Source: Deltaproteobacteria bacterium (GTDB lineage Bacteria; Desulfobacterota; Syntrophobacteria; BM002). Taken from it: a stretch of 64,000 bases of DNA. The position numbers and the translations under genes are program-made. The stretch's first letter is position 1; every line of letters begins with the position of its first letter. Under the pieces are notes generated by a model. The model did no database searches, was not told where the DNA came from, and saw only the letters and a program-made list of their open reading frames with translations. Positions 1-64,000 of the stretch are shown piece by piece. The DNA is taken from the NCBI GenBank assembly GCA_022340745.1, contig JAJDNL010000239.1, forward strand, positions 155 to 64,154, given 5' to 3'.

Positions 1-295
1 AGAGGCAAACAAATTGCGCATACCCATCGTTGCGATTGTGGACAGCAACTGCGACCCCGATCCCATCGACTATATCATTCCGGGAAATGACGACGCCATC
101 CGCTCTATCCGCCTCTTCGCTTCCAAAGTCGCGGATGCATGTTTAGAGGGCAAACAGAAAAGAGAAGAGCAACTTCAGGCAGCAATGGACAAAGCATCCA
201 CTGACGCAGAAGCGGAAGCTGCATTGATCGGCACCGCCATCTCTGCTGAAGAAGGCGGCCCGGAGATCGAGATTATCAATCCTGTGGAGGAATGA
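1..295 (+). CDS. rpsB: 30S ribosomal protein S2, C-terminal portion (5' end lies upstream of window)
   Basis: Frame-2 translation reads ...[32 protein letters not shown], the conserved S2 C-terminal core, then an acidic tail. Immediately followed by tsf as in the canonical rpsB-tsf operon. Confidence 0.85.
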
Positions 296-317
296 GCGAC
301 CTTGAAGGAGGAAAAAA

Positions 318-923
318 TTGCAGATTACTTCAGCAATGGTGAAAGAGTTGCGGGAAAAAACCAACGCTGGGATTATGGATTGTAAGGCGGCACTCCAGGA
401 AACCCAGGGTGACATGCAGAAAGCCATTGATTACCTGAGACAGAAAGGCCTGGCAGTAGCTCAAAAGCGAGGCGGCAGATCCGCCAGTGAAGGTATGGTC
501 CATTCCTACATCCACGCAGGGGGCAAAATCGGCGTCATGGTGGAAGTAAACTGTGAAACCGACTTCACCGCCAGAAACGAGGTCTTTGGCGACTTTGTCA
601 AAAACCTCGCCATGCATATTGCCGCAACGAACCCCTTGGCCATTGACCGTGAGGGTCTTGCCCAGGAAGTCGTAGCGCGTGAACAGGAAATCTACCGGGC
701 GCAGGCCCTTGAAACAGGCAAACCGGAAAACATTGTCGATAAAATTGCCGAGGGAAAACTCAATAAATTCTACCAGGAGGTTTGCCTTCTGGAGCAAGCA
801 TACGTACGCGACACTGATATTACCATCGAAGATCTTCTCAACGAGCTTCGCGCCAAGACGGGCGAAAACGTAATAGTCCGTCGTTTCATCCGTTATCAGT
901 TAGGTGAAGATTCGGCTAGCTAG
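318..923 (+). CDS. tsf: translation elongation factor Ts
   Basis: 201 aa. N-terminal UBA-like ITSAMVKELREKTNAGIMDCKAAL is the EF-Ts signature. GGAGG RBS at 307-311; rpsB-tsf-pyrH-frr synteny. Confidence 0.95.
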   Translation: MQITSAMVKELREKTNAGIMDCKAALQETQGDMQKAIDYLRQKGLAVAQKRGGRSASEGMVHSYIHAGGKIGVMVEVNCETDFTARNEVFGDFVKNLAMHIAATNPLAIDREGLAQEVVAREQEIYRAQALETGKPENIVDKIAEGKLNKFYQEVCLLEQAYVRDTDITIEDLLNELRAKTGENVIVRRFIRYQLGEDSAS

Positions 924-1240
924 CACCGTTTGTTGGATTGGCTCCGCCTAATCCACCAGAGGGTAAATCCGAAATCCGAAGCACGAAACTGGGGCCCCGC
1001 CCAAAGGGTGGGGACTCCGAAGGAGAAATCCGAAACAAACTCGAAATTCAAATGTTCAAAACAAAAGAAGCTGATACACTATATCCCGGCGTTTGGGACA
1101 TTTGGATTTTGGTAATTTGAAAATTGTTTCGAATTTCGATATTCGATATTCGATATTCTGATTTCTCTGGAGATATTACCAGGATCGAGACCGAAAACAA
1201 AAAAAGTCTGCCCCCTGAACCAGCACACTGAAAAGGGACC

Positions 1241-1969
1241 ATGCCGGAAGCTAAATACAAGCGTATACTTCTCAAGATTAGTGGTGAGGCTCTGATGGGG
1301 GACGCCTCCTTTGGTATCGTCCCTGAGATTATCGACAAGGTCGCCGCAGATATATATGAAGTGGATAGTCTGGGGGTCCAGGTTGCCGTGGTTATCGGGG
1401 GAGGCAACATCTTCCGCGGCCTGTCTGCTGCTTCTCGTGGCATGGACCGGACCTCGGCGGACCATATGGGGATGTTAGCCACGGTCATCAATGCTCTAGC
1501 ACTTCAAGATGCCCTGGAGAGATTGGGTGGTCAGACCCGGGTACAATCAGCTATAAGCATGAGAGCAGTGGCAGAACCCTACATTCGTCGTCGCGCTATT
1601 CGCCACTTGGAGAAGGGACGTATAGTAATCTTCGCCGCGGGAACCGGAAATCCTTATTTTACAACGGATACCGCTGCCGCCTTGCGCGCCATGGAGGTAC
1701 AGGCCGATGTCCTGCTGAAAGCCACCAGGGTTGATGGTGTCTATCCGGCGGATCCGGAGAAGACCCCGGGTGCCCAAATAATAGACAGGATCACTCATCT
1801 GGAAGTCCTTCATAAGCAGTTGAAAGTAATGGATGCAACTGCTATTTCTCTGGCTATGGATAATGCGATGCCCATAATCGTCTTCAACCTCACAAAGCCG
1901 GGCAACATGAAGAAAGTCGTTATGGGTGAACCGGTTGGCACAATCGTAGAGGGAGAGGATAATGCTTGA
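1241..1969 (+). CDS. pyrH: UMP kinase
   Basis: 242 aa. [12 protein letters not shown]...GGGNIFRG amino-acid kinase fold motifs; overlaps frr start by 8 nt as is typical. Confidence 0.95.
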
Positions 1970-2519
1970 AGAAATATTCGAAGATTTGAAGGACAGGATG
2001 GGAAAGTCAATAGAATCTCTCAAGCGAGAATACAGCCGCCTGCGCACCGGCAGGGCCTCCATTTCCCTCCTGGATGGAATCCGGGTCTCTTACTATGATA
2101 CCCTAACCCCTCTCAATCAAATGGCCTCACTGGCAGTGCCGGAACCTCGCCTCATTGTCATCCAGCCGTGGGACAAAACGGCAATTGAAGATATCGAAAA
2201 GGCAATCCTGAAATCAGAGCTGGGTCTTACCCCCATAAATGATGGAAAAGTCATACGCATATCAATACCTCCTCTCACCGAAGAACGACGGAAAGAACTG
2301 GTCAAAGTCGCGCGAAAAATGAGCGAAGAGAACAAGGTGGCTATTCGCAACATTCGTCGCGATGCCAACGAAATGCTCAAAGACCTCAAAAAAGAAAGTG
2401 AGATCACCGAGGATGACCTGTATCGGTCACAGGAAGAAGTTCAGAAAACAACCGATCAGTTTATCTCTCAGGTGGACGAACTCTGCGAAGCCAAGGAAAA
2501 AGAAATTCTTGAGATCTAG
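1962..2519 (+). CDS. frr: ribosome recycling factor
   Basis: 185 aa; RRF family pattern ([20 protein letters not shown]...IRNIRRDAN). Confidence 0.95.
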
Positions 2520-2532
2520 CTCGGAATGACCA

Positions 2533-3327
2533 ATGGTTCCCGTTCCTGACCTGTCAAAACAAAATACTATTTCTGGTCAGCCCGCCACAGATAGCTCTAA
2601 TCTGAAAAAGCTGCCCCACCACCTGGCCATTATCATGGATGGTAACGGTCGTTGGGCTCAAGAGCGCAACCTCAGTCGTATAGAAGGACATCGTGCCGGA
2701 GCCGAGTCTGTTCGAATCATAGTCAGAAACTGCCGCAGAATTGGTATTCCTATCCTCACACTTTATGCCTTTTCAAAAGAGAACTGGCAACGACCAGGTC
2801 GTGAGGTTCAGGCCCTGTGGAGGCTGTTGAGCCGATATCTTAAATCTGAGCTTGACGAGATGATGGAGAACTCCATCCGTCTCAATGCCATTGGTGATAT
2901 CCAAGAACTGCCGAAAAGTGTTAATCGGTTGCTGGTAGACACCATGAACAAGACCTCGGCAAATAGTGAGATGATCCTCAACCTCGCCCTTAGCTACAGT
3001 GGCCGGACCGAGATCGTCCGAACTGCTCAAAAGCTGGCGGCGGCCTGCGTGGCCAATCAACTGAAACCCTCAGAAATAGATGAAGTAACGTTTTCCCGGA
3101 ATCTCTACACCTCAGACATGCCTGACCCGGACCTGCTTATTCGTACCAGTGGTGAACAACGGATCAGCAATTTTCTCCTGTGGCAAATGGCCTACACTGA
3201 GCTTTACGTCAGCCCGATATACTGGCCGGATTTTCGTGAGGCCCAGTTGATGGAAGCGCTCGCTGACTACCAGCGACGGGAACGCCGTTTTGGTAAAACT
3301 GGAGAACAACAGGCAAAAGAGGGGTAG
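2533..3327 (+). CDS. uppS: undecaprenyl diphosphate synthase (cis-prenyltransferase)
   Basis: 264 aa. HLAIIMDGNGRWA and RTSGEQRISNFLLWQ motifs are diagnostic of UppS. Confidence 0.9.
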   Translation: MVPVPDLSKQNTISGQPATDSSNLKKLPHHLAIIMDGNGRWAQERNLSRIEGHRAGAESVRIIVRNCRRIGIPILTLYAFSKENWQRPGREVQALWRLLSRYLKSELDEMMENSIRLNAIGDIQELPKSVNRLLVDTMNKTSANSEMILNLALSYSGRTEIVRTAQKLAAACVANQLKPSEIDEVTFSRNLYTSDMPDPDLLIRTSGEQRISNFLLWQMAYTELYVSPIYWPDFREAQLMEALADYQRRERRFGKTGEQQAKEG

Positions 3328-3896
3328 AAAATCTTTTCGCCGCCAAATGCTTAAAATACCGTCCCGCCCTGCCCTCTCCAAGTGGATTCCCCACCTGTAT
3401 CTGCAGCGCCAAGCCTCAGCCTAAGCGCTCTGCGCACCAGCAGGCTGCTGAAAAACTCAATATTTTGACTATGAGCATCAGGTCCGTCATTCCGGAAGGC
3501 GCGAAGTCCGCCTGCGGCGGAGAATCCAGTAAAAAAACAGCCCACTGGATACCGGATCTCGACTTCGTCTCGTCGGGTATGACGTTTGGGATTGTTTCCA
3601 GGATTTTTTAGCAGTCTGCAGGGAGCTTCAATATCGAATAAGGAATTTCGAACAGCAGAAGTTTCTAGAAAAAGTAAGACAATGTTTTTCACTTCGATAT
3701 TCTGCGGTTCATATTCTCGAAGACTGGATAGCTGATACTTGAGTGCTGACCGGGGAGACTGATCCGATTTTATGGCTCCTCCAGGGGCTGCCCAGAGCTG
3801 AGTTTTTGGAGCAGGATTTTTTACTCGCAACAAAGCGTTGGCTAAGGGAAGATAAGGGAATATCCCAAAACTTCCAAGGTGTGGTTACGCCTCCGG

Positions 3897-4700
3897 TTAC
3901 AATTTGTGAATCGGGCGATCCCCCTGTTGCTCGTAATAGGGCATCATCTCAGGTACATACTCGGCGAGTTTTTTCTCGCGGTTTGCCGGAGACGGGTGGG
4001 TACTGAGAAATTCGGGGGGACCTTTCCCACCAACCTGGGCCATCTTCTGCCAGAGGGTGATCGCAGCCCGTGGGTCATAGCCCGCCTTAGCTGCCAGCTC
4101 AATCCCGATACGATCCGCTTCAGACTCCGCTGTCCGACTGTTTGGTAACTGGACAGCCAGTGCAGCGGCAAGCGCCGCCCCTGTTAGTGCCAACCCCTTG
4201 CGATCAGAGGCGACACCCACCGCAGCCACTCCAACGGAAGTGGCCATGGCAATCGACATCTGTTCGGCGGAATGATTAGCCAAAGCGTGGGCAATCTCGT
4301 GTCCGAGGACTTGGGCCAGTTCATCATCCGTCGCTTTGAGCTGTATCACCAGACCACTATAGAGGGCCATCTTACCGCCGGCCATGGCCCAGGCGTTCAC
4401 TGTTTTCGGATCATCGATGATTTTGATACTCCAGTCCCACTTTTCCGTCTCCGGCCGCATTTTTATGGCCTGGGCAATCAATCGCTCGGTAATCTTATAG
4501 ACCCGAGCCTTCAAGGCCGGATCATTATCGACCTTGCCCTGCTGTTCATAGGGCTTTATCATCTCGACATACGCCTGTTTGGAGGCGGAAATGGCTGATT
4601 CCTCCGAGACGATCATGAGCTGAGGTCTTCCTGTAGGACTGGTAGCACAGCCAATGATAAATGCTATGCAAAAAATAAAGCCCAGATATTTTTTCTTCAT
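3897..4700 (-). CDS. M48-family zinc metallopeptidase lipoprotein (BepA/YfgC-like)
   Basis: HEIAHALANH (HExxH) zinc motif and M48 core. Best start is MKKKYLGFIFCIAFIIGCATS, a lipoprotein signal with lipobox Cys, at 4700; the longer upstream ORF extension is unlikely. Confidence 0.75.
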   Translation of the reverse strand: MKKKYLGFIFCIAFIIGCATSPTGRPQLMIVSEESAISASKQAYVEMIKPYEQQGKVDNDPALKARVYKITERLIAQAIKMRPETEKWDWSIKIIDDPKTVNAWAMAGGKMALYSGLVIQLKATDDELAQVLGHEIAHALANHSAEQMSIAMATSVGVAAVGVASDRKGLALTGAALAAALAVQLPNSRTAESEADRIGIELAAKAGYDPRAAITLWQKMAQVGGKGPPEFLSTHPSPANREKKLAEYVPEMMPYYEQQGDRPIHKL

Positions 4701-5165
4701 GTGCATAACCCCTAAACTCCCTGATCTCCTGGTTTCATATTTCTGCAGGGTTTGCTGGTCAAGACAATCCCTTGACCGACAAAAGTGTTCGGGAGAAGTC
4801 ATTATTTTTTTACGTTTCGCGGAAATCATAAGGTCGTTGATCTGGCATGTCAAGATCGAGCATAAAGTACGGGGGATTAGGAAGTAATTGAGGATTTCGC
4901 TTCGGGTCATGTGGCTGCGCCGTCATTAGATCATCACGCTTCGCTGTCATTTGTTGTAAGAGGTAGAGGAAGATTGCAGCTTGATGAAAGGCGCAAGGCG
5001 GTAGAAGACTAAATTCTTCCCCTGCGCCCTGCGCCTTGAGCCGTATGCCTCTCTGAATTCTGCCTACTGACTACTATCTACTGGATTCCTTGATTTTGAA
5101 TTGCGGATGGGGGATTGAGCCTTTGAGATATTGGTCCTTCGGACTCCCCACCCTTCTTGGGAATT

Positions 5166-6107
5166 TCATGGCACAATCCATACCGCAGTGTCCTTGGCCC
5201 GGTGTAGTACTTTTGTGGCAACTTGACCCAAAGGGAGTTCCTGCATTGCAGACAACCCTCTGCGTCCTATAATGAGGGCGCCATAGTCCCCTTCACTTGC
5301 TTCCTCGAGAATGTCACCTGCACGGGTTTGGCTTCGTAATTTATATTTAATTGAAATTCGTGTCCCTTGCACTCCAGCCTGCTCAAGTCGTTTCCTGTAA
5401 GAATCAAACATGCTGCAAATATCCCTCTCCACCTCTTCCAATAACTTGCTTTCTATCTCTTCGCCCCTGGGAGTGGAAACATCGAGCAATTGCAACTTAA
5501 AGTCTCGGACCACACTGAAGAGAGTTACTTCAGCACCAGCAGCAGCAGCGAAAGCTCCAACGTAATCCACCGCCCTGCGACAATTTTCAGAACCATCCAC
5601 CGCGAGAAGCATCTTTCTCAAGCGCGTATCACCCCCAATCACCCATACAGGTGTGTTTTCCACCCCTTGGGCAATCTTGTAGGAAACGGAACCGGGAAAG
5701 AGGTCTTGCATCTTGCCAGAACCTCTTCTCCCTAAAACCAAAGCGTCATAACCTTCAGAGCTCTCAGAAATAATGTCATGGGCAATGCCTATCAGCCGCT
5801 CTCTGTGTATGATGTTAATGTCCTCTTCCCTAAAATTGGCTTGGAGTATCAACTTTCTGGCTTCATCTAAGAATGCCTCTGCTGCCCTTTCCTTATTCTG
5901 CTTCCATTCAGTGTACTTTGCCCGCATCTTCCTCTTGAAAAAGCCAGCTTTCTCAAAGTCCCAGAATGCTTCAGGGGCTGTAGATATCACATACATCAGG
6001 CTAATCCTAGGGTTCAATGCAGCGCAGTTATGAGCAACATAGCTCACTGCCTTGAGTGAATGAGGCGATCCATCTACCGCAATCAGAAGTTTTTTCGATT
6101 CTATCAT
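5166..6107 (-). CDS. tandem-domain universal stress protein (UspA family)
   Basis: Two USP domains (LLIAVDGSPHS... and KMLLAVDGSENCRRA...) with G-x2-G-x9-G(S/T) ATP-binding-like motifs. Start chosen at MIESKK, preceded by a GGAGG RBS. Confidence 0.8.
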   Translation of the reverse strand: MIESKKLLIAVDGSPHSLKAVSYVAHNCAALNPRISLMYVISTAPEAFWDFEKAGFFKRKMRAKYTEWKQNKERAAEAFLDEARKLILQANFREEDINIIHRERLIGIAHDIISESSEGYDALVLGRRGSGKMQDLFPGSVSYKIAQGVENTPVWVIGGDTRLRKMLLAVDGSENCRRAVDYVGAFAAAAGAEVTLFSVVRDFKLQLLDVSTPRGEEIESKLLEEVERDICSMFDSYRKRLEQAGVQGTRISIKYKLRSQTRAGDILEEASEGDYGALIIGRRGLSAMQELPLGQVATKVLHRAKDTAVWIVP

Positions 6108-6769
6108 TCTTTGTCCTCCACCGAATGTTCTCCACCCCAACCTTGGCAATCGTGTCTCAAATGAAGGAGAACTTTAGAGCAGAACAGACAGAAATTCTTC
6201 AAACGAGAGAATTTCCTTTTATTTTGACTTCGTAAAGACGAAAGGAGGGCTCCAGTACTATTTGATGAAAAGCTGCAAAAGGTGGATCTGCGGTATGACC
6301 AAGGAGTCGACGAAAGGTGGAGTCTTTATGGTGGCAAGTGAGGTTGCTATATTCGCTAATATTAGAAACCTGACTTCACAGCAAATCCCAGGAGAATCTC
6401 AGCTAAAATCTTATACTCCCGATAGAACAAACAATGTTCTATTAGGAGTCAAACTGGCACATTTTTAGGTTCATTTCTTTCGCTAAAAGAACATGTCTGG
6501 TTACGGTTGAAAAAGGAGACCAACCTAAAATCAGAATACAATCAGGCCAGCGATTGGGTCAATATAAAAACTACTATTTCTTAGATCAATCTGCTGGTTG
6601 CAAAAGGGAGAGGGTGAAGGATAAGATCTTATACTTCAGCTGCCAATTTTTCACCCAGCTATCAAAACTGACTTGATGCCAGAACCATTTCATATTATGT
6701 TGACTTTTCTATATGTTGAGAGGAATTCTTTTCTCTAGCCTGGAGCCGTTGCGAGATCGTGGAGAAGGC

Positions 6770-7594
6770 ATGAAAAACAAGACCATTGACAAACACCACT
6801 TGTATCGCTGGCTGACCGCAGCAGTAGCTCTGCCCATACTGGCGATGATCATTGTCATAGGGCCTGACTGGCTTTTGCTGACCCTCGTACTCCTGGTTAC
6901 CGCCGGCGGACTGCTAGAGTTGTCGAGCTTGCTGCTGGCTGATAGCAAAGCTTGGCTGCGAATGTTGACCTGGAGCATGGGGCTGTTGTTGCCGCTGGCA
7001 ACTTACTGGAAAGGTCTCCTCGGCCTGACCGTAGCCACCGTCTCTACAGTCTTTGTTGCCTTGGCAGTACACCTCTTTCTTTATGCTAGAGGGGAAAAGA
7101 TTCTACCTTCATTGGGAGCTACGGTCTTTTCCCAGCTCTACATCCCCTTTTTGATAAGCCACGTTCTCCTCCTTTTTCGAGTGCCTTCGGGACGGCAGTG
7201 GATCCTCTTACTTTTCTTTGTCGTCTTTTCCTGCGATACCGGCGCCTATTACGTAGGCCACCGCTGGGGACGACATAAGCTCTGGCCTACTGTCAGTCCA
7301 GGGAAAACGGTTGAAGGGGCCATTGGCGGCCTTTTGAGTTCTGTGGCCGTGTCGCTGCTGGTCGGCACGTTGCTGCCTCTAGATGCGGCCACCGTTGGCT
7401 TCCTTCTTGCCTTAGGCTTGGTCTTGGCATTGGTGGGTCAGGTAGGTGATCTGATGGAGTCAATGCTGAAAAGGGTCAGTCAGGTCAAAGACGCCGGTGG
7501 CATACTTCCGGGACACGGCGGATTATTGGATCGACTCGACAGTCTGATCTTCGCTTTTCCCGCAGTGTATTATGGTGTGGTGTTTTTTACTTAG
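6770..7594 (+). CDS. cdsA: phosphatidate cytidylyltransferase (CDP-diglyceride synthase)
   Basis: Multi-pass membrane protein with the CdsA C-terminal signature SCDTGAYYVGHRWGRHKLWPTVSPGKTVEG. Start at the ATG after GGAGAAGG; canonical neighbour of dxr and rseP. Confidence 0.85.
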   Translation: MKNKTIDKHHLYRWLTAAVALPILAMIIVIGPDWLLLTLVLLVTAGGLLELSSLLLADSKAWLRMLTWSMGLLLPLATYWKGLLGLTVATVSTVFVALAVHLFLYARGEKILPSLGATVFSQLYIPFLISHVLLLFRVPSGRQWILLLFFVVFSCDTGAYYVGHRWGRHKLWPTVSPGKTVEGAIGGLLSSVAVSLLVGTLLPLDAATVGFLLALGLVLALVGQVGDLMESMLKRVSQVKDAGGILPGHGGLLDRLDSLIFAFPAVYYGVVFFT

Positions 7595-7680
7595 AGAAAT
7601 TGAGGGATTGAGGAGCACCGGTCTTTTTGAGAGAGTCTGGTGCAACGAGAGTAATGCAGTACTGCAAAATATAAGCTTCC

Positions 7681-7780
7681 AAGCACAAAATCTGAAGGTG
7701 TCGGGTGTCAGGTGTCAGGTGTCAGTGAGGAAAACAAAAAAACTGAAACCTGAACACTGAAACCTGAAACCTTCTCTACA
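7681..7780. repeat. heptamer-built hairpin element (family D): (GTGTCAG)3 arm / A-rich loop / (CTGAAAC)n arm
   Basis: AAGCACAAAATCTGAAGGTGTCGGGTGTCAGGTGTCAGGTGTCAG...AACTGAAACCTGAACACTGAAACCTGAAACC; arms are imperfect reverse complements. Ends 5 bp before the dxr GTG start. Confidence 0.7.
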
Positions 7781-7785
7781 TTAAG

Positions 7786-8964
7786 GTGAAAGGAAACGTT
7801 CCTTTGAAAAAAATCGCTATTCTCGGCTCCACAGGCTCCATTGGGCGCAGTGCCCTGCAGGTAGTCGAGCAATTTCCAGACCGTCTCCAGGTTGTCGCTC
7901 TAGCAGCAGGAAGAAACATCGATCTGTTAGCTGAGCAAATTCACCGCTTTCGACCCAAGCTAGCGGCGGTTCTTGATCCTCAGCTGGCCAAAGATCTAAC
8001 CAGTCGCCTGCAACCGGGCATCGAGGTGGAAGTGGTTGCCGACTCGACAGGCTATCAGCAGGTAGCCAGTTGTGCTGAGGCAGAAATGATACTCTCTTCC
8101 ATGGTCGGCGCCGCAGGACTTATCCCCACTCTCAGTGCCATTCGGGCCGGTAAGGACGTGGCATTAGCCAACAAGGAAACTCTGGTAATGGCTGGCGCCC
8201 TCGTCATGGGGGAGGTCCGCCGGTCTCAGGTGGAACTGCTTCCGGTGGACAGCGAACACAACGCCATCTTTCAAGCCTTGGAAGGACACCGCCGAGAAGA
8301 TCTTAAGCGTATTTTACTTACTGCCTCGGGCGGTCCCTTCCTGAACCTGCCCAAAGAGCAACTCGAATCCGTAACTCCAACCCAGGCTTTGGCTCACCCC
8401 AACTGGTCCATGGGTCCCAAGATTACCATTGATTCAGCCACCCTCATGAATAAAGGTCTGGAGGTCATTGAGGCTAAGTGGCTGTTTGACATTCCAGTGG
8501 AAAAAATAGATGTTCATGTCCATCCTCAGAGTATTGTCCACTCCATGGTGGAATACATTGACGGCTCGGTCATTGCCCAGATGGGTATACCTGACATGCG
8601 TATTCCCATAGCCTATGCCTTAGCCTATCCGGAACGTCTAGAGCTGGACCTGCCTCGCTTGGATTTTTTCACCGTGCAAACCCTTACGTTTCAGGAACCC
8701 GACCTCAACCGGTTCCCCTGCCTGAAATTGGCCTTTGCCGCTTGTAAGGCGGGTGGCACTATGCCAGCCGTTCTTAATGCTGCAAATGAGGTTGCAGTCC
8801 AGGCTTTTCTGGATAACCGCATCCCGTTTAGCGGAATTCCCAGATTGGTGAACCTGGCCATGGAAGAGCATGCCCTGGACCCTGGCGCTGAGCTTGAGGC
8901 CATTCTGGAAGCCGACGCCTGGGCGCGGCGACGAACCGAAGAGGAAATTCCTAATCTTCGATAA
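7786..8964 (+). CDS. dxr: 1-deoxy-D-xylulose 5-phosphate reductoisomerase
   Basis: 392 aa. ILGSTGSIG NADPH-binding N-terminus and LANKE...DSEHNAIFQ core are diagnostic of Dxr. Confidence 0.95.
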   Translation: MKGNVPLKKIAILGSTGSIGRSALQVVEQFPDRLQVVALAAGRNIDLLAEQIHRFRPKLAAVLDPQLAKDLTSRLQPGIEVEVVADSTGYQQVASCAEAEMILSSMVGAAGLIPTLSAIRAGKDVALANKETLVMAGALVMGEVRRSQVELLPVDSEHNAIFQALEGHRREDLKRILLTASGGPFLNLPKEQLESVTPTQALAHPNWSMGPKITIDSATLMNKGLEVIEAKWLFDIPVEKIDVHVHPQSIVHSMVEYIDGSVIAQMGIPDMRIPIAYALAYPERLELDLPRLDFFTVQTLTFQEPDLNRFPCLKLAFAACKAGGTMPAVLNAANEVAVQAFLDNRIPFSGIPRLVNLAMEEHALDPGAELEAILEADAWARRRTEEEIPNLR

Positions 8965-9309
8965 CAGAGTCATTGCGGATTTGGCCTTGCGTCATTTCTT
9001 CGCGCTCGCTCCGCTCCGCTCAGGCCCGCAAGCGGGTCCCTAGTTTGGTTGCGCTGTCATTGGGCCACTACGCTGCGCTGTCATTTGTTGTAAGAGGGAT
9101 AAGATCGCGGCTACCCTTCGACAAGACTTGTCGACGAGCTCAAGTCGTGTCGCTCAGGATGGGGGATGCCCTGGGCATTGGCCCAAAAACTGCATTGGAA
9201 CTACTCGTCCACTTGGTTGGCAACAGCTTTTGGCCACGTTATAATGCAAAAGAAATTTTTGCTCTTATATTAATAAACAACATGAACTGAATAGAGGAGT
9301 TAATTAATC

Positions 9310-10410
9310 TTGGAAGCGCTTTTGGAAATTTCTCGCACGATCATATCCTTTGTAGTTTCACTGGGAATCCTCATCTTTATTCATGAGTTCGGTCATTTTG
9401 TGGCCGCCAAGTTATTCGGGGTCAAAGTTGAGCGTTTTTCCTTGGGCTTTGGTCCGCGACTGCTGGGCAAAGAGGTCGGCGATACCGACTACCGCATCTC
9501 AGCGTTCCCCCTCGGCGGCTATGTCAAAATGCTGGGCGAGTCCACCGATGAAGAAATACCAGAGGAGTTGCATCCTGTCTCTTTTTCCCATCAACCCTTG
9601 CGGCGCCGCATGAACATTGTTGCAGCTGGCCCGGGCTCCAATCTGTTGTTGGCAGTTTTGCTCTATGCTTTTATCTTTGCCTTTTTTGGACTAACCGAAA
9701 CCTCCACGGACATCGGCTCAGTGACCCCTGATTCGCCCGCAGCTGCAGCCGGATTGAAAAGTAACGACAAGGTCCTGGCTATTGACGGGGCCCCAGTGAA
9801 GGTATGGAGTGACCTCTCTCAGTTAATCCAGGAAAGTGGTAACAAGAAGATCCAGCTTAAGCTGCAACGGGGAGATGAGGTGTTTACAGTGGAGCTCACT
9901 CCCGAAGTTCGGGAAACCAAAAACATACTGGGTGAGAAGATCAGCCGCCCCCTCATCGGCATCGTGGCCTCCAACAATATCGTTGTGGAGAAAGTTAACC
10001 CATTCCAGGCGGCGTATTATGCGGTCGCCCAGACGTACGGCATGATAAAGCTTACCTTCGTTGTCCTGGGCAAACTCATTGTCGGCGCGATTTCTCCCAA
10101 GACTCTGGCTGGACCTATTGGCATAGCTCAGATGTCCGGCGAGGTGGCAAAGGCTGGGCCGGTCGCCTTCCTTTATTTCCTGGCGCTCCTCAGTATTAAC
10201 TTGGGGATACTTAATCTCCTCCCCATTCCCATACTCGACGGTGGTCACCTGCTCTTCTTCTCCATAGAGGCGATCATGGGCAAGCCGCTCAGTATAAGAA
10301 AGCGTGAGGTGGCCCAGCAGGTTGGTCTCTTCCTCCTCATTGCACTGATGGTATTCGTTTTCTACAACGACATCTATCGGTTGTTTGATCCGGGGAGGGG
10401 AATGCCCTGA
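9310..10410 (+). CDS. rseP: RIP zinc metalloprotease RseP (site-2 protease)
   Basis: HEFGHFVAAK HExxH in TM1, a PDZ-like middle region, LDGGHL motif. Likely TTG start. uppS/cdsA/dxr/rseP synteny. Confidence 0.85.
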   Translation: MEALLEISRTIISFVVSLGILIFIHEFGHFVAAKLFGVKVERFSLGFGPRLLGKEVGDTDYRISAFPLGGYVKMLGESTDEEIPEELHPVSFSHQPLRRRMNIVAAGPGSNLLLAVLLYAFIFAFFGLTETSTDIGSVTPDSPAAAAGLKSNDKVLAIDGAPVKVWSDLSQLIQESGNKKIQLKLQRGDEVFTVELTPEVRETKNILGEKISRPLIGIVASNNIVVEKVNPFQAAYYAVAQTYGMIKLTFVVLGKLIVGAISPKTLAGPIGIAQMSGEVAKAGPVAFLYFLALLSINLGILNLLPIPILDGGHLLFFSIEAIMGKPLSIRKREVAQQVGLFLLIALMVFVFYNDIYRLFDPGRGMP

Positions 10411-10671
10411 TTTTTGGGCTGGCAGAGAGCGCATCTTTTAGCTACCAACTGGCCCGAAATCGTGAGCAAAAGCCATTCCTTGGTCATATGGCTGCGCCGT
10501 CAGCAAGTCATTTGGGCTTACGCCCGTCATTAAGTTGCAATTGACCATGAGTGACAGCGAAGCGTAATGACGGCCACCTTTAGTAGCCAAGTGACCATGA
10601 ATGACAGCCTAGCACAATAACTTTATAATCCATGATGCTGCGCGCTATGCGCTTAGCGCTATGCGACCATA

Positions 10672-11361
10672 ATGAAAATCCTTGCCATTGACACGTCCAC
10701 GCCCGTCGGGAGTATTGCTATAGTAGAGGGAGCTTTGCTCAAGGCTCAGCATATCCTCAACATCAGTGCAACCCACAATCAACGCTTGTTGCCGGGCATT
10801 GACCGGATTCTGAGGGATGCCGACTGGACCGTGGACGATCTCGATGGGCTGGCGGTGAGTCTTGGTCCTGGAAGTTTCACCGGTTTGCGAATCGGGCTGA
10901 GCGTCGTCAAAGGGCTAGCATGGGCAACGGGCAAACCGTTGGCCGGTGTTCCCACTTTAGATGCACTGGCAGCTAATATTCCCCTCGCCCCTTACCCAAT
11001 CTACCCGGTTTTAGATGCACGCAAAGGTGAGATCTATACAGCCCTTTACCGCATTGGCGATGAGCAGGTGCCGGAGAGGCTTACCCCTTACCTGGCGATC
11101 AAGCCTGAAAAACTTGTTGACCTCATCTCAGAGGAAACCATCCTGGTTGGAGACGCGCTCCTGAGCTACGGAGACTACTTGACAGGTAAACTCGGTGATC
11201 GTTTACATCTGGTACCACCCCATTTAAATGTCATCCATGCAAGCTCTGTGGCCTGGTTGGCCTGGCATAAGCTCCGCAGAGGAATACACGAAGACCTCTC
11301 ACGTTGCACTCCGCTATACGTCCGTCCATCCGAGGCAGAACTCAACAGGATGTCCGAGTAG
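10672..11361 (+). CDS. tsaB: tRNA threonylcarbamoyladenosine biosynthesis protein TsaB (YeaZ)
   Basis: MKILAIDTSTPVGSIAI... Kae1/YgjD-like inactive paralogue pattern; 229 aa. Confidence 0.85.
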   Translation: MKILAIDTSTPVGSIAIVEGALLKAQHILNISATHNQRLLPGIDRILRDADWTVDDLDGLAVSLGPGSFTGLRIGLSVVKGLAWATGKPLAGVPTLDALAANIPLAPYPIYPVLDARKGEIYTALYRIGDEQVPERLTPYLAIKPEKLVDLISEETILVGDALLSYGDYLTGKLGDRLHLVPPHLNVIHASSVAWLAWHKLRRGIHEDLSRCTPLYVRPSEAELNRMSE

Positions 11362-11665
11362 AGTTCCACGCTCACCGGCATGACCGTAATGCAAACCCAT
11401 TAGAGGTCAAAAAGTTGTGGTGTACCAATACAATGGCCACTGGAGTAGTGGAGTAATGGAGCAACGGAGTAATGAGAAAAGAAAGCCTTCGACATTTGGA
11501 TATTTTCCAATACTCCAGTACTCCAACACTCCAATACCCCAATGATTAGATCATTATTGACAAAATAGTCCAGATTGCATATAGATATTCATTTATCCCT
11601 TCATTTTAGGTAATCTCATTCACATCCAACTTTTTGTAGGCTGGATGCTTCAAGGGGAATAGGGT

Positions 11666-11884
11666 ATGGAAAAATGGGATGAAGAGTTGATCGCCCGTCT
11701 CCTTCCTCGCAGCGAAGAGTTGCGCCAGTACATTGAAGAACATCAGCGTTATGAGGAGCAACTGGAAAAATTCAGTGAGCGCCCGTATCTGACTAATGAA
11801 GAGGAAATGGAGAAGAGACGCATCCAAAAACTGAAATTGGCGGGCCGAGACAAAATCGAGGCCATTTTGGCCAAACATAGATAG
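11666..11884 (+). CDS. DUF465 (YdcH-like) small coiled-coil protein
   Basis: 72 aa. LEEHQRYEEQLEKF...LTNEEEMEKRRIQKLKL matches the DUF465 consensus. Confidence 0.6.
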   Translation: MEKWDEELIARLLPRSEELRQYIEEHQRYEEQLEKFSERPYLTNEEEMEKRRIQKLKLAGRDKIEAILAKHR

Positions 11885-11893
11885 AGGTGAGTT

Positions 11894-13582
11894 ATGAAGC
11901 TAACAGGAGCCCAAATATTCTTTGAATGTTTGAAAGCCGAAGGAGTTGAGGTCGTTTTTGGCCTGCCGGGTGGAGCAGTCATCGACCTCTACGATGAGAT
12001 GCCCAAGCACGACATACGCCACATCCTCGTTCGCCACGAGCAGGGAGCAACCCACATGGCCGATGGCTATGCCCGCGCCACTGGAAAAGTGGGTGTTTGC
12101 CTGGTAACCTCGGGCCCTGGAGCAACCAACACGGTTACCGGCATTGCCACGGCTTATTGTGATTCCATACCCATAGTGGTTTTCACCGGCCAGGTACCCA
12201 CACCTCTGATAGGCAATGACGCCTTTCAAGAGGCAGACATTGTTGGCATCACCCGGCCATGCACCAAACACAACTACCTAGTAAAAGACGTCCGTGATCT
12301 TGCCAGGGTCATTCGTGAGGCGTTCTTTCTGGCCCGTTCCGGTCGTCCGGGTCCTGTGCTGGTGGATCTGCCGAAAGACGTAATTATTAGCAAGGCTGAT
12401 TTCAACTATCCCAAGAAACTTGAAATGAAGGGGTATAAGCCCACCACCGAGGCTCATATGGGCCAGATCAAAAGAGCCTACAAAGCAATTGCCAAAGCCA
12501 AAAGACCAGTGATTTATGCCGGCGGTGGCGTGATCCTTTCCAGTGGCGCTAAGGAGCTCAAACAGCTGGGTGAGAAACTCATGTGTCCGGTGACCACTAC
12601 CCTCATGGGTTTGGGCGGGTTTCCAGCCCCTCACGAGTTGTGGCTCGGGATGTTGGGAATGCACGGCACTTTCCGGGCCAATATGGCTGTGGCGAATAGC
12701 GATGTACTCATTGCTATAGGTGCCCGCTTCGACGATCGGGTAACCGGCAAGCTCGATGAGTTCGCCCCATCGGCCAAGATTATCCACATTGACATAGATC
12801 CGACCTCAATAAGTAAGAATGTCAAGGTCGACATACCCATTGTTGGGGATTGTAAAGATGCGCTCAAAAAGTTGCTCCAACTGGTCAAAGAAAGTCCCAT
12901 TGACGACCTGGAGAAGGTCAGGAAGCCGTGGCTGGATCAGATCAAGAAATGGAAGGAAACCTATCCTTTAGCGTATGAACAAAGGGACGATTTGATCAAA
13001 CCGCAGTATGTGGTCGAAAAACTTTACGAACTTTCTGAGGGTAAGGGCATTATTTCCACCGAGGTTGGTCAAAACCAGATGTGGGCGGCCCAGTACTATC
13101 ACTTCTCCAAGCCCCGAACGTTGCTCACTTCGGGCGGACTGGGCACTATGGGGTACGGCCTTCCAGCAGCCATCGGCGCCCAAGCTGCCTTTCCTGACCG
13201 CTTGGTCATTGATGTTGCCGGAGACGGCAGTATTCAAATGTGTATACAGGAGCTTATCACTGCGGTGGAAAATAATTTGCCGGTGAAGGTGGCAATTCTG
13301 AACAACCAATATCTGGGGATGGTCCGGCAATGGCAGCAACTCTTCTACGAGCAGCAATACTGTGCTACCTGCCTCAAGATGGCACCGGATTTCGTAAAAT
13401 TGGCTGAGGCTTACGGTGCTGTAGGACTGCGTGCCACCAAACCCAGTGAGGTGGAACAGGTGATCAAGGAAGCATTTGCCACCCCCAAGCCGGTAGTCAT
13501 GGACTTTGTGGTTAACCCTGAAGAATGTGTCTACCCCATGGTGCCTGCTGGAGCAGCTACCACAGAAATGATCCTGGTATAA
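11894..13582 (+). CDS. ilvB: acetolactate synthase large subunit
   Basis: 562 aa TPP enzyme. [18 protein letters not shown] and GDGSIQM motifs; followed by ilvN and ilvC. Confidence 0.9.
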
Positions 13583-13756
13583 CACTTTGCCAGTTGTCCG
13601 TGGTCAGTTGACTAAAATCGCATAGCGCATAGCGCAATAAAGTGTAAACGAAGTGCGCTGTGCGCTGAGCGCTCTGCGCTTTGCTGCGAACTCAGTGAAT
13701 TGGTAGAGGACAGTTCTCAACAGGTACAGCATAGCGATTGAAAATGTCGCTAGCGT

Positions 13757-13898
13757 ATTGAAGCTCCCTGCAGTCCGCCTGCGGCGGACAGGGAATCTTC
13801 GAAATGTAAGGAAGAGATCCCATTTTATTGTAGTTCGCTCGCTAACCCCGTCCGCCTTCGGCGGACTACGGGGAATGCGCTCGCTGGAGCATTTTCAG
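13757..13898. repeat. dispersed repeat module ATTGAAGCTCCCTGCAGTCCGCC(T/G)(T/G)CGGCGGAC(TACGGGGAATGCGCTCGCTGGAGCATTTTCA), two tandem partial copies in the ilvB-ilvN spacer
   Basis: The same module occurs at 39770-39833 (+) and reverse-complemented at 37837-37943. Fragments at 3600-3620 and 47515-47530. Confidence 0.65.
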
Positions 13899-13931
13899 TT
13901 TGCTTCTGCGTAGGCTGAAAGGAGAGACGTC

Positions 13932-14426
13932 GTGAAGCATACCCTCGGAGTTCTGGTGGAGAATCAGCCCGGTGTCCTTTCCCGGGTAGCTGGCCTGTTC
14001 AGTGGCAGGGGGTTCAATATTGAAAGCCTGACCGTGGCCGAAACCCTTGATCCGCAAATTTCCCATATCACCTTGGTGACCACCGGCGACGAAATGATTA
14101 TGGAGCAGATTGTCAAGCAGCTCAACAAGCTGGTTAATGTGATCAAGGTGATCGATTTTCGCGAGGTGAAATTCGTGGACCGGGAAATGGTCCTGATCAA
14201 GGTGAAGGCCGAGGCCAATACCCGATCTGAAGCACTCCGGATTGTGGATATTTTCAGGGGCAAGGTGGTGGACGTCAGTCCGAATTTTTTCACCATTGAG
14301 GTAACCGGTGACGAGGGCAAAATCCAAGCGATTCTCGATCTGCTGAATCAGCAGGGTATTGTTGAGGTGGTCCGCACCGGCAAAGTCGCCATTGCCCGCA
14401 GTAGAAAGAACAGCACAAAAAAGTAG
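13932..14426 (+). CDS. ilvN: acetolactate synthase small (regulatory) subunit
   Basis: 164 aa; ACT domain ([33 protein letters not shown]); GTG start. Confidence 0.9.
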
Positions 14427-14587
14427 GGGCGGGACACTGATATATCCCGTCTTGTCAAAAATCGGGAACCATTTGAAGAGCTACACATTGTTGCCTGAAT
14501 CCACCGAGGAATGTGCTTTGCTCTGATCTTGATGGTTATCTGGACCTATCGGTTCTCGGTTCTTTACTGGAGCTACAGGAGGACACA

Positions 14588-15580
14588 GTGAAAATTTACT
14601 ATGATTCTGATGCCGATTTGGGCGTGCTGAAAGGGAAAAAAGTGGCAATCATTGGCTACGGCAGTCAGGGCCACGCCCAGGCACAAAACTTGAGGGATAG
14701 TGGCGTGGATGTTATCGTTGCCGAACTCAAAGACACTGCCAATTATGACCTGGCGAAGGAACATGGTTTCGAACCCACCACAGCCGATGAGGCTTCGAGC
14801 CTTGCCGACGTGGTTCAGATCCTTGCTCAGGACGATGTTCAGGCAATGTTGTACCGAAAAGAAGTTGCCCCCCACATGACCGAGGGCAAAACCCTGGTCT
14901 TTTCACACGGCTTTAATATCCACTTCGGCCAAATCAAACCTGCGGCACACCTGGACGTGGTTATGATTGCTCCCAAAGGTCCGGGCCATTTGGTGCGCAG
15001 CGAATACGAAAAGGGAGCGGGGGTACCATCTTTGGTTGCCATTCACCAGGATGCCACCGGCAACGCTCTGGTGACGGCTCTGGCATACGCCAAAGGGTTG
15101 GGAGCCACCCGTGCCGGGGTAATTGAAACCACTTTCGAAGAAGAAACCGAGACCGACCTTTTCGGGGAGCAGGCGGTTCTTTGTGGTGGAGTGACAGAGT
15201 TGGTCAAGGCAAGTTTCGATACCCTGGTGGAGGCCGGCTACCAGCCGGAGATCGCTTACTTCGAGTGCCTGCACGAACTGAAGCTTATCGTTGACCTTTT
15301 TTACCAGGGAGGCATATCCTATATGCGCTACTCGGTGAGCGATACAGCCGAGTACGGGGATTACTCTCGGGGCAAACGAATAATTACGGAAGAAACCAGG
15401 GAAACCATGCAGGAGATCCTGGCTGAAGTGCAGAGCGGTGAGTTCGCTCGGGAGTGGATTCTGGAAAATCAGGCCGGTCGCCCCGTTTTCAATGCCCTGC
15501 GACGGGCGGAGAGAGAGCACCCTATTGAAGAGGTGGGCGCCAAACTTCGTGCCATGATGCCCTGGTTGAAGAAGTCCTAG
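14588..15580 (+). CDS. ilvC: ketol-acid reductoisomerase
   Basis: [22 protein letters not shown] Rossmann N-terminus, class I KARI. Start placed at the in-frame GTG at 14588 (VKIYYDSD...) rather than the upstream ORF extension. Confidence 0.9.
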
Positions 15581-15623
15581 CCCGTGCACTAACAGATACT
15601 TCGAGATCTTCGATGTCGGTACC

Positions 15624-16271
15624 ATGAGACGATTGCCCATTGCCAAGCAAGGCTCTCCATACATTATTGGCCTTGCGGTGCTGTTACTGCTGTTCGGTCT
15701 TTTGGGCTGGACTATTTTGACTGTTCTGACTTTCATCGTAACGCTTTTGGTGATAAACTTCTTCCGAGACCCTGAGAGAACCATACCGCAGGACCCCAAG
15801 GCGGTGTTGGCGCCGGCTGATGGACGAATCATCTTCGTCGGCAAAGTATTTGAAGATAGGTTTTTAAACAAAGAGACTTTGAAGATCAGCATCTTTATGT
15901 CAATCTTCAACGTCCACGTGAACCGCATACCTTTCTCCGGAGAGGTGGAAAGCGTTCATTACCAAAAGGGCACATTTTTTGCTGCTCATGTGGATAAGGC
16001 CTCTAGAGACAACGAACACAACGCAGTGATTTTGAGAATCTCTGGGGGTGAAAAAATAGTTTTTATCCAAATTGCCGGCTTGGTCGCTCGGCGAATCGAC
16101 TGCTGGGTGAAGCCGGGTGAGCGGGTTCAGCGGGGCGACCGTTTTGGTATGATTCGTTTCGGCTCCCGGCTGGACGTCTTCGTTCCCCTCGACAGCGAGC
16201 TGGCAGTGAACAAGGGGCAAGGTGTTAAGGCAGGAGAGACTATTTTATGTTACCACCAAAAAAACAAGTGA
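15624..16271 (+). CDS. psd: phosphatidylserine decarboxylase proenzyme (short, archaeal/anaerobe type)
   Basis: 215 aa. PSD family core with the GS-R self-cleavage region (RFGSRLDV). Overlaps pssA by 25 nt (coupled). Confidence 0.8.
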   Translation: MRRLPIAKQGSPYIIGLAVLLLLFGLLGWTILTVLTFIVTLLVINFFRDPERTIPQDPKAVLAPADGRIIFVGKVFEDRFLNKETLKISIFMSIFNVHVNRIPFSGEVESVHYQKGTFFAAHVDKASRDNEHNAVILRISGGEKIVFIQIAGLVARRIDCWVKPGERVQRGDRFGMIRFGSRLDVFVPLDSELAVNKGQGVKAGETILCYHQKNK

Positions 16272-17062
16272 AGCGGAAAAGCAATAAGCGGAAACAGAAG
16301 AAAAGAGGTATCTACTTACTCCCGAATCTTCTTACCACCGGCAACCTATTTTGCGGCTTTTATAGTATTGTTGCCACCATCAATCACGACTTCAGGACGG
16401 CAGCAATTGCGATTCTTTTTGCCTGTCTCTTCGATATTCTCGATGGCAAGGTGGCTCGTCTCACTGGCTCCAGCAGCCGCTTTGGGGTGGAGTATGATTC
16501 TCTGGCGGATCTGGTGGCTTTCGGTGTAGCACCTGCTCTGCTTGTGTACAGGTGGGCGCTTGAACCATTCGGCCGCCTGGGGTGGGGAGCGGCTTTCGTC
16601 TTTGTTGCCTGTGGTGCCCTGCGGCTGGCTCGTTTCAATACCCAGACTAATTCGACTCCCAAAAAGCATTTCGTGGGACTTCCCATTCCCGGAGCCGCCT
16701 TAATGGTAGCCACAACCGTGATGTTTTTTTACCGGATGGGAGGCAGTGGTCCCACAAAGCATTTCCTGTTGTTGGCCATGACCTACCTCTTGGGTTTTCT
16801 CATGGTCAGCAGCATCCCTTACAACAGCTTCAAAGAGTTTGATGGATTTCAGCGGATGCCGTTTCGGACACTGTTCTTGATAATCCTCCTCTTGTCGGTA
16901 ATCGCTGCCCAACCTTCCATCATGCTCTTTACTCTGGGCTTTGTCTATGTGAGTTCAGGCCCTTTGGGTTACACTCACGGTTTACTCCAAAGCCGCAGGC
17001 AATCCGTTGAGGGACAAACGGATAGCCAGGAGATGGTAAAGAGCAAAAACAGAACAAAATAG
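16247..17062 (+). CDS. pssA: CDP-diacylglycerol--serine O-phosphatidyltransferase
   Basis: CDP-alcohol phosphatidyltransferase motif DILDGKVAR...G...D...D; multi-TM; psd-pssA pairing. Confidence 0.85.
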   Translation: MLPPKKQVKRKSNKRKQKKRGIYLLPNLLTTGNLFCGFYSIVATINHDFRTAAIAILFACLFDILDGKVARLTGSSSRFGVEYDSLADLVAFGVAPALLVYRWALEPFGRLGWGAAFVFVACGALRLARFNTQTNSTPKKHFVGLPIPGAALMVATTVMFFYRMGGSGPTKHFLLLAMTYLLGFLMVSSIPYNSFKEFDGFQRMPFRTLFLIILLLSVIAAQPSIMLFTLGFVYVSSGPLGYTHGLLQSRRQSVEGQTDSQEMVKSKNRTK

Positions 17063-17163
17063 AGGCTACTCCCACCATACGAGGCAAATGACGAAAATGA
17101 ACCTGAGTGCCTGAAGCCTTGTAACAGACCATTACCACTTCGTCAGTCAAGACTTACAGGGTC

Positions 17164-17336
17164 TAGCCCGGATATTTCATGAAATATCCGGGCTCAATCT
17201 ATTCCCCTCCCAGGTAGTATCCAGGAAGGGGAAATTTTTCTTTACAGTGGGGTCAACTGCTTGGTGGTGTCACCACTTGCGGCTGACACCACCGTGATGA
17301 ATGTTAGCCCGGATATTTCATGAAATATCCGGGCTA
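17164..17336. mobile_element. MITE-A compound copy: two minimal 31-bp perfect palindromes flanking a 110-bp hairpin-rich core
   Basis: TAGCCCGGATATTTCATGAAATATCCGGGCT occurs at 17164-17194 and again at 17305-17336. The segment between them contains a 10-bp stem (GGTGGTGTCA...TGACACCACC). Lies 9 bp upstream of the leuC start. Confidence 0.7.
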
Positions 17337-17344
17337 GATGACCA

Positions 17345-18622
17345 GTGACAAAGGTAGCTACTATGAGAATGACGATTACCGAGAAAATTCTTGCGGCCCA
17401 CGCCGGATTGGACAGAGTAGTACCGGGAGAACTCATCGAAGTCAGTGTTGACTTCTCCCTCGCCAATGATATTACCGCGCCCATTGCCATTGAGCAGTTC
17501 CGCCAGGCGGGTGCTGAAAAGCTCTATGACGTGGCGAGGGTTGCTCTTGTCCCCGACCATTTTGTACCCAACAAGGACATTGAATCTGCCGCCCAGTGCC
17601 AGCTTTTGCGTGAGTTTGCCGCCGAGCATGAATTACCCCATTTTTTTGAGGTGGGTCGCATGGGCATCGAACATGCACTCCTGCCTGAACAGGGACTGGT
17701 CCTCCCCGGAGATGTGGTAGTGGGAGCCGACAGCCACACGTGTACCTACGGGGGACTCGGAGCCTTTGCCACCGGCGTTGGCAGTACGGATCTTGCTGCG
17801 GTTATGATAACCGGCCGGACCTGGTTCCGCGTGCCGGCCTCCATCAAATTTATCTTCCAGGGGGATCTTCGTCCCTGGGTTACCGGCAAGGATCTGATTC
17901 TTTATACCATTGGCCAGATTGGCGTTGATGGTGCCCGTTACCGGGCCATGGAGTTCACCGGCCCTGTCATTGCTCAACTCTCCATGGATCAACGGTTGAC
18001 CATGGCCAACATGGCCATTGAAGCAGGGGCAAAAAACGGCATCATCGCACCTGACGAGTGCACCCGGGCGTTTGTGGAGGAAAGGGCCCAGCGGCCCTAC
18101 CAATTTTACCAAAGCGACGCTGATGCTGAGTATGAGCAGGTCATTACCTACAATGTTAGTGAGATCGAACCACAAGTGGCCCTGCCACCTTCCCCAGCGA
18201 ACAGCCAACCGGTTTCATCCTTGGATGAGATTCCCATTGACCAGGTAGTGATCGGCTCCTGTACCAATGGCCGCATTGAGGATTTGAGATTGGCTGCCCA
18301 GTTGCTGAAAAGCCGCAAGGTGGCACCTAGGGTACGCTGCCTCATCATTCCTGCCACCCAGGCCATTTACCGACAGGCCATGGATGAGGGTCTGTTCACA
18401 ATTTTTCTCAAGGCGGAGGCTGCTATAAGCACCCCGACCTGTGGTCCCTGCCTGGGTGGTTACATGGGCATTCTCGCTGCTGGGGAGAGGGCTGTGGCCA
18501 CCACCAACAGGAATTTCGTGGGGCGAATGGGTCATCCGGAAAGTGAAGTCTATCTGGCCTCTCCTGCCGTGGCAGCAGCCTCGGCCGTGCTGGGCCGCAT
18601 CGCCAGCCCAGAGGAACTGTGA
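17345..18622 (+). CDS. leuC: 3-isopropylmalate dehydratase large subunit (archaeal-type, about 420 aa)
   Basis: Aconitase-family catalytic domain with a Cys ligand triad (SHTC...CTNG...CGPC); followed by leuD and leuB. Confidence 0.9.
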   Translation: MTKVATMRMTITEKILAAHAGLDRVVPGELIEVSVDFSLANDITAPIAIEQFRQAGAEKLYDVARVALVPDHFVPNKDIESAAQCQLLREFAAEHELPHFFEVGRMGIEHALLPEQGLVLPGDVVVGADSHTCTYGGLGAFATGVGSTDLAAVMITGRTWFRVPASIKFIFQGDLRPWVTGKDLILYTIGQIGVDGARYRAMEFTGPVIAQLSMDQRLTMANMAIEAGAKNGIIAPDECTRAFVEERAQRPYQFYQSDADAEYEQVITYNVSEIEPQVALPPSPANSQPVSSLDEIPIDQVVIGSCTNGRIEDLRLAAQLLKSRKVAPRVRCLIIPATQAIYRQAMDEGLFTIFLKAEAAISTPTCGPCLGGYMGILAAGERAVATTNRNFVGRMGHPESEVYLASPAVAAASAVLGRIASPEEL

Positions 18623-18630
18623 AGATTATT

Positions 18631-18930
18631 CACCACAAAGAACACGAAGGGCACAAAGGGGAATACAGAGCCTGTCCGATAACTGCTTTCCCCTCCCCTA
18701 GCGGGAGGGGATAACGGGGAGGGGGGGGGAATATTAACCCCCTGAAGTTTCATTGCTTTTTCACCCCCACCCTAATTCTCCCCCGTCGAGGGGGAGAGAA
18801 TTATGAGGTTGTCGGACACCCTTTACTGAGAGATTAGAAATCGCTATTAACTTGAACTCTGGTCGAGATAATTGCCCTATTTCAACTTTAGTCCTCAATA
18901 TTCTTTGTGTACTTTGTGACCTTTGTGGTC
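18631..18930. mobile_element. MITE-C-like insertion (about 300 bp) between leuC and leuD with imperfect 28-bp TIRs
   Basis: CACCACAAAGAACACGAAGGGCACAAAGG at the left versus CTTTGTGTACTTTGTGACCTTTGTGGTC at the right (reverse-complement related). Interior has two GC-rich palindromes and a G9 homopolymer at 18721-18729. A related terminus pair sits at 45585-45710 between porA and porD. Confidence 0.55.
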
Positions 18931-18968
18931 CAATCTTGATGTGATTGCAACCTAGGAGATGAAGATAC

Positions 18969-19463
18969 ATGAAACTCTCTGGCAAGGCATGGAAGTTCGG
19001 GGCTGACATTGACACTGATGCCATTATTCCAGCTCGCTATCTAAACACTTCAGATCCGCAGGAGCTTGCCCAGCATTGCATGGAGGACGCTGATCCCGAG
19101 TTTGCCCATAAGGTCTCACCAGGTGATGTTATTGTCGCTGATAGGAATTTCGGTTGCGGCTCCTCGCGAGAACACGCCCCCATTGCTATTAAAGCGGCTG
19201 GGGTAAGCTGCGTAATTGCCGCCAGCTTCGCTCGCATTTTCTACCGTAACGCTTTTAATATGGGTCTGCCCATTCTGGAGTCAGAGGAGGCGGCGGCAGA
19301 TGTTGTCACGGGCGAACAGTTAGAAATAGATCTGGCAACTGGAATTATTATCAACAAAAGCCGAAACTTGTCTTACAAGGCTCAGCCAGTGCCGCCCTTC
19401 ATGCAAGAGTTAGTGGCCGGAGGCGGTCTGATACCTTATGTTATGAAGAGATTGAGGGATTAA
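18969..19463 (+). CDS. leuD: 3-isopropylmalate dehydratase small subunit
   Basis: 164 aa aconitase swivel domain (GDVIVADRNFGCGSSREHAP). Confidence 0.9.
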   Translation: MKLSGKAWKFGADIDTDAIIPARYLNTSDPQELAQHCMEDADPEFAHKVSPGDVIVADRNFGCGSSREHAPIAIKAAGVSCVIAASFARIFYRNAFNMGLPILESEEAAADVVTGEQLEIDLATGIIINKSRNLSYKAQPVPPFMQELVAGGGLIPYVMKRLRD

Positions 19464-19473
19464 GGAGTGGTGA

Positions 19474-20538
19474 ATGTCTAATACTTATCGGATTGGCGTG
19501 ATTCCGGGCGATGGCACCGGTCCTGAGGTGGTAGCGGAAGGCCTCAAGGCCCTCGCAGCCGTTGCCGAACGTAATGGCTTCTCCTACGAACTGGTTTCCT
19601 ATGACATTGGCGGGGAGCGCTATCTGAAAACTGGTGAAACCCTGCCTAAATCAGTGCTCAATGAACTGCAGGAAGTGCACGCCATTTACTTGGGTGCCAT
19701 CGGTCACCCTGAGGTTCAGCCCGGGATTCTGGAACAGGGTATCTTGTTAACAGTCCGGTTTGCCCTGGACCAGTACATAAATCTACGCCCGGTCGTCCTC
19801 TATCCTGGTGTCTGGACACCGCTGCGGGATAAGAATCCTGAAGATATCGATTGTGTGGTGGTTAGAGAGAATACCGAAGGTCTCTATGTTGGCAGTGGTG
19901 GTTTTTTGAGAAAGGGTACTCCGGATGAGGTTGCCATTCAGGAATCGGTGAATACGCGCAGAGGCGTGGAGCGCTGTGTCCGCTATGCTTTTGAGCTTTG
20001 CCAGCGCCAGGGACGTAAGAAGGTAACGCTTTGCGGTAAGACCAATGTATTGACCTACGCCTTCGACCTGTGGGAGCGGACCTTCAATGAGGTAGGCCAG
20101 GAATACAAAAACATCGAAACGGATTATGCCCACGTGGATGCCATCTGTATGTGGATGGTGAAAAATCCAGAATGGTTCGACGTTATTGTGACCGACAATA
20201 TGTTCGGTGACATTATTACCGATCTGGGGGCAATGATTCAGGGTGGGATGGGCATAGCAGCCGGGGGCAATATAAACCCACACGGTGTTTCCATGTTCGA
20301 GCCCATTGGAGGTTCTGCCCCTAAATATACCGGGAAAAGTGTAATCAATCCTCTGGCAGCCGTTGCTGCCTTGGCCATGCTCCTGGATAATCTGGGCGAA
20401 GAAGATGCTGGTCGCCAGGTGGAGGACGCCATCAAGCGTGTAGTGAAAGATGACTTGAAAAGCATGGACGCCGGTCATATGGGGTATACTACCCAGGAGG
20501 TTGGTAATTTGGTGGTTAGATATATTTCAGAGAGCTAG
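19474..20538 (+). CDS. leuB: 3-isopropylmalate dehydrogenase
   Basis: 354 aa; [14 protein letters not shown]-terminus and NMFGDIITD motif of isocitrate/isopropylmalate dehydrogenases. Confidence 0.95.
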
Positions 20539-20562
20539 TTGGTTTATAAGAGGTAATGGGCA

Positions 20563-21582
20563 ATGAAAAGCGAATATCATGTAGCGGTAGCCGGTGCCAC
20601 GGGCGCGGTTGGCAATGAGATGATCCGGATTCTTGAAGAGCAGGAGTTCCCGGTAGCTTCCCTCAAACTCCTGGCCTCTTCCCGCTCCGTGGGAAAGACT
20701 CTAGATTTTCGCGGTGAAAGCCTGCACGTTGAAGAGCTCCATGAGGATTCTTTCGAGGGCGTAGATATTGCTCTGTTCTCGGCAGGTGCTGGGCCCAGCA
20801 GGGAGTTCGCGCCGGCAGCGGCCGAGTCTGGCTGTGTGGTAATCGACAATTCCAGCGGTTGGCGGATGGATCCGGAGGTGCCGTTGGTGGTACCTGAGGT
20901 CAACCCTCACGCTGTCGCCGACTATCGTAACAAAGGCATCATCGCCAACCCGAACTGTTCTACCATTCAGATGGTGGTCGTGCTTAAGCCTATCTATGAC
21001 GCCGTGGGAATTGAGCGAGTGGTAGTGTCAACCTACCAGGCGGTCTCGGGTACCGGAAAAAACGCCATGGATGAATTGATGGAACAGACAAGAAATCTCT
21101 TGACTTTCCAAGAAGTTACACCCGAGGTTTATCCTCACCGAATCGCCTTTAACTGCTTTCCTCATATCGGCAGCTTCCTGGAAAATGGCTATACCGAAGA
21201 AGAGATGAAAATGGTCCATGAGACCCATAAGATCATGGAGGATCCCACCATTAGGATAAGCGCTACCACCGTGCGCATTCCGGTCTTCTATGGCCACTCG
21301 GAAGCGGTAAATATTCAGACCGGACGCAAGCTATCTGCTAAAGAAGCACGGGTTCTGCTTTTTCAGGCTCCCGGGGTGAGGGTGATGGACAATCCGGATG
21401 AGCGAATCTATCCAATGCCATCGGAAGCAGCCGGCATCAACGACACCCTGGTGGGAAGGATTCGAGAAGACATCTCTAACGAAAATGGGCTCGACCTTTG
21501 GATCGTAGCCGATAATATCCGCAAGGGTGCCGCCCTCAACACCGTGCAGATCGCAGAACTCTTGGTGAGAGAATGCCTATAA
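20563..21582 (+). CDS. asd: aspartate-semialdehyde dehydrogenase
   Basis: 339 aa; VAVAGATGAVG NAD(P) N-terminus, active-site NCSTI Cys motif. Confidence 0.95.
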   Translation: MKSEYHVAVAGATGAVGNEMIRILEEQEFPVASLKLLASSRSVGKTLDFRGESLHVEELHEDSFEGVDIALFSAGAGPSREFAPAAAESGCVVIDNSSGWRMDPEVPLVVPEVNPHAVADYRNKGIIANPNCSTIQMVVVLKPIYDAVGIERVVVSTYQAVSGTGKNAMDELMEQTRNLLTFQEVTPEVYPHRIAFNCFPHIGSFLENGYTEEEMKMVHETHKIMEDPTIRISATTVRIPVFYGHSEAVNIQTGRKLSAKEARVLLFQAPGVRVMDNPDERIYPMPSEAAGINDTLVGRIREDISNENGLDLWIVADNIRKGAALNTVQIAELLVRECL

Positions 21583-21831
21583 TGTTGCCCTGCAATCCGG
21601 CGGGAATTGTTATCTCAGAGGACCATGAGGGCGGGGATAAGCCCCGCCCCTTCACATGCAGCAAAGCGCAGAGCGCCAGGCGCATAGCGTTTGGTAAAGA
21701 ACGAACAGTGGCCGGTAAAACGATTATGCACTGATTCTTTAAAACGTTCAGCGTTTACCACTTAGCCTTCACTCATTTTTTTCTCTATGCTCTATGCGCT
21801 ATGCGCTATGCGATATTAGGCATTTCCTTCC

Positions 21832-22641
21832 ATGAAATTTCTTCGAGACCTTACACTCGGCCACTATTATCCCACGAGCTCTCCCATCCACAAACTGGAT
21901 CCCCGGATAAAGCTCATCGGTTTGTGTTTCGCTGGTATTACGCTTTTTGCCCTCGATGAACTGTTGGGCCTCGCTCTTTTTTTTCTCGGCTCTCTTTGGC
22001 TGATCCACTTGGCCCACCTGCCTCTTACCACCGTCCTTCGAGGGTTGCGACCGTTCGCCTGGCTTTTCGTATTGACTGCCTGCCTACAATTGTTTTTCAC
22101 CTCAGGCCGACCGGTTTTCTCTTTTGACTTGGGGCCCCTGAATATTACCTGGGAAGGTCTCCATCAAGCAGTCCGCATTGGTGGTCAACTTTCTCTTTTC
22201 ATCCTGTTCTCCTCTATTCTAACCCTGACCACCTCACCTCTGGAATTGCTGCGGGCTTTGGAGAAGTTTGGCAGCCCCCTTGCCCGAGTCCGCATTCCAG
22301 TTGCAGAATTATGCCTGGCAATGCTCCTCTGCATCCGCTTTCTCCCTATCCTGGGACAGGAGGCAGAGAGAATTGTCGAATCCCAGATGGCACGCGGCAT
22401 CGATCTTAGCTCTGGAACCTGGCGTAACCGTTTAGAAAAATTTCATAGTATTTTTTTCCCTCTTCTCTATAATGTCCTGTGGCGCGCGGATGAACTGGCC
22501 ACTGCCATGGCCGTCCGTGGCTATGGGCAGATTACTGAAAAACAGACTTTAAAGTATATGCGTTTATCCAGGGTAGACTGCTTGAGTCTGGCAGTAATTG
22601 TGACCTGGTGTATCGCGCTCTTTTGGCTCTTCCGTGGTTGA
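21832..22641 (+). CDS. ecfT: energy-coupling factor transporter transmembrane component (CbiQ/EcfT family)
   Basis: 269 aa polytopic protein; YYPTSSPIHKLDPRIKL N-terminus typical of EcfT/CbiQ. Confidence 0.75.
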   Translation: MKFLRDLTLGHYYPTSSPIHKLDPRIKLIGLCFAGITLFALDELLGLALFFLGSLWLIHLAHLPLTTVLRGLRPFAWLFVLTACLQLFFTSGRPVFSFDLGPLNITWEGLHQAVRIGGQLSLFILFSSILTLTTSPLELLRALEKFGSPLARVRIPVAELCLAMLLCIRFLPILGQEAERIVESQMARGIDLSSGTWRNRLEKFHSIFFPLLYNVLWRADELATAMAVRGYGQITEKQTLKYMRLSRVDCLSLAVIVTWCIALFWLFRG

Positions 22642-23204
22642 GGGTTACATTGCGAATTATCGCCGGTGAGCATCGAGGTCTGCGGCTGAGGACCCCACAG
22701 GGTAAAAGCATGCGACCTACAGCCGAGCGAGTGCGGGAGGCCATCTTTAGTATCATCGATTTTGATTTGACTGGACTCTGGGTTCTGGATCTTTTTGCTG
22801 GCACAGGGGCCATGGGGCTCGAGGCACTCAGTCGCGGTGCCGGTTTTGTGGTCATGGTGGATCAACACCCTGGAGCCGTAAAGCTGATTAATCGCAATCT
22901 GGCCGCTTGCGGTAATCCCCAGCGCGCCAAACTCTTCAGACTGGACCTGCGCCGTGGGCTCAAGGGACTCATACGACGTGGTTACCGCTTCGATTTGGTG
23001 TTCCTGGATCCACCTTACGGGCGGGGATTGAGCCAGCGCTGCTTGGAGCAACTCGGCAACGGCACGCTCCTTAATGCGACTGCTACCGTGGTTAGTGAGC
23101 ATGCCACTGAGGAGAATCTCACTTCAACCTATGGCTGTCTCCAGCGCCAGAAAATCCGCCGCTATGGGAGTACGGCAGTTAGTTTTTACTTAAGGGGAGA
23201 ATAG
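22638..23204 (+). CDS. rsmD: 16S rRNA (guanine966-N2)-methyltransferase
   Basis: IIAGEHRG, DLFAGTGAMGLEALSRGA and VFLDPPY motifs. Probable TTG start overlapping the ecfT stop. Confidence 0.8.
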   Translation: MRVTLRIIAGEHRGLRLRTPQGKSMRPTAERVREAIFSIIDFDLTGLWVLDLFAGTGAMGLEALSRGAGFVVMVDQHPGAVKLINRNLAACGNPQRAKLFRLDLRRGLKGLIRRGYRFDLVFLDPPYGRGLSQRCLEQLGNGTLLNATATVVSEHATEENLTSTYGCLQRQKIRRYGSTAVSFYLRGE

Positions 23205-23210
23205 GAAACT

Positions 23211-23711
23211 ATGAAAGACAAAAGAGTCACCGTCTATGCCGGATCTTTTGACCCTATCACCAACGGTCATCTGGACTTACTGGACCGAGCCCTCAAGATC
23301 TTCGACAACATCATCATCGCAGTTGCTGAAAATCCAGCAAAACAGCCGCTTTTTACTCTTGAAGAACGTCTTGACCTCATCCGCGCAAGTCTAAAGAACC
23401 ATCAAGAGCCCGAGCGTATTAGGGTGGACAGCTTTAAGGGACTGCTCGTGGACTACGTTGAGCGCTGCGGCGCTATGGCCATTCTCAGAGGACTGCGGGC
23501 CGTAAGCGACTTTGAGTATGAGTTTCAAATGGCCCTTATGAATCGAAAGCTAAGCCGCAAGCCGGAAACCCTGTACCTGATGACAGGGGCTCGCTGGATC
23601 TACATCTCATCCAGAATAATCAAGGAGGTAGTGCAGGCGGGGGGTGGTGTGACCGGCCTGGTGCCAGAGGCGGTAGAGAAAAAGTTGCGTGAAAAATTCG
23701 AGATTGACTAG
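23211..23711 (+). CDS. coaD: phosphopantetheine adenylyltransferase
   Basis: 166 aa; YAGSFDPITNGHLDL nucleotidyltransferase motif. Its TAG stop at 23709-23711 is the first three bases of a MITE-A terminal repeat. Confidence 0.95.
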   Translation: MKDKRVTVYAGSFDPITNGHLDLLDRALKIFDNIIIAVAENPAKQPLFTLEERLDLIRASLKNHQEPERIRVDSFKGLLVDYVERCGAMAILRGLRAVSDFEYEFQMALMNRKLSRKPETLYLMTGARWIYISSRIIKEVVQAGGGVTGLVPEAVEKKLREKFEID

Positions 23712-23728
23712 CCCGGATGTTTCATAAA
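23709..23728. repeat. solo MITE-A terminus overlapping coaD stop codon
   Basis: TAGCCCGGATGTTTCATAAA; the TAG is the coaD stop. Followed by unrelated hairpin-repeat modules. Confidence 0.65.
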
Positions 23729-24003
23729 TTGCCTTTGTGAGACCCTCTAACCGGAGACCCGCCCCAAAGGGATTGAGACTGAGCGCAGCGAGCGCGAAGA
23801 AGAAGGGTGTGCCACAGAAGCGACGATCACAGAACGCGGATTAAAATTTTCCTGAAAAGCTCGTGAGAACCAGAGATCTAATGGCGCAATGTGAACTCTT
23901 ACATTCAATATCATCAATTGTAGTCAAAAATCCGAAACCGGGAACCCGCCCGGAGGGTGGGAGTCCGAAGGACAAATTCGCAATCCGCAATCCGAAATCA
24001 GGC

Positions 24004-25596
24004 TTGCTTATTATTCTGCTGGTCAGTATCGCCTTGAACCATTGCGGACTTTCTGGAATCAACAGTTGGGACAGCCAGGTGCGCGGTTCGGACCAGATGC
24101 CGGACAGTATCCGACACCTGGTGCAGAAGCTCGCCACAAAAAGTAAGAAAGTCGAAAACCACACCGGTCTGGCCATTACCTATCCTTATGATGGAGCTGT
24201 TTTTCCTCCTGAGATTGCAGCACCTGTTATCGTATGGGAAGACGCCAATGCGGCTTCGAACCACTGGCTTATCGTGGTCGAATTCAGCAGCCAACGCAGT
24301 CCGATTTACGCTATTGCTGACGAGCAGGGCTGGGCACCGGACCAATCGATCTGGGAGGCCGTCAAAGCCAACTCAGTCCGCGCTCCTGCGAAAATAACCG
24401 TTTACGGTTTTGACCTCCAACATTCCGACACCATCGTCGCCAAGAACAGCATCCGCATTTCCACTTCAAAAGATCGTGTTGATGCCTCAATATTTTACCG
24501 ACAGGTCCAGCTCCCATTTAAAGTAGGGAAGAAGAATTTTAAAAAGCTAAAGTGGCGCCTTGGTGATATCTCTTCATATGAAAAACCGCCAGTTGTCATG
24601 GAAAATCTTCCTGTTTGTGCAAGCTGTCATCTTTTTTCAAAAGACGGCACTTTAATCAGCATGGAGATGAACTACAAGGAGGACAGTGGCGCTCATTTTA
24701 TCACGTCGGTCAGGGAGAATATTGAGTTGTCTGCAGAGGATTTCATGAGCTGGAATGATTTCCCCAGGCCGGAACTTCTGCCAAAAACCAGGGGCCTGTT
24801 TGCCAAGATATCGCCCAGCGGAAAATACATGGTGAGTACGGTACATGAGATATCCTATGCCGCCCTGACCAATAATTTTGCTTTCTGCCAGCTCTTCTTC
24901 CCAACCTACGGCGTGCTGGCCTGGTATTCGGTTGACAACAGGGAGTTTCATCTCCTTGCCGGAGCTGATGATTATGACTTTGTCCAGACTGACCCCAGCT
25001 GGAGCTGGGATGAAAAGTATATTGTCTTTGCCAGGTCAACCACCAAAAACGACTACCATGAAGACATCACAAACATCCACACCCATATCGAGGATGCCGA
25101 CATTCAGGAACTGAATGAAAAATTTCCCATCCAGTTTAATCTTTACAGGATGCCGTTCAATCAAGGAAAAGGCGGGATACCAGAGCCCTTAAAAGGTGCA
25201 AGTCACAACGGCATGAGCAACTATTTTCCAAGATATTCGCCGGACGGCAAGTGGATTGTCTTTACCCGCAGCAGGACCGGCATCATGCTCCAACCGGATA
25301 GCGAACTCTTTATTATACCGGCAGCCGGAGGCGAGGCTCGAAGGATGCGTTGCAACCGTGAGCTTTTCAATTCCTGGCACAGCTTTTCGCCCAATGGGAA
25401 ATGGATGCTTTTCAGTTCCAAGGCCAATACTCCTTTTACCGAAATCTTTCTGACCCACATTGATGCCAACGGGGTTGACAGTCCCCCGGTATGTTTATCC
25501 CGTTTCAGCGATGACCACTATGCCGCCAATGTGCCGGAGTTTGTCAATATTGGGCCCGGGGCGATCAAGAAGATAAAGATTTCGGCTCAGCGCTGA
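24004..25596 (+). CDS. exported CXXCH-motif protein with C-terminal TolB-like (PD40) beta-propeller
   Basis: Single C-A-S-C-H haem-c binding motif mid-protein (PVCASCHLF). C-terminal repeats YFPRYSPDGKWIVF / SFSPNGKWMLFSS are PD40/TolB-like. Hydrophobic N-terminus. Start uncertain: the ORF opens at 23863 but its first 140 nt are occupied by a dispersed hairpin repeat, so 24004 (TTG) is my best guess. Confidence 0.5.
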   Translation: MLIILLVSIALNHCGLSGINSWDSQVRGSDQMPDSIRHLVQKLATKSKKVENHTGLAITYPYDGAVFPPEIAAPVIVWEDANAASNHWLIVVEFSSQRSPIYAIADEQGWAPDQSIWEAVKANSVRAPAKITVYGFDLQHSDTIVAKNSIRISTSKDRVDASIFYRQVQLPFKVGKKNFKKLKWRLGDISSYEKPPVVMENLPVCASCHLFSKDGTLISMEMNYKEDSGAHFITSVRENIELSAEDFMSWNDFPRPELLPKTRGLFAKISPSGKYMVSTVHEISYAALTNNFAFCQLFFPTYGVLAWYSVDNREFHLLAGADDYDFVQTDPSWSWDEKYIVFARSTTKNDYHEDITNIHTHIEDADIQELNEKFPIQFNLYRMPFNQGKGGIPEPLKGASHNGMSNYFPRYSPDGKWIVFTRSRTGIMLQPDSELFIIPAAGGEARRMRCNRELFNSWHSFSPNGKWMLFSSKANTPFTEIFLTHIDANGVDSPPVCLSRFSDDHYAANVPEFVNIGPGAIKKIKISAQR

Positions 25597-25610
25597 GCGC
25601 AAAGCGTGAA

Positions 25611-25697
25611 GTAAACAGTAAACGGTGAACGGTAAACCGATCATGCGCTGGCTCCGCGACTGTTTACCGTTTACCATTTACCGTTCTTTCTTTTTTT
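25611..25697 (+). terminator. rho-independent terminator-like hairpin built from GTAAAC(A/G/C) heptamers
   Basis: GTAAACAGTAAACGGTGAACGGTAAACC ... GTTTACCGTTTACCATTTACCGTT inverted arms followed by a TTCTTTCTTTTTTT tract; 15 nt after the stop of the CXXCH/PD40 gene. Confidence 0.55.
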
Positions 25698-25786
25698 CGC
25701 TATGCGCCATGCGCTATGCTCTATGCGATCTGACCTGGCCCTGAGGACCAGGTCTGCTACTTTGAATCAAAGACGGGAGTTAATCT

Positions 25787-28207
25787 ATGAAAAGAGCTAG
25801 TGTCTATTTTATCCTGACACTGATCATTGTAGCCGGATGCAGTGCCTACAGGACTGCACAGTTTAAAAGGAGATATGGGCCGGTTCGTACTGTGGATCGG
25901 ACTGTCAGTTCTCATAAATCAGGTGAGATCTCTTTTTATGATGAGGTGCAGCCCATCCTGGAGCGTCGCTGTGATGTGTGCCACGGCTGTTATGATGCGC
26001 CCTGCCAGCTGAAGCTCACCTGTTATGAAGGGCTCGAGCGGGGCGGTACCACAAAGCTGGTTTACGATAGTGCCAGATTGAGACCGGATAAGCCGACCCG
26101 GCTATTTGTTGATGCAAATTCAGTGGAAGAATGGCGCCAGATGGGTTTCCACCCTGTTCTCAACGAGAGGGATCAGACCCCGCCGGCAAATCTCGAAAAC
26201 TCGGTGGTTAATCTGATGCTGCAGCTGAAAAAAGAGAATCCCCTGCCGGAGACGGAACTTCTGCCGGCCAGTTTTGATATCAGTCTTGACAAAAAACAGA
26301 ACTGTACAACTGCGGAAGATTTCAGTGAATACAAGAAGAAATATCCTCTCTGGGGAATGCCGTATGCGCTGCCCGGACTGACCGACAAGGAGCATAAGAC
26401 AATCGTAGAATGGTTGAGACAGGGGGGATTGATTACTCCGCGACCACCCATGTCGGCCAATGCCAAAAAAATTATAAACCAGTGGGAGGAATTCTTTAAC
26501 GGAACGTCGCTGAAGCAGCAGCTTGTATCACGCTATATTTATGAACATCTGTTTATCGCCCATATCCATTTTGACGACCTGCCGGACCGGGAGTTTTACC
26601 GGCTGGTTCGATCCAAAACACCTCCAGGAGAACCGGTGGTTGAGATCAATACAGCCAGACCCTATGACGATCCCGGGGTTGAGAAATTCTACTATCGGTT
26701 TCGTCCAATAGAAACAACCATTGTGGCAAAAAATCACACTGTCTATCGGATGAATAGACAAAAAATGGAACTCTACCGGGAGCTCTTCCTGCAGGACGAT
26801 TATGAGGTAAACAAGCTGCCGTCCTATGATCTCAAAACAGCCTCCAATCCGTTTAAGGCTTTTGCGGATCTGCCCGCTATTTCCCGTTACAAGTTCTTGC
26901 TGGATGATGCCCAGTTCTTCGTCATGGGCTTTATCAAGGGGCCTGTTTGCCGTGGCCAGATTGCCCTCAACGTTATTAACGACCACTTCTTTGTTGCCTT
27001 TTTTGATCCGGAAAAAGACATCATCAGCAATGATACCGCCTTTCTTGCCAGTGTGAGTGATTATCTGGACTTACCTACCAGCGGGGAAAATAAACTAAAT
27101 ATCACGATCCTTTGGACTGACTATCAGGATAAACAAAAAAAATATCTGGCTGCCAAGGGAGAGTATCTTGCCAAACTGGATCCGGCCAAAACGGGGAATG
27201 ATATAACTCATATTTGGAACGGTGACGGCCACAATAGAAATGCGTTGTTAACGATTTTCAGACATTTTGACAGTGCCAGCGTGGTAAAGGGTTTTGTGGG
27301 AGACACACCCAAAACCGGCTGGGTGATTGACTATCCGCTTTTTGAAAGGATCCACTATCTGCTGGTTGCCGGTTTCAACGTGTTTGGCAATGTGGGACAT
27401 CAACTAGAAACTCGGCTTTATATGGACTTTCTCCGCATGGAGGGAGAGAATAATTTCTTGAGCTTCCTGCCAAAGGATAAGCGCGTCGAGGAACGGGCAG
27501 ATTGGTATAAGGGCGCCAGGGCCGAACATAAGATTCACCTGGAGGACCCTCTTCGGGGGCTTCAATGGGACACCGGAATTGTCTACACAACAAACGATCC
27601 CAAAAAGGAATTTTTTGAGCAGATCATTGAGCATGCAGGTCCGGCTGCCGGTCCGAAGGACTACTTGAACCGCTGCCCTGAGAAAAACTGTGTTGATAAG
27701 AATACAGGGCCACTTGAACAAAGAGCGGACTTGGCCCTGCAAAAGGTGACCGGGAAGCGCGGCCCTGAGATACAGGTGGTCCAGGATGTGGCCTTTATTC
27801 ATGTGGTTACCGGTAACAAGGATAATGACCTCGCCTATACCGTTATCCGCAACAAGGCTTTGAGCAACAATTCATTCATGTTTGGTGAGGAGAGAAGGCG
27901 CATTGTTGAAGACGACACCCTTACCATAGTCAAGGGTTATGTGGGCAACTATCCAAACTCATTCGTCCGAGTAAACCTAGACGAAATAGAGGAGTTTGTT
28001 GAAAGTTTTCTCAAAATCAGGGATCAACTCAGCTATTACAATGTCGCCAGAAAGTATGCCATTAGAAGAACCAGTCCCAATTTCTGGGAGGAGGCAGACT
28101 GGCACTACCAGAAATATCTCAAGGACGAACCGGTGGAAGCAGGGCTATTTGATATGTATCGTTTCAATCGGATTGCAGAGAAATCTGATGCGGAGTTTAC
28201 ATGGTAA
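25787..28207 (+). CDS. cti: fatty acid cis/trans isomerase (CTI family), periplasmic haem-c lipoprotein
   Basis: 806 aa. Lipoprotein signal MKRASVYFILTLIIVAGC. N-terminal CDVCHGCYDAPCQLKL (CXXCH) and overall size match Pseudomonas/Vibrio Cti as I recall it. No search was run. Confidence 0.6.
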   Translation: MKRASVYFILTLIIVAGCSAYRTAQFKRRYGPVRTVDRTVSSHKSGEISFYDEVQPILERRCDVCHGCYDAPCQLKLTCYEGLERGGTTKLVYDSARLRPDKPTRLFVDANSVEEWRQMGFHPVLNERDQTPPANLENSVVNLMLQLKKENPLPETELLPASFDISLDKKQNCTTAEDFSEYKKKYPLWGMPYALPGLTDKEHKTIVEWLRQGGLITPRPPMSANAKKIINQWEEFFNGTSLKQQLVSRYIYEHLFIAHIHFDDLPDREFYRLVRSKTPPGEPVVEINTARPYDDPGVEKFYYRFRPIETTIVAKNHTVYRMNRQKMELYRELFLQDDYEVNKLPSYDLKTASNPFKAFADLPAISRYKFLLDDAQFFVMGFIKGPVCRGQIALNVINDHFFVAFFDPEKDIISNDTAFLASVSDYLDLPTSGENKLNITILWTDYQDKQKKYLAAKGEYLAKLDPAKTGNDITHIWNGDGHNRNALLTIFRHFDSASVVKGFVGDTPKTGWVIDYPLFERIHYLLVAGFNVFGNVGHQLETRLYMDFLRMEGENNFLSFLPKDKRVEERADWYKGARAEHKIHLEDPLRGLQWDTGIVYTTNDPKKEFFEQIIEHAGPAAGPKDYLNRCPEKNCVDKNTGPLEQRADLALQKVTGKRGPEIQVVQDVAFIHVVTGNKDNDLAYTVIRNKALSNNSFMFGEERRRIVEDDTLTIVKGYVGNYPNSFVRVNLDEIEEFVESFLKIRDQLSYYNVARKYAIRRTSPNFWEEADWHYQKYLKDEPVEAGLFDMYRFNRIAEKSDAEFTW

Positions 28208-28322
28208 TTCGGGGATCGCTAGGAAGTAATCAGTGCGCCGTGAGCGCTCATAATACAACAGACCAGCATAAAGAGATGGAGAAACTACATTTACCTGGTG
28301 GCAAGCTTATTGTGGGGAAGTG

Positions 28323-28772
28323 CTACTGCCGTCTCTTTTTGCGGACAAAATAGTCAGCCAGGATCTGTGCATGATCGAAAGCCAGTGGTGAAGGCAGATC
28401 TTTTTCAGTAAACACCCCCACCTCTCTGGCATCGTCTCTGGCCTGCGGTTCACCTCCGGCTCGGGCCAAAAAAACTACAGTAATAGTGTGGTGTCTCGGA
28501 TCGCGGTCGGGCGCAGAGTAAGCACCGAGTTGCCCGAGTAACTCCACATCCAAAGAGGTCTCTTCTCGGGCTTCCCGCCGGGCCGCCTCCTCAAGAGATT
28601 CGCCGTAATCCACAAACCCGCCCGGTATGGCCCAGCCATGGGGCTCATTGGCCCGCTGAATCAGGATAATCCCCTTGTCTCCCAGCTCAATGATGATGTC
28701 CACTGTGGGCAAGGGATTTCTATATCTGGATATCAGCTCACCACAGTGCGGACAGGCAAGACCCTTCATCAT
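28323..28772 (-). CDS. NUDIX hydrolase with N-terminal zinc ribbon
   Basis: Nudix box [24 protein letters not shown]; N-terminal CPHCG Zn-ribbon. Confidence 0.8.
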
Positions 28773-28937
28773 ATCCGTCTCCTTCTAAGGGTTGTGGCTC
28801 ACTCCGTTCGTCGCATAGCGCCAAGCGCAGAGCGTTTTGTTATCATCTAATCATCCGCTTCGCGCTATGATCTATGCCCTTTGCGCCTTTTTGCAACAGA
28901 CAACGGACAACTGACCACTGACCCTGCCGGCAGGCAG

Positions 28938-29891
28938 TTAGTGCTGGATCTCGAACAATCGGCTGATGGAATCTTCGTTGTGAATACTCTTGATGGCCTC
29001 GGCGAACAGGAGCGCCGATGAGAGTACTTTTAGGTTGGGGATATCGGCTCTGTCAGGTTTCCTAGGTAGGGTATCAGTGACCACTACCGATCCGAAAGGA
29101 CTCTGGGTCAATCTTTCAGCAGCCGGACCGGACAAAATTGCATGGGTGCAACAGGCATGCACCGCTTTGGCACCGTTTTCCAGGAGGGTCCGGGCCGCCT
29201 CTACAAGGGTTCCACCGGTATCTACCATATCATCGAGGATGATCGCTATTTTCTCTTCCACCTCACCAATCAGGTGCATGGCCTCCGCCTGGTTGGCATC
29301 TGCTCTTCTCTTGTCGATGAGGGCCAGACTTGCATTCAGTCGGCTGGCATAGGCGCGAGCCCGAGGAACACCTCCGGCGTCGGGGGCTACTATTACGAGT
29401 TCATTTCTGAACTGTTCCCGTATATGGGGCAAGATAATCGGAGAGGCATAGAGATTGTCCACAGGGATGTTGAAAAAACCTTGGATCTGGCCGGCATGTA
29501 AATCCATGGTGAGCACCCGGTTCGTTCCCACTTTGGTAAGAAGGTCGGCCACCAAACGTGCGGTAATGGGTACCCGAGGCTTGCTCTTCCGATCCTGGCG
29601 GGCATAACCGTAATATGGCATCACCGCTGTAATTCGCTTTGCTGATGCACGTTTAAGAGCATCAATTATTGCCAGCAGTTCCATGAGATGATCATTTACA
29701 GGATGGGCGAGGGATTGAATCACGAATGCGTCTGTGCCCCGCACATTTTCTCCAACCTCCACGAGAGTCTCGCCATCGTTGAATGTGTCTATCCTGGCAC
29801 GACAGAGGGATATTCCAAGATGATCGCAGATCTTTTCTGCCAGACCCCGGTTGCTATTACCGCCGATAACTCTCAAGCCCACCGTTGCCAT
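28938..29891 (-). CDS. prs: ribose-phosphate pyrophosphokinase
   Basis: PRPP synthetase motifs (DLHAGQIQGFF, VAPDAGGVPRAR, PRPP-binding DDMVDTGGT). Confidence 0.95.
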   Translation of the reverse strand: MATVGLRVIGGNSNRGLAEKICDHLGISLCRARIDTFNDGETLVEVGENVRGTDAFVIQSLAHPVNDHLMELLAIIDALKRASAKRITAVMPYYGYARQDRKSKPRVPITARLVADLLTKVGTNRVLTMDLHAGQIQGFFNIPVDNLYASPIILPHIREQFRNELVIVAPDAGGVPRARAYASRLNASLALIDKRRADANQAEAMHLIGEVEEKIAIILDDMVDTGGTLVEAARTLLENGAKAVHACCTHAILSGPAAERLTQSPFGSVVVTDTLPRKPDRADIPNLKVLSSALLFAEAIKSIHNEDSISRLFEIQH

Positions 29892-30129
29892 AACCAACTC
29901 TCCTCGTGCTTCTCTTTGTCATTGGAAAATGAGTCTATGATTACTTTCTTATTTAGCTCCAGTCCAGGGTAATAGATTCTGAAGAGAACCTATGAATCAA
30001 GGGAAGAGCGGTAGGATTTCGGCCTGCTACCATAGTACACACTGGCGTAAATCTCAAGCACCAAATCTGAGGGTGTCAGGTGTCAGGGAAGCAAGAAAGC
30101 CAACCGCTGAACACTTAAACCTCAATTAT

Positions 30130-30504
30130 TTAATGGCTACCACAATGGTCACAGCAGTGAACTGTTGCTGCCAAGGCCTGGACTACCTCTTTGGGTTCAG
30201 CCTTCACAATTTTGACGACCCTCAGCTCAAGGACCAAACTCTTCTCCACCTTGGGCAAATCATCTTGGGGCAACAACTGAGATGCCACAAATGCTGCTGC
30301 CTCCGACGCTAGCACCAGTTCCAGGCATTCTCCTTCTCTAAGGCTTTCCAGTCTTTGATCCACCCCTTCGATCCAAGACTCCACACCATAAAGAAAGCGG
30401 TGCTGCCCTGAGGCTTTCATTGCTTGGTTCTCTTGTTTTTCATCATATAGCCGAAATTCAAGCGTCACATAGTGTAAGGGCGTCACCTCTATCGCCATTG
30501 CCAA
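30130..30504 (-). CDS. FKBP-type peptidyl-prolyl isomerase-like protein with Cys/His-rich C-terminal tail
   Basis: 124 aa. Spacing pattern V.LEFRL.D...(30)...F.YG...I.G.D..L..L..GE.LEL.L....A. resembles the FKBP fold; C-terminal CCDHCGSH resembles SlyD-type metal-binding tails. Weak call. Confidence 0.4.
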   Translation of the reverse strand: MAMAIEVTPLHYVTLEFRLYDEKQENQAMKASGQHRFLYGVESWIEGVDQRLESLREGECLELVLASEAAAFVASQLLPQDDLPKVEKSLVLELRVVKIVKAEPKEVVQALAATVHCCDHCGSH

Positions 30505-30601
30505 GATCTCCTATCCCCGTAACGTTTTATAAAAATAACTAAGTTATTATCTTAACGTTTTTTCCTCGCTCTTTCCATCGCTAATGTTCTCCTTGAACAA
30601 T

Positions 30602-30675
30602 GAGGTTTCAGTGTTCAGGTTTCAGCTTTTATTGCTGTATTTCCTGACACCTGACACCCGACACCTGAAACCTCC
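30602..30675. repeat. family D heptamer hairpin element copy, inverted orientation
   Basis: GAGGTTTCAGTGTTCAGGTTTCAG...CCTGACACCTGACACCCGACACCTGAAACC. Together with a partial copy at 30058-30100 it brackets the FKBP-like gene. Confidence 0.6.
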
Positions 30676-30805
30676 ACAAAAGCCCGCAATCTTCACCTAC
30701 AACCCTGCCACGGGCGGGAGTCACCTGGTCTCCGGTGCACAATGATTTGCTTTTTTCTTGACTTGCCGCTACTATCTGACGGTCATCAACGAAAAGGGAG
30801 TAAGT

Positions 30806-31306
30806 ATGGCGAGGCTAGGGACTGTGCAAAAAAAAATATCTTTGTTTACCATGATCGTGACGATGTCCATTACTTTTTCTTTCCTTTCCGCCGCAAATGT
30901 TAGAGGCGGCAATCTCATGGATCTCACGTTGGTGGATGTGGATGGGAAGAAGGTGAGTCTCGATCAGGTGGCTGGGGACCAACTGCTCCTGCTTTATTTT
31001 TGGGCTACCTGGTGTAAGCCCTGTCGAAAAGCACAACCCAAGGTTGCCGCACTTGCCGAAAAATATAAGGACATGGTTAAGGTGGTGGGAATTAATGTGG
31101 GAGAATTGGATTCGCCAAAAGATATAAAAAAATATATTTCCCGTCAAAAGATCACCTACACCATGTTAATTGACCACAACGATGAGGCAGTGAAAAAGTT
31201 CTCCGTTGCTGCCATCCCAGTGATTATCCTTTTGGATGAAACCGGTAAAATCTTGTTCCGCGATCATGAGCCGCCGGCAAATCTGGATAAGTTCTTCTCT
31301 GAATAG
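30806..31306 (+). CDS. TlpA/ResA-like thiol-disulfide oxidoreductase (thioredoxin fold), exported
   Basis: WCKPC active site inside LLLYFWATWCKPCRK; N-terminal signal/anchor; RBS AAGGGAG upstream. Its TAG stop is the first three bases of a solo MITE-A terminus. Confidence 0.7.
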   Translation: MARLGTVQKKISLFTMIVTMSITFSFLSAANVRGGNLMDLTLVDVDGKKVSLDQVAGDQLLLLYFWATWCKPCRKAQPKVAALAEKYKDMVKVVGINVGELDSPKDIKKYISRQKITYTMLIDHNDEAVKKFSVAAIPVIILLDETGKILFRDHEPPANLDKFFSE

Positions 31307-31323
31307 CCCGGATGTTTCATGAC
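31304..31323. repeat. solo MITE-A terminus overlapping stop codon of TlpA-like gene
   Basis: TAGCCCGGATGTTTCATGA; the TAG is the stop of the 30806-31306 CDS. Confidence 0.65.
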
Positions 31324-31448
31324 TTGCAGTAAGCCCATGTTCGATGACATTACAATTGAAGCTCCCTGAGTTCATGGTTCAGACTTCCAAAAAGAGTTAG
31401 CTCAGCCCATTTGGCAGCAAGATTCTCTAATAAGGTGGAAAGCACACT

Positions 31449-31655
31449 ATGACTATGCCTTTACTGATTGCCAGTATTTTGGCGGGAATTTTGGTGACCT
31501 GTGTAGGTATTTACCGTGCTTACAACCAGGGCGAGTTCATGCCCCTGGTCTTGGGCATGCTAATATTAATGAGTTGCGCAGCTAATTACCTCAAACGGCT
31601 TACCAAAAAAGAAGACGGGGAAGACCAATCCACAGATGAGGCGGCAAACGGTTAG
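31449..31655 (+). CDS. small membrane protein, hypothetical
   Basis: 68 aa ORF with two predicted TM helices; no recognisable family; sits between two MITE-A copies. Confidence 0.3.
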   Translation: MTMPLLIASILAGILVTCVGIYRAYNQGEFMPLVLGMLILMSCAANYLKRLTKKEDGEDQSTDEAANG

Positions 31656-31689
31656 ACCGAATCGACGATTTTACCTTTGTTCTGCTGGC

Positions 31690-31873
31690 TAGCCCGGATA
31701 TTTCATGAATGACTTGCTGCGACCACGGATATGCACGTCCTTCCTGGCGTCCTCGGATGTCGGCCCCTGCAACGTACGGTACAGGTACGCCTCGGAACCG
31801 ACACCCTGCGGTTGCCAGGTTGCACGCCCATCTTCGTGGTCTCGCGACAGCAATTCATGAAATATCCGGGCTA
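31690..31873. mobile_element. MITE-A copy (184 bp), terminal inverted repeats TAGCCCGGATATTTCATGAA
   Basis: Perfect 20-bp TIRs; internal nested inverted repeat (TTGCTGCGACCACGG...CTCGCGACAGCAA). Core shares GTACGTCGCA...CGACACCCGAGGACGCC...ATATCCGCGGTCGCAG blocks with the other copies. Confidence 0.75.
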
Positions 31874-32646
31874 GGTTTCAAGGCGGTGACCAGCATACGT
31901 TTGTTGAGAAGACCGTAATCGTCGGCCTTTGGGTGAGAAACCAGAAGACCACCACAGTCGATTTGCTGGAAGCCGCTTTCAGTGAGGAGCGCTTCCATAT
32001 CTTGGGGCTGGAAAAGCCGGGCAAAGTAGCGAACATCTCGGATAAGACCACGTTCTTTACTCAAAACAATTTCCCTCACCAAAACCCCTTCGTCTTGTAG
32101 TTGACGTTCCCGACATACCACCACATCTTCATTGGCCTCGTGCCAACTGCTGGGCTTGAATTGCCGGCGCGCGTAGTCGCTGTGGATTAAGTCAAGGAGC
32201 ACCCTACCGCCTGGTTTCAACAAGCGGCGGATCTCTCGAAGTATCTCCTGGTTCTGGCTGTCTTCTTTGAAGTAACCAAAGGAATTTCCCATAACCAATA
32301 CCACGTCAAAGCTTTCGTCCGCCAACCCTACCCTACAGGCATCACCGCGACAGAAATGTATCGAGGAGTCGATTTTCGTGGCAGCGTGAGAACCCACTTC
32401 TAACAATACCTGCGAGTAGTCAACCACCATCACATTTCTGTAGCCGCGCCTGGTCAACTCGATGGCATGTCGCCCTTGACCGCCACAAAGGTCGAGAATG
32501 AGATCGTCAGTCCTGAGGCTGAGAGTGGCCTCAACCATGTCGACCTCGGTAGCTGTTACTTCCGGGCAACACACACTACGAGCGTCAGTTACAAGATACG
32601 TCTCGTCAAAAATATGTTGCCACCAAGTGGGATCATATTCATCCAT
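31855..32646 (-). CDS. class I SAM-dependent methyltransferase
   Basis: Motif I VLDLCGGQGRHAIEL and motif post-I/II (LKPGGRVLLD). Confidence 0.75.
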   Translation of the reverse strand: MDEYDPTWWQHIFDETYLVTDARSVCCPEVTATEVDMVEATLSLRTDDLILDLCGGQGRHAIELTRRGYRNVMVVDYSQVLLEVGSHAATKIDSSIHFCRGDACRVGLADESFDVVLVMGNSFGYFKEDSQNQEILREIRRLLKPGGRVLLDLIHSDYARRQFKPSSWHEANEDVVVCRERQLQDEGVLVREIVLSKERGLIRDVRYFARLFQPQDMEALLTESGFQQIDCGGLLVSHPKADDYGLLNKRMLVTALKPSPDIS

Positions 32647-32923
32647 AACTACCTCTCCACTGCCGGGAGGGGGCTAACCATTTGGTAACAGAGGGGGATT
32701 CTGTCTGCGCAGTCAGAAAATCCCAAATCCGAATATCTAAATCCTAATGACCAAAACTAAGAATGATTCTATTTGTGCAATTTTGTTTTGAACATTGGAA
32801 AATTGGGATTTAGAATTTGTTTCGAGCTTCGGATTTAGGATTTCGGATTTATTATCTGCCGTTTTCGGCTCGAAATTCGGAATTCGAAACTTACGCTTCT
32901 TTCGAGAGAAGTTGCTTCCCGCA

Positions 32924-34312
32924 CTACTCTTGAGGATGAGAGCCGAAGGAGAAAAGCCCATCACTTGCCATCAAGGCTGGTTGTCCGGTCCAGGGGGCGG
33001 TCCTGGCAATGGCTTCCTCTTCAGCGGCAATATGGACAAAATCGTCCAACCTTCCCGCCCGCCACCACTCAGTCAACTGCACAGCGTCAGCCCACAGGTT
33101 CTCGCAGTAGACTTGCAGTTGTTTCATCTGAGCCTCATTTATGAGCCGCGGTCGCCAAGCGGTCATTATCGGGCCCAACAGATAAGTGTGCCCCATGGCC
33201 ACGGCCTGCTCATTCACTTCCTGGCGAATTTCTTCAAGTAAGCTGTACTGCACTCGACAAATGGCTGCATTGATTTGCTCTGCCACTTCGCCCCCGGGAG
33301 TGGTTCTCGGCAGGAGAGCAAGCGCCTGGGTGCCACCTCCAGCCCCAACATTCGTAGGAATTCCGCCAAAACGGCCCAGAAAACCGATCAGTCCCGCATC
33401 TGTGATGAGGCAGCGAAAATCCGTCTGCCACCTTTGCAATCCCACCCTTTGCTCTTCGCTGAAAAGCCAGGGGGAGTCTTCCGCCCACAGAGGAAGTGGC
33501 ACCAGTTCCTGCACAATATAATCGCCGGCCGTGAGAGCCTCCTGGAGATCTGCATCCGGGTCTTCACTCTTGAAGCCGATAAAGATCCCTTCGCCGGAAT
33601 AGCCTTGCACGGGCTTGAGCACCAGCCGATCCCAATTCTCCTTGGTCCAGGTCACCAAATCGTTTATGGCCTCGTCCTCGGGCCCGGTGGTAGATCTCTC
33701 ATACAATTGCCTCGTCCAAGGTGTTCTTTGAACCGTGGTCTCATGCAACTGCTCACGTAGGGAATCGGTAACTGCTTCAAATATACCTTTGGCTCCCGCA
33801 GGCTCCATCCCGCGAGGGTTCACAACCAGATCATCTTTGATGGCTTGACGTAGGGCCGTGAGGGGTCCGTCTTTTTCCATCTTTAAAAGCACGTCATTGT
33901 TGAAATCCATAAAGATCAAGGTTACCTGAAGGCCCTGGTGGTACAGAGATCCTTTATGATAATCAAGCTCCTGCGGGGCGGCCAGTGCCGCCGTTACCTC
34001 ATCGATACTACCTAGATACTGGACAAAATTTCGGTTTTCAACGACTGTATCCAGCGTATCAGGCTCGGCCACCAGAACGATGTGAGCTGCTTGGTTTCCA
34101 TTCCGTTTCTTATGAGCTCGAAGCAAGGCAGCTGCAAAAGCAGGTACCGGATTCAAAAATTCATGGTCGAAATCAAGACGAATATCCAAGCCTAAATGAG
34201 GTTGCAGCAGACGCCATGCTAATTTACCCAACTCCTGGGTGATTCGTTGATATTCCCAACCACCAGGACTGCCGAGATTCCACTCCGAGTGATAACCTAA
34301 GAAATCTTCCAC
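32924..34312 (-). CDS. ATP-grasp fold ligase-like protein (GshB/RimK-type core with extra N- and C-terminal regions)
   Basis: 462 aa. Central LVLKPVQGYSGEGIFIG (ATP-binding Lys loop), DYIVQELV, and ...GRFGGIPTNVGAGGG (R-x-N-x-x-GG) match ATP-grasp segments. Confidence 0.5.
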   Translation of the reverse strand: MEDFLGYHSEWNLGSPGGWEYQRITQELGKLAWRLLQPHLGLDIRLDFDHEFLNPVPAFAAALLRAHKKRNGNQAAHIVLVAEPDTLDTVVENRNFVQYLGSIDEVTAALAAPQELDYHKGSLYHQGLQVTLIFMDFNNDVLLKMEKDGPLTALRQAIKDDLVVNPRGMEPAGAKGIFEAVTDSLREQLHETTVQRTPWTRQLYERSTTGPEDEAINDLVTWTKENWDRLVLKPVQGYSGEGIFIGFKSEDPDADLQEALTAGDYIVQELVPLPLWAEDSPWLFSEEQRVGLQRWQTDFRCLITDAGLIGFLGRFGGIPTNVGAGGGTQALALLPRTTPGGEVAEQINAAICRVQYSLLEEIRQEVNEQAVAMGHTYLLGPIMTAWRPRLINEAQMKQLQVYCENLWADAVQLTEWWRAGRLDDFVHIAAEEEAIARTAPWTGQPALMASDGLFSFGSHPQE

Positions 34313-34339
34313 AGATACCTCCCTCGTTCGTGTCCACCC

Positions 34340-34424
34340 GAATGTCGGGTGTCAGGTGTCAGGTGTCAGGGAAGAAAAACAAAACAACTGAAACCTGAAC
34401 ACTGAAACCTGAAACCTCTTCTAC
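34340..34424. repeat. family D heptamer hairpin element copy
   Basis: GTCGGGTGTCAGGTGTCAGGTGTCAGGGAAGAAAAACAAAACAACTGAAACCTGAACACTGAAACCTGAAACC; immediately upstream (5' side) of the ATP-grasp gene on the other strand. Confidence 0.7.
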
Positions 34425-34520
34425 CGACAAAGACATTGAACTATGACCCCCGCAAGGCGGGATCGTGGACTGGCCCCAAGGACCAGGTTTTCGATGTTAA
34501 ATAAGTGCTGACTAACCAGT

Positions 34521-36188
34521 TTATTTGAAGCCACCTGCAGCTGAACTACCATCCTCCGTCAGATTTTCAAATCTCCAGGCAGCAAGATGAAATGGTATCT
34601 CGCCCCCCTCCAATAGGAGCCGGTGAAAATGCTGCCAGCCAAACGCGGGGAGAAAACGTTGCCGCAGCTCCATAATCTCGTATTTCCCCAGGCTGTAACA
34701 CAGCTGGTAGCCAGGATTCAACCGAAATCGTTCCACTTGAGCCATTGCCTCGTCCGCCGCGAAACCTACTGATACGAGGAGATCGGCACCCTTTTCCATG
34801 GTAAAGCTCTGCATGGCCAGGCCGGAGTCTATCAAACACCGAGCTGCCCGCCACAGTCTTCTCTTACAATCCACCAGGAGTTCCAACTCGTCCTTTACAT
34901 ACCCGGATTCGGCAAGAATAGCTTCCGCATAGTAGGCCCACCCTTCATAGAAAAGGGGCGATTCGATTTGACGCCGCACAGGGTTTTTCAGGTGTCGCCG
35001 GATGCTGTCCAATAAATGATGTCCGGGATAGGTTTCGTGTCCAGAAAGAAACCTGTACTCACGATGTAACCGTTGCCTGCGGAGTACGTCCATGTGTGAA
35101 TTGCCGGCTGTATTACCAGCGGTAATGTAGAAGTAGGCCTGTTCACCAGGGTCAATAGTTAACGGCGCGCTGTATGAGGCACCACTTCTCACTGATCGTA
35201 AATAGGTTGGTGTTTCGCTGAGTACTACCTCCTGGTCCAGATGGCCATCTAACAGCTTGAGTTTTTGGCAAAGATCACGAAGACTTTCTATTTCATCACC
35301 GTAGAGGCGAAAAAGATCCAGTTCTTCCCCTGTGCCAGGTAGGTAGTTCTCATAAAGCTGCTGCCAATCCTGGCTGGGATCGATGCTTCGACGCAGCCGG
35401 TCCATTTCTTCCTGGCTGTCCTGCCATTCTTCCTCAGCGATGGCGAAAATTTCCTCCAATGGCCTATTGCAGCCGAAATGGCGCTGAACAAGCTCTTCTA
35501 CCGAAATCGACTGAACCGACGCTGCGGGTGTCGGTCCAATTGCTCGCAGTCTCTGGGAAAAAGCAGCAAGCGCATGCTGGGCTTCGTTGCACACTCGTAC
35601 CAGTTGTCTCCGGTGGCTCTCTCTCCTCACCTCTCGAAGAAGTTCTTCAAGATACTCTTGCGCATCCTTACCCATCGCCACTGCGGCCCGATAGTAGGGC
35701 CCGGGGATGGTGCTTAAATTCTTGCCCGCTTGCCTCAACAAGCAGCTCAGACCAGCAAGCCGTTCAATAGTACGCTCGAAACGCTCCTTTTCGTCGGCGG
35801 CAGGCTTGTTCACAGCATGATCCACCCCGATACAACCGACCTTGAGATACATCAGAGGATTATGACGCCAGGATTGGACCTCTTCTAATTCAATGAGCAC
35901 GCCAGCCATGTTGTGCAGCAGAAACTGCCGATCAATTTCCTCTTCGAAATCCTGAGCCGCTGGTTGTTTTCGCAATTGGTTCTGCAGGTCACGCACGGAC
36001 GCCCCCACTGTTCCAATTGCTTCCTGGCTCAATTCGTCCGTACGGTCCAAAAACTGTACCGCTTCTTGGACACGGGGCAGAAAGTGGAATTCATCACTGG
36101 CGCACATCACCGGAAAAGCTCTGGCGAGTAAGGAGAAGTACTCTTCGGCTATTCTGCTTATCTGGCTTTCCGGCTGATCTGACATCAT
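34521..36188 (-). CDS. DUF885-family protein (putative metallopeptidase-like)
   Basis: About 555 aa. Contains HETYPGHHLL, which matches the conserved HE-x-x-PGHH block I associate with DUF885. Start set at MMSDQ. Confidence 0.55.
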   Translation of the reverse strand: MMSDQPESQISRIAEEYFSLLARAFPVMCASDEFHFLPRVQEAVQFLDRTDELSQEAIGTVGASVRDLQNQLRKQPAAQDFEEEIDRQFLLHNMAGVLIELEEVQSWRHNPLMYLKVGCIGVDHAVNKPAADEKERFERTIERLAGLSCLLRQAGKNLSTIPGPYYRAAVAMGKDAQEYLEELLREVRRESHRRQLVRVCNEAQHALAAFSQRLRAIGPTPAASVQSISVEELVQRHFGCNRPLEEIFAIAEEEWQDSQEEMDRLRRSIDPSQDWQQLYENYLPGTGEELDLFRLYGDEIESLRDLCQKLKLLDGHLDQEVVLSETPTYLRSVRSGASYSAPLTIDPGEQAYFYITAGNTAGNSHMDVLRRQRLHREYRFLSGHETYPGHHLLDSIRRHLKNPVRRQIESPLFYEGWAYYAEAILAESGYVKDELELLVDCKRRLWRAARCLIDSGLAMQSFTMEKGADLLVSVGFAADEAMAQVERFRLNPGYQLCYSLGKYEIMELRQRFLPAFGWQHFHRLLLEGGEIPFHLAAWRFENLTEDGSSAAGGFK

Positions 36189-36420
36189 TCGTGCTATTTT
36201 ATTGAGGTTATGAATTCCGAAATGAGAAACACGAAGCACGAAACAAATTCAAAATTCAAATTTTCCAATATTCAAAACAATTTCTTTCCGGAAAGCAATT
36301 ACCATTTTGGCCATTTGGATTTCGAAAATTTGAAAATTGTTTCGGATTTCGATATTCGGATTTCGGAGTTTGAAACTATCGCTGCGGATCTGGGACACCT
36401 TCTGGTTACCAGCGATCATT

Positions 36421-37059
36421 CTAACCAAAATCTAAGTCTGGGGGTACCTCCCAGTCGTCGCCGAGAAAAAGCGGGAGCTCAGCGATGCAGATCGGACCCA
36501 CCCTTACCTTCCAGCCAGTCTGCCTCGCCAGTGGCTCCTGCAACGAGGAGGCGAATCCGGGAAGAATCATCTCCCGCTTCGCCTTTTCGTGGTTCAACTG
36601 TGAATCTTCCAGGTGGGCAGCTATCTTTTCGGCTTTCAATGACTGGTAGATCATGGCCATATCAACGGTATCTCCGCGGCAATCAACGCAGAGCAGCCAA
36701 AAAGGACTAAGAGTGCAGGCCATTATTGAGGTAAGCACTTCTTGGGTAAACTCGCTGTTGCCTGAAACGATGAGCAGGCTGCGTTCGTTCGCCTGGTTAA
36801 TCTCCGTCAGCCCTTCAGGGGCTGGGCGTGGTAGCTCCAGGGCAGGGACTTGGGGAAGAAATTGGTCGGCCTTCATAGCCAAATAGAAAGCCCGTACTTG
36901 GTTGCCCTTTAGAGAGGGGCAGTTGTCCGGCGTCCGGGTTCCGTTTTTCATGTGCTTTACGAAAGCAGCACAAGAAACCTCTCCGCACTCTTTACAGTCA
37001 GTCCGCGGGAGATATTGGAGAAAATCGATTCTTTTCAGGTAAAGGTCAGCTGCAATCAT
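36421..37059 (-). CDS. Fe-S cluster protein with CFeSP/RnfB-type N-terminal 4-Cys domain (PF04060-like)
   Basis: N-terminal LPRTDCKECGEVSCAAFV is the C-x2-C-x4-C...C pattern found at the N-terminus of the corrinoid Fe-S protein large subunit and RnfB. The remainder (about 150 aa with a CVDC pair) is unassigned. Confidence 0.5.
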   Translation of the reverse strand: MIAADLYLKRIDFLQYLPRTDCKECGEVSCAAFVKHMKNGTRTPDNCPSLKGNQVRAFYLAMKADQFLPQVPALELPRPAPEGLTEINQANERSLLIVSGNSEFTQEVLTSIMACTLSPFWLLCVDCRGDTVDMAMIYQSLKAEKIAAHLEDSQLNHEKAKREMILPGFASSLQEPLARQTGWKVRVGPICIAELPLFLGDDWEVPPDLDFG

Positions 37060-37182
37060 ATATTCACTGGGGTTAATCCGGCGTGACGTAGGCTGATTCT
37101 CTGAAAAGAGGAAAAGGCACGCTAGATTACAGGGAAGGGATATGAGAAATAACTACTAGGAGTGCTTCCAGGCGGCGTTAGA

Positions 37183-37515
37183 CTACGCTTCCTGCGAGTG
37201 ACGGACAAAGTTATCGAGCCTGAAAACATCCGACCGGCTGAGTTCGATCCACTTCAACCCCACGCCTTGATCCCCACAAGGTTCGTGTTTGGGGCATATC
37301 CAGACGACTTCAGCCCGGGATACAACTGAGCCATGATATTGGGGTAGGTGAACGTTGATTTGCACCCGATCACCCACGTGCATGCTTTCACCGGTGCGGA
37401 CAAAAACTCCAACAGGGCTTATATTCTTGGCCTTGCCTTTGGCGGCGCCACGATCGCCAATCAGACAGTATTGTGTATTGATGCTTGCGCGCGGAAAGCG
37501 TCTTTCTTCTTTCAT
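37183..37515 (-). CDS. PilZ-domain protein (putative c-di-GMP receptor)
   Basis: 110 aa; RRFPR...(20)...NISPVGVFV matches the PilZ RxxxR / (D/N)xSxxG motifs. Confidence 0.7.
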   Translation of the reverse strand: MKEERRFPRASINTQYCLIGDRGAAKGKAKNISPVGVFVRTGESMHVGDRVQINVHLPQYHGSVVSRAEVVWICPKHEPCGDQGVGLKWIELSRSDVFRLDNFVRHSQEA

Positions 37516-37707
37516 CTAGAGCCGCTCCAAAGTGTTTTATTTGTTCATCTTATATCATAATAACAAGGAATTGTATAGTGAAAGTGGTCACTCCCCTGTA
37601 CTCATCAGCCATGCGATAGCCTGCTGGAGTAATGGAGTGGCGAAGCATTGCAGAATATCAAATTGGTCCTTCGGACACCCCACCCTGCGGGCGGGTCCCC
37701 GGTTTCC

Positions 37708-37786
37708 AAGCACAAAATCTCTGGGTATCAGGTGTCGGGTGTCAGGGAAGAAAAACAAAACAACTGAAACCTGAAACCTCCTCTAC
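37708..37786. repeat. family D heptamer hairpin element copy
   Basis: AAGCACAAAATCTCTGGGTATCAGGTGTCGGGTGTCAGGGAAGAAAAACAAAACAACTGAAACCTGAAACC. Confidence 0.7.
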
Positions 37787-38041
37787 CGGCACAGCCATTG
37801 AACGCTGACTTGGCCCCAAGGTCTAAGTTTTCATCTTGAAAATGCTCCAGCGAGCGCATTCCCCGTAGCGACACGACTTGAGCGACACGACCTGAGCTCG
37901 TCGACAGGTCTCGTCGACAGGTCTTGCTGCAGGGAGCTTCAATAAATAGAGGAGCTCCCGACAAGGTAATTCTGTGTCTTGACGATTGTTTATGCTAAAA
38001 TGTTGCGGTCTTTTCTACTGATCTAGTCTTGGAGGTAATGT

Positions 38042-39730
38042 ATGAAGGTTCGAAAGTTGGTCATTGTTGGTGGTGTGGCCGGAGGTGCTTCTGCCGCAGC
38101 CAAGGCGAGGCGCTGTAGCGAAGCAGTGGAAATCATCATGTACGAAAAGGGGCCGGATATCTCTTACGCTAATTGTGGCCTCCCCTACTATCTTTCTGGC
38201 GTCATCGAGAAGCGGGAAGATTTGCTCATCACCTCTGCCGAGTTCTTTCGCCGCCGCTTTCAGGTGGATGCCCGAACCAGTCACGAGGTCATTCAGATAG
38301 ACCGCGATAGCAAAAAAGTGATTGTGAAGAATCTCAATACAGGGCAGATGGAAGAAGAATCCTATGATCGTTTAATCTTGGCCCCCGGCTCTCACCCCAT
38401 AGTACCGCCGGTACCCGGTATAGATCTTCCTTTCGTTTTTTCCTTAAAAACTCTTGAAGACACCGATCGCATATTCAACTACCTTCAGAACAAAAATCCC
38501 CGCAGGGCCGTGGTAGTGGGCGGCGGCCTTATCGGCATTGAAGCTGTCGAGAATCTTGCTCTCAAAGGACTCGAAACCACCGTAGTGGAACTTGCCCCGC
38601 AGGTACTCACCTTCTTGGATTGGGAAATGGCTGAGATGGTCCGCTTGCATATGCGTCAAAAAGATATAAACCTCTGTCTTTCAGAAGGTTTACAGTCAAT
38701 AGAGGAGCAAAACGGCCAAGGGTTGGTGCGCACCGACAAAGGTGGAGAAATCCCCGCTGACCTGGTTCTGGTGGCGATTGGTGTCAGGCCCAACGTTGAT
38801 CTTGCCCAGAATGCGGACCTGGAACTAGGTGTTACCGGCGGGATTAAAGTCAACGAGTTCATGCAGACCAGTGACCCTGATATCTTTGCTGCAGGCGACT
38901 GTATCGAATCCATGAACCTGGTGACCGGCAAGCCGGTTCTCACGCCCATGGGCTCAGCGGCAAACAAAGAAGGACGTGCCGCCGGGGCCAACGCCCTTGG
39001 TCGCAGCATTGCGGTCAAAGGTTTTACCGGTACCATTATTGTCAAGGTCTTCGACCTGACCGTAGCAAAGACTGGCCTATCTGAAAGGGAAGCGATAGCG
39101 GAAGGCTACTCCCCTCTGCCCCTTTATGTGCAACCCGGCCACCACGCCGGCTACTATCCAGGATCCAAGCCCCTCCATATTAAGACTGTGACCGAACGAG
39201 AGAGCGGTAGACTCCTTGGGGCCCAGGTTATTGGGGAGGAGGGAGTAGACAAGCGTGTGGACGTTTTCGCCACCGCCATCTACCAGCAAATGCGTTTGGA
39301 GGATCTCCTTCAACTTGATCTGGCCTATGCCCCTCCCTACTCAGCGGCCAGAGACCCGGTGATAATTGCCGGTGCGGTAGGCCAGAATTATTATCAAGGT
39401 GACTGGGATCCCATCAGCCCCCACGAATTGAAAACGAAAATGGATGCGGGAGAATCCTTTGTGCTGGTGGATGTCCGCACCAGATTGGAACTGCAAGACA
39501 GAGGACCCTTGCCAGGTGCCCTCCATATTCCCATAGATCTTCTCCGAAGGCAGTTGCAGAAACTGGATCCTGAGAAAGAAACCATTTTGTATTGTGCCCA
39601 GGGATTCCGCTCCTACTTGGGCAACCGAATCCTGGCCATGCGTGGCTTCAAACGGGTCAGGACTCTCTCAGGGGGCATGGATAACTGGATGTATGAGGGG
39701 GAATCAGCCCCTGCCCAGTCGGCTGATTAA
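38042..39730 (+). CDS. CoA-disulfide reductase with C-terminal rhodanese domain (CoADR-RHD)
   Basis: FAD/NAD(P) Rossmann VIVGGVAGGASAA, CoADR redox Cys in SYANCGLPYY, C-terminal rhodanese with active Cys in ILYCAQGFRS. Confidence 0.85.
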   Translation: MKVRKLVIVGGVAGGASAAAKARRCSEAVEIIMYEKGPDISYANCGLPYYLSGVIEKREDLLITSAEFFRRRFQVDARTSHEVIQIDRDSKKVIVKNLNTGQMEEESYDRLILAPGSHPIVPPVPGIDLPFVFSLKTLEDTDRIFNYLQNKNPRRAVVVGGGLIGIEAVENLALKGLETTVVELAPQVLTFLDWEMAEMVRLHMRQKDINLCLSEGLQSIEEQNGQGLVRTDKGGEIPADLVLVAIGVRPNVDLAQNADLELGVTGGIKVNEFMQTSDPDIFAAGDCIESMNLVTGKPVLTPMGSAANKEGRAAGANALGRSIAVKGFTGTIIVKVFDLTVAKTGLSEREAIAEGYSPLPLYVQPGHHAGYYPGSKPLHIKTVTERESGRLLGAQVIGEEGVDKRVDVFATAIYQQMRLEDLLQLDLAYAPPYSAARDPVIIAGAVGQNYYQGDWDPISPHELKTKMDAGESFVLVDVRTRLELQDRGPLPGALHIPIDLLRRQLQKLDPEKETILYCAQGFRSYLGNRILAMRGFKRVRTLSGGMDNWMYEGESAPAQSAD

Positions 39731-40158
39731 TAGATAACCCCCACCATCAAGTGAGGCTACGCTAGTTCTATTGAAGCTCCCTGCAGTCCGCCTTCGGCGG
39801 ACTACGGGGAATGCGCTCGCTAGAGCATTTTCAACGCAGAAAATCTGGCGCTTGGGGCCAGTCTTTTTTGATTTATGATTGCAGATTGAAGTGTATACAT
39901 TTTATATTTAAAAGTTGTGAGTTCTTAAATCTAAAATCTGCATTCTAAAATCTAAAATCCCACAGGCAGTCCTAAGCCGGGTCCTTTGGGCCCGGATTCT
40001 TTATTCTCTACCCTCATGCACATGGAATTCTTTGACTTTTTCACTTGATTTTTCCCAAAGCCATGTATTAAATTCGCCTTGATAATCGCCGGTTTCTCAA
40101 AGTGGGTCGATTTCGCTTCAAAGGATTGCTTCCTTGGCCAAAGCGGCGACCTAAAGTC

Positions 40159-40422
40159 TAGCCCGGATTTTTCATGAATTGCTGTCGCGAGACCGAGAGA
40201 CTGGGAACCCGCTTGCGGGACTGAGCGGAGCGCAGCGAGCGCGAAGAGGATGGGTGTACCACCGGGAAACCGCAGGGGGTTGGATCTGAGGTGTACTTGA
40301 ACAGTACGTCGCAAGATCCGACACCCGAGGACGCCCGGCTTCCGGCTCGGAGAGCCTACAGCTCGGAGAGAAGGACAGTCATATCCGCGGTCGCAGCAGG
40401 CAACTCGTGAAATATCCGGGCC
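40159..40422. mobile_element. MITE-A copy (264 bp)
   Basis: TAGCCCGGATTTTTCATGAA ... TCGTGAAATATCCGGGCC termini; core blocks GTACGTCGCAAGATCCGACACCCGAGGACGCCC and ATATCCGCGGTCGCAG shared with the 47315 and 56645 copies. Confidence 0.7.
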
Positions 40423-40462
40423 GAAACGTTATGGGTTAATCTTGAAAAAGGAGGTCAGCGTT

Positions 40463-40663
40463 TTGGCAAACGGCATTGTAAAGTGGTTCAATGACAGGAA
40501 AGGCTATGGTTTTATCCAGCAGGAAGATGGCGAGGACATATTCGTTCACTACTCTTCTATCGACATGGCCGGTTATAAGTCTCTCGCAGAAGGCGAGCAG
40601 GTGACCTTCGAGGTGGAAGAGGGCGACCGGGGGCCTGTGGCCAAAAACGTCCAAAAACTTTAA
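40463..40663 (+). CDS. cold-shock protein (CspA family)
   Basis: [15 protein letters not shown] (RNP1) and DIFVHYSSI (RNP2). TTG start 8 nt after a GGAGG RBS. Confidence 0.85.
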
Positions 40664-40879
40664 TTCAGATCCGAACAAGCTATCAGCACACACATGATGG
40701 GCATCTCGTCCTGGAGAGACTGGATGCCCTTCCCCTTTTTTGGGTTAATACTGCATTGCTTCATCTTACGCACTAAGTCTTTGACTCCTTTTCTCTCTTG
40801 CTTCTCTGGATCAGTTGACACTGATATAGCTGGGGGGGTAACGTTGAGGAGAAGAAAGGGATGTTATCTCGGAGCTGAA

Positions 40880-41413
40880 ATGATGCATAAGCGATGGGGG
40901 TGGGGTATCATCTTTATCTGCTTAGTCCTTACCGTGACTGGCTGCGCCGCTGTGGAGGTTTATTCAAGCCACCCAGCAGTGCAAAAGATGAGTAATGACT
41001 ATTTCAATGTCGAGCTTGAACCCCAGCTTCAAGAAGGCCAGAACTTTTTTACCTCTTTTCGTTTTGTCTTTACCAATAAAACCAAGCGAGATTTGCACCT
41101 TGACTGGGAAAACACCTATTATCTCTTCAATGGCCGCAGGGGTGGTCGCTTCCTCTGGGAAGGTGTTGACTGGGATGCCTTGAAAAAAGTAAGAAACCAG
41201 CCACTTATCCCGGTCGCCGCAGGTGATACTGTTACAGCAGTGATCTTTCCCAAGAACTTGGCTGGCAGATCGAGAATAACATCGACCACGGGTCTGAGGT
41301 ACACCAGAGGCCCACTACCAGTCGGGGAGAATGGCATATTTCTCGTGGTCAGACATAATGGGAGAGAAATACGGGAAAAAATTGTCGTCGAAATAGAAGC
41401 GCAACAGGGTTGA
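40880..41413 (+). CDS. hypothetical lipoprotein
   Basis: Start at MMHKRWGWGIIFICLVLTVTGC (signal peptide with lipobox Cys); no family recognised. Confidence 0.4.
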   Translation: MMHKRWGWGIIFICLVLTVTGCAAVEVYSSHPAVQKMSNDYFNVELEPQLQEGQNFFTSFRFVFTNKTKRDLHLDWENTYYLFNGRRGGRFLWEGVDWDALKKVRNQPLIPVAAGDTVTAVIFPKNLAGRSRITSTTGLRYTRGPLPVGENGIFLVVRHNGREIREKIVVEIEAQQG

Positions 41414-41572
41414 TGTCAACAAAACGCTCGGAGTCATCCTCCGGACTGTGCTTGACTGTTGACAAATACATTGAATTTGAGTAGCTTACGTTGCCTTAAT
41501 AGCCCCTGTCTCTGCTGAGATAGCAGCACCACATACACAAAGTTTGCCTATTGAGAGGTCCATATCGGAGAT

Positions 41573-42493
41573 ATGAAGCGAAAATTCACCATCAACATTG
41601 GCAAGCTCTTCGGCATCATTGTGTACGTTTTGGCTGTACAGCAAAGGCGGCTCGTCATTCGCAATCTGCGTTTTTGTTATCCTGAGTGGCACGACGATCA
41701 GATTAGGAAGCTCGCCAGACGTGTTTTCAAGAACTTCGGCATCACCTCTGTTGAAGTGTGTCAATCCGCACTCATGTCTCGGGAGAAACTCTCACGTAGA
41801 TATAGAGTAATTGGTGAGGATATTCTCATAAATGCCCTGAAGGCGAACGAGGGTATACTGATCGTTACAGCCCACCTAGGGAACTGGGAAGTTGCCCAAC
41901 ACTATATGAATAACTTTGCAACGCCTTTCTCGGTGGTGGCTACCAGGATGAAGCAGGCGTGGGCGAATCGGTTGTTGAATCATTTGCGCTCCCGTTTTGG
42001 CAATACTGTCATCGACAAGAAAGGCGGGTTGCCAAACATAATGCAGGCCCTTCGCAGAGGGGAAATAGTTGCCTTGCTCATAGACCAAAGCAGACGCAAA
42101 CAAGGGATTGAAGTTACTTTCTTCGGTCGGGAGGCAACTGCAACCCCTGCCGCTGCCCTGCTGGCGATGCGATGCAAAAGTACGGTTTTACCAATGTTTT
42201 GTGTCCGGGATCCTGACGGCCAGCTCACCATTCAGGTGAAACCACCTCTGGAAACGATACGGACAGGCGACTTGCGGAGCGATCTACAGACAAACACCCA
42301 AATTATGATGAATGCTGTGGAAGAGATGGTCAGGGAATATCCAGATCAGTGGTTTTGGACTCTGAAACCGTGGAAGGTCGCCTACCCACACCTCTATAGG
42401 GAGTGGGAGGAGCGACGAAAAAAACACAAAACAAGAAAAAAACGACGCCGGGCCGCAGCGCGAAAAACGAACTCACCCGCCACTCCCCGATAG
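41573..42493 (+). CDS. lysophospholipid/lipid A biosynthesis acyltransferase (LpxL/HtrB family)
   Basis: 306 aa; the family's N-terminal TM region and the H-x4-D-like acyltransferase region (TAHLGNWEV); basic C-terminal tail. Confidence 0.7.
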   Translation: MKRKFTINIGKLFGIIVYVLAVQQRRLVIRNLRFCYPEWHDDQIRKLARRVFKNFGITSVEVCQSALMSREKLSRRYRVIGEDILINALKANEGILIVTAHLGNWEVAQHYMNNFATPFSVVATRMKQAWANRLLNHLRSRFGNTVIDKKGGLPNIMQALRRGEIVALLIDQSRRKQGIEVTFFGREATATPAAALLAMRCKSTVLPMFCVRDPDGQLTIQVKPPLETIRTGDLRSDLQTNTQIMMNAVEEMVREYPDQWFWTLKPWKVAYPHLYREWEERRKKHKTRKKRRRAAARKTNSPATPR

Positions 42494-42504
42494 CACTTAT
42501 AGGT

Positions 42505-43242
42505 CTAGCTGACAATTCTTTGGGGGCGTTCTGCTCTTTCTCGGGCTACGTCTTTTTGCAAGAATTCGCACTCCTCACGGTCGAACTCCCAGCAGCATCT
42601 CGGCTTGATCTCATAAATGGCGCAGAAAAACTTGGCGGTAGCGAAGTATTCGAAGAGAAAAGGACAGAAACGCTGATACTTGCAGCCATCACCCCGAAAA
42701 TACACGTACCAGAGGCTGGGAAGTTTAGAATTTGCCCTGAATTCAGGAATCCCACCTCGGATCTCACAGCACTCCCCACAGTATTCACACCAGATCGCTT
42801 CAGGCAGGGATTCCTGCGGAGGGTCTAGCAGCTGCATGGTGAATATCTCACTATGATCGTTGAGATTTTTCAAGTCTTGCCGAATGGAGAGGAATATTTC
42901 CACCCACCTCAACAGATGTTCCGCCGAGATCCTTGCCAGACTCGCTTCAGACAAATCAGCAAAGCCGGGCTCTCTGCTGAACCCTCCAACGTTCAGTTTT
43001 CGTAGCTTGCTGAAAGGAAAATAGGGATCAGACAGCCCCTTAGTCACCAATTCTCGCTCCCGGGTTGGCTGATAACAGGATGCCAGTGAGTCCAGCGCAT
43101 CATGCCAACGACTCAGGGTCTTCGGATCAGATTGCCTCAGGAGCTCGAGTTTTCGTTGCCGTCGATTGAGGTCACAAAAAGCGATGAATCGTTGATGGAA
43201 CGACGATGTGGGCATGGCGTTAGGAGCTGGTTTTTGCATCAC
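42505..43242 (-). CDS. YkgJ-family cysteine-cluster protein (CxxCxxCC, UPF0153)
   Basis: CEYCGECC motif plus additional downstream Cys; lies 8 nt downstream of porB on the same strand. Confidence 0.7.
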   Translation of the reverse strand: MMQKPAPNAMPTSSFHQRFIAFCDLNRRQRKLELLRQSDPKTLSRWHDALDSLASCYQPTRERELVTKGLSDPYFPFSKLRKLNVGGFSREPGFADLSEASLARISAEHLLRWVEIFLSIRQDLKNLNDHSEIFTMQLLDPPQESLPEAIWCEYCGECCEIRGGIPEFRANSKLPSLWYVYFRGDGCKYQRFCPFLFEYFATAKFFCAIYEIKPRCCWEFDREECEFLQKDVARERAERPQRIVS

Positions 43243-43250
43243 CCCGTGCT

Positions 43251-44159
43251 CTATGTTTCCTCGGAAAGCTCATGACGTTGCAGAAACCGCTGCCACCGTT
43301 TGTCAATCCAACCTTGCAGATAATCTATCTGCTCAGGGGTGACGTGCTTAAAGCGTCCCTGTAATTTCAGGTATTGGCTGACCGGTTTTTTCTTGCCGCT
43401 ACGGGCCATGCTGCGGCTCCGTCCAGTTAGGCGCAGGACACCGTTTTCAATCTCAAGAAGGACCCACATGGCGGTGTCCACCGCCAATTTTCCCAGCTCG
43501 ACCAAATCATCGGTGGGAAACCCCCACCCAGGAGAGCAGGGAATGTTTATGTGCATGAAGCGGGTGCCATTGATGTTCTTGGCTTTCACAACCTTGTCAT
43601 ACAAATCCAGTGGGTATGCTGGCGAGGCTGAAGCCATGTACGGTATTCCGTGGGCTTCCATGATGGCCAGAATGTCCTTCTTGTGCTCGAACTTGGTTCC
43701 CGGAGTGGTGGTGGTGAATGCACCCATAGGCGTGGCGCTGGACCGTTGAGTGCCCGTGTTCATATAGCCTTCATTATCGTAACAGATATAGAGAAAATCG
43801 GTATTTCTTTCCGCAGCAGCGCTGAGAGCCTGAATCCCAATGTCGAAAGTGCCGCCGTCGCCGGCAATTCCCACCACCGTGTAGTCGGTCTTGCCCAGCG
43901 CTTTCAGACCGGCGGCGATTCCGGTAGCCGAAGCCGCAGTAGTGGCGAAGGCGGTGTTGATATTAGTAAGCCCAACCGAGGTGGACGGATAGAGTCCATG
44001 GAGCACGGTCAAGCAGGAGGCCGGTATGGTTAGAATGGTCTTTTCGCCCAAAGCCTTGAGAATATGACGATACGCCAGGGACAAACCGCACCCAGAACAG
44101 GCCCTGGTTCCGGGCAACATGTATTCTTCCTCCGGAAGTTGCATCAAATTAGTAACCAT
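43251..44159 (-). CDS. porB: 2-oxoacid:ferredoxin oxidoreductase beta subunit (TPP-binding; POR/VOR type)
   Basis: N-terminal Cys cluster (CSGCG...C) and TPP motif GIAGDGGTFDIG...YDNEGYMNTGTQ. Confidence 0.85.
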   Translation of the reverse strand: MVTNLMQLPEEEYMLPGTRACSGCGLSLAYRHILKALGEKTILTIPASCLTVLHGLYPSTSVGLTNINTAFATTAASATGIAAGLKALGKTDYTVVGIAGDGGTFDIGIQALSAAAERNTDFLYICYDNEGYMNTGTQRSSATPMGAFTTTTPGTKFEHKKDILAIMEAHGIPYMASASPAYPLDLYDKVVKAKNINGTRFMHINIPCSPGWGFPTDDLVELGKLAVDTAMWVLLEIENGVLRLTGRSRSMARSGKKKPVSQYLKLQGRFKHVTPEQIDYLQGWIDKRWQRFLQRHELSEET

Positions 44160-44318
44160 AATCCCAGTGCCCTTTCCTATTAAGCTCTTTGTTGCTTGCT
44201 ACAATGACAGTGCAGGAAGCGTAACAGAGAAATTAAGGGATTCGGGAATTCAGGGATTGAGGAATTGGAATCCCCCAATCCCTAAATTCCTAAATTCCCT
44301 AATTCGCAATTAATGTCA

Positions 44319-45515
44319 TTAGACTGCTACCCCTATCCACTGTGGGCCGTTTATCTGGACCCTCCGCTTCAAGGCCTCCTCAGTGGCAGCTTCCAGATCC
44401 GTGGCCACGATGTTCTTGCCGCCCAGACCAACAATGAAATTCGTGATCGTTGGCTGCAGGCCGCCTTCGAAAAGAGCGGCCTTGGTCTCGGTGCAGGTGG
44501 CGCCTTCGTTGCCGTAACTAATATTCTTGTCAAAAATCACTACGTGTTTCGCCCCTGATAGCGCTTGGCGCAGTGGTTCCGCCGGGAAAGGCCGAAAAAT
44601 CCGCAGGGACACCACTCCCGCCTTGCAACCCTTTTCCCTGAGCGCATCAGCCGCAAGGGAAGCCTCATTGGCCAGGGAACCCATGGTGAGCAGAATAGTA
44701 TCTGCCCCTTCAGTCCGGTATTGCCACAGCAGGCATTCATAGCTCCGGCCGAAAACCTCCCCAAACTCGCGGCCCACCTCGAGGATAACATCCCCTGCGG
44801 ACTCGAGGGCTTCCTGCAGACGCATGCGAAACCCCATGTAGCTCGGACAGAACACACCCTGGGCATTCGCCCGCGGACCCGCCAGCATTACGGGATTGAT
44901 ATTTATGGGTTCCGGCCCGTCCACCTGCAAGTGGGGCACGTATGGCGGCAGGAATGCATCCACTTGCTTCTGGTCCGGTATCTCCACCGGCATGACCGTG
45001 TGTGAAAGCACAAAGCCGTCGAAGCAGACCATCATGGGGACGTGGAGCTGCTCACAGATCTTATATGCCATGATCATGCTGTCCATAATCTCCTGATTAT
45101 CCCGGCAGTAGACTTGCATCCAGCCGGTGTCGCGCTGGGAGATGGAATCCTGCATGTCATTGAAAATTGTCCAGGGCGCCCCAAGTCCCCGGTTAGCAAG
45201 AGCCATGACAATTGGCAACCTTGCCCCTGCGGCCCAGTGCAGTTGCTCATGCATGTAGGCCAGTCCATTGGCCGCCGTAGCAGTGAATACTCGCGCACCT
45301 ACAGTTGAGGCGGAAATGCACACAGTCAGGGCGCTATGTTCGCTTTCAACCCGAATAAACTCGGCTTCCAACTCTCCTGAGTCCACATACTTGACCAAGG
45401 TCTCTGGAATTTTTGACTGTGGGGTTATGGGGTAGGCAGCAATGACCTGCACCCGGCAAAGCTTGGCCCCCATTGCGGCTGTCTCGTTACCATTGATAAT
45501 TTGCACATTGCTCAC
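44319..45515 (-). CDS. porA: 2-oxoacid:ferredoxin oxidoreductase alpha subunit
   Basis: 398 aa; MGAKLCRVQVIAAYPITPQS N-terminus typical of PorA/VorA. Confidence 0.85.
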   Translation of the reverse strand: MSNVQIINGNETAAMGAKLCRVQVIAAYPITPQSKIPETLVKYVDSGELEAEFIRVESEHSALTVCISASTVGARVFTATAANGLAYMHEQLHWAAGARLPIVMALANRGLGAPWTIFNDMQDSISQRDTGWMQVYCRDNQEIMDSMIMAYKICEQLHVPMMVCFDGFVLSHTVMPVEIPDQKQVDAFLPPYVPHLQVDGPEPININPVMLAGPRANAQGVFCPSYMGFRMRLQEALESAGDVILEVGREFGEVFGRSYECLLWQYRTEGADTILLTMGSLANEASLAADALREKGCKAGVVSLRIFRPFPAEPLRQALSGAKHVVIFDKNISYGNEGATCTETKAALFEGGLQPTITNFIVGLGGKNIVATDLEAATEEALKRRVQINGPQWIGVAV

Positions 45516-45730
45516 AAGAAGTCACCACACCATCTGGTCAGATTTCTCCCGTACCTGGCCATGGAAAGTCAAATTAACCACAAAGAGCACAAAGCACACA
45601 AAGGATCAAGATATATACGAGATGAGAAAAATATCAGGCATGACCGGACATCTAATATATCACATTTCACATCTGTTATTTCTTGGTGATCTTCGTGTCC
45701 TTCGTGGTGAAAATGTATCTCTGTTATTCT

Positions 45731-46057
45731 CTATTCAGTATCTTCCTCGATGACGCACTCAGCGAGCACAAATTCTTCCTCGACCTCCATCCGAATTGCC
45801 TTGGTCGGGCACACCTGGGCGCAAACCCCGCAACCTTTACAATATTGAAGATCTATCTCAATGGGTATTCCTCTTTTCACTGTGCCATCCGGACAATAGA
45901 GCCAGCACAAATAACAGGTGTCTTTCTGCTTTTTATAAGGAGTACACTTGCTTAGGTCGATTATCGGACGCTTAGCCCTCCACTCGCCTGTATTACCTGC
46001 CTCTCCTTTGGTCAGCGTGGCGCAAGCGGAAATGAACTGGTCTTTTTTAGATGCCAT
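45731..46057 (-). CDS. porD: 2-oxoacid:ferredoxin oxidoreductase delta subunit (2x[4Fe-4S] ferredoxin)
   Basis: Two CxxCxxCxxxCP motifs (CYLCWLYCPDG, CKGCGVCAQVCP). Confidence 0.8.
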   Translation of the reverse strand: MASKKDQFISACATLTKGEAGNTGEWRAKRPIIDLSKCTPYKKQKDTCYLCWLYCPDGTVKRGIPIEIDLQYCKGCGVCAQVCPTKAIRMEVEEEFVLAECVIEEDTE

Positions 46058-46178
46058 AGAGGCCTTCCTTAGCTTACCTAGCTTTTCCTAGTTACTTCTA
46101 GAGCTGTACGAGCTACCAAGCTTGGAAAGGGTTTTTGGTATTATAACACCTGCGGTCCAAGAAAAGGATCATCTCGGG

Positions 46179-46781
46179 CTAAGACAGTTGCCAGCTGCGG
46201 TTGATTCTCGTTGCTTCGTAGGTGAGTCGGGCGCCTTGAATGTTAATCTTTGCTGCTTGCCCGCTGAAATTCTCGCCAATGGCTTTTTCCAGGCTCTTCA
46301 TCTGAATCAGAGAACTGGCCTTGGAAAAGGCTCCAAGTAAAGACGTATTGATCAGCACCGCTCCAGCAACCACCAGACCAATCTCTCTGGCAATAGAGTT
46401 GGCATCGGAAGTTGCCACCGCAATGTCCATGTCAGTGCAAAATATTTCGGGGGGACTGCTGGCGTTTAAGATAAGAAGCCCATCCGCTCTCAGACCGCCC
46501 AGCACATCAACCGCCTGCAAAAGTCTTTCATCCAGCACAACTACTACATCAGCTTGAGTCGCTGGACTCAAGGTGCGAATAGGTTTTTTTGAAAACCTGG
46601 TTGTGGCAGTAATGGGAGCTCCTCGTCGCTCAACACCGAAAAATGGCGCTGCAGTCACTCCTTGGTAACCATCAAGATACGCAGCCTCAGCAAGTATCAT
46701 AGCAGCGGTTACCGCACCCTGACCGCCACGGCCGTGCCAGGTTACATTGATGACTCTCTCTTCTGTGAGATCCTCAGCCAT
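46179..46781 (-). CDS. porG: 2-oxoacid:ferredoxin oxidoreductase gamma subunit
   Basis: WHGRGGQGAVTAAMILAEAAYLDGY is the gamma-subunit signature. Confidence 0.8.
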   Translation of the reverse strand: MAEDLTEERVINVTWHGRGGQGAVTAAMILAEAAYLDGYQGVTAAPFFGVERRGAPITATTRFSKKPIRTLSPATQADVVVVLDERLLQAVDVLGGLRADGLLILNASSPPEIFCTDMDIAVATSDANSIAREIGLVVAGAVLINTSLLGAFSKASSLIQMKSLEKAIGENFSGQAAKINIQGARLTYEATRINRSWQLS

Positions 46782-46816
46782 GCTTACCTATATACCTTCG
46801 GACCCCCTTGATTGTC

Positions 46817-46836
46817 CAGCCCGGGTATTTCATGAA
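46817..46836. repeat. solo MITE-A terminus (CAGCCCGGGTATTTCATGAA) upstream of porG
   Basis: Sequence identity to the MITE-A TIR; 36 bp upstream of the porG start on the opposite strand. Confidence 0.5.
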
Positions 46837-46919
46837 TCACTTGCCGCTTTCCTATTTCTACGGTAGATTCCTAGAGGTGGAAATAACCACTCCTTTATTA
46901 CCGGTTGAGAGCGTTGGAT

Positions 46920-47333
46920 ATGTCTGAAAGACTGATAGAGAAAATCGCCCTGCCAAACGGTTTGATTCTAGAAATCTGGGACACATCTCACCTCATGGCG
47001 GGCGACAGATGGTTGGTCTCGCTTCTCGCCAAGGTGGAAGTCACTGTCTTGCCCGAGTACTTCTCTCCACTTGACGATGGCGAACAGGCTTACCAAGATC
47101 TGGTCGCCGCCCATGGCAACTCTCTGGTTTTTACCCAGGAAAAAGTGAGACTTTTCGTGGATAAAGGCGAAACCAAAGAGGTGCTCACCAGACTGCGCCG
47201 GAGCATCAAGGACAATCTGGCAGCATATCTCGGCAACCCCAAATTTGCCTCGTCTTACGTACTGAAAAAATATGGCGACCTCCGAGATCGCCAGAATTGG
47301 GGCGCCGCCCCCCCTAGCCCGGATGTTTCATGA
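46920..47333 (+). CDS. hypothetical protein, 3' end defined by MITE-A insertion
   Basis: ORF with no family recognised. Its last codons and its TGA stop lie inside the MITE-A left terminus (…GCC CCC CCT AGC CCG GAT GTT TCA TGA). Confidence 0.35.
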   Translation: MSERLIEKIALPNGLILEIWDTSHLMAGDRWLVSLLAKVEVTVLPEYFSPLDDGEQAYQDLVAAHGNSLVFTQEKVRLFVDKGETKEVLTRLRRSIKDNLAAYLGNPKFASSYVLKKYGDLRDRQNWGAAPPSPDVS

Positions 47334-47550
47334 AAATGCTATAGCGAGCGCGTCCTCCGTAGCGACTCGACCTGAGCGACACGACCTGAGCTCGTCGACA
47401 GGTCTCGTCGACAAGTCTTGCTGCGGGGTTAGCGAGCGAATTACAATAAAACGGTACGTCGCAAAGTGCGACACCCGAGGACGCCCAGAAGGACGCCTAT
47501 ATCCGCGGTCGCAGTCCGCCGTAGGCGGAATTCATGAAACATCCGGGCTA
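47315..47550. mobile_element. MITE-A copy (236 bp)
   Basis: TAGCCCGGATGTTTCATGAA ... TTCATGAAACATCCGGGCTA termini; same core blocks. The left TIR supplies the last codons and TGA stop of the upstream ORF 46920-47333. Confidence 0.75.
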
Positions 47551-47632
47551 CAAATGATGCGCTTTTCCCATAGGGAGAAGCCAAATACGGCTAAAATCTT
47601 GTAACCCTAACCGCCCTGCGAGAGTTCTTTCC

Positions 47633-47824
47633 TTAGGCTGCCGAGCGATAACGTCTTTGCTTTCTCTGAATCCTCTTGATCGCTTTTTTGCGTTTGATCC
47701 GTCGGCGCTCACTCTTACTCAGATAATATGTGTGTCTCCGAAGCGCCGGTTGAACGTTTCTCTGAAAATCCTTTCGCAGCTTTTTGATTTTCCTTTCCAG
47801 GGAATCACTCTCAAAGCCGGCCAT
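47633..47824 (-). CDS. rpsU: 30S ribosomal protein S21
   Basis: 63 aa, very basic. ...ALRRHTYYLSKSERRRIKRKKAIKR resembles the S21 core (ALRRFKR...YEKPS..RKR). Not in its usual rpsU-dnaG context. Confidence 0.55.
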   Translation of the reverse strand: MAGFESDSLERKIKKLRKDFQRNVQPALRRHTYYLSKSERRRIKRKKAIKRIQRKQRRYRSAA

Positions 47825-48211
47825 CCACTGTTCACCTCTCTTTCACCATAAAAAAAGCCCTTTTCACAGGGCCCAGCCGCAACTTTCTTTGGCATGAATC
47901 GTTGTAAGGAACTGAACCTCTTCATGGTCTCAGAAGTTATCTACCAAAGCAATCGTGCTGCTGCAGTCCCCTATCAACTTTTTATCTAACATATCCTCTT
48001 GGCAGTGGCAACCCCGCACCCCTCAGGAGTTACTCCATTCCTTTGCTCACTTGGCAGATGATAGGTTGAACCGCAGAATATCGAAGTGAAAAACATTGTC
48101 TTATTTCTTTCAAAAACTTCTGCCGTTCGAAATTCCTCGTTCGATATTCACAAACGACTATTTACTTCACTCCGTATTATAGCGACCCAAGGAAGGCTGA
48201 TTGAATATCTA

Positions 48212-48440
48212 CCACAGAGGCACAGAGATCACGGAGGAGGTTGTTTTTTCCCTGGCCGGGAGACGACGGCCAGGGAAAAGAGCCTCCGCCTTCGGCGAAA
48301 GCTCCTTAACTGGTTCCAACCGATGACATCAAACCACCGGGTTACTTGATCGTGCCCGCAGGGCTGCGATCTTTTGCCCGATCGCCGTCTCCCGATCGGG
48401 CAAAAAAAATATTCCCTCTGTGCTCTCCGTGTCTCTGTGG
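48212..48440. mobile_element. MITE-B copy 1 (229 bp), TIR CCACAGAGGCACAGAG
   Basis: Termini CCACAGAGGCACAGAG...CTCTGTGCTCTCCGTGTCTCTGTGG. Internal hairpins (CCCTGGCCGGGAGACGACGGCCAGGG; TTTTGCCCGATCGCCGTCTCCCGATCGGGCAAAA). About 90 percent identical to the reverse complement of copy 2. Confidence 0.75.
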
Positions 48441-48561
48441 TTAGTAAATAAAAGTGGATATCGAAATCTAGTATTGATAGCATGCGCAGCTGAGGGAATA
48501 GGCGTTATTCAAAATTGAAAACAGGCTGAATCCCGCTTTAATCATAACTGAAAGTGCGGCA

Positions 48562-49353
48562 CTATCCCTTCAGTGATCCTGTAAAATTCGGCTTCCTTTT
48601 CTCCAGGAAGGCCCCAAAGCCTTCGCCAGCATCCTCACTGGCGAAACAGAGTGCAAAAGCTTCCATCTCTAGGGCACAGGCATTCAGCAAGTCCAGGTTC
48701 ATACCCTGATCGATAACGTGCTTGACTGCCTTCGTCGCAACCCTGCCCTTGCTCGCCATGAGGGATGCAACCTTCCTGGTCTCTTCCATGAGTGTTTCAG
48801 GCGGAAACACCCTGTTCACCAACCCCATGTCTTTCGCCTCCTGAGCACTGATCATGACACCGGTCAGGCAAAGCTCTTTGGCCAGGGCCCGCCCCACTAA
48901 CCGAAGCAGACGCTGGGTGCCACCAAAACCGGGAATAATGCCCAGATTAATTTCTGGCTGGCCGAGCTGTGCCGTTTCTGAAGCATAAATAAAATCACAT
49001 GCCAGTGCGATCTCGCAGCCACCGCCAAGCGCGAATCCGTTTACACAAGCGATTACGGGAATGCTCAGACTTTCCAGGGCAAAGAGAGCCTCCTGCCCCT
49101 TTACGGCAAAGTACTTGGCAGAGATAGGATTCAGCTTCTGTAACTCCTTTATGTCAGCACCAGCCACAAAGGCCCTGTCGCCCGCGCCCGTCAAAATAAG
49201 CGCCCTGACCTCCTCATCGTCTGCAATTGTCTTTATGGCCTCACCCACTTCGGTGAGAGTGCCCATTTTAAGGGCATTCAGCACCTCAGGCCGGTTGAAA
49301 GTTATGGTAGCAATTCCCCCTTCTACCTCAAACAAAATATCCTCATACGGCAT
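48562..49353 (-). CDS. enoyl-CoA hydratase/isomerase (crotonase family)
   Basis: ATITFNRPEVLNAL...LTGAGDRAFVAGADI oxyanion-hole motifs. Start at MPYEDILF, preceded by an AAGGAGAGG RBS. Confidence 0.85.
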   Translation of the reverse strand: MPYEDILFEVEGGIATITFNRPEVLNALKMGTLTEVGEAIKTIADDEEVRALILTGAGDRAFVAGADIKELQKLNPISAKYFAVKGQEALFALESLSIPVIACVNGFALGGGCEIALACDFIYASETAQLGQPEINLGIIPGFGGTQRLLRLVGRALAKELCLTGVMISAQEAKDMGLVNRVFPPETLMEETRKVASLMASKGRVATKAVKHVIDQGMNLDLLNACALEMEAFALCFASEDAGEGFGAFLEKRKPNFTGSLKG

Positions 49354-49880
49354 GTTACACCTCTCCTTTGTTAATCTAAGATCCATTCCAATAGCTTTAA
49401 CGATTGAGTCCATAAGAATTGAAATTTTCCTCCATGTCAAGAAAAAGCCGGCTGCAAAGATTTACCCGTTTTTTATCCGGTAAAAAATGGGTAAATCTTT
49501 GCAAAAGTAATACGGCCAAGAATCGCAACGAATACAGACCAGGACATGGGCTTTTCGGTTGATTGACTGGGCCTTGCCCCTATGCTAGTAAAAGAGGCCA
49601 CATCATACTGGCCTGTAACTAATTTAATGCCAGAAGTTCGAAACTAGTGGTTATCTAACAGTCGTTCTTGGATGAATGGAGTAAGTGTCATTTATGATTT
49701 AAGATTGCTGATTGCAGATTGAGACTAAACAGTGCTTATGACTTCGATGCGCAAAGCTCTTCAATCTAAAATCTGCATTCTAAAATCAAAAATCGCTAGT
49801 ACTCCAGCCCATCCTCCGAAGGCGCAACCGGCGACCTCCTATCACTTGGTTGCTTCTTAACCAGTTTGAGGGCTCGATAC

Positions 49881-50918
49881 ATGATTGATCTCCGTAGTGA
49901 CACAGTGACCATGCCTGGCCGGGCCATGCGAGAGGCCATGGTTACAGCCGAGGTTGGTGACGATGTTTTGGGTGAGGACCCCACCATCAACCTTCTCCAA
50001 GATAAGATGGCGTCCCTGCTGGGCCAGGGAGCCGGGCTTTTCGTGCCCTCGGGTACGATGGCCAACCAGGTAGCCATTAAGACCCATATTCAACCAGGCG
50101 ATGAAATTTTAATCGATCAGGATGCGCACATCTATTACTATGAGTGTGCGGCCACGGCGGTAATCGCCGGTGGCCAGTTTCACTGCCTGAAAGGGGACAA
50201 TGGCATCTTGTCGCCTGAAGCCATAGCGGCTGCCATCAGGCCTCCGGACATCCATCAACCTCCATCGCGACTTGTTTGCTTGGAGAATACTCACAACCGG
50301 GGCGGTGGGACTATTTATACCGTAGAGAGAACAACCTCCATAACAAAACTGGCCTCTAGCCAAAACATAAAAGTTCACCTTGATGGCGCTCGGCTTTTTA
50401 ATGCTGCCCTCGCTGCGAGAACCACGGTAAAAGAGTTGACCGGCGGGGTGGATTCCGTTTCCATCTGTTTCTCGAAAGGACTGGGGGCACCCGTGGGTTC
50501 GGTACTGTGCGGTTCCGCGGACTTCATCGCCGAAGCCCGGCGCTTCCGCAAAATGTTTGGTGGCGGTATGCGCCAGGTTGGCATCCTGGCTGCAGCTTGT
50601 CTTTACGCACTTGACCATCATGTGGAGCGGTTGGAGGAAGATCATGAAAACGCCAGGAGACTTGCCTCCGAACTTGCCCAGATGGACGGAATTCAGATTG
50701 AGCCCGAACAAGTGATAACCAACATTGTCATCTTTGATGTGGCTGGCACCGGTCTGGATGCAGGCAGTTTTTCAGACAAACTGGCTACCGAGGGAGTCCT
50801 CACGATTCCCTTCGGCCCCACCACCGTTCGCGCCGTAACTCATCTGGATGTGAGGGCAGCGGATATTGACAGAGCGCTTGAAATCATAAGGCATTTTCTC
50901 AAATCATCGGCCAGATAA
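49881..50918 (+). CDS. ltaE: low-specificity L-threonine aldolase (PLP-dependent)
   Basis: MIDLRSDTVTMP... N-terminus and the beta-eliminating lyase fold pattern. Confidence 0.85.
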   Translation: MIDLRSDTVTMPGRAMREAMVTAEVGDDVLGEDPTINLLQDKMASLLGQGAGLFVPSGTMANQVAIKTHIQPGDEILIDQDAHIYYYECAATAVIAGGQFHCLKGDNGILSPEAIAAAIRPPDIHQPPSRLVCLENTHNRGGGTIYTVERTTSITKLASSQNIKVHLDGARLFNAALAARTTVKELTGGVDSVSICFSKGLGAPVGSVLCGSADFIAEARRFRKMFGGGMRQVGILAAACLYALDHHVERLEEDHENARRLASELAQMDGIQIEPEQVITNIVIFDVAGTGLDAGSFSDKLATEGVLTIPFGPTTVRAVTHLDVRAADIDRALEIIRHFLKSSAR

Positions 50919-50967
50919 GATGTGGGGCCATATCCCCGTGTCGCGTACATGAACCGAGTGGCTTTTC

Positions 50968-51759
50968 ATGAGCGGAATCGTAACCCTACTCACAGATTTT
51001 GGCAGCCGCGACCAGTACGTGGCCGCAGTCAAAGGCGTGCTGTTGAGCATTAACCCGTCACTCAATATAGTAGACATCACCCACGAAATAAGCCCGCAAA
51101 ACATCAAGGAGGCAGGCTTTATTCTGGCCTCAGCCTGCACATATTTCCCGGAAGGGACGCTCCACCTGGCAATTGTGGATCCTGGGGTTGGTGGGGAACG
51201 CCAGGGTTTGGCCGCCGCAACCGAGCGCTATCTTTTTGTCGGTCCTGACAACGGCTTGTTTGACTGGGTTTTTGCTGTTGATCCACCTCATCAGGTTGTG
51301 GTGCTGGAAAACCCTGACTATCAACTGCCGCAGGTTAGCGCCACATTCCATGGCCGTGATATCTTCGCCCCAGCAGCCGGACACCTGTCTCTCGGCATAC
51401 CTTTGGAGAAACTGGGGCCAGCCAGCCATTACCGGATGCATTTCCCCGGCAGACAGATCTTGAGGGATCAGGACAAACTACAGGGAGAAATCATTCATGT
51501 AGATCGTTTCGGTAACCTCATCTCTAATATTGAAATCTTGTCTGCCGGGACCGAAAGAAAGTTGCGGGACCTACAGGTCACTCTCGCTACCGAGCAACTA
51601 CTCACAGGCCCCGGCACCTATGAAGAGGCTCCCCCTTTACGCCCGTTTGCCTTGATTGGCAGCAGTGGTCTCTTGGAGGTGTCAGTCCGTAATGGCAGCG
51701 CCCATAAGGTTACCGGCTGCGGTGTGGGTACTCCAGTACTGGTTCGCCGGCTAAAGTGA
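50968..51759 (+). CDS. SAM hydroxide adenosyltransferase / SAM-dependent halogenase-like (DUF62) family protein
   Basis: IVTLLTDFGSRDQYVAAVKGVLLSINP...IVDITHEI is the DUF62 N-domain signature. Confidence 0.8.
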   Translation: MSGIVTLLTDFGSRDQYVAAVKGVLLSINPSLNIVDITHEISPQNIKEAGFILASACTYFPEGTLHLAIVDPGVGGERQGLAAATERYLFVGPDNGLFDWVFAVDPPHQVVVLENPDYQLPQVSATFHGRDIFAPAAGHLSLGIPLEKLGPASHYRMHFPGRQILRDQDKLQGEIIHVDRFGNLISNIEILSAGTERKLRDLQVTLATEQLLTGPGTYEEAPPLRPFALIGSSGLLEVSVRNGSAHKVTGCGVGTPVLVRRLK

Positions 51760-51864
51760 ACAGCATGGCTTACTCAAAGCTGAGAATCACTTTACCAAAA
51801 CGCCCATGCCATTAACTCCGCATACCATGGATACTAGATTTCGATATGCACTTTTATTTACTAA

Positions 51865-52094
51865 CCACAGAGACACGGAGAGCACAGAGGGAACCATTTC
51901 TCTTGCCCGATCGGGAGACGGCGATCGGGCAAGAGATCGCAGCCCTGCGGGCACGATCTAGTAACCGGGTGGTTCATGCCTACGGTTGGATCTAGGCTAA
52001 AGAGCTTTCGCCGCAGGCGGAGGCTCTTTTCCCTGGCCGTCGTCTCCCGGCCAGGGAAAAAACAACATCCTCCGTGTCCTCTGTGCCTCTGTGG
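51865..52094. mobile_element. MITE-B copy 2 (230 bp), inverted relative to copy 1
   Basis: CCACAGAGACACGGAGAGCACAGAG...CCTCTGTGCCTCTGTGG; same internal hairpins in reverse orientation. Confidence 0.75.
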
Positions 52095-52209
52095 TAAATT
52101 TTCACTCAGGCTTCATTAGGCCGCAACCACACGGAGCAGAGTAAATAGTCGTTTGCAAAATCCGATTAGCAGAAAAGATTCAAACATTAGGGGATTGGGG
52201 GAGCAAAAT

Positions 52210-52914
52210 ATGGCAAAAGATCAGCTCATTGAAGAACTCAAGAAGGCCGACTTGTTTTCTCGCCTGGAAGCTGACGATCTGGATGCTCTGTTGGGAATTG
52301 CTCGGATGCGCCAGATTGACGACGGCGAAATTCTTTTTGCTGCCGGTGATCGAGCAACTGGATTCTACGTGCTGCTCCAGGGCAAGATCAAACTGTATAA
52401 GGTCTCTGCCGATGGAAAAGAATACATTCTGCGAGTGGTGCACAGCAGGCAAACATTTGCCGAGGCAGCCGCTTTCTCCGGGCTCACCTACCCCGTCTTC
52501 GCGGAATGCATGAGCTCATGCCAACTTGTTTACTTTGACGCTAGCGACTTCCGCGCTCTCATCCAACGTAGCCCACAGCTAGCTCTCAACATGATCGCCA
52601 CCATGGCGTCCCTCCTGCAATCCCTCAATCAGAAAATCGAAGACCTCTCCCTCCGAGAAGTTGCGGCTCGGCTTTGCCGTCACCTGCTGACACGAGCCCG
52701 GGATGAACACGGGGAAGTAACTGACGGTATCAGCGTCCAGCTTGAAACCACCAAAAGCGCCTTGGCGGCGAGGTTGGGGACAATCAGCGAAACCCTCTCC
52801 CGGAGTTTTAAGAAGCTCCAGCAGCGCGGTGTTGTGGCGGTTGATCGAGACCAGGTAACCTTGCTGGACTGCGACCAGGTGCAACAGGTTGCTGACGGCG
52901 ATCTCAAGCTTTAG
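52210..52914 (+). CDS. Crp/Fnr-family transcriptional regulator
   Basis: cNMP-binding beta-roll (GEILFAAGDRATGFYVLLQGKIKL) plus C-terminal HTH (TKSALAARLGTISETLSRSFKKL). ATG preceded by a GGGGAG RBS. Confidence 0.8.
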   Translation: MAKDQLIEELKKADLFSRLEADDLDALLGIARMRQIDDGEILFAAGDRATGFYVLLQGKIKLYKVSADGKEYILRVVHSRQTFAEAAAFSGLTYPVFAECMSSCQLVYFDASDFRALIQRSPQLALNMIATMASLLQSLNQKIEDLSLREVAARLCRHLLTRARDEHGEVTDGISVQLETTKSALAARLGTISETLSRSFKKLQQRGVVAVDRDQVTLLDCDQVQQVADGDLKL

Positions 52915-52952
52915 CGAGTGATTTCTATCGGCTTTCCCAGGGTAGATTAGTG

Positions 52953-53681
52953 TTACGCTGCAGCCCATTCATCTTTCTTTGCAGCTGCTTCTAGAACTAA
53001 TCTCATGGTACTGATGTCTTCGATACCTCTTTCGTCGAATTCCATCTGACAATCCCTATATTCAAAATCCCCTTCCGCCCAAAGGGAGATGTCTAAGACT
53101 GCCTCTTGGATCTGATAGCGGATCAATTCTTTCAGGCTGTCTTCACTGATGTACCCCAGATCCAGTAACATCTCCCCTAGTCGCTTTTTTTCTTCCTTGG
53201 TCTTCTCCAGGGCCTCCTCCAATTGTTCTTGGGAAAGCAGTCCTCTATCATAGAGCATTTGCCCCAACCGCTGTCCCTCTCTGCCGCTAGCCGCGACAAT
53301 TTTGCCGTCTTTCAGGCAAATGGCTCTCATTGCCTGCCCCTGTTCAAAGTGCAGCACCCCGGTTCTATTATCAGTTGATAAAATCTGCAAGATAGTAGAC
53401 AGAGCCACTGACTTCAGGTTCCCTCTGAAGCCAACTGGATTCGTACACTTTGAAGATTCGAAGGGGTACTGAACCTGTTGTCGGTCATCAGGACCTCTGG
53501 CATTCCATGCCTCTATAGCGGTCCTTTTACTTTCCATTATGGGGCCTGAGCCGCCACACCAGCAGACCACTGTGAAATAACCTTCAGAACTCTCGGCAAT
53601 ATGCATCCGGATTTTGCCATCTCCGTTCTCTTTTGTCTCACAGAACGGACAGGGCCTCAGTCCCTTCTCAGCATCAGCCAT
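52953..53681 (-). CDS. Zn-ribbon / DUF4388 / MshEN-domain protein (putative c-di-GMP receptor)
   Basis: N-terminal CPFCE...CWCG ribbon (Lar-like) and a DUF4388-like middle (SVALSTILQILSTDNRTGVLHF). C-terminal tandem 24-residue motifs RLGQMLYDRGLLSQEQLEEALEKT / 5-residue spacer / RLGEMLLDLGYISEDSLKELIRYQ fit the MshEN c-di-GMP-binding consensus. Confidence 0.6.
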   Translation of the reverse strand: MADAEKGLRPCPFCETKENGDGKIRMHIAESSEGYFTVVCWCGGSGPIMESKRTAIEAWNARGPDDRQQVQYPFESSKCTNPVGFRGNLKSVALSTILQILSTDNRTGVLHFEQGQAMRAICLKDGKIVAASGREGQRLGQMLYDRGLLSQEQLEEALEKTKEEKKRLGEMLLDLGYISEDSLKELIRYQIQEAVLDISLWAEGDFEYRDCQMEFDERGIEDISTMRLVLEAAAKKDEWAAA

Positions 53682-54151
53682 TATCTCCCTCCCGCCTTCT
53701 TTCTTTTGGTATCCGGGTTATTAGGGCATCCCTCACACAGGAGAGGACCCTCATACCACCAGATGCAACCTCCGCATCTTTCGCTCGGCCGCTCATTCAC
53801 AATATAATCCCCCTTAAACACCCCTTCCGGAAAACAGCTATGCTACATGTCGTTGTCGTTAATAGTGTCTTGGTTAGCGAAAGTAATGCCAAGAAAGAAA
53901 AAGGCTGGGAAAAGTCATGAAATCAACAAGATATAACTCTTGATCATGGTTTTGCTGTTGGCCGAATAGCTAAATTTGGCCACATAGCCAGATGCGACCT
54001 GATCAAATGGCTGAACCACAAACAATTGTCTCTTTACAAGTCTATTCTGCGTGATTACCTTACCGGATGAAAGAAAATGATGGGTTTCCCAACTATTAAA
54101 ACAATCAATCAGATTTCTTTAGCCACGGGAAACCTTTTTTGGAGGGAAATA

Positions 54152-54412
54152 ATGGCAGTAACCCTGTTTCGAGATAAATCGTCAATCTATCAACAACTCT
54201 TTAACCCGATGCGATCTAGCCCCTTGCCACATGGTTTCCACTTGTCAAGGGAACAGGTAGGCCATTCGGAGTCGCGGTCACCACAGTTGGCTGGCACCTG
54301 GAATAAAGGCGAGAATAGTGACCATGGTGATGTGGAGGAAGAGGCTCGACTGCATGAGCTCATGGAGGATATTAAACGCTATATTCGCAGCATTGATGTA
54401 AATGCTCTCTAA
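54152..54412 (+). CDS. hypothetical protein
   Basis: 86 aa ORF starting MAVTLFRDK with a GGAGGG RBS 7 nt upstream; no family recognised. Confidence 0.3.
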   Translation: MAVTLFRDKSSIYQQLFNPMRSSPLPHGFHLSREQVGHSESRSPQLAGTWNKGENSDHGDVEEEARLHELMEDIKRYIRSIDVNAL

Positions 54413-54493
54413 AGCAGCTAAACTTCCACCTGTTTCAGGTGTTTTTATATAAGCCCTCTGGAGTCCACGAAACGGAGGGTTTTCTTTTTTGGG

Positions 54494-55369
54494 CTATGTG
54501 TCTGCCTCTAAATTATATCCTAGGTGCGTAAGGGCTTTCTCGAGTTGCTGGCGGACGGTTGCGCTGTCAGCGCTCACCGGCCCTTTACTGAAACCACACT
54601 GCCGCAAGGAGTAACTCAGCTCGACTATTGGTGGTAGTGAAGCCGTCCGACGCACGGCCGGGTCACTGCTTTGACACAGTTCGGTTGGCGAACCGCAAAA
54701 GATAAGTCTCCCCGCGCCCATGACAGCCACTCTCCCCACCCAACCAAGAAACAGCTCCAGCTCATGGGCAATAACCAGCATGCTCCGATCCCCTCTGTTC
54801 CAGTGCTGCAGGAGCGAAACCACTCGTCTCCGTTCCCGAGCATTCAACCCAGCCAGCGGTTCATCCAGGATCAACACCTGTGGTTCCAGGGCCAGTAGGC
54901 TCACCAATGCAGCCTTTCGCTGTTGACCTGAACTCAGGGATCTGGGCGAACGATCGGCAAGTTGGGCGAGAGGAAAAGCAATATCCTCAGAGATCCTCCG
55001 CAGGCGGCGGGAGACATCTGATCTTTCCATACCGAGCCCCACTCGCAGGCCCCAACTTAGCTCATCCCAAACAGTGTTGGCAAAAAACTGACGCTCCGGA
55101 TACTGAGACGCCAACACCACCCTGTCGGTGGTGGCAAACCGTCTGCCATTGCTGCCATAGAGATCTTCCCCATTGAACCGCACGGTTCCCTGCTCGGGCC
55201 GAACCAATCCAGCCAGAATGCGTGCAAGAGTTGTCTTGCCGCTACCGCTCGGTCCCGTCAGCAGAACAACCTCACCGGGCACTAACTTCAACCCGACCCC
55301 ATTGAGCACCTGACGACTGAAAGGCGTGGATTCTGAGAACGTGTGGCTTATATCTACCGCCTCCAGCAT
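54494..55369 (-). CDS. ecfA: energy-coupling factor transporter ATPase (EcfA2/CbiO-like ABC ATPase)
   Basis: Walker A GPSGSGKTT, ABC signature LSSGQQRKAA, Walker B ILILDEP. Confidence 0.8.
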   Translation of the reverse strand: MLEAVDISHTFSESTPFSRQVLNGVGLKLVPGEVVLLTGPSGSGKTTLARILAGLVRPEQGTVRFNGEDLYGSNGRRFATTDRVVLASQYPERQFFANTVWDELSWGLRVGLGMERSDVSRRLRRISEDIAFPLAQLADRSPRSLSSGQQRKAALVSLLALEPQVLILDEPLAGLNARERRRVVSLLQHWNRGDRSMLVIAHELELFLGWVGRVAVMGAGRLIFCGSPTELCQSSDPAVRRTASLPPIVELSYSLRQCGFSKGPVSADSATVRQQLEKALTHLGYNLEADT

Positions 55370-55372
55370 AAC

Positions 55373-55630
55373 TCAGTCTACCACCTTGTAAACCAGATCA
55401 TTTTCCCGAACCCGGTCTGTAACCTGAATACCGACAAGTTGGCCCTTCACCGCCTTGGTGATCGCCTGTTTTTCCTCCTGAATGCTCTGAACTTCCTGTT
55501 TGAAATCAGTGGTGTATCCTTTGAACCAGAGCACATCACCTACCTCAAACTCCCCATTTGTCATCTCAATGGCCGCCACACTTAGTTTAACGAAAAAATT
55601 TTTGACTACTCCCACCTGGACGTCTGCCAT
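55373..55630 (-). CDS. small beta-barrel protein (EF-Tu domain-2-like), hypothetical
   Basis: 85 aa between the two ecfA genes; G..V..GDV.....G pattern reminiscent of translation-factor beta-barrel domain II. Weak. Confidence 0.35.
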   Translation of the reverse strand: MADVQVGVVKNFFVKLSVAAIEMTNGEFEVGDVLWFKGYTTDFKQEVQSIQEEKQAITKAVKGQLVGIQVTDRVRENDLVYKVVD

Positions 55631-55733
55631 TACCCTCACCCCCTTGTACATTTTTGATTGCAGACTGAAGATTGCAGATTACAAAATCTCAGTGCTGCAA
55701 CTGAGCTCAATCTAAAATCTCAAATCTTAAATC

Positions 55734-56582
55734 TTAAATCTCAATCTTTTCATTATCCTGCGTGCACCCTGGAACTGTCAAGAGCTCCAGTAAATGCTCC
55801 AGAGTGACAACTTCATCCGGCTCAACCAGCCCTCTACGAGCGAGCATCTCTCCGAGGTCAGCAATGGCAGGCACTTCCAAGCCAAGTTGATTAACAAGCT
55901 CCTTTTCCTGTAAGAGCCTGCCTGGAGAGTCGTCGAAAACTAACACGCCATTGTCTAAGGCAACCAGCCTCTGAGCAAGAAGAGCCTCTTCCAAAAGATG
56001 CGTGCTGTGCACCATTGTGCAGGACTCTCTCGCCTGGATGTCTTTCAGGAGGTTTAGTATTTCAGCGCGGCTCCGTCCCGCAACCATACAAAGAGGATCG
56101 TCCAGCAGGAGACATCCTTTCTGCTGTGCCAGAGCGCCAGCAAGGATCAGCCGCTGCTGCTCCCCTCCTGAGAGATGGTGGCTGAAATGTGCCGCCCGTT
56201 CATAAAGATCAACATACCGCAGGGCTTCCTCTACCCGGATTTGAATAGTCTCCGGAGTTAATCCCATGTTTTCGAGACCGAAAGCTACGTCCTCTGCCAC
56301 CACCGGTGAGACAATCTGGTTTTCAGGATTGGCAAAAATGCAGGCTGCAAGGTGGTTGAGTTCTCTTGCAGCAAGAACAGAGCCGTTTATCCTGATCTCT
56401 CCGGCTTGGGGTTGGAGTAAGCCCTTCATTAACTTCAGGAGCGTGGTCTTCCCGCTCCCTGAAGGACCCACTATTGCCACCCACTCTCCAGCAGTAATAC
56501 GCAGATCGAAATCAGCAAATACCGGTTCCTCCGCGCCGTCCTGGTAAGAGAAGGTTACCTTGTTGAGCTCAATACTGACCAT
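55734..56582 (-). CDS. ecfA: energy-coupling factor transporter ATPase (EcfA1-like ABC ATPase)
   Basis: Walker A GPSGSGKTT, signature LSGGEQQRLILA, Walker B LLLDDP. Confidence 0.8.
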   Translation of the reverse strand: MVSIELNKVTFSYQDGAEEPVFADFDLRITAGEWVAIVGPSGSGKTTLLKLMKGLLQPQAGEIRINGSVLAARELNHLAACIFANPENQIVSPVVAEDVAFGLENMGLTPETIQIRVEEALRYVDLYERAAHFSHHLSGGEQQRLILAGALAQQKGCLLLDDPLCMVAGRSRAEILNLLKDIQARESCTMVHSTHLLEEALLAQRLVALDNGVLVFDDSPGRLLQEKELVNQLGLEVPAIADLGEMLARRGLVEPDEVVTLEHLLELLTVPGCTQDNEKIEI

Positions 56583-56644
56583 GCAGCAAGAATACTCCTA
56601 TTTCGCCTAGATTTAAACGGTATTGTCGAGCACAATGCACAACC

Positions 56645-56828
56645 CAGCTCGGATGTTTCACCAATTGGTGTCGCGAGACCGCAATGATGAGTGTGCCACC
56701 GGGCAACCACAGGGTGTCGGATCCGAGGCGTACTTGAACAGTACGTCGCAGGGTCCGACACCCGAGGACGCCCGGGAGGACGATCATATCTGCGGTCGCA
56801 GCAGGTGATTCGTGAAATATCCGGGCTA
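56645..56828. mobile_element. MITE-A copy (184 bp) with degenerate left terminus
   Basis: CAGCTCGGATGTTTCACCAA ... TTCGTGAAATATCCGGGCTA; core nearly identical to the 40159 copy (GTGTACTTGAACAGTACGTCGCA...GGTCCGACACCCGAGGACGCCCGG). Confidence 0.7.
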
Positions 56829-56912
56829 AAATAGAGGGTATGTCATTGACTAATTTATTGATTTAATGGTACTTTAGCCATCGATATACGCAACTGCAAA
56901 GGGTACACGAAC

Positions 56913-57662
56913 ATGACCGACACCGCGAGATTCAAAAAAGGCGCCACCATCATCCACGAAGGAACCACCGGTTCTAACGCCTATCTCATTCTTTCGGGCT
57001 CGGTGGAGGTGTACAAAAAAGTTGGAGATGAAAAGCTGGTACTGTCCAGATTAGTAAAGGGCAACATTTTTGGGGAAATGAGCCTTGTGGATGACAAACC
57101 TCGCTCCGCGACTATTGCTGCCTTGGAAGATACCGAAGTGAGAATCTTGAGCCGCGAGCGCTTTGAGTCCATGTTGGAGCAAAACCCTCGCGCCGTTATC
57201 CCGCTACTCAAACAGGTTTTTCAGCGCGTCAGATATTTGAACCAGATGGTAACGGCATTCTGTGGTCAAGCCAGCACCGGGACCGTGGAATTGGCGACTC
57301 ATCCTCTTCGGCTAACGGCCAAAACTGAAGAGGCCGAACAAGCCATGCAGGGCAAGGAGATAGATATCAGCAAAATACCCTTTCAAATTGGCAGGACCTC
57401 TACCAGCAGCGTGTTTGGCTCTAATGATTTGAACATTGAAGACACAGAGCCATATCGGATTTCTCGATGCCATTGCCTGATAACCATTGTGGATAACGAA
57501 TATTATGTGGTTGATACGGTAAGCAGCCGCGGAACCGTGGTTGACAGCAGTAAAATCGGAGGCCGAGAAGACCTGAAGCGAGTATTACTTGCAAGTGGCA
57601 AACATCAGATTATCCTGGGTGGCGAAGAGTCACCGTATGTGTTTGATCTTGAAGTTCCCTAG
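56913..57662 (+). CDS. cyclic-nucleotide-binding domain / FHA domain protein
   Basis: N-terminal cNMP-binding fold (GNIFGEMSLVDDKPRSATIAA). C-terminal FHA (IGRTSTSS...ISRCHCLI...YVVDTVSSRGTVVDSSKI). Its TAG stop is the first three bases of a MITE-A terminus fragment. Confidence 0.75.
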   Translation: MTDTARFKKGATIIHEGTTGSNAYLILSGSVEVYKKVGDEKLVLSRLVKGNIFGEMSLVDDKPRSATIAALEDTEVRILSRERFESMLEQNPRAVIPLLKQVFQRVRYLNQMVTAFCGQASTGTVELATHPLRLTAKTEEAEQAMQGKEIDISKIPFQIGRTSTSSVFGSNDLNIEDTEPYRISRCHCLITIVDNEYYVVDTVSSRGTVVDSSKIGGREDLKRVLLASGKHQIILGGEESPYVFDLEVP

Positions 57663-58082
57663 CCCGGAGAGATTTTAGATTTGTCCTGCGGACTCCCACC
57701 CTTCGGGCGGGTTCCCAGTTTTAGAATGCAGATTTCAGATTTAAAAGCTCAAGACCTTCTAGTGAAGAATGCATTCACCTCAATCTGCAATCTCCAATCT
57801 GCAATCATAAATCTAAAGAGACTGGCCCTGAGACCAGGTTTTCTACGACTAAATAAGATCTAATTCCCCCCACTCCCCCCATACAAAGTGGTAATTTATT
57901 TCCACTTTGTTACCTTTACTTCCCAAAAATTACCTCGCAGTTTTCCCATAAGATCTTTTTAACTATTTGGAATCGTAGAGAAATTTAAAAGATTGCCTTT
58001 TGGCACGGTCTTTGTTTATCAAGGCTTCACTGAGCAAATTAACTCATGCTGACGCCGACAAGGAATGGTACGAGAAGTCCGT

Positions 58083-59168
58083 ATGAAATTAACTAAAGCA
58101 AGACGGCTTTCACTGCGTGTTCCGGTGATAGGATGGGAAGCGTTTATATCAACAAAGAAATCCGAAAACACGCGCGCGAAAGTTGCCAATGTCAGCGCTG
58201 ACGGGGCTTATCTAATTACCGGAAAACACTATCAGCCAGCCTCAACGGTCGCTCTGTCGATCAAGTCTCCTGTAATCTCCTTTTCCGTTACAGGAATGGT
58301 AGTTCGAAACGATCCATTCGGTGTGGCTATTCGTTTTCTCAATCACAGTGCATCAACCAGAAATTCGCTTTTGACAATTATCTCTAAATTATTGGCCGAA
58401 AAAAAGTCAAACCCATCAGGTTTGAACGAGGCTCCAATAGGCAGTGAACATCAATCAAAGCTCAACCTTGATGCAGAGCAAGAATGCTTTCACGCCAGTG
58501 GACTATTATCCACGCCATCGGGCACAGCAGCCCCACGTTCACGAGAGAGAAAGAGCATGAGGTCATCAGGACAAGAATGTTTCTACACCAGTGCACTGAT
58601 GGCCACGGCACCGTGCAGCGAACCCCCTCCCCGTTTGGCGGAGTGTAATAGTACCAGGTCAAAGGACAACAATTTTATGATTAGCTCAGCTCCAGCCCAT
58701 AGCGCAGAATCACTGAAGGTATTCTTGAGCCACTGTGGAACAACTACAGTGAAGTGCCCTTTATGTAAGAAATGTCATTACACCACAGTCCCTGAACATT
58801 TTCACAACAAACCGGTTCGGGCAAAATGTGAGTGTGGCAAGTCTTTTTCTGTGCTTTTCGACAGCCGACAATATTTTCGCAAAGAGGTGCAACTGCCTGG
58901 GGAATACCGGGACACGTCTGGCGCGCAGGACCTGATGACCGTAACAACGCTATCTATTCGCGGTGCAGGATTTGAAACAAGACGAGGCAACATTTTATTA
59001 AAAGAAGGAGAAACCATTCAGGTAAACTTCTTGCTCAATAAAAATGATCGGAACTGGATTAAATTAAAAGCAGTCGTCAAACGGGTTAAGGGTAATCAGG
59101 TAGGCGTAGAATTCACTGGGCTGAATGAGCACCAGCAAAAGTGCATTGGATTTTATCTGATGCCTTGA
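58083..59168 (+). CDS. dual PilZ-domain protein with central zinc-ribbon
   Basis: N-terminal PilZ (RRLSLR...NVSADGAYL). C-terminal PilZ (RKEVQLPG...TLSIRGAGF). Central Cys cluster CPLCKKCH...CECG. Confidence 0.65.
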   Translation: MKLTKARRLSLRVPVIGWEAFISTKKSENTRAKVANVSADGAYLITGKHYQPASTVALSIKSPVISFSVTGMVVRNDPFGVAIRFLNHSASTRNSLLTIISKLLAEKKSNPSGLNEAPIGSEHQSKLNLDAEQECFHASGLLSTPSGTAAPRSRERKSMRSSGQECFYTSALMATAPCSEPPPRLAECNSTRSKDNNFMISSAPAHSAESLKVFLSHCGTTTVKCPLCKKCHYTTVPEHFHNKPVRAKCECGKSFSVLFDSRQYFRKEVQLPGEYRDTSGAQDLMTVTTLSIRGAGFETRRGNILLKEGETIQVNFLLNKNDRNWIKLKAVVKRVKGNQVGVEFTGLNEHQQKCIGFYLMP

Positions 59169-59824
59169 AACGAGTACCACTGTCTGAGTCTTGGGGCACC
59201 CGGTTTTCTTTGAGATTTCACCCCTCACACTGTAATCCATGCCTTCTTCCTGAAAGACCTGCTACCACCTTGTGTGCGAGATCCAATACGTTCAGAACTA
59301 TGAAGGAGGGGATGAGATCCACACTGCAGAGTCTCACCTTCCTTTCTAAGCTAATCGATTAACCCAGAAAATGGTGGTTTTTCAGTTCACTTGTGGTAAA
59401 ATGTCAATGGATCACAGGGTAGGAGATTCAGGTTTTCTGCATTATCCTACTCCCGCAGGCTTTGCCCTCACTGGCTCTGGCCAGTGGGGGCATTTTTTTT
59501 GGTGTTGCGCCCTTAACGTTTTCCAATATTCTGTGCCAGACTGAAATCCAGCCGAGTGTGCATTAAGGGATGTAATGAGCGCTTGCCCGTCGTGCTAGCT
59601 TCGTTCATATATTGCATCTTCAGCCGCAGTTTGGGCAACTCTTGGAACAGAAAACTTGATCTGGTCCCTCATTGGATTGGGAAGCTTGCCGAATGGGACT
59701 ATTGAGGTCATGCGGTGACACTTGACAAAGAGATATTGGTTACTGGCCACTTCTCTGATAAAATCGGTCTTTCTTATCGACTTCTTTATTCCTAACGGGA
59801 ATTTTTATCATTAAAGAGCAATGA

Positions 59825-60502
59825 ATGGTTAGAAATGTTGTAAGGACATCTGCGGAAAAAACGATTGACCGGTTTGGGACTCCGGCCGCAGCGGAGAAAT
59901 ACTCGACTGCTTTAGAAGGGACAAAAACACATCTAAGGGAACAAAGGTGTATCCAACGTGCGCTGCAAATGGTTCCTGTGGGTGCGAAGGTGCTCGATCT
60001 TCCCTGCGGAGCGGGTAGGTTACTGCCCTCACTCACGGCCCTGGGTCTTCAGGCTGTCGCTGTCGACTCATCCCCCCATATGGTTGCTCTTGCCCGCCAA
60101 CGGGCGGAAACCAGAGGATTTAAGAAAGAAACAGAGTTTCTTGTTTCCAGTATTTTTGACACCGGTTTGAAAGATGATACTTTCGATGCAGCAATCTGCA
60201 ACCGATTGTTTCACCACTTTAGGGAGCCGCAAATTCGCCGGAATGCCCTGAGAGAACTTCACCGACTCTGTACCGGAACAATTGTGGTTTCATTTTTCTG
60301 TAATCTGGCGCTTGATGCATTAGTGTTTCATCTTAAAAATGCAATCAGGCGGAAAAAGCCGTCGGACCGCATCCCAATCGGTTATGGTGTCTTTGCTCGT
60401 GATATAGATGCAGCGGATCTTCTTATTGAGAGATCGATAGCGACGCGACCTGGAATTTCTCGACAATGGTACTTTGTTGTGAGGCGTAAAGTCCTTCCCT
60501 GA
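59825..60502 (+). CDS. class I SAM-dependent methyltransferase
   Basis: Motif I VLDLPCGAGRLLPSL; acidic residue after beta2; post-II FDAAICNRLFHH. Confidence 0.7.
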   Translation: MVRNVVRTSAEKTIDRFGTPAAAEKYSTALEGTKTHLREQRCIQRALQMVPVGAKVLDLPCGAGRLLPSLTALGLQAVAVDSSPHMVALARQRAETRGFKKETEFLVSSIFDTGLKDDTFDAAICNRLFHHFREPQIRRNALRELHRLCTGTIVVSFFCNLALDALVFHLKNAIRRKKPSDRIPIGYGVFARDIDAADLLIERSIATRPGISRQWYFVVRRKVLP

Positions 60503-60546
60503 AAACACTTATAAACGGTAACTAATCGTTCTAGGTATGGACCCAG

Positions 60547-61215
60547 ATGGAAAGACTAGATCTAGCAGACTATGAACGACTGGTTGCCGGAGCTAGAGTG
60601 CTCTCTGCCGACAGTTATGGTGAAAAAGTTCTAGAACTTCCTGATGGTCTTATGCTCAAGCTCTTCCGCCGAAAACGAGGATTTTCCTCCGACCTTTTAT
60701 GGCCTTATGCAAAAAGATTTGAAGCTGGGGCGAGAAAGCTTCGTGAACGACAGATTCCAACTGTAGAAGTGGTCGGCACCTATCGAGTAAAATCTATCAG
60801 GAGAGATGCCGTGGTTTATTATCCTCTCGAGGGTAGGTCCCTGCGGCAAGCATTGAGAGACTTCAATAATCAAAAAGCCCTGATCATGAACTTTGCGGCA
60901 TTTTTTGTAAGCCTGCATGAAGGAGGGATCTATTTTCGTGCAACTCATTTCGGGAACGTTGTTATTACTCCCAACGGTGAGTTCGGCTTGATTGATGTGT
61001 CAGAGGTCTACTTCTCCCGATCTGCTCTGAGCCTGTCAAAACGAGTCAGAAATTTTAGGGTCATATTTCGCTACAGAGAAGATCGGGAGGCTATTCTGGC
61101 CTCTGGTTTTGACTTGTTCTTGGATTCTTACCTTGCAAATTCAAGTGTCCCAGTCAACGATCGTCAATCGTTTGTCCAACGGCTCTGGAGTGCACTTCAG
61201 CTTGACAGCTCATAG
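60547..61215 (+). CDS. lipopolysaccharide-kinase / protein-kinase-like fold protein (Kdo/WaaP/RIO-like)
   Basis: LHEGGIYFRATHFGNVVITPNGEFGLIDVSE resembles the catalytic-loop and DFG-like region of Kdo/WaaP kinases (H.GNV....LIDV). Weak. Confidence 0.4.
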   Translation: MERLDLADYERLVAGARVLSADSYGEKVLELPDGLMLKLFRRKRGFSSDLLWPYAKRFEAGARKLRERQIPTVEVVGTYRVKSIRRDAVVYYPLEGRSLRQALRDFNNQKALIMNFAAFFVSLHEGGIYFRATHFGNVVITPNGEFGLIDVSEVYFSRSALSLSKRVRNFRVIFRYREDREAILASGFDLFLDSYLANSSVPVNDRQSFVQRLWSALQLDSS

Positions 61216-61600
61216 AGTTGATCATCTGCTAAATACCAGACTCGATTGTTATATGGACTCAGCCCTAAAGAGTTATGTAAATTTTTTAGGAGGCATCAAT
61301 CGCTCTGAGTTTCAGGTAATTTCTGGATTAGGTTGTGGCTAACCCAAGACTTATTATCTACATTGCATAGCAGTTTGTCGAAATTTTATATAGCATACTT
61401 TAATCCACCGTGTACCGCTTGAGAACCAGATACCATATGGTGGAGCAACCAAACCATGCTCCAGCGCTCCTGGAAATTCCACCAAGACTAAGCTGCCAGC
61501 CGCTGACCAATTCTCGAGGGGTTAACGTCAGGAGCAGTAAAGAATCCGGGCCCATCGAAGATCCCGCTGTGCGTAAAAGGAGCCCAGCACTTTACGGTTT

Positions 61601-61678
61601 GTCCTGCGGACTCCCACCCTACGGGTGGGTTCCCGGTTTGTCCTGCGGACTCCCACCCTACGGGTGGGTTCCCAGTTT
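61601..61678. repeat. two tandem 39-bp hairpin units GTCCTGCGGACTCCCACCCTACGGGTGGGTTCCC(G/A)GTTT
   Basis: Each unit contains a CCCACCC-TACG-GGTGGG stem-loop. Related single units at 57683-57722, 37663-37700, 5128-5160 and, reverse-complemented, at 23936-23974. Confidence 0.7.
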
Positions 61679-61699
61679 GTCCTGCGGACCAGGTTTCCT

Positions 61700-61740
61700 A
61701 AAACTAAATAAGAAAGGGCAGTCCATCTGCAGACTGCCCT
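61700..61740 (-). terminator. rho-independent terminator of rplQ (bidirectional hairpin)
   Basis: GGGCAGTC-CATCTGCA-GACTGCCC stem 30 nt downstream of the rplQ stop, followed on the minus strand by TTTCTTATTTAGTTTT. Confidence 0.55.
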
Positions 61741-61768
61741 CTTTATGAGTCACCGTGGAAAAGAACTA

Positions 61769-62494
61769 CTACTTCTCGTCCTCGTCTTTGGCTTTCTTGG
61801 TCCTACCTTTTTTCTTTTTGGCAGTTTTTGTAGCTTTCTCTGACTCAGGCTCTGAGGCCTCTTCAGCTGCCGGGGCTTCGGCTTTCGCCTTTTTCGCGGG
61901 TTTACGCTTCTTCTTTTTCTCTTCGACAGCTTCCTCTGCTACCGCCTTTTCAGCTGCCGGTGCTTCGGCTTTCGCCTTTTTCGCGGGCTTACGCTTCTTC
62001 TTTTTCTGCTCGACAGCTTCCTCTGCTACCGCCTCTTCAGTTGCAGCTTCCTCCTCTACTATCTCCTCAACAGCCGGAGGTGCAGCCTCTACAGCTTTGC
62101 GGGGTTTGCGTTTCCTCTTCTTTTTCTTCTTTGCAGCTTCCCCGGTCATCAGCTCGATGAGACTCAATGGGGCACCATCACCAACCCGAAAACCTACTCT
62201 TACCATACGAGTGTAGCCGCCACTGCGGGCCTGATAACGCTGGGCCAGATCAGTAAATAATTTGTGAACCACCGCCTTATCTCGTATGACTTGGAGTGCC
62301 TGGCGTCTGGCGTGCAGATCTCCCCTTTTTCCCAAGGTTATCATCCAATCAGCCCAGCGCCGAAGCTCCTTGGCCTTGGCATGGGTGGTGTATATACGTT
62401 CGTGATCCAGCAGCGAAGTCACCATGTTGCGAAACATGGCCAACCGATGGCTGGAAGAGCGATTCAGCTTTCTCCCACTCTTGCCGTGTCGCAT
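61769..62494 (-). CDS. rplQ: 50S ribosomal protein L17 with long Lys/Ala/Glu-rich C-terminal extension
   Basis: N-terminal 120 aa are canonical L17 ([24 protein letters not shown]...). The C-terminal 120 aa are a low-complexity [19 protein letters not shown] repeat. rpoA-rplQ synteny. Confidence 0.9.
61864..62037. repeat. 87-bp direct tandem duplication inside the rplQ C-terminal extension (2 copies, about 95 percent identical)
   Basis: Copy 1 at 61864-61950 and copy 2 at 61951-62037 differ at about 4 positions. Encodes the repeated AVAEEAVE(Q/E)[19 protein letters not shown](K/E) 29-aa unit. Confidence 0.8.
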
Positions 62495-63502
62495 CTATTC
62501 CTGTTCCTTTCTCGCCTCTATTTCTTCCCTCGAGGGGAAGTTTTCTAACTTCATACCCAGCGACAAGCCCATTTCTGCCAGAATCTCTTTGATCTCATTG
62601 AGCGACTTGCGGCCAAAATTCTTTGTTTTTAGCATCTCCGCTTCGGTTTTCTGGACAAGTTCGCCAATCAGCCGGATATTGGCGTTCTTGAGACAATTTG
62701 CTGAACGTACTGACAATTCGAGCTCGTCCACCGAACGAAAGAGGTTGTCGTTCAGTTTCGGTTCCTCTACCTCTTCTTCGGGAGCTTCGATTTCTGGTTC
62801 CTCATCGAAGTTAATAAAGATGGCCATCTGCTCTTTCATAATCTTTGCAGCAAAAGCCAGAGCATCCTCTGGAAGCACACTGCCATCGGTCCAGATCTCC
62901 ATAGTCAACTTGTCGTAGTCCGTAATCTGGCCGACACGGGCCTGACTCACCACATAATTCACTTTGCGAATGGGAGAGAAGATAGCATCCATGGGAATGA
63001 CTCCAATGGCAGCATCCTCTTCCACATTGCGCTCAGCCGGAATGTAGCCCTTCCCGCTTTTGATCTGCATCTCCATCTGTAGCCTGCCGTCTTTTGACAA
63101 AGAGGCAATGTGTTGCTCTGGATTGAGAATTTCCACCTCGGGCGGACAGACAAAATCACCTGCCGTAACCGTGGCCTCACCTGCTTTGTCCACCGATATG
63201 GTCTTGGGCTCTTCTCCATGTAGTTTGAGCCTGACTTCTTTCAAGTTCAGGATAACATCGGTAACATCTTCCCGAACTCCGGCAATGGTGGAGAATTCAT
63301 GCAGGACCCCATCTATTTTCACCGAGCTGATCGCAGAACCTTGCAGCGATGACAGCAAGATGCGTCTCAGGGCGTTACCGATGGTAATGCCAAAGCCCCG
63401 CTCTAAAGGTTCGCAGGAGAATTTTCCGAAAAACCTAGAAGCGGTCTTTGCGTCCAGTTCCAAACGTTTTGGGCTGATCAATTCACGCCAATTTTTATGC
63501 AT
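62495..63502 (-). CDS. rpoA: DNA-directed RNA polymerase subunit alpha
   Basis: 335 aa; NTD ([23 protein letters not shown]) and CTD ([23 protein letters not shown]) signatures. Confidence 0.95.
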
Positions 63503-63589
63503 TGTAACTCCTCTTATGATAACCCCAACCGGCCAGATGTGAGAAGAGAGGCAGGAGCCAGATGCCGAGGATCAGGCCAGGGGGGCCGT

Positions 63590-64000
63590 CTATTTGGAGT
63601 AGAGCTCCACAATGAGCTGCTCCTGAATAGGCATGGTCAACTCGTCGCGAGCCGGGTATCCCTTGATTGTCCCTTTGAACTTGTCCTTTTCTATCTCCAG
63701 CCACTGCGGCACTCCTCGTCTGGCTACGGCCTCCATTGCCTCTGCAATCGGAACAATATTTCTACTCTTCTCTTTCACCTCAACGGTGTCATTCTCTTTG
63801 ATGAGATAAGACGGAATGTTAACCCGCTTGCCGTTGACAACGAAGTGGTTGTGGCGCACCAACTGCCTCGCCTGAGCCCGGGAATTCGCAAAACCCATGC
63901 GGTAGACCACGTTGTCCAAACGCCGTTCCAGGAGAATGAGAAGGTTCGTGCCGGTAACCCCCTTCTGCCGCTCCGCCTTGTGAAAGTAGAAGCGAAATTG
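63590..64000 (-). CDS. rpsD: 30S ribosomal protein S4, C-terminal two-thirds (5' end beyond window end)
   Basis: ...[62 protein letters not shown]. The ORF continues to the window edge; rpsD-rpoA-rplQ order. Confidence 0.9.

What the first reader, a model, noticed from the sequence alone, without database searches (positions are those of the whole stretch)
24004..28207. Putative haem-c fatty-acid cis/trans isomerase (Cti) in an anaerobe-like genome, paired with a second exported CXXCH protein carrying a TolB-like beta-propeller
The 806-aa lipoprotein has the N-terminal CDVCHGCYDAPCQLKL block and the size characteristic of Cti, which is known mainly from Pseudomonas and Vibrio, where it is a monocistronic periplasmic cytochrome-c-type enzyme. 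Immediately upstream, separated by a strong terminator (25611-25697), is a 530-aa exported protein with its own single CXXCH (CASCH) followed by PD40 beta-propeller repeats. I know of no described Cti partner of this kind. An adjacent mono-haem propeller protein could be a dedicated redox partner that keeps the Cti haem in the active state, or a membrane-lipid-sensing component. Cti in a Desulfobacterota-like background would itself be noteworthy.
Basis: partly seen in the sequence, partly recalled or inferred. Interest (0 to 1): 0.7.

Follow-up and report, generated by a model that had tools for sequence, protein, structure and literature searches.

The report
Cti isomerase with conserved haem-propeller partner
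A sulfate-reducer-type genome carries a genuine membrane-lipid cis/trans isomerase (Cti), and in this whole bacterial lineage the gene is always preceded by a gene for an uncharacterised exported beta-propeller protein with a conserved haem-attachment motif. This is unexpected because the well-studied Pseudomonas enzyme works alone.

Summary
The 806-aa protein is a true Cti: Pfam CTI 908 bits, and 38% identity over its full length to the biochemically characterised P. aeruginosa enzyme. The haem motif and the distal Met ligand align with that enzyme.

P2 belongs to a widespread, uncharacterised family found in Planctomycetota, Acidobacteriota, Gammaproteobacteria and others. Most members carry a C-terminal TPR tail and have no Cti neighbour. 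One TPR-less subclade sits directly upstream of cti in 13 lineages checked (Desulfosarcina, Desulfoluna, Maridesulfovibrio and MAGs). Gaps are mostly 11-90 nt and the flanking genes differ. Cti relatives at 53% identity or less are solitary.

The "terminator" is a real hairpin, but it lies in about 156 nt that the nearest relatives lack; their gap is 34 nt.

Cti in Desulfobacterota is already annotated. The conserved pair appears undescribed. The redox-partner idea is weakened by evidence that Pa-Cti is ferrous and needs no partner. P2's haem binding and role remain inferred.

The parts
24004..25596 (+). P2 gene: probable lipoprotein with an N-terminal beta domain and a TolB-like six-bladed propeller. 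It is 530 aa from TTG 24004; alternative in-frame starts are ATG 23881 and GTG 23863.
24043..24045 (+). Cys14 of P2, the probable lipid-attachment cysteine after the hydrophobic signal (LLIILLVSIALNH-C).
   Evidence: This Cys is conserved in at least 90% of 75 subfamily members. Other members have canonical lipoboxes such as AGC, TGC and AAC. The His at -1 here is non-canonical, so lipidation is inferred.
24166..24603 (+). P2 N-terminal beta-rich domain (about residues 55-200), present throughout the family.
   Evidence: DSSP on the AF2 model shows mostly strands from 56 to 200. The invariant residues P61, P68 and W78 lie here. The homology of distant relatives starts at about residue 50-56.
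24616..24630 (+). CASCH, the single CXXCH motif of P2 (C205, C208, H209). It sits at the start of the first propeller blade.
   Evidence: Translation is. The motif is invariant in 20/20, 75/75 and 84/84 aligned homologues. Exactly one CXXCH occurs in every full-length family ORF across about 10 phyla. The model places it at the start of a beta hairpin, 206-211 / 217-222.
25216..25281 (+). Best-scoring PD40 repeat of P2 (residues 405-426).
25378..25380 (+). His459 of P2, in the motif NSWHSFSPNG. It occupies the same blade position as His209 and is a candidate second axial ligand or metal ligand.
   Evidence: Translation is. It is one of only 13 invariant columns in 84 sequences down to 31% identity. 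The ligand role is inferred.
25600..25755 (+). About 156 nt of extra intergenic DNA that the nearest relatives lack. It contains the heptamer-repeat hairpin and a second small hairpin (25732-25754). Boundaries are approximate.
   Evidence: Alignment with L090 and L092, which have a 34-nt spacer.
25614..25697 (+). Terminator-like hairpin: arms 25614-25637 and 25662-25685, built from GTAAACN heptamers, followed by a T-rich run.
   Evidence: The heptamer motif has 6 matches in the window against 0.29 expected, and 5 of the 6 are here. Terminator function was not tested.
25775..25779 (+). GGGAG ribosome-binding site of cti, 8 nt before the ATG. It is conserved in the nearest relatives.
25787..28207 (+). 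cti: haem-c fatty-acid/phospholipid cis/trans isomerase, 806 aa, predicted lipoprotein.
   Evidence: Pfam CTI scores 908.6 bits. It is 38% identical over 767 aligned positions to P. aeruginosa Cti. There are 120 listed homologues of 49-94% identity, some named fatty acid cis/trans isomerase by NCBI.
25838..25840 (+). Cys18 of Cti, the lipobox cysteine (IVAG-C).
   Evidence: A lipobox-like signal is present in 105 of 107 full-length homologues.
25967..26017 (+). RCDVCHGCYDAPCQLKL: the haem-c attachment motif (C62, C65, H66) plus the conserved Cys68 and Cys73.
   Evidence: Translation is. All are invariant in 107/107 homologues. The block aligns with CVACHACYDSPCQLNL of Pa-Cti.
26357..26359 (+). 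Met191 (LWGMPYA), equivalent to the distal haem ligand Met163 of Pa-Cti.
   Evidence: Invariant in 107/107. It aligns without gaps to GSGMPFA of Pa-Cti, the residue mutated in M163A/H. Its ligand role in Pa-Cti is from PMC11727003.
26939..26959 (+). GPVCRGQ loop (residues 385-391) with the invariant Cys388, a probable active-site element.
   Evidence: Invariant in 55/55 homologues and identical in Pa-Cti. It is one of three low-confidence loops in the AF2 model, together with the haem motif and the Met191 loop. The active-site role is inferred.

Best explanation
The locus is a conserved two-gene envelope module, P2 followed by cti, that is characteristic of a Desulfobacterota clade.

**Cti.** It is a genuine haem-c lipid cis/trans isomerase with a CXXCH motif, proximal His66 and distal Met191. 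It is exported and probably lipid-anchored. By homology to the Pseudomonas enzyme it converts cis double bonds of membrane phospholipid acyl chains to trans, which stiffens the membrane quickly under stress.

**P2.** It is a second exported, probably lipid-anchored protein. It consists of an N-terminal beta domain and a TolB-like six-bladed propeller. An invariant CXXCH is built into the first blade and most likely carries one covalently bound haem. P2 was recruited from a widespread family of CXXCH-propeller-TPR proteins. In this subclade the TPR tail is absent and the gene is fused into an operon with cti.

**Most likely mechanism.** P2 is a dedicated accessory subunit that binds Cti at the membrane and conditions or gates it. 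This would work either by electron exchange between the two haems (or with Cti's conserved cysteines) or by haem-ligand-dependent docking. P2 is probably not required for the isomerisation chemistry itself.

**Shown:** family membership of Cti, the fold and motif conservation of P2, and the strict adjacency of the pair in variable genomic contexts.
**Inferred:** haem attachment to P2, lipidation, physical interaction, and the nature of the control.

In this particular genome an inserted hairpin may partly uncouple transcription of the two genes.
For: **Cti identity**
- Pfam CTI scores 908.6 bits.
- It is 38% identical over its full length to the characterised Pa-Cti, with CXXCH, Met163 (= M191) and the GPVCRGQ loop aligned.
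- These residues are invariant in 107 homologues.

**P2 fold**
- AF2 model pLDDT 95.4.

**P2 motif**
- CXXCH is invariant in 84 sequences down to 31% identity. Two Cys and two His are among only 13 invariant columns.
- There is one CXXCH per protein in all full-length family ORFs across phyla.
- An N-terminal signal with a conserved Cys is present.

**Linkage**
- P2 is immediately upstream of cti, on the same strand, in the window, L001-L003 and L053, and in Maridesulfovibrio frigidus L081 (27-nt gap).
- The same holds in Desulfoluna butyratoxydans L082, L086, L087, L089, L090-L092, L093 and L095.
- Neighbouring genes are unrelated in each case.
- P2 and Cti pairwise distances correlate, r = 0.89, with 0 of 2000 Mantel permutations as high.
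- The boundary is sharp. Cti at 56% identity or more always has P2. Cti at 50-53% identity, in gammaproteobacterial-type contexts, never does.
- The Cti-linked P2 proteins form one clade and all lack the TPR tail that most other family members carry.
- The nearest relatives have a 34-nt junction with a conserved cti RBS.
Against: - Pa-Cti isomerises phospholipids in liposomes without any partner. It is isolated ferrous at a high potential, and its activity may not depend on oxidation state (PMC11727003). Cti is described as monocistronic and cofactor-independent (PMC5847196). A partner is therefore not needed for catalysis in the studied enzymes.
- No haem protein appears among P2's structural neighbours.
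- The model places the CXXCH at the start of a beta strand rather than in the usual helical turn, so haem attachment is unproven. A Cys2His2 metal site is an alternative.
- Most of the P2 family has no Cti nearby and no other shared neighbour, so the generic function of the family is unknown.
- One member of the linked clade (L004) has no adjacent cti.
- No interaction, expression or lipid data exist. No paper linking Cti to these taxa was found.
- In the window itself a terminator-like hairpin separates the genes.
Confidence: 0.5

Rival explanations
1. P2 and Cti are co-regulated but work independently. Both belong to an envelope-stress module and are transcribed together. P2 carries out the still unknown generic function of its family, for example a periplasmic haem-based redox, peroxide-handling or sensing role, and does not touch Cti.
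For: - The P2 family is large (390 clusters at 50% identity with E <= 1e-30) and occurs in many phyla without Cti.
- Its most conserved features are shared by Cti-linked and unlinked members.
- Pa-Cti needs no partner.
- L004 has the P2 subclade without an adjacent cti.
Against: - The pair keeps the same order, strand and, in most loci, a very short spacing while everything around it changes. This holds across at least three classes of Desulfobacterota.
- The boundary with solitary Cti is sharp.
- Loss of the TPR interaction tail coincides with acquisition of the Cti neighbour.
Confidence: 0.27
2. P2 is a haem-free scaffold or chaperone. The CXXCH together with His459 forms a structural metal site or a disulfide at the ring closure of the propeller. 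P2 acts as a TolB-like docking or maturation factor that positions, sorts or stabilises the Cti lipoprotein.
For: - Exactly two Cys and two His are invariant in the family.
- The motif lies at the start of a strand of blade 1, and His459 is at the equivalent position of the last blade.
- Structural neighbours are protein-binding propellers such as TolB and LDLR/LRP YWTD domains, not cytochromes.
Against: - A Cys directly followed by His in C-X-X-C-H is the canonical haem-c attachment signature.
- Established knowledge of the Ccm system (not tested here) is that it recognises little more than this motif in an exported protein.
- Adjacent residues rarely bind the same structural metal ion.
- The motif is more conserved than anything else in the protein.
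Confidence: 0.15
3. The adjacency has no functional meaning. It is synteny inherited from a common ancestor or a chance juxtaposition.
For: The linked loci all come from one phylum. The closest relatives share long synteny with the window (leuB-asd-cbiQ-rsmD-coaD-P2-cti-NUDIX).
Against: - Outside the immediate relatives, every flank is different while the pair is intact.
- The proteins have diverged to 56-60% identity, a distance at which unselected gene order is normally lost.
- The gaps of 11-90 nt in most loci indicate co-transcription.
Confidence: 0.04

Closest known systems
Pseudomonas Cti (P. aeruginosa PA1846 / P. putida Cti), the periplasmic haem-c fatty-acid and phospholipid cis/trans isomerase
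   Same: - The window protein is colinear with it over the full length at 38% identity and carries the Pfam CTI domain.
- Both have a single N-terminal CXXCH in the block CxxCHxCYDxPCQL.
- The distal Met in G-M-P-(F/Y)-A and the GPVCRGQ loop are shared.
- Both have an export signal.
   Different: - The window protein has a lipoprotein-type signal (IVAG-C). Pa-Cti has a signal-peptidase-I type signal (SVSA/AE).
- The host is an anaerobe-type Desulfobacterota.
- The gene is preceded by a conserved partner gene, whereas Pseudomonas cti is described as monocistronic and partner-independent.
- Activity of the window enzyme is untested.
TolB, the periplasmic component of the Tol-Pal system
   Different: - Sequence identity is only 15-17%.
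- The NCBIfam TolB model scores 30 bits against a cut-off of 343.
- P2 has a CXXCH, which TolB lacks, a different beta-rich N-terminal domain and a lipoprotein-like signal.
- P2 is not in a tol-pal gene cluster.
The uncharacterised CXXCH-propeller-TPR family, annotated 'PD40 domain-containing', 'TolB family' or 'WD40-like' protein in Planctomycetota, Acidobacteriota, Verrucomicrobiota, Myxococcota, Gammaproteobacteria and Bacteroidota
   Same: P2 is a member. It shares the N-terminal domain, the invariant CXXCH, the propeller and His459, at 31-49% identity over residues of about 55-525.
   Different: - Most members are 750-950 aa with a C-terminal TPR array.
- They have no Cti neighbour and no other shared neighbour.
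- The window's subclade is about 500-560 aa, lacks the TPR array and is paired with Cti.
Haem-c enzymes that contain a propeller: cytochrome cd1 nitrite reductase, quinohaemoprotein alcohol dehydrogenases, hydrazine synthase alpha
   Same: A c-type haem motif and a beta-propeller occur in one periplasmic polypeptide.
   Different: From general knowledge, those proteins carry the haem in a separate helical cytochrome domain and mostly have 8-bladed propellers. Here the motif is embedded in the first blade of a 6-bladed propeller. None of these proteins appeared among the top structural matches.
Tricorn protease N-terminal propellers (Pfam PF26549 Tricorn_N, PF26550 Tricorn_2nd)
   Same: Precomputed Pfam hits on P2 homologues.
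   Different: P2 has no protease, PDZ or S41 domain. The hit reflects a generic PD40-type propeller. The local Pfam copy did not report it for the window protein.

Membership tests
Cti (fatty acid cis/trans isomerase, Pfam PF06934) | Full-length match to the CTI profile above the curated cut-off | tested here: met
   908.6 bits against a cut-off of 25, covering profile positions 2-691 of 692.
Cti (fatty acid cis/trans isomerase, Pfam PF06934) | Colinear homology to an experimentally characterised Cti | tested here: met
   38% identity and 57% positives over 767 aligned positions with P. aeruginosa Cti. That sequence was taken from the supplement of PMC11727003.
Cti (fatty acid cis/trans isomerase, Pfam PF06934) | Single N-terminal CXXCH haem-c attachment motif | tested here: met
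   CDVCH at residues 62-66. There is one motif per protein in 107/107 homologues, and it aligns with CVACH of Pa-Cti.
Cti (fatty acid cis/trans isomerase, Pfam PF06934) | Conserved distal methionine ligand (Met163 of recombinant Pa-Cti) | tested here: met
   M191 is invariant in 107/107. It aligns without gaps to the Met in GSGMPFA targeted by the M163A/H primers.
Cti (fatty acid cis/trans isomerase, Pfam PF06934) | Export to the periplasm | tested here: met
   N-terminal hydrophobic signal with the lipobox IVAG-C. A lipobox-like signal is present in 105/107 homologues. This is a sequence prediction only.
Cti (fatty acid cis/trans isomerase, Pfam PF06934) | Covalently bound haem and cis-to-trans isomerase activity on unsaturated acyl chains | not testable with these tools
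   This needs protein expression with a cytochrome c maturation system and a fatty-acid methyl-ester assay.
Cti (fatty acid cis/trans isomerase, Pfam PF06934) | Monocistronic, partner-independent gene (as described for Pseudomonas) | tested here: not met
   A conserved upstream partner gene is present in all 13 lineages checked within this clade. This is a descriptive trait of the studied enzymes, not a criterion that excludes family membership.
TolB (Tol-Pal system, TIGR02800) | Score above the equivalog cut-off | tested here: not met
   30 bits against a cut-off of 343.15.
TolB (Tol-Pal system, TIGR02800) | Six-bladed PD40 propeller fold | tested here: met
TolB (Tol-Pal system, TIGR02800) | Location in a tol-pal gene cluster | tested here: not met
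   The neighbours are coaD and rsmD upstream, and cti and a NUDIX gene downstream.
c-type cytochrome (covalent haem protein), applied to P2 | CXXCH motif conserved in an exported protein | tested here: met
   Invariant in 84/84 sequences down to 31% identity and in all full-length family ORFs. Signal sequences are present.
c-type cytochrome (covalent haem protein), applied to P2 | Recognisable cytochrome c fold or structural similarity to a haem protein | tested here: not met
c-type cytochrome (covalent haem protein), applied to P2 | Covalently bound haem demonstrated | not testable with these tools
   This needs haem staining, spectroscopy or mass spectrometry of the expressed protein.
CXXCH-propeller(-TPR) family (uncharacterised), applied to P2 | N-terminal beta domain, then CXXCH, then a PD40 propeller with the invariant NSWH motif, homologous over about 470 residues | tested here: met
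CXXCH-propeller(-TPR) family (uncharacterised), applied to P2 | C-terminal TPR array | tested here: not met
   P2 ends right after the propeller at residue 530. Long forms of 740-950 aa carry obvious TPR repeats.

The most novel reading that the evidence does not exclude
The Desulfobacterota Cti is a two-subunit enzyme. P2 is a new kind of c-type haem protein, with the haem built into a propeller blade. Under anoxic, sulfidic conditions Cti cannot start or control isomerisation without it. P2 might supply or remove the single electron (or the radical on Cti's conserved cysteines) that begins catalysis, or it might switch Cti on when its haem binds O2, sulfide or NO. This would imply that Cti chemistry has a redox-initiation step that has been hidden in aerobic Pseudomonas. 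It would also give a first function to the large CXXCH-propeller-TPR family.
Probability: 0.12. Interest if true: 0.8.

Novelty: new variant of a known kind. Interest (0 to 1): 0.52.

Why it matters
Cti is the textbook example of an instant, cofactor-free, partner-free way to stiffen membranes. Its catalytic mechanism is still unresolved, and it has been studied almost only in aerobic Pseudomonas and Vibrio.

A whole clade of Cti in strictly anaerobic sulfate reducers is invariably encoded with a second probable haem protein. This offers a natural experiment on two open questions: whether the haem's redox state, or a radical initiator, matters for catalysis, and how the enzyme is controlled.

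It would also provide the first functional handle on a widespread, uncharacterised family of exported CXXCH-propeller proteins, with about 390 clusters at 50% identity.

Trans fatty acids in anoxic sediments are used as stress biomarkers, so it matters which anaerobes can make them enzymatically.

If P2 proves unrelated to Cti function, the finding reduces to a correct annotation of a known enzyme next to a hypothetical protein.

Tried and rejected
- **Shared neighbours elsewhere in the P2 family.** I clustered all ORFs of 80 genome loci. No neighbour family occurs in more than 13 loci, and none is shared by the short TPR-less forms. The wider family gives no functional clue.
- **Prevalence from the genome scan.** Only 4 of 80 loci had Cti. 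Several large Desulfobacterota genomes seen are missing from them, so 4/80 is not a prevalence estimate. I used targeted contig look-ups instead.
- **L005 (Verrucomicrobiia MAG).** It falls in the linked clade but its contig ends about 200 nt after P2, so it says nothing about adjacency.
- **NCBIfam.** There is no model for Cti, and only sub-threshold propeller hits for P2.
- **Rfam and tRNA scans of the whole window.** Both found nothing. The intergenic hairpin is not a known RNA family.
- **Promoter and terminator consensus scan.** It found no promoter-like site in either intergenic region and did not call the hairpin.
- **PDB sequence search with Cti.** No relative was found. A Foldseek search with the Cti model found nothing significant, only weak SCP2-like similarity at the C-terminus.
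- **AFDB fold search.** It was not available.
- **Literature.** Searches for Cti in sulfate reducers, and for CXXCH/PD40 propeller proteins, found nothing specific.
- **Mirror-tree correlation.** It is reported, but adjacent genes would show it anyway. It supports co-inheritance only, not interaction.

Full report

Yes. The window has two consecutive plus-strand ORFs: 23863/24004-25596 and 25787-28207.

The downstream protein (806 aa) starts MKRASVYFILTLIIVAGC, which is a lipobox. It carries RCDVCHGCYDAPCQLKL at 25967-26017.

The upstream protein (P2) carries a single CXXCH, CASCH, at 24616-24630. Pfam gives CTI PF06934 at 908.6 bits (E 4e-273, residues 102-794) for the first protein. It gives PD40 PF07676 at 49 bits (cut-off 20.9) for the second.

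Between the genes lies an inverted repeat with arms at 25614-25637 and 25662-25685. The arms are 24 nt and 88% complementary, are built of GTAAACN heptamers, and are followed by a T-rich run. The 190-nt spacer folds at -63.8 kcal/mol (z = -3.7).

Two details need correction:
- The P2 start is uncertain. Most close homologues begin MKKKSNLLIILLVSLALSHC, but in this lineage that start is gone. The ORF either begins at TTG 24004, which leaves no charged n-region, or at ATG 23881.
- The hairpin is not a general feature of the locus (section 3).

**2. What is the 806-aa protein?**

It is a genuine Cti. I took the P. aeruginosa Cti coding sequence from the supplement of Mauger et al. 2024 (PMC11727003) and aligned it. 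The result is 38% identity and 57% positives over 767 positions, colinear from the haem motif to the C-terminus.

CDVCH aligns with CVACH. Met191 (LWGMPYA) aligns without gaps to the Met in GSGMPFA. That paper identified this residue (Met163 in recombinant numbering) as the distal haem ligand.

In 107 full-length homologues, C62, C65, H66, C68, C73, C173 and M191 are all invariant, and each protein has exactly one CXXCH. A lipobox-like signal is present in 105 of 107. Pa-Cti instead has an ordinary cleavable signal.

No solved structure is related by sequence. An AF2 model has pLDDT 83 and pTM 0.87. Its low-confidence loops fall on the haem motif (64-70), the Met191 loop (190-194) and the invariant GPVCRGQ loop (386-396). 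This is what one expects for a pocket that lacks its haem in the model. Foldseek against the PDB finds nothing significant, only a weak SCP2-like resemblance.

**3. What is the upstream protein, and is the pairing real?**

*Conservation.* P2 has thousands of database relatives. In 20, 75 and 84-sequence alignments, going down to 31% identity, C205, C208 and H209 are invariant. In the widest alignment only 13 columns are invariant, and they include these three residues plus His459. The N-terminal Cys after the signal is conserved in at least 90% of sequences.

*Position of the motif.* The CXXCH sits at the start of the hairpin ASCHLF-SKDGT-LISMEM, which looks like a PD40 blade. His209 occupies the same blade position as the invariant His459 in NSWHSFSPNG.

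*The wider family.* A scan of one genome per species found relatives in Planctomycetota, Acidobacteriota, Verrucomicrobiota, Myxococcota, Gammaproteobacteria, Bacteroidota, Spirochaetota and others. Every full-length ORF has one CXXCH, as CGNCH or CANCH. Most are 740-950 aa because of a C-terminal TPR array. A library-wide HMMER search counts 390 clusters at 50% identity with E <= 1e-30. The Cti-linked subfamily collapses into essentially one such cluster.

*The pairing.* Cti lies immediately downstream, on the same strand, in these loci:
- the four closest genome loci, including Desulfosarcina variabilis;
- Maridesulfovibrio frigidus, with a 27-nt gap;
- Desulfoluna butyratoxydans;
- metagenomic or MAG contigs L086, L087, L089, L093 and L095;
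- the window's nearest relatives L090-L092.

The surrounding genes are unrelated in every case except the nearest relatives.

The limit is sharp. Cti at 56% identity or more to the window always has P2. Cti at 50-53% identity sits alone, either next to purA-hisZ-hflCK-hflX-hfq or in another context.

In a rough neighbour-joining tree the linked P2 proteins form one clade. That clade also holds L004, which has no adjacent cti, and L005, whose contig ends right after P2 and is uninformative. Distances of P2 and Cti correlate (r = 0.89), as expected for genes inherited together. Unlinked family members share no neighbour that could hint at a function.

*The hairpin.* The nearest relatives have 94% P2 identity and the same leuB-asd-cbiQ-rsmD-coaD-P2-cti-NUDIX order. 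They have only 34 nt between the genes, and the cti ribosome-binding site is conserved. The window has about 156 nt of extra DNA that contains the hairpin. A second small extra piece, 39 nt and in frame, lies at 23935-23973. The ancestral arrangement is therefore an operon. The 'strong terminator' is a recent local addition whose effect is untested.

**4. How does it most likely work?**

*Shown:*
- Cti has all sequence hallmarks of the characterised enzyme.
- P2 is a TolB-like propeller with an invariant CXXCH and an export signal.
- The two genes behave as one inherited unit.

*Inferred:*
- Cti isomerises cis acyl chains of membrane phospholipids at the periplasmic face.
- P2 carries a covalently attached haem. 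This rests on motif invariance plus export. I put it at about 65%.
- P2 acts on or with Cti.

Pa-Cti is isolated as low-spin Fe(II) with His/Met ligation and Em of +245 to +403 mV. [quoted passage not shown] The M163A mutant, which is ferric and about 450-650 mV lower in potential, keeps some activity. From this the authors suggest that catalysis may be independent of oxidation state. The 2018 review describes cti as monocistronic, constitutive and cofactor-free.

A partner is therefore unlikely to be required for the chemistry. A conditioning, gating or docking role specific to this lineage is more plausible. Loss of the TPR protein-interaction tail at the point where a fixed neighbour was acquired fits a dedicated partner.

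I put about 0.5 on P2 being a direct accessory of Cti. Within that, electron exchange and haem-ligand or docking control are about equally likely. The rivals are:
- independent but co-regulated function, about 0.27;
- a haem-free scaffold or chaperone with a Cys2His2 site, about 0.15;
- meaningless synteny, about 0.04.

**5. Comparison with what is known, and novelty**

Membership of the Cti family is met on every sequence criterion tested. P2 is not TolB: it scores 30 bits against a cut-off of 343 and is in the wrong gene context. It is not a recognisable cytochrome fold. It belongs to an uncharacterised CXXCH-propeller-TPR family but lacks the TPR part.

Cti in Desulfobacterota is not new at the annotation level. 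NCBI already uses the name for Desulfosarcina, Maridesulfovibrio and Desulfoluna proteins, and Desulfoluna spongiiphila is in Table 1 of the 2018 review. I found no physiological study, and no paper mentioning the partner gene.

The conserved P2-cti pair is therefore a new variant of a known system, supported by comparative genomics only.

**6. Verdict**

Interest is moderate at 0.52. The result is a clean, testable departure from the 'Cti works alone' picture, and it offers a first handle on a large unknown protein family. There is no experimental or structural evidence yet for haem binding or interaction.

Noticed in passing
window 25600-25755: About 156 nt of extra DNA lies between P2 and cti and is absent from relatives with 94% identical P2. 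It holds a long hairpin made of GTAAACN heptamer repeats, tandem CGCTATGC-like repeats (25698-25725) and a second small hairpin (25732-25754). It looks like a small inserted repeat element rather than an ordinary terminator.
   Followed up: partly
window 23863-24045, especially 23935-23973: The 5' end of P2 is remodelled in this lineage. The MKKK start of most close homologues is missing, and the reading frame is open 120-140 nt further upstream. The window also has a 39-nt in-frame GC-rich extra piece flanked by AATCCGAAA-like repeats, which L090 and L092 lack. The true start codon, and whether the signal peptide is intact, are unclear.
   Followed up: partly
L011 7539-9842 and 9863-12457; L024 406-2949 and 3003-5552; L029 176-2128 and 2130-4580: Several Planctomycetota loci carry two tandem copies of the long (TPR-bearing) CXXCH-propeller gene, which points to local duplication of this family.
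   Followed up: no
window 25787-28207 (Cti residues 68, 73, 173, 388): Besides the two haem cysteines, Cti has four more cysteines that are invariant in its homologues: C68 and C73 right after the haem motif, C173, and C388 in the GPVCRGQ loop, which is also conserved in Pa-Cti. The haem-motif, Met191 and GPVCRGQ loops are the low-confidence parts of the AF2 model, so they may line the haem pocket. Conserved thiols next to the haem could bear on the unresolved mechanism.
   Followed up: partly
window about 27700-28200 (Cti C-terminal region): The only PDB resemblance of the Cti model is weak similarity to SCP2-type lipid-carrier domains, including the SCP2-like C-terminal domain of alkylsulfatases (Foldseek probability up to 0.72, E > 0.001). 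A lipid-binding module would make sense but the hit is not significant. The window coordinates are my guess: the search output does not report which part of the model aligned.
   Followed up: no
L004 9944-11593: A Thermodesulfobacteriota MAG has a P2 protein (55% identical) that falls inside the Cti-linked clade but has no cti within 10 kb. Its downstream neighbour is a BcrAD/BadFG-type ATPase on the opposite strand. This could be a loss or relocation of cti.
   Followed up: partly
window 23750-23790: The GC-rich hairpin after coaD is a perfect CCCGCCCC-AAA-GGGGCGGG in the relatives L090 and L092. It is degraded in the window (CCCGCCCCAAAGGGATTGAG), so coaD transcription might read through into P2 here.
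   Followed up: no
window 1-64000: No tRNA gene and no Rfam family above its gathering score were found in the whole 64-kb window.
   Followed up: yes

Follow-up and report, generated by a model that had tools for sequence, protein, structure and literature searches.

MITE-A, a family of small non-coding elements in a deltaproteobacterial genome, and its probable IS1380-family partner

What is the short inverted repeat scattered through this stretch of deltaproteobacterial DNA, what enzyme would move it, and is it moving still? The window, by which we mean the whole 64-kb stretch that was analysed, had been described as carrying a previously unnamed family of MITEs, MITE-A, at ten sites. The repeat motif is real. 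The 20-mer TAGCCCGGATATTTCATGAA has 13 matches in the window at no more than 3 mismatches, and 100 dinucleotide-preserving shuffles average 0.00. Rescanning the window with the 17-nt core at no more than 4 mismatches gives 16 ends at nine loci. Nine of the ten listed sites therefore hold. The tenth (57660..57669, plus strand) matches only at TAGCCCGGAG / TAGCCCGGA(G), and because a match of 9-10 nt is set against roughly 0.5 random matches to a 9-mer expected by arithmetic per 128 kb, it may be chance and we do not claim it as MITE-A.

The nine loci are four full copies of 178-259 bp, two 26-bp palindromes and three truncated ends, so that elements in the window span 26-259 bp; the earlier count of at least five full and four solo-terminus copies has to be replaced. 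Paired ends lie at 17167/17192, 17308/17333, 31693/31870, 40162/40420, 47318/47547 and 56648/56825, and solo ends at 23712, 31307 and 46820. The density given before, about one locus per 7 kb, is correct.

The focal copy (31693-31870, 178 bp, plus strand; 31689..31874 with flanks) has an intact duplication, CTAG at 31689-31692 and again at 31871-31874. At 94.9% identity to the family consensus it is the youngest-looking in the window. The full copy at 56648-56825 (178 bp, minus strand; 56644..56829 with flanks CCAG/CTAA) is 86% identical to the consensus and has a degenerate left terminal inverted repeat (TIR), CTCGGATGTTTCACCAA, mismatched at 4 of 17 positions. The copy at 40162-40420 (259 bp, minus strand; 40158..40424 with flanks CTAG/CCGA) is also 86% identical over its MITE parts and is interrupted by two foreign elements nested within it, B (49 nt, about 40200-40248) and C (about 30 nt, 40340-40368). 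The last copy with both ends, 47318-47547 (230 bp, minus strand; 47314..47551 with flanks CTAG/CTAC), has had one arm replaced or interrupted by a nested element D/F (about 47328-47440) that resembles 37834-37934.

Three loci are truncated. The one at 23708..23840 (minus strand) keeps one end intact, followed by about 33 nt of MITE, an element B nested there and a degenerate MITE stretch; its other end is lost. The relic at 31303..31335 (minus strand) is a solo end of about 25-30 nt, in which the TAG at 31304-31306 is also the stop of an AhpC/TSA gene. The relic at 46816..46848 (plus strand, flank CCAG) begins with CCCGGGTATTTCATGAATCACTTGCCGC, which is consensus positions 1-27, and then diverges.

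The minimal form had been described as two TIRs abutted in a palindrome. Such a two-end palindrome exists, at 26 bp by the true ends and 31-32 bp by the earlier boundaries. One, CCCGGATATTTCATGAAATATCCGGG, lies at 17167-17192 (17163..17196 with flanks CTAG/CTCA), and in it both TIRs overlap in the self-complementary TTCATGAA; the second lies at 17308-17333 (17304..17337 with flanks TTAG/CTAG), and neither is given a strand. Since TTCATGAA is its own reverse complement, it stands as a direct repeat at the inner edges of both TIRs, and the palindromes probably arise by deletion between its two copies. They match exactly the expected product of a deletion between TTAGATGAA-type repeats.

Where does the element begin? 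The true ends are the 17-bp inverted repeats CCCGGATATTTCATGAA...TTCATGAAATATCCGGG, which are invariant or nearly so when 23 copies are aligned. The 20-bp TIR of the preliminary description is this 17-bp TIR plus 3 nt (TAG/CTA) of target duplication, and its 184-264 bp for full copies becomes 178-259 bp. The boundary is settled by full insertion sequence (IS) copies with the same ends, which are flanked by CTAG/CTAG in three cases, TTAG/TTAG in two and CTAA/CTAA in one; the element must therefore begin CCCGG, and TAG/CTA belongs to the duplication. The target duplication that the preliminary description proposed to look for is a 4-bp YTAR, usually CTAG. Among 242 ends in the matches listed, the flanking tetranucleotide is CTAG in 109, TTAG in 53, CTAA in 16 and TTAA in 5, and flank composition shows Y-T-A-R with no signal outside those 4 bp.

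It could be argued that only TA is duplicated. MITE-A would then be of Tc1/IS630 type, the element proper would run GCCCGG...CCGGGC, and an IS630/Tc1 transposase, one of the partners suggested earlier, would be the enzyme to look for. The TA is indeed nearly invariant on both sides, and the G and C that adjoin the ends are steadier than the outer bases, just as this reading would have it. The matter can be decided with flanks that depart from the canonical form. The genome and metagenome loci among the matches listed yield, when combined, 138 unique MITE copies; we took the 91 in which TA is intact on both sides and scored the first and fourth positions separately; in about a third of MITE copies the flanks are no longer xTAx on both sides. 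There are 103 position-pairs that are canonical on both sides, 30 that are non-canonical but identical on both sides, 40 in which the outer base is variant and the inner canonical, and 8 in which the inner base is variant and the outer canonical. When the inner base is variant, the outer base on the opposite side is identical in 30 of 39 cases against a baseline of 28% (p = 3e-10). A duplication of TA alone is rejected by these 30 identical non-canonical pairs. It also fails on the TTAG/TTAG and CTAA/CTAA around full IS copies, and the transposases found between these ends are all of the IS1380 family, none of IS630. We give the Tc1/IS630 reading almost no credence.

Ends identical over the 17 bp to those of MITE-A bound IS1380-family elements of 1.57-1.63 kb (1573-1632 bp) that have a single transposase ORF of 437-456 aa. 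Among the genome matches listed, nine pairs of ends spaced 1513-1632 bp apart each enclose one long ORF of 451-456 aa. Against family models the transposase ORF scores E = 3e-165 with Pfam PF13701 and E = 1e-124 with NF033539, the IS1380 equivalog of NCBIfam, passing both curated cut-offs. With a Thermodesulfobacteriota homologue as the query, a protein collection holds at least 8000 relatives at E <= 1e-30. Five contigs for three transposase relatives (L123-L127) carry 1612-1620-bp elements bounded by CCCGGATATTTCATGAA, with perfect ends in three and one mismatch at one end in two, and CTAG stands on both sides in four of the five. These elements share the terminal 17 bp and the CTAG duplication with MITE-A; unlike MITE-A they encode a transposase, and none lies within the window. 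They, together with the types represented by L006 and L009, are the likely source of a transposase that would mobilise MITE-A.

Two other candidates for an autonomous copy were set aside: L085, with 1231 bp between its ends, is a scaffold gap plus a host gene, and L040, with 981 bp, is a pair of ends around a host gene. The contig L021 has two full IS1380 copies head to tail at 217-3361 with a single shared CTAA (CTAG-IS-CTAA-IS-CTAG); either the duplication around one copy seems to have served as the target of its neighbour, or the two form a tandem dimer.

The IS1380 family makes direct repeats of 4-5 bp and has ends that begin 5'-CC (ISfinder). Its member IS1247 has a 5-bp direct repeat (PMC3281130). 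MITE-A and the IS copies fit this pattern, their ends opening with CCCGG and their duplication being 4 bp long. Among named elements ISPa33 and ISMaq4, annotated on plasmids by NCBI, come nearest. Their ends, CCCGGATTTCTCATGA and CCCGGAT(T/A)T(C/T)TCATGA, are much like those of MITE-A, and their duplications, CTAA and CTAG, are 4 bp long as well. Their transposases of about 435 aa are 50-57% identical to those found between exact MITE-A ends. They differ in being autonomous, about 1.56 kb long, with 2-3 differences in the 17-bp end, whereas MITE-A is non-coding and its interior is unrelated to any IS copy examined. Our reading, held with considerable confidence and drawn from sequence comparison, is that MITE-A copies are cut-and-paste non-autonomous MITEs that would be mobilised in trans by an IS1380 DDE transposase of the ISPa33/ISMaq4 clade. 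That transposase would act on the 17-bp ends CCCGGATATTTCATGAA / TTCATGAAATATCCGGG and insert the element into YTAR, mostly CTAG, with the tetranucleotide duplicated. We infer that such a transposase mobilises, or once mobilised, MITE-A in the source organism.

The likeness between the MITE consensus and any IS copy is limited to the terminal 17-19 bp, and comparison of the MITE interior with the IS subterminal regions found no likeness beyond these. The transposases have diverged to 53-63% identity among themselves and yet keep the same ends, which speaks for the partnership. On the other side, full-length IS copies that have both ends and a label come from Opitutales and Alphaproteobacteria MAGs, and L123-L127 are unlabelled ENA/NCBI contigs; in the Desulfobacterota, the matches listed hold only one IS end beside a transposase gene (L007, a Thermodesulfobacteriota chromosome). 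Within the 64-kb window, tblastn detected no IS1380 transposase, and Pfam found no transposase domain in the 18 ORFs tested, so both searches bear out the earlier statement that the window has no transposase gene.

The other suggested partner, an IS200/IS605-family transposase, does not fit either, since MITE-A has clear TIRs and a 4-bp duplication and the enzyme linked to its ends is a DDE transposase. Membership in IS200/IS605 or in REP/RAYT (REPIN) systems, which lack TIRs and a duplication and have subterminal hairpins that a HUH (Y1) transposase recognises, was rejected on the same evidence. The non-autonomous MITE reading itself stands on conserved termini, many copies, nested structure and the minimal two-end palindrome. 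MITEs as a kind are already known; Correia, ERIC, Nezha and Chunjie are likewise small, non-coding, TIR-bounded, hairpin-forming, intergenic, multicopy and sometimes fused to gene ends (PMC10969869, PMC3184786). MITE-A shares those traits with them but differs in ends, partners and duplications, and Chunjie, with 21-bp TIRs and 9-bp direct repeats, was rejected as its identity. These reviews of bacterial MITEs make no mention of one derived from IS1380 (PMC10969869, PMC3184786). Searching the literature for the TIR string, for IS1380 with MITE and for IS1380 with CTAG found nothing relevant, and thus no publication that would contradict the description of the family as previously unnamed. By its ends and duplication we tie the family to the ISPa33/ISMaq4-like clade of IS1380.

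The same flanks hold a second signal. The 40 position-pairs with an outer variant and canonical inner base against 8 of the reverse kind (p = 3e-6) are not expected from a plain 4-bp duplication followed by random decay. The asymmetry appears in the separate data sets among the matches listed, 23 against 2 in genome loci and 17 against 6 in metagenome loci. By analogy, it suggests that donor flanks may travel with the element, as they do in piggyBac. The ends of piggyBac read 5'-CCC...GGG-3' and resemble those of MITE-A. In piggyBac transposition each terminal 3'-OH makes its attack on the opposite strand at a point four nucleotides out in the flank, so that the donor tetranucleotide leaves on the excised element as a 5' overhang able to pair with the target once strand transfer has taken place (PMC7351741). 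Its target is TTAA, with TTAG and CTAA as minor sites (PMC3064801), so that both systems duplicate an xTAx tetranucleotide, TTAA being preferred there and CTAG by MITE-A. The IS1380 transposases serve as the prokaryotic outgroup in piggyBac phylogenies (PMC10813416).

On this analogy, 4 nt of donor flank would leave with MITE-A or the IS as 5' overhangs, to which the observed asymmetry conforms. When a CTAG donor entered TTAG or CTAA, trimming would remove a mismatched base from the 5' tip of the overhang and target sequence would take its place, and a mismatch adjoining the element end could be ligated in and survive in one daughter. In a target other than CTAG, the base that touches the element would thus tend to be the donor's, and the outer base, like the copy on the other strand, would mirror the target. 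Such a model predicts that perfect variant duplications and outer-variant copies should both be common; the inner-variant class would be rare because it needs a variant donor. There are points on the other side. The structural match of the transposase is stronger to Tn5, which makes a hairpin without flank, than to piggyBac, and an alignment profile of the transposase searched against Protein Data Bank sequences gave no significant match. We put forward only tentatively, then, that the ISPa33-like IS1380 clade and its MITEs might follow a piggyBac-type pathway, with flank-carrying hairpin excision, YTAR integration and possibly seamless excision.

A different objection to the MITE reading is that the repeat is really an element of the host. 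The preliminary description raised the alternative of a recruited REP-like DNA hairpin or stable RNA. Such an element would be kept for a cellular role, for instance protection of mRNA 3' ends, termination or protein binding, with transposition as its origin only. Some of the evidence does lean that way. The 184-nt focal copy folds as DNA into a long imperfect hairpin of -51.3 kcal/mol (z = -6.8), and the copies align end to end, which confirms the shared internal blocks and the inverted-repeat folding reported earlier. Over 23 copies, 96% of cells are paired. Compensatory change is seen at nine stem pairs, where shuffles give 2.7 +/- 1.0 and slid controls 2-4, although sequences that are related can outscore shuffles even if nothing constrains their structure. 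The stem may be under some constraint, possibly one imposed by transposition. The 178-bp interior has 88% mean column identity in 23 copies across MAGs, which suggests conservation beyond neutral decay that transposition alone does not explain. Copies also often lie immediately 3' of genes.

The rest of the evidence argues against a host role. Orientation relative to genes is unbiased, with 8 copies ++ and 6 -- in tandem contexts, which argues against a role at the transcript level. Rfam 15 has no match at gathering score in the whole window and none at E <= 1 over 31600-31950. A scan of the element for a promoter or terminator consensus or a T-run found none. Copies are freely truncated and disrupted by nested insertions, at least ten unrelated interiors share the same ends, and presence differs among close relatives. 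We consider the host-element alternative improbable and little supported, and return to MITE-A as a mobile element.

How widely is it spread? A scan of one genome per species with the query AGCCCGGATNTTTCATGAA is informative here. The motif is not confined to the window, as it occurs in at least 117 stretches of other genomes and at least 120 metagenome stretches. Many genome matches come as a plus and a minus end separated by 160-180 bp, or with the two abutted in a palindrome. The MAGs among the matches listed are labelled Desulfobacterota/Thermodesulfobacteriota, Alpha-, Beta-, Gamma- and Zetaproteobacteria, Opitutales, Planctomycetota, Terriglobia and Bdellovibrionota. In these matches the same ends bound the ten or more unrelated interiors just mentioned, in MAGs labelled with six phyla. 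Clustering of the listed matches gives the 178-bp family, whose 36 copies are all in Desulfobacterota-labelled MAGs save one labelled Alphaproteobacteria, a 160-bp family in Gamma- and Betaproteobacteria, and elsewhere many small or singleton interior families. Phages are not an obvious vehicle, since 2.9 million viral contigs hold just 2 exact matches.

All copies are intergenic or touch gene ends. In the 178-bp family, about 10 copies out of 35 adjoin or overlap the stop of a flanking ORF, the stop being the duplication's TAG or the TIR's TGA. Many copies sit exactly on stop codons because YTAR contains TAG or TAA, and duplication of YTAR would restore the stop of the gene. In the window, the CTAG flank at 23709 supplies the TAG stop of a cytidylyltransferase-like gene (23211-23711), and the TAG at 31304-31306 ends the AhpC/TSA gene (30758-31306). 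A cNMP-binding/FHA gene (56913-57662) stops on the TAG at the doubtful site 57660; all three genes are confirmed by Pfam.

At the focal copy the element encodes the end of a gene. A methyltransferase gene on the minus strand (31855-32646) ends at a TGA inside the right TIR of this copy and encodes 263 aa against 258 aa in most orthologues. The gene ends ...AAACCCTAA in the related contigs L128 and L129 and ...AAACCTAG[element]CTAG in the window. Compared with its orthologues, the window gene has lost one C before the stop and reads through the duplicated CTAG into the MITE end (31855-31872), giving the tail PSPDIS, with the five residues SPDIS gained, before the TGA of the TIR.

Is MITE-A moving now? 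The preliminary description concluded from the density of copies that the element is recently active or still mobilised, and one could take that density for the outcome of recent bursts in a source genome where transposition continues. The focal copy, with its high identity and perfect CTAG/CTAG, speaks for this. It lies at the methyltransferase stop, and the orthologous contigs L128 and L129 have no MITE there (...CCCTAA), the orthologue being 92% identical. The closest relative of the window among the matches listed, the Syntrophobacterales MAG L115 (about 3.4 kb of synteny at 85-92% identity), carries the element, 178 bp long and set between CTAG and CCAG, at a place where the window reads only AATAG. 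Both comparisons of occupied with empty sites are imperfect: flank identity reaches no more than 85-92%, and at the 31693 site one side cannot be aligned with L128.

The other copies tell against continued activity. The three other full copies are about 86% identical to the consensus, with decayed flanks, and nested insertions occur among them. Three loci are mere stumps, and the solo end at 31307 beside AhpC is matched by a degenerate version in the corresponding position of L128 and L129, so it predates the split from a related species. The transposase gene is absent from the 64 kb. In our opinion current transposition in the source genome is doubtful. MITE-A is mostly fossil in the window and only 31693-31870 looks young, so that the claim of recent activity can be kept for one copy at most.

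Other small repeats in the window deserve description in their own right. Element B is a 49-nt unit, ACTGGGAACCCGCTTGCGGGACTGAGCGGAGCGSAGCGAGCGCGAATTA plus a variable small hairpin, that is found nested in MITE-A copies and also free-standing. Its sites are 40200-40248, 23750-23800 and 8996-9044 (minus strand) in the window, and L020, L030, L104 (three times) and L111 elsewhere. Inside MITE-A it always follows consensus position 140-145 or the mirror position 35, in several genomes, and it looks like a tiny site-specific mobile element. A second small element with TIRs, TTGAAGCTCC...GGAGCATTTTCAA, is 65-140 nt long with variable inner hairpins. It lies at 13757-13897, 37834-37942 (minus strand), 39770-39833 and 47328-47440 (nested in MITE-A), and remnants of it lie at 3613-3631 and 31356-31370. 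Copies in L104, L111 and the window interrupt a MITE-A end at its inner edge, TTCATGAA.

Many intergenic regions hold heptamer foldbacks, in which tandem heptamers are followed by a 20-40-nt centre and by heptamers on the other arm. Types include GATTGCA, GGTGTCA and AAATCCG, and the arms are complementary in the GATTGCA and AAATCCG types. One set lies at 39863-39960, 49689-49794, 55649-55754 and 57719-57815, a second at 7693-7775, 30600-30675, 34340-34420 and 37720-37780, and a third at 965-1160, 32718-32850 and 36213-36365. They are probably mobile, since the same build is nested in MITE-A copies of L033 and L104. There is also a GC-rich hairpin repeat of about 40 nt, TTGGTCCTTCGGACTCCCCACCCTnnGGGnGGGTnCCCnGTT, in seven places, once as a tandem pair (1003-1045, 5130-5154, 23935-23977, 37663-37704, 57681-57721 and 61599-61678).

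A longer non-coding sequence of about 370 nt is present as two inverted copies that are 88-94% identical, at 48150-48520 (plus) and 51787-52155 (reverse complement). A long stem, CCACAGAGGCACAGAG...CTCTGTGCTCTCCGTGTCTCTGTGG, closes it around four internal GC hairpins, and both copies lie just 3' of a gene in equal orientation relative to it; Rfam has no match for it. The second copy lies, with a SAM hydroxide adenosyltransferase-like gene (50968-51759), in a 1268-bp segment (50929-52196) that is missing from the syntenic L115, which joins window position 50928 to 52197. Finally, an 87-nt unit is present as two tandem copies of 94% identity at 61857-62030, and a long ORF on each strand overlaps them (61755-62216 plus, 61769-62494 minus).

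What does this mean for the family and the genomes that carry it? Correct boundaries, target and partner improve the annotation of intergenic DNA and of gene 3' ends, and this matters for a repeat that is strewn through Desulfobacterota genomes and fragments their assemblies. The old MITE-A copies are natural traps that expose, to the nucleotide, other tiny mobile elements that have inserted into them. The asymmetry of the flanks is a cheap handle on whether IS1380 shares the chemistry of piggyBac. If it does, hundreds of metagenome insertions would be ready data on flank carry-over, which is hidden in piggyBac because donor and target are both TTAA, and bacteria would have a small enzyme, about 437 aa long, that is piggyBac-like in its precision. 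A single 17-bp end shared by divergent transposases (53-63% identity), in MAGs labelled with six phyla and around at least ten unrelated interiors, makes a useful case for studying how MITE families are born.

What the first reader, a model, noticed from the sequence alone, without database searches (positions are those of the whole stretch)
32647..37059. Repeat-bounded island encoding an atypical ATP-grasp ligase, a DUF885 putative metallopeptidase and a CFeSP/RnfB-type Fe-S protein
Three consecutive minus-strand genes are separated from each other and from their neighbours by dispersed repeat modules (32700-32900, 34320-34520, 36210-36400), suggesting piecemeal acquisition. The ATP-grasp protein (462 aa) has recognisable ATP-binding segments (LVLKPVQGYSGEGIF, DYIVQELV, R..N.GAGGG) but unassigned 230-aa N-terminal and 120-aa C-terminal regions. 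DUF885 proteins carry an HE-x-x-PGHH block but have no demonstrated activity. The third protein has only the 4-Cys N-terminal module of corrinoid Fe-S proteins and RnfB, attached to an unknown domain. A ligase plus a peptidase-like protein plus a redox cofactor protein is the kind of trio seen in small-molecule or peptide amide-bond tailoring pathways. No precursor peptide is evident.
Basis: partly seen in the sequence, partly recalled or inferred. Interest (0 to 1): 0.7.

Follow-up and report, generated by a model that had tools for sequence, protein, structure and literature searches.

The report
Conserved ligase–methyltransferase–hydrolase gene cassette, function unknown

Summary
The three minus-strand genes, their motifs and the repeats between them are all present as described. 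The interpretation needs three corrections.

1. The repeats belong to families spread over the whole 64-kb window. Relatives keep the same gene order with short spacers that lack these repeats, so the repeats were inserted later. There is no sign of piecemeal acquisition.

2. The Fe-S protein's "unknown domain" is the corrinoid-binding domain of the corrinoid iron-sulfur protein (CFeSP) large subunit. This gene sits next to the others only in the window's own clade: 10 of 56 loci.

3. The real conserved partner is the adjacent SAM methyltransferase at 31855-32646. The order DUF885 → ATP-grasp → methyltransferase is intact in 43 of 56 loci that have room on both sides. These loci come from Desulfobacterota, Omnitrophota and Planctomycetota. 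No fourth gene family recurs.

The ATP-grasp protein matches no Pfam or NCBIfam model. Its predicted fold is closest to peptide-spermidine ligase YgiC and to glutathione, glutathionylspermidine and trypanothione synthetases. The methyltransferase's closest solved relative is NmbA, which N-methylates the cysteine of bacillithiol.

Best reading: a cytoplasmic cassette that ligates, N-methylates and hydrolyses a small amide metabolite. The product could be a new low-molecular-weight thiol or an N-capped dipeptide-like solute. It is unidentified.

The parts
31690..31877 (.). MITE-like 188-nt element with 19-nt terminal inverted repeats (AGCCCGGATATTTCATGAA). It overlaps the 3' end of the methyltransferase gene and supplies its last 5 codons and stop codon. 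It is not part of the cassette.
   Evidence: Inverted repeat I1 and families D1/D2. 14 terminal-repeat matches against 0 expected. The sequence reads ...AAA CCT AGC CCG GAT ATT TCA TGA. Relatives end at ...KP.
31855..32646 (-). Class I SAM-dependent methyltransferase, 263 aa, NmbA-like N-methyltransferase. Third, downstream gene of the conserved cassette.
   Evidence: Pfam Methyltransf_25/11. Closest solved relative is 9ri2, the bacillithiol N-methyltransferase NmbA: phmmer 2.1e-20, family profile 9.2e-31, 31% identity over 177 aa. Next come glycine/sarcosine N-methyltransferases. Model pLDDT 89.6. Directly downstream of the ATP-grasp gene in 64 of 73 loci.
32647..32923 (.). Spacer of 277 nt filled with a heptamer-rich dispersed repeat (about 32718-32888).
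   Evidence: The equivalent spacer is 77 nt in L001. The spacer ORFs are translations of the repeat.
32924..34312 (-). ATP-grasp carboxylate-amine ligase, 462 aa. It belongs to an unclassified family related to the glutathionylspermidine-synthetase / eukaryotic-type glutathione-synthetase / circularly permuted ATP-grasp group. Central gene of the cassette.
34313..34520 (.). Spacer of 208 nt carrying the (GGTGTCA)n ... (CTGAAAC)n repeat module (34328-34447).
   Evidence: Copies lie at 7677-7802, 30052-30094, 30603-30676 (inverted) and 37704-37809. The equivalent spacer is 84 nt in L001, and the genes overlap in L003.
34521..36239 (-). DUF885 protein, zinc-metallohydrolase-like, cytoplasmic. First gene of the conserved cassette. 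The true start is probably the ATG near 36188 (about 555 aa).
   Evidence: PF05960 1.6e-51, 177 bits against a cut-off of 32.4. PDB 3o0y, 3u24 and 3iuk, all of unknown function. Invariant in the aligned cassette-linked copies (53 sequences including the window): H401 E402 P405 G406 H407 H408, E426, Y431 E432 G433 W434, E439. No signal-peptide-like N-terminus in any of the 53. Directly upstream of the ATP-grasp gene in 51 of 62 loci.
36240..36420 (.). Spacer with a dispersed repeat module (36213-36370). One arm is an inverted copy of 32783-32850; another part copies 1092-1152.
   Evidence: The spacer ORFs are translations of the repeat.
36421..37059 (-). Small corrinoid/iron-sulfur protein, 212 aa. 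It has the N-terminal 4-Cys [4Fe-4S] domain plus the C-terminal corrinoid-binding domain of the CFeSP large subunit and lacks the central TIM barrel. A neighbour specific to this clade, not part of the conserved cassette.
   Evidence: PF04060 1.6e-10 and PF03599 positions 268-378, 3.5e-13. NCBIfam acetyl-CoA decarbonylase/synthase gamma subunit, HgcAB-like and HgcA, all far below their cut-offs. PDB 4djd_C residues 6-46 and 317-431. Found in 10 of 56 loci. 552 homologues; the 120 listed are all at least 61% identical.
37183..37515 (-). PilZ-domain protein, 110 aa. A syntenic upstream neighbour only in the window's clade.
   Evidence: PF07238 4.7e-13. Synteny.
38042..39730 (+). CoA-disulfide reductase fused to a rhodanese domain, 562 aa, divergently oriented. 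Clade-specific context only.
   Evidence: Pyr_redox_2 plus Rhodanese. TIGR03385 5e-146, 487 bits, which is below the model's cut-off of 579. Present in 10 loci, all in the close clade.

Best explanation
The functional unit is a three-gene, same-strand operon: DUF885, then ATP-grasp, then SAM methyltransferase (window 36239 down to 31855 on the minus strand). It is inherited as a block in anaerobic Desulfobacterota, Omnitrophota and Planctomycetota/Brocadiales.

Proposed mechanism (inferred, not shown):
1. The ATP-grasp enzyme activates the carboxylate of an amino acid or short peptide as an acyl-phosphate and joins it to an amine acceptor. This is the chemistry of its closest structural relatives: glutathione, glutathionylspermidine and trypanothione synthetases, the YgiC peptide-spermidine ligase and Cp1B.
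2. The NmbA-like methyltransferase then N-methylates the free alpha-amino group of the newly attached residue, as NmbA does on the cysteine of bacillithiol. In some lineages a fused GNAT domain adds an acetyl cap.
3. The cytoplasmic DUF885 zinc hydrolase either exposes the amine acceptor by deacylation (the MshB/BshB role) or hydrolyses the amide for turnover (the role of the GspS amidase, Mca or a carnosinase).

The product would be a small N-capped amide. My first choice is a new cysteine-containing low-molecular-weight thiol. The alternative is an N-methyl or N-acetyl dipeptide-like solute, by analogy with the bacterial osmolyte NAGGN (N-acetylglutaminylglutamine amide) and NAAG (N-acetylaspartylglutamate).

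The corrinoid/Fe-S gene, the PilZ gene and the intergenic repeats are features of this lineage laid over the cassette.
For: Shown here:
- Cassette intact in 43 of 56 loci with room on both sides. DUF885 lies directly upstream in 51 of 62 and the methyltransferase directly downstream in 64 of 73.
- Only these three families recur: 79, 64 and 63 loci, against 12 or fewer for any other family.
- Genes overlap or abut in distant phyla (L084).
- Catalytic-type residues are invariant in the ATP-grasp and in DUF885. DUF885 has no signal peptide.
- The methyltransferase's closest solved homologue is NmbA, shown biochemically to methylate the cysteine nitrogen of bacillithiol (PMC12719100; PMC6282198). 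Most of its structural neighbours with a known acceptor are N-methyltransferases, with some C-methyltransferases among them.
- A methyltransferase-GNAT fusion is translationally coupled to the ATP-grasp gene.
- Five loci carry two tandem ATP-grasp genes, which suggests two ligation steps.
Against: - No substrate or product is identified, and nothing demonstrates a thiol.
- The methyltransferase is 31% identical to NmbA, below the 35% used to define NmbA clusters. That paper says outliers may methylate other acceptors.
- DUF885 has no demonstrated activity anywhere. Its motif HExxPGHH is not the canonical HExxH.
- About a quarter of loci lack one partner.
- Flanking genes vary and give no consistent hint of a pathway. 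The redox neighbours (CoA-disulfide reductase, redoxin) are conserved only within the close clade, where everything is syntenic.
- All carriers among the 80 loci examined are uncultivated, so no physiology is available.
Confidence: 0.55

Rival explanations
1. Protein or peptide modification system. The ATP-grasp adds amino acids to a protein terminus or side chain, as RimK and the tubulin ligases do. The methyltransferase methylates a protein or peptide N-terminus, as CypM does. DUF885 acts as a trimming peptidase.
Confidence: 0.15
2. One reading: a repeat-bounded, piecemeal-acquired island in which the ATP-grasp, DUF885 and a redox Fe-S protein together tailor a peptide or small molecule.
For: The three genes are adjacent and on the same strand in the window and in its close clade. 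Repeats do fill the spacers.
Against: The Fe-S/corrinoid gene is absent from 46 of 56 loci. The repeat families are window-wide and are missing from the same spacers in syntenic relatives. There is no compositional deviation and no tRNA nearby, and no integrase was seen among the scanned neighbours.
Confidence: 0.04
3. Clade-specific extension. In the window's lineage the corrinoid/Fe-S protein has been recruited to the cassette, for example as a methyl carrier or reductive activator, so the locus works there as a four- or five-gene unit.
For: The order PilZ, corrinoid/Fe-S gene, DUF885, ATP-grasp, methyltransferase is kept in all 10 close-clade loci, down to 77% ATP-grasp identity. The corrinoid domain is related to those of CFeSP and HgcA, which are methyl carriers.
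Against: Those genomes are syntenic over the entire region, including unrelated genes such as PRPP synthetase and redoxin, so adjacency carries little information. The cassette's methyltransferase is SAM-dependent and needs no corrinoid. There is no cobalamin riboswitch.
Confidence: 0.1
4. The three genes are functionally unrelated housekeeping genes that merely happen to be neighbours.
For: None of the three has a defined function. About a quarter of loci lack one of them.
Against: The same order and strand, with overlapping stop and start codons, persist across three phyla while every flanking gene differs.
Confidence: 0.05

Closest known systems
Glutathionylspermidine/trypanothione synthetase-amidase and E. 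coli YgiC/YjfC peptide-spermidine ligases
   Different: Only 10-14% identity. The window protein does not hit the Pfam models of this group. The hydrolase here is a separate DUF885 protein, not a fused CHAP amidase. A methyltransferase is added. Domain order differs.
Eukaryotic-type glutathione/homoglutathione synthetase and the circularly permuted ATP-grasp families (PF04174, PF14403; PDB 3n6x)
   Different: Hits fall below the Pfam cut-offs. The core (residues 60-335) matches their C-terminal part, and the window protein's C-terminal 127 residues weakly match their N-terminus. That implies a different circular order (weak evidence). The usual partners of those families, alpha-E and transglutaminase-like proteins (from memory), are absent.
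NmbA, the N-methyl-bacillithiol synthase of Chlorobaculum tepidum (PDB 9RI2)
   Same: Closest solved homologue of the cassette's methyltransferase: 31% identity, profile E 9e-31, near full length. Same class I fold and the same set of structural neighbours with a four-strand cap domain.
   Different: Below the 35% identity used to define NmbA clusters. It is linked to an ATP-grasp and DUF885, not known to accompany bshA-C. The acceptor is probably different.
Mycothiol and bacillithiol biosynthesis (MshB/BshB deacetylase, MshC/BshC cysteine ligase, MshD or NmbA N-capping enzyme)
   Same: The same three-step logic would fit: a metal hydrolase frees an amine, a ligase adds an aminoacyl group, and an N-capping enzyme (acetyl or methyl) finishes the molecule. 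GNAT-fused variants exist here.
   Different: None of the three proteins is homologous to MshB/BshB or MshC/BshC. There is no glycosyltransferase. The analogy is an inference.
N-capped dipeptide pathways: NAGGN (Ngg, a GNAT plus ATP-grasp) and NAAG (NAT8L, RIMKLA, GCPII)
   Same: An ATP-grasp ligase works with an N-capping enzyme and a metallopeptidase that degrades the product. This comparison rests on established knowledge, not on a test done here.
Corrinoid iron-sulfur protein large subunit (AcsC/CdhE) and HgcA
   Same: The 212-aa neighbour has the [4Fe-4S] domain and the corrinoid-binding domain.
   Different: It lacks the central TIM barrel. No small subunit or acetyl-CoA synthase/CO dehydrogenase genes were seen among the neighbours that were scanned. 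It has no HgcA transmembrane domain. Scores are far below the equivalog cut-offs (96 against 306 bits).

Membership tests
ATP-grasp superfamily | ATP-grasp fold | tested here: met
ATP-grasp superfamily | Conserved ATP/Mg2+-binding elements (Lys on the central strand, Gly-rich loop, acidic/Asn Mg ligands) | tested here: inconclusive
   K233, G237-Y-S-G-x-G242, Q268, D298, R300, R314, N321 and G325-327 are invariant in 28 sequences. Their equivalence to catalytic residues was not checked by residue-level superposition.
Circularly permuted ATP-grasp / GSP_synth Pfam families (PF04174, PF14403, PF03738) | Score above the Pfam gathering threshold | tested here: not met
   The window protein has no hit at E 0.01 or better. 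9 of 28 relatives hit CP_ATPgrasp_2 weakly, best E 1.1e-05. Divergent full-length members have no hit at all.
DUF885 (PF05960) | Full-length match above the gathering threshold | tested here: met
   177 bits against 32.4; protein residues 65-551 on profile positions 14-526 of 532.
Peptidase_MA zinc metallopeptidases | HExxH plus a downstream Glu as zinc ligands and catalytic base | tested here: inconclusive
   HETYPGHH (H401, E402, H407, H408) and E426/E432/E439 are invariant in the 53 aligned sequences. The spacing is not the canonical HExxH, and neither metal binding nor activity was tested.
NmbA (bacillithiol N-methyltransferase) | Clusters with NmbA at 35% identity or more (criterion of PMC12719100) | tested here: not met
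   31% identity over 177 aa to CtNmbA; criterion taken.
NmbA (bacillithiol N-methyltransferase) | Co-occurrence with bshA, bshB and bshC in the genome | not testable with these tools
   Only a 64-kb window and 17-kb loci are held, and whole genomes could not be searched. None of the recurring neighbour families is a Bsh enzyme.
NmbA (bacillithiol N-methyltransferase) | Class I SAM fold with a four-strand beta cap domain | tested here: inconclusive
   The model (pLDDT 89.6) matches 1Y8C, 3D2L, CypM, CcbJ, 1WZN, GSMT and 9RI2. This is the same neighbour set listed for NmbA, all but one with a four-strand cap. The cap of the window model itself was not inspected.
Corrinoid iron-sulfur protein large subunit (AcsC/CdhE) | N-terminal [4Fe-4S] domain | tested here: met
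   PF04060 1.6e-10; aligns to residues 6-46 of 4djd_C.
Corrinoid iron-sulfur protein large subunit (AcsC/CdhE) | Central TIM-barrel domain | tested here: not met
   The protein has only 212 aa. Matches cover only residues 6-46 and 317-431 of the 446-aa 4djd_C. NF003195 scores 96 bits against a cut-off of 306.
Corrinoid iron-sulfur protein large subunit (AcsC/CdhE) | C-terminal corrinoid-binding domain | tested here: met
   PF03599 positions 268-378, 3.5e-13; 4djd_C residues 317-431. Cofactor binding itself was not tested.
RiPP / graspetide gene cluster | Precursor peptide gene next to the ATP-grasp ligase | tested here: not met
Horizontally acquired genomic island | Atypical composition, integration hallmarks, absence from close relatives | tested here: not met
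   GC content lies within the window's range. No tRNA. The locus is syntenic in all close relatives. The cassette behaves as an old conserved block across phyla.

The most novel reading that the evidence does not exclude
The cassette makes a previously unknown N-methylated, cysteine-containing low-molecular-weight thiol. This thiol would be the redox buffer of sulfate-reducing or syntrophic Desulfobacterota, Omnitrophota and anammox-type Planctomycetota. A new ATP-grasp family would act as the cysteine (or peptide) ligase, and a DUF885 protein would act as the pathway's deacylase or amidase. That would be the first function assigned to DUF885.
Probability: 0.2. Interest if true: 0.8.

Novelty: new variant of a known kind. 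Interest (0 to 1): 0.55.

Why it matters
DUF885 is a large family with several solved structures and, in the literature I could search, no demonstrated activity. The ATP-grasp family here is not covered by Pfam or NCBIfam. A tight three-gene linkage gives both a concrete, testable context: an amide ligase, an N-methyltransferase and a hydrolase acting on one metabolite. The linkage holds in at least 43 of the 80 loci examined, and 438 species genomes encode a relative of the ligase. All carriers among the 80 loci examined are uncultivated anaerobes, and as far as I know the small-molecule redox and osmotic chemistry of such organisms is little studied. The NmbA-like methyltransferase and the glutathione-synthetase-like ligase make a new thiol a reasonable target for a simple heterologous-expression experiment. 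The result also corrects the annotation picture: the repeats are mobile or dispersed elements with no bearing on function, and the corrinoid/Fe-S gene is a bystander.

Tried and rejected
- Small ORFs in the three spacers under relaxed criteria: only translations of repeats, with no conservation possible because relatives have short or no spacers.
- Rfam scan of 29-41 kb for riboswitches or small RNAs: nothing found.
- Promoter and terminator scan of 31.6-38.1 kb: counts no higher than in shuffled sequence, so operon boundaries cannot be read from it.
- PADLOC defence models: only a generic methyltransferase-domain hit.
- tRNA scan: none found.
- Literature search on DUF885: no functional study.
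- Search for Iyer/Aravind-type surveys of ATP-grasp neighbourhoods: the 2009 survey is not in the library, so I cannot exclude that the linkage was noted there.
- Apparent long 'ATP-grasp fusions' in L011, L017, L018, L048, L074 and L083: these turned out to be histidine kinases, a Lon-like protein, a truncated ATP-grasp ORF running into a histidine kinase (L017), or an ORF with ATP-grasp similarity that also contains a TonB-receptor barrel (L083). Most were pulled in by single-linkage clustering.
- Immediate flanking genes in 20 diverse loci: heterogeneous. They include a radical SAM lysine-aminomutase-like protein, a beta-eliminating lyase, an MFS transporter, a CN-hydrolase, an M54 peptidase and a universal stress protein, with no consistent pathway hint.
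- AFDB Foldseek search: library unavailable.
- Look-up of the window's own contig through P0391: not on record.

Full report
**What is in the sequence.** The three ORFs exist as described: 32924-34312(-) 462 aa, 34521-36239(-) 572 aa and 36421-37059(-) 212 aa. The quoted motifs are all present. Upstream lie a PilZ gene, 37183-37515(-), and a divergently oriented CoA-disulfide-reductase/rhodanese gene, 38042-39730(+). The GTG start of the DUF885 ORF lies inside a repeat. The ATG 17 codons downstream, near 36188, gives about 555 aa, close to the 554 aa of the relative in L001.

**The repeats.**
- The spacers are filled with dispersed repeats that are far from random. GGTGTCAGGTGTCAGG gives 11 matches against 0.01 expected. 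TTCGGATTTCGGATTT-like sequences give 18 against 0.85 expected.
- The same families occur at about 1, 7.7, 24, 30, 37.7 and 57.7 kb. The window as a whole holds 28 direct-repeat families and 40 inverted pairs. They are a property of this genome's intergenic DNA, not of this locus.
- GC content at the locus is ordinary. There is no tRNA nearby.
- Relatives with the same gene order have short spacers: 84 and 77 nt in L001, about 105 and 118 nt in L010. DNA similarity breaks off in the spacers while the genes stay collinear.
- The gene array therefore predates the repeats. 'Piecemeal acquisition' is not supported.

**Family assignments.**
- *DUF885.* The match is secure: PF05960 at 177 bits, 1.6e-51.
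- *The 212-aa Fe-S protein.* It is not '4-Cys module plus unknown domain'. Residues 80-190 match the C-terminal part of PF03599. The protein aligns to residues 6-46 and 317-431 of the Moorella-type CFeSP large subunit 4djd_C, which are the [4Fe-4S] domain and the corrinoid-binding domain, with the central TIM barrel missing.
- *The adjacent methyltransferase.* It is a class I SAM enzyme. Its closest solved homologue by sequence is 9ri2 (2.1e-20; family profile 9.2e-31; 31% identity over 177 aa). The fold search identifies 9ri2 as the bacillithiol N-methyltransferase NmbA. Glycine/sarcosine N-methyltransferases come next.

**Conservation of linkage, the decisive test.**
- A pattern scan of one genome per species found 438 genomes that encode a relative of the ATP-grasp protein. 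The best 80 loci were fetched.
- I searched their ORFs with the window's proteins. DUF885 lies directly upstream on the same strand in 51 of 62 loci with room. The methyltransferase lies directly downstream in 64 of 73. The full triad is present in 43 of 56.
- The carriers are Syntrophobacterales, Desulfobacterales, Desulfatiglandales, Desulfomonilaceae, Omnitrophota, Planctomycetia and Brocadiales, at 50-55% ATP-grasp identity.
- Unsupervised clustering of all neighbouring ORFs shows that only three families recur: ATP-grasp in 79 loci, DUF885 in 64 and the methyltransferase in 63. Every other family is found in 12 loci or fewer, and those belong to the window's own syntenic clade.
- The corrinoid/Fe-S gene occurs in 10 of 56 loci, all in that clade. 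Its family has 552 hits, and the 120 listed are all at least 61% identical.
- In distant members the genes overlap, as in L003 and L084.
The DUF885-ATP-grasp linkage is strongly conserved. The Fe-S protein is not linked.

**Further anatomy.**
- The ATP-grasp family is highly conserved, with 63% mean column identity across phyla. Invariant residues include K233, the GYSGxG loop, Q268, D298, R300, R314, N321 and GGG325-327.
- A full HMMER scan of 1.84 billion cluster representatives finds only 37 clusters below 1e-30. Full-length members go down to about 27% identity, and none of those tested has a Pfam hit. Beyond them the nearest relatives are CP_ATPgrasp_2-like proteins.
- The core (residues 60-335) aligns to the C-terminal 180-460 of those relatives. 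The last 127 residues weakly but consistently align to their N-terminal 10-120. The evidence is weak.
- In the DUF885 alignment (53 sequences, the window's copy plus 52 cassette-linked relatives), HE..PGHH, E426, YEGW431-434 and E439 are invariant although overall identity is only about 34%. None has a signal-peptide-like N-terminus, unlike the solved 'lipoprotein' DUF885 structures.
- Variants exist. Five loci carry two tandem ATP-grasp genes. One subclade has the methyltransferase fused to a GNAT acetyltransferase and overlapping the ATP-grasp gene.

**Mechanism: shown and inferred.**
- Shown: a conserved, probably co-translated three-gene unit, an ATP-grasp fold nearest to small-molecule acid-amine ligases, a methyltransferase nearest to a cysteine-nitrogen methyltransferase, and an intact metal-hydrolase-type motif in a cytoplasmic DUF885.
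- Inferred: the ligase joins an aminoacyl or peptidyl carboxylate to an amine, the methyltransferase methylates the free alpha-amine of the product, and DUF885 either frees the acceptor amine or hydrolyses the product.
- This mirrors the hydrolase, ligase and N-cap logic of mycothiol and N-methyl-bacillithiol synthesis and the ligase/amidase pairing of GspS. NmbA's function rests on PMC6282198 and PMC12719100.
- I put about 0.55 on the general model. Within that, roughly 0.2 goes to a new thiol and a similar share to a sulfur-free N-capped dipeptide-like solute.
- Against the model: no chemistry is demonstrated, the identity to NmbA is below the published cluster threshold, flanking genes give no consistent hint, and the CoA-disulfide reductase and redoxin neighbours are informative only within a fully syntenic clade.

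**Comparison with what is known, and novelty.** The parts belong to known superfamilies, and the logic resembles known thiol and N-capped-dipeptide pathways. The combination was not found in the literature I could search. The ATP-grasp family lacks any curated model. I could not check the 2009 Iyer et al. survey of amidoligase neighbourhoods. I rate this a new variant of a known kind: moderately interesting, and directly testable by heterologous expression.

**Source of the window.** The corrinoid/Fe-S protein is 100% identical to a protein of a 'Deltaproteobacteria bacterium' metagenome-assembled genome, locus tag LJE87. The closest loci are Syntrophobacterales/Syntrophobacteria genomes at 92-94% ATP-grasp identity.

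Noticed in passing
window 31690-31877 (other copies about 17165-17335, 40160-40422, 47316-47549, 56641-56828): A MITE-like element of about 190 nt with 19-nt terminal inverted repeats AGCCCGGATATTTCATGAA (14 terminus matches, 0 expected by chance). The copy at 31690-31877 sits on the 3' end of the methyltransferase gene. The protein therefore ends ...KPSPDIS*, using a TGA inside the element, whereas relatives end ...KP.
   Followed up: partly
window 48067-48518 and 51787-52155: Inverted repeats of about 450 nt (85-94% complementary, in three colinear pieces) bracket a 3.3-kb segment. The segment encodes an enoyl-CoA hydratase, a beta-eliminating lyase and a SAM hydroxide adenosyltransferase. 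No Rfam hit. This could be an invertible or composite element, or duplicated regulatory DNA. Another 82-nt copy lies at 3630-3711.
   Followed up: partly
window 61769-62494 (-), tandem repeat 61857-62030: Ribosomal protein L17 carries a C-terminal tail of about 125 aa rich in Lys, Ala and Glu. The tail contains a 29-aa (87-nt) unit repeated in tandem at 94% identity.
   Followed up: partly
window 36421-37059 (-): A 212-aa 'mini-CFeSP': the [4Fe-4S] domain is fused directly to the corrinoid-binding domain, with no TIM barrel and no small subunit seen nearby. The family appears clade-restricted (552 hits). Where HgcA has its cap-helix Cys motif (recalled from memory), this protein reads DCRGDTVDMAM. 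Its redox or methyl-carrier partner is unknown.
   Followed up: partly
window 32924-34312 (-), residues 336-462 of the protein: The C-terminal 127 residues of the ATP-grasp protein weakly match the N-terminal 10-120 of CP_ATPgrasp_2-like relatives, whose C-terminal part matches this protein's core. This points to a circular permutation between the two families.
   Followed up: partly
L032:3476-4615 (+): In one locus with two tandem ATP-grasp genes, a lysine-2,3-aminomutase-like radical SAM gene lies directly upstream of DUF885, on the same strand. This hints that a beta-amino acid could be a substrate in some lineages.
   Followed up: no
L084:83-2819 (+): A methyltransferase-GNAT fusion protein (438 aa) overlaps the stop codon of a 58%-identical ATP-grasp gene. 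Some versions of the cassette therefore add an acetyltransferase step.
   Followed up: partly
JGI names for relatives of window 31855-32646: JGI annotates many orthologues of this methyltransferase as 'D-alanine-D-alanine ligase'. This is evidently a mis-transfer, perhaps from methyltransferase/ATP-grasp fusion proteins, and it could mislead automated annotation.
   Followed up: no
window 38042-39730 (+) and 30758-31306 (+): A CoA-disulfide reductase-rhodanese fusion and a thioredoxin-like redoxin flank the cassette in the window's clade. This fits thiol or persulfide chemistry, but the arrangement is conserved only where the whole region is syntenic.
   Followed up: partly

Follow-up and report, generated by a model that had tools for sequence, protein, structure and literature searches.

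Bacterial MITEs, nested ones among them, are non-autonomous elements with TIRs; examples are Correia/NEMIS, RUP, ERIC/IRU and the cyanobacterial Nezha. The ORF-bearing intervening sequences of 23S rRNA belong to the small selfish ORFs that reside within host transcripts, and compound transposons such as Tn10 and Tn5 have an architecture in which inverted mobile copies bracket cargo genes. The locus described here, from a 64,000-nucleotide stretch of DNA of a Deltaproteobacteria bacterium (the window), touches on all of these. Its repeated element resembles the bacterial MITEs in being small (230 and ∼352 bp), in having TIRs, strong structure and no ORF, and in occurring in many copies at unrelated intergenic sites, with insertion polymorphism between close relatives; the target duplication of its outer element, and a longer gene-bearing element that shares the ends of its core, are further likenesses. 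It differs in that two layers have multiplied as one unit, in the conservation of the 26-nt TIR of the core across phyla, and in the candidate parent of the core, which has a 123-aa GxxExxY PD-(D/E)XK protein and no recognisable transposase.

Structure of the repeat pair

The features of the region are as follows, with positions counted from the first base of the window.

47633-47824, minus strand: S21-like small ribosomal protein gene, left neighbour (TIGR00030, 31.9 bits, cut-off 28.95)
48067-48148, unstranded: unrelated 82-nt repeat adjoining the left insertion site
48145-48153, unstranded: left half of the left-copy target-site duplication, TATTCACAA (8/9 match to 48506-48514)
48154-48505, plus strand: left long nested MITE (core enclosed by outer arms at 48154-48211 and 48441-48505)
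48212-48440, plus strand: left core MITE, copy 1 (26-nt TIRs, two subterminal hairpins, no ORF)
48506-48514, unstranded: right half of the left-copy target-site duplication, TATTCAAAA
48562-49353, minus strand: enoyl-CoA hydratase, ECH, crotonase family (PF00378, E = 1e-75)
49453-49503, unstranded: palindrome, arms of 23 nt, between the divergent ECH and LtaE genes and outside the MITEs
49881-50918, plus strand: low-specificity L-threonine aldolase (LtaE)/GntG-family PLP aldolase (PF01212 Beta_elim_lyase, E = 3e-107)
50968-51759, plus strand: DUF62 (SAM_HAT) protein, predicted to be of the SAM hydroxide adenosyltransferase/(R)-SAM hydrolase type (PF01887 and PF20257)
51792-51800, unstranded: inner half of the degenerate right-copy target-site duplication, TTTACCAAA (6/9 match to its partner)
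51801-52152, minus strand: right long nested MITE, inverted relative to the left copy
51865-52094, minus strand: right core MITE, copy 2 (placed by core ends and core-to-core alignment)
52153-52161, unstranded: outer half of the degenerate right-copy target-site duplication, TTGCAAAAT
52210-52914, plus strand: Crp/Fnr-family regulator, right neighbour (PF00027 and PF13545)

The 82-nt repeat has a 90% inverted match at 3630-3711 of the window and ∼91% matches in four other contigs (L156, L194, L182 and L133). The arms of the palindrome are 96% complementary, and it is conserved in two relatives, L123 and L124.

The cores at 48212-48440 and 51865-52094 form the inverted repeat pair recognised by the first-pass annotation, whose estimate of ∼90% reverse-complement identity is borne out by a global core-to-core alignment (90.9%, 210/231). 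Each copy does have its own TIRs, as had been proposed: the window has exactly four sites for the 16-mer CCACAGAGGCACAGAG or its 2-mismatch variant, and these are the four core ends (48212 and 51865, and 48425 and 52079 on the minus strand), with 0.67 sites expected from shuffled sequence and none of 100 shuffles reaching four. The complete core TIR, CCACAGAGRCACRGAGNNCACRGAGG, is 26 nt long, is present at both ends and is built of three CACRGAG sub-repeats. The two internal hairpins reported for each copy are likewise found in each core, both of 13 bp and subterminal (TTTTCCCTGGCCG-GGAGACGA-CGGCCAGGGAAAA and TTTTGCCCGATCG-CCGTCTCC-CGATCGGGCAAAA), and the structure of the element is much stronger than that of its shuffles (z = -6.4 as DNA, -8.7 as RNA). 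An Rfam search of the element matched no family, and the coding capacity of both the core (229-230 bp) and the long form (∼352 bp) is limited to spurious overlapping ORFs.

The repeat length of 230 bp originally given holds for the core but not for the full repeated unit. Homology between the arms passes beyond the core TIRs (∼48151-48518 against 51787-52155), and the unit is really ∼352 bp long (48154-48505 and 51801-52152). The TIRs of this outer element (ACGACTATTTACT.../...ATAGGCGT) are separate and imperfect, and the 230-bp CCACAGAG core lies within it; the outer TIR of the left copy is AACGACTATTTACTTCACTCCG, and in the outer TIR pairing AACGACTATTTACTTYACTCCGTAT imperfectly matches the reverse complement of ATGCGGAGCTAAGGGAATAGGCGTT.

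The core hairpin is present in at least 120 metagenome contigs, with unrelated flanks, and one GTDB Syntrophobacterales MAG (L083) also has the element, among different genes. Matches of the left arm by blastn, to the 120 metagenome contigs among the matches listed, fall into two recurrent classes, the long form (48152-48506/17) and the core alone (48211-48441); no outer MITE without a core was found among the loci searched, which had been chosen for the core. When 19 long copies are aligned with MAFFT, homology stops at ACGAC...GGCGT and the flanks are unrelated.

The outer element duplicates 8-9 bp of its target. At least 8 of 9 flanking bases match in 7/19 long copies, compared with 0.3% of mismatched-pair controls, and the match is 9/9 in two of them (L137 and L190). 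The right-hand duplication in the window is degenerate, but that of the orthologous insertion in contig L179 matches at 8/9. Copies of the core alone, in a departure from the bacterial MITEs, show no consistent direct target duplication, and the flanks of the core tend instead to extend the inverted repeat (TTCA...TGAA).

Insertion sites and the intervening genes

Exactly three genes lie between the copies, with the identities earlier called (Pfam, NCBIfam), and profile matches also confirm the outside neighbours, an S21-like ORF on the left, whose Pfam Ribosomal_S21 match is weak, and a Crp/Fnr regulator on the right. The view of these genes as a cassette does not hold. The order ECH, threonine aldolase, DUF62, Crp is found in the same context and without the repeats in five related metagenome contigs with 87-98% nucleotide identity, namely L121 (98%), L123 (90%), L122 and L124 (both 87%), and L245. 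The ECH orthologues, 87-97% identical, occupy the same position in the relatives, and the 12.6-kb contig L122 is collinear with the window over 45.2-59.3 kb. The three bracketed genes are ordinary housekeeping or metabolic genes, vertically inherited.

The right copy is missing from L121, L122, L123 and L124, in which the DUF62-to-Crp gap is 118, 72, 23 and 72 nt respectively, compared with 450 nt in the window, and L179 carries it at the identical site. Alignment of L121 to the window runs at 98% as far as 51789 and resumes at 52195, with an empty site in between; a single TATAAAA in L121 corresponds to TACCAAA-[element]-TGCAAAA in the window, and the L179 site reads TACAAAA-[element]-TACAAAA. 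On the left, the MITE downstream of ECH is absent from L122, L124, L245 and L246; no empty site could be aligned for this copy, the intergenic region being wholly different in every relative. With presence/absence polymorphism added to its occurrence at many unrelated loci, the designation of the element as a MITE stands.

The two long copies in the window are 87.1% identical, with shared exact runs of up to 52 nt, and each is ∼92-93% identical to the family consensus. The left copy is nearer to that in L216 (91%), and the right copy to those in L179 (93%) and L204 (90%). The two copies therefore represent independent insertions, each being flanked by a target duplication of its own and nearer to copies elsewhere than to its partner. 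We conclude, with a probability of roughly 0.85, that two insertions of one nested non-autonomous element flank an ancestral gene block, and that the core derives from a GxxExxY-bearing element (see below). The outer MITE, with imperfect TIRs of ∼25 nt and an 8-9-bp duplication of AT-rich target, holds the 230-bp core with its CCACAGAG-type TIRs, and the two then multiplied together, a transposase that reads the outer ends presumably acting on them in trans. Two insertions of this composite landed in the fast-evolving intergenic regions on each side of the block of ECH on the minus strand and LtaE, DUF62 and Crp on the plus strand, probably with no functional link to the three bracketed genes.

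The DUF62-Crp site is patchy, the element being present in the window and L179 (89% nucleotide identity) and not in L121 (98%). This requires loss or excision, recombinational allele replacement, or repeated use of the site. The element common to the window and L179 has also diverged less, at 92.8% identity, than the genes beside it (87-91%), which is not predicted by simple neutral descent.

Because the arms are inverted relative to each other, recombination between them could flip the intervening 3.3-kb segment, which could then serve as a switch or give rise to rearrangements, and exact runs of 52 nt could in principle support RecA-dependent recombination. However, the arms share only 87% identity, and the conserved neighbourhood contains no recombinase gene: no recombinase domain was found in the called genes of L122, nor by Pfam in the bracketed genes and five neighbours. 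The genes point the same way as in the repeat-free relatives, which makes the present arrangement the ancestral one. Each duplicated flank finds its partner in cis, and the left-outer flank matches the reverse complement of the right-inner flank at only ∼4/9, which indicates no net inversion since insertion. An invertible segment is very unlikely.

Still less probable is the composite mobilisable unit suggested by the first-pass annotation, in which the inverted copies would be the ends of a compound transposon that brought the three genes in. Two inverted copies of ∼352 bp do bracket exactly three functionally unrelated genes, as the mobile copies of Tn10 and Tn5 bracket their cargo. Unlike those of Tn10 and Tn5, however, the arms encode no transposase and share no outer target duplication: the outer flanks of the pair (TATTCACAA and TTGCAAAAT) match at ∼3/9, whereas each arm pairs with its own flank, the left copy at 8/9 in cis. 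The right copy alone is common to the window and L179, and the supposed cargo, with its order, orientation and neighbours on both sides, is in the same place in the five arm-free relatives. Duplication of one copy in place across the genes, suggested at first sight by flanks shared beyond the 230-bp core, is scarcely credible, since those flanks belong to a mobile unit of ∼352 bp that recurs with unrelated flanks in many contigs, each copy is nearer to outside copies than to its partner, and each has a separate target duplication.

The threonine aldolase and the DUF62 protein

The first-pass annotation also raised the possibility that the DUF62 protein is a halogenase and forms, with the threonine aldolase, a functional pair for fluorometabolites, as in a fluorothreonine pathway. 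The DUF62 superfamily does include the fluorinase and chlorinase, and the two genes are adjacent and co-oriented, an adjacency that is kept in L121-L124. Nevertheless, profile scores, matches to solved structures and active-site residues all place the protein, as far as sequence can tell, in the ordinary SAM-hydrolase clade. Its best NCBIfam model is an (R)-SAM hydrolase, and the fluorinase equivalog TIGR04507 gives only 60.2 bits, over two partial stretches, against a cut-off of 400. Among PDB entries the closest is the Thermus protein 2cw5 (168 bits), followed by PH0463 (124), with SalL (99) and FlA (73, partial) behind. As in PH0463, 2cw5 and MJ1651, the match is full-length on both Pfam domains and the Asp-Arg-His triad is kept, with D71, R78 and H128 aligned to PH0463 D68, R75 and H127; we take this triad to mark the hydroxide adenosyltransferase clade. 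The protein, of 263 aa, is also without the extra length of the fluorinases, whose PDB chains have at least 299 aa. It differs from the (R)-SAM hydrolases in scoring below the equivalog cut-off (219 bits against 350), and is therefore a member of the family rather than a named orthologue.

The aldolase is of the LtaE/GntG type, scoring above cut-off on both models (NF041359, 431 bits, cut-off 230; NF007825, 324 bits, cut-off 312). Fluorothreonine transaldolase is far bigger, an SHMT-like PLP enzyme carrying a fused aldolase-like domain, and the aldolase here, with 345 aa, a single PF01212 domain and these scores, does not answer to that description. In L246, moreover, DUF62 is missing and LtaE stands 24 nt from Crp, and other pathway genes are absent. 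A fluorothreonine-type role for the pair is extremely improbable.

GxxExxY-bearing elements and the core

A 618-bp element in another contig (L267:883-1500) has both core TIRs, both hairpins and a single 123-aa ORF, for a GxxExxY protein (PF13366, PD-(D/E)XK); the TIGR04256 model, with a cut-off of 35 bits, gives 156 bits for the orthologue in L240. Nucleotides 1-90 of the core align to 1-91 of this element (88%), and 142-229 to 531-618 (82%). The core is very probably a gene-less deletion derivative of an element of ∼0.6 kb with the same TIRs and hairpins and the GxxExxY gene only. No GxxExxY (TIGR04256/PF13366) ORF was found in the window copies or in a signature scan of the whole window, and the copies are therefore gene-less derivatives rather than full members of the GxxExxY element. 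No recognisable transposase of any IS family is present in the L267 element, no partner element was found for the outer MITE, and a transposase was identified for neither layer.

GxxExxY genes bracketed by the 26-nt core TIR occur in Bacteroidota, Acidobacteriota, Planctomycetota and Thermodesulfobacteriota, and in Methanothrix one TIR adjoins such a gene. The units are tiny, their inverted-repeat ends would form a long RNA stem, and in 10/10 annotated loci seen they lie inside operons, co-oriented with both neighbours. In these respects they recall the intervening sequences of 23S rRNA, but they stand between protein-coding genes and encode a different protein family. Mixed clades and 'multiple transfers' have long been known in the PF13366/GxxExxY family (PMC3424549). 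A TIR-bracketed GxxExxY element was not found described in the searchable literature.

We tentatively suggest, at less than even odds, that the core is a non-autonomous form of an undescribed minimal mobile element of 0.45-0.65 kb, as are hundreds of short hairpin elements found with its 26-nt ends in numerous bacterial phyla and in Methanothrix. The sole gene of this mobile element would encode a GxxExxY PD-(D/E)XK protein (PF13366) of ∼125 aa, which would recognise the triple CACRGAG sub-repeats and drive the spread of an element that sits inside host operons, always co-oriented with the adjoining genes, and depends on read-through transcription. Under this minimal-element reading, protein-DNA co-evolution would account for the sister TIR dialects found in Sphingomonas (CGCGAAG) and elsewhere (CACGAAG and CGCGGAG).

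For the locus itself, these results remove a false lead, since neither a mobile cassette nor a switch nor a halogenase pathway remains; what is left is the ordinary picture of a repeat-rich, Syntrophobacterales-like genome in whose variable intergenic regions MITEs have gathered. The notable part is the derivation of the core from a widespread mini-element with a small GxxExxY nuclease gene alone, PF13366/GxxExxY being a very large family in Bacteria and Archaea that is annotated as 'function unknown'. If GxxExxY genes are generally packaged as tiny units, with MITE offspring, between conserved inverted repeats, the family would gain a role open to test: it would supply the nuclease of a selfish element. 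This would explain many short palindromic repeats in the genomes of Acidobacteriota, Planctomycetota, cyanobacteria and Bacteroidota, and would provide a defined DNA substrate for GxxExxY biochemistry.

The inverted pair and its nested structure

An inverted pair of similar sequences lies where the first-pass annotation had placed two MITE copies. The 16-mer CCACAGAGGCACAGAG, or a two-mismatch variant of it, occurs at exactly four sites in the 64 kb (0.67 expected from shuffled sequences), and these are the four predicted core ends. The two cores, of 229 and 230 bp, are 90.9% identical as reverse complements, and each does carry its own terminal inverted repeats (TIRs) and two subterminal hairpins with 13-bp stems, the loops being GGAGACGA and GGAGACGG. 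Folding of the element beats that of shuffled sequences by far (z = -6.4 for DNA, -8.7 for RNA). The three genes between the copies have the identities originally assigned to them, and the neighbours outside are an S21-like ORF on the left and a Crp/Fnr regulator (Crp) on the right.

Predicted core ends and bracketed genes in the window
48212 (+), predicted core end, left copy
48425 (-), predicted core end, left copy
48562-49353 (-), enoyl-CoA hydratase (ECH)
49881-50918 (+), PF01212 threonine aldolase (LtaE)
50968-51759 (+), DUF62 SAM_HAT protein
51865 (+), predicted core end, right copy
52079 (-), predicted core end, right copy

The core ends are thus where they had been put, but a limit of 230 bp is too short for the copies, as the similarity between the arms continues outside the TIRs (∼48151-48518 versus 51787-52155). 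The left hairpin CTGGCCGGGAGACGACGGCCAG, used to scan metagenome contigs, is present in at least 120 of them, several being sediment metagenome assemblies, going by their record names. Comparison of the left arm with these contigs by blastn gave two recurrent classes of end-point, one for a long form (48152 to 48506/48517) and one for the core alone (48211 to 48441). In 19 long copies aligned with MAFFT, homology runs from ACGACTATTTACT to ATAGGCGT between unrelated flanks, and the outer arms together form an imperfect inverted repeat. The 9-nt flanks match at 8 or more positions in 7 of the 19, compared with 0.3% of mismatched control pairs; the match is 9/9 in the contigs L137 and L190, and 8/9 in the left window copy (TATTCACAA / TATTCAAAA). 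Fixed ends and matching flanks identify the long form as a MITE that has TIRs of its own and duplicates 8-9 bp of its target. The original MITE call was right.

The CCACAGAG core sits nested inside this outer MITE. It is also found alone, in unrelated flanks; the outer element without a core was not found among the loci examined, which had been chosen for carrying the core. A Syntrophobacterales MAG (GTDB; L083) has the core, the right outer arm and, on the left side of the core, a further ∼13 nt; its gene context is completely unlike that of the window.

In the subterminal hairpins (window 48250-48275 and 48374-48399; ∼1440-1470 in L268, a locus with a related element) the loop GGAGACG(A/G) is constant and the stems vary in a compensated manner (CCCTGGCCG, GCCCGATCG, ATCCAATCG), which suggests that hairpin and loop are both under selection. 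The GC hairpins have T and A runs beside them, and the idea that they are bidirectional terminators was considered and rejected: a terminator scan placed none inside either copy, and as the T-run precedes the hairpin and the A-run follows it on either strand, the runs do no more than lengthen the stem. An E-value-based Rfam search of the region 47000-53000 gave no match to the MITE.

Two probable insertions beside conserved genes

We consider that two independent insertions of the nested MITE, flanking conserved genes, best explain the arrangement, with a probability of roughly 0.85. Both copies are flanked in cis by a duplication of their own. A compound insertion, and with it the proposed composite mobilisable unit, is excluded by the lack of a match between the outer flanks of the pair. 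Inversion of the bracketed segment, also proposed, would be possible in principle by homologous recombination, since the two arms have exact runs of up to 52 nt in common. Neither the flanks nor the comparison of the arms gives any sign that it has occurred, and a net inversion since insertion is excluded because the left-outer flank does not match the right-inner one in reverse complement. Over the long form the left and right copies (48154-48505 and 51801-52152) are 87.1% identical, and both have nearer relatives elsewhere (the left copy 91% with L216; the right copy 93% with L179 and 90% with L204). Against the family consensus, each has 92-93% identity. This is the star-like pattern of MITE amplification, each copy being closer to outside copies and both near the consensus.

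Related contigs, reached through homologues of DUF62 and ECH, bear directly on the earlier claim of a three-gene cassette.

Gene order and DUF62-Crp gap in the window and related contigs (nucleotide identity in brackets)
Window: ECH (-), LtaE (+), DUF62 (+), Crp (+); gap 450 nt
L121 (98% to window): LtaE, DUF62, Crp, DUF4388; gap 118 nt
L123 (90% to window): LtaE, DUF62, Crp, DUF4388; gap 23 nt
L122 (87%): LtaE, DUF62, Crp, DUF4388, with ECH and POR genes to the left; gap 72 nt
L124 (87%): LtaE, DUF62, Crp, DUF4388, plus ECH; gap 72 nt

The same genes stand in the same order and context in these relatives without the repeats, which makes the three genes an ancestral syntenic block to which the repeats were added later, and not a cassette. 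L121 provides an empty site for the right copy: its 98% alignment to the window runs to 51789 and resumes at 52195, with 73 nt of its own sequence between, and a single TATAAAA stands against TACCAAA-element-TGCAAAA in the window. Downstream of ECH the element is absent from all four relatives compared (L122, L124, L245 and L246); the intergenic region 3' of ECH is unrelated in every relative, and the left copy consequently has no alignable empty site.

Presence at the DUF62-Crp site is patchy. An orthologous fragment, L179, with 89% identity over 1681 bp, has the element at the same site with an exact 8-bp duplication, yet it is missing from L121 despite the latter's 98% identity to the window. 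Between the window and L179 the element is 92.8% and the core 94.8% identical, the flanking genes being lower at 87-91%. What remains of the intergenic allele in L121 (1785-1857, against window 51790-52194) is quite different, beyond the missing MITE, and the window's allele is common to the more distant L179. This allele pattern may point to recombination, or to an excision that left a footprint. To account for the patchiness, several lineages may have excised or lost the element, recombination may have replaced the intergenic allele, or one preferred site may have received insertions repeatedly; the verdict on the cassette is the same under all three.

The content of the segment had also prompted the suggestion of a halogenase and a fluorothreonine pathway, which the proteins do not support. 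The top NCBIfam models for the DUF62 protein are (R)-SAM hydrolases (219 and 140 bits), and the fluorinase equivalog model gives 60 bits against a cut-off of 400. Its best solved relatives, the Thermus homologue 2cw5 (168 bits) and PH0463 (124 bits), outscore both the chlorinase SalL (99 bits) and the fluorinase (73 bits, a partial alignment), which places the protein on the hydrolase side. Its Asp71, Arg78 and His128 align with Asp68, Arg75 and His127 of PH0463, which we take to be the triad of hydroxide adenosyltransferases. The aldolase, a single-domain protein of 345 residues, is of the GntG/LtaE type and scores above cut-off on both models. Its pairing with DUF62 is not obligatory, as in L246 LtaE stands 24 nt from Crp without DUF62. 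The L246 segment (1809-3575), with 90-93% nucleotide identity in the shared genes, has a ROK-family gene after ECH. As explained by two independent MITE insertions, the inverted pair is ordinary.

Other repeats in the window

Small repeats are unusually abundant in the genome. An 82-nt repeat at 48067-48148, a 90% inverted match to 3630-3711, abuts the left MITE target site and recurs at ∼91% in four metagenome contigs (L156, L194, L182 and L133). In the divergent ECH/LtaE promoter region a near-perfect palindrome (49453-49503) with 23-nt arms, TGCAAAGATTTACCCGTTTTTTA / TAAAAAATGGGTAAATCTTTGCA, is conserved at 88-95% in L123 and L124 and looks like an operator site; Rfam matches to it are microRNA-like and were dismissed as chance. 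Runs of AATCTAAAATCTGCATTCTAAAATC-like short repeats are common to several intergenic regions (49741-49794, 39899-39959, 55701-55754 and 57781-57820). Another family, at 7697, 30072, 30658 (-), 34348 and 37731, comprises three GGTGTCAGG units, an A-rich spacer and then CTGAAACCTGAACACTGAAACC, with an ATG closely downstream in at least the 34348 copy; an inverted pair of this family (30603-30668 / 34345-34410) encloses ∼3.7 kb. Further multi-copy intergenic repeats of 85-90% identity, among them an inverted repeat with a perfect match over 20 nt (47315/47531), lie at 47315-47550, 37834-37934, 40249-40426, 56686-56831 and 31690-31877.

The core and the GxxExxY mini-elements

A scan for the 26-nt TIR pattern, with one genome per species, found at least 120 loci, and those listed span Acidobacteriota, cyanobacteria, Planctomycetota, Verrucomicrobiota, Chloroflexota, Myxococcota, Bacteroidota, Proteobacteria and Methanothrix. 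Short palindromic elements of 52-260 bp make up the majority, and the ORFs adjoining the motif in the 120 loci listed are for the most part unrelated housekeeping genes. The motif usually takes the form of a hairpin without a gene; in a minority of the loci listed it accompanies a gene for a small protein of the GxxExxY family (TIGR04256 / PF13366, PD-(D/E)XK type). At four loci (L019, L033, L037 and L107) a TIR pair 435-551 bp apart surrounds exactly one gene, GxxExxY, and a Methanothrix contig (L117) has a single TIR beside such a gene; the five proteins score 146-158 bits on TIGR04256, for which the cut-off is 35. The D...E.K nuclease motif is kept in GxxExxY proteins (e.g. YRLD...VELK); the ORF of L267 and L240, described next, has its PD...E.K residues intact within YRLD...VELK.

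A ∼650-bp unit in the metagenome contig L240 (5075-5719) encodes a GxxExxY ORF of 123 residues and resembles the window core at its two ends, with 88-89% identity over the first 92 nt and over the last 72 nt. In the orthologous locus L267 (883-1500) the unit is intact, with a length of 618 bp, and has the two TIRs as well as the two hairpins; nt 1-90 of the core align with nt 1-91 of this element, and nt 142-229 with nt 531-618. Judged from these alignments, the relationship is the usual one of a MITE to a gene-bearing relative, and the window core is probably a gene-less derivative of a GxxExxY element.

Inverted repeats of 25-30 nt, made of three CACRGAG-type sub-repeats, stand on both sides of the GxxExxY genes in L267, L240, L247, L248, L249, L257, L268, L019, L033, L037 and L107. 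Bracketed genes occur in Bacteroidota, Acidobacteriota, Planctomycetota and Thermodesulfobacteriota, and in Alphaproteobacteria with a different dialect. Sister dialects of the TIR (L249, 568-592 and 980-1004; L071, L049, L085 and L116) keep the three-sub-repeat build with different words (CGCGAAGG, CACGAAGG, CGCGGAGG).

A control that started from the protein, so as not to select on the TIR motif, found eight GxxExxY genes in plasmid records by tblastn. The three closest homologues are flanked at either end by inverted repeats of 25-30 nt that share the three-sub-repeat build.

Inverted repeats around the three closest plasmid homologues
Bacteroides finegoldii: TTCACCACAGAGGACGCAGAGGACACGGAG
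Bernardetia: CACAGAG variant
Sphingomonas parapaucimobilis: TTCACGCGAAGGCGCGAGGACGCGA; unit between fabD and fabG

More distant plasmid homologues (≤44% identity) have direct repeats or no clear repeats. The association with TIRs extends over a large subfamily and does not cover the Pfam family as a whole. TIRs are present at all three further loci to which close homologues led (L257, L267 and L268), and in L268 the loop of the 3' hairpin is unchanged while its stem differs in a compensated way. The genes fabD and fabG are adjacent without the unit in S. paeninsulae, and adjacent also in other Alphaproteobacteria. At the nucleotide level neither locus compared gave an empty site for a GxxExxY unit, the S. 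paeninsulae fabD-fabG region being too diverged, at 74% identity, to define a duplication, and the Phocaeicola locus holding a different gene instead. GxxExxY genes are often wedged tightly into operons, as in S. parapaucimobilis fabD-fabG; the B. finegoldii unit, at the radA locus, is likewise embedded in an operon. The gene is co-oriented with both neighbours at 10 of 10 loci for which neighbours were called (L247, L248, L249, L251, L253, L254, L257, L267, L268 and L240).

Full-text literature searches with the TIR sequence and its sub-strings returned nothing relevant, and those for GxxExxY, PF13366, PDDEXK_3 and TIGR04256 returned only incidental mentions, with the family described as 'unknown, multiple transfers'. 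The family of elements therefore appears to be undescribed so far. The core is a member of a family of TIR-bounded mini-elements that spans several phyla; the sole gene of these elements encodes a GxxExxY PD-(D/E)XK protein, which may drive their mobility. We regard this mini-element family as a lead worth passing on.
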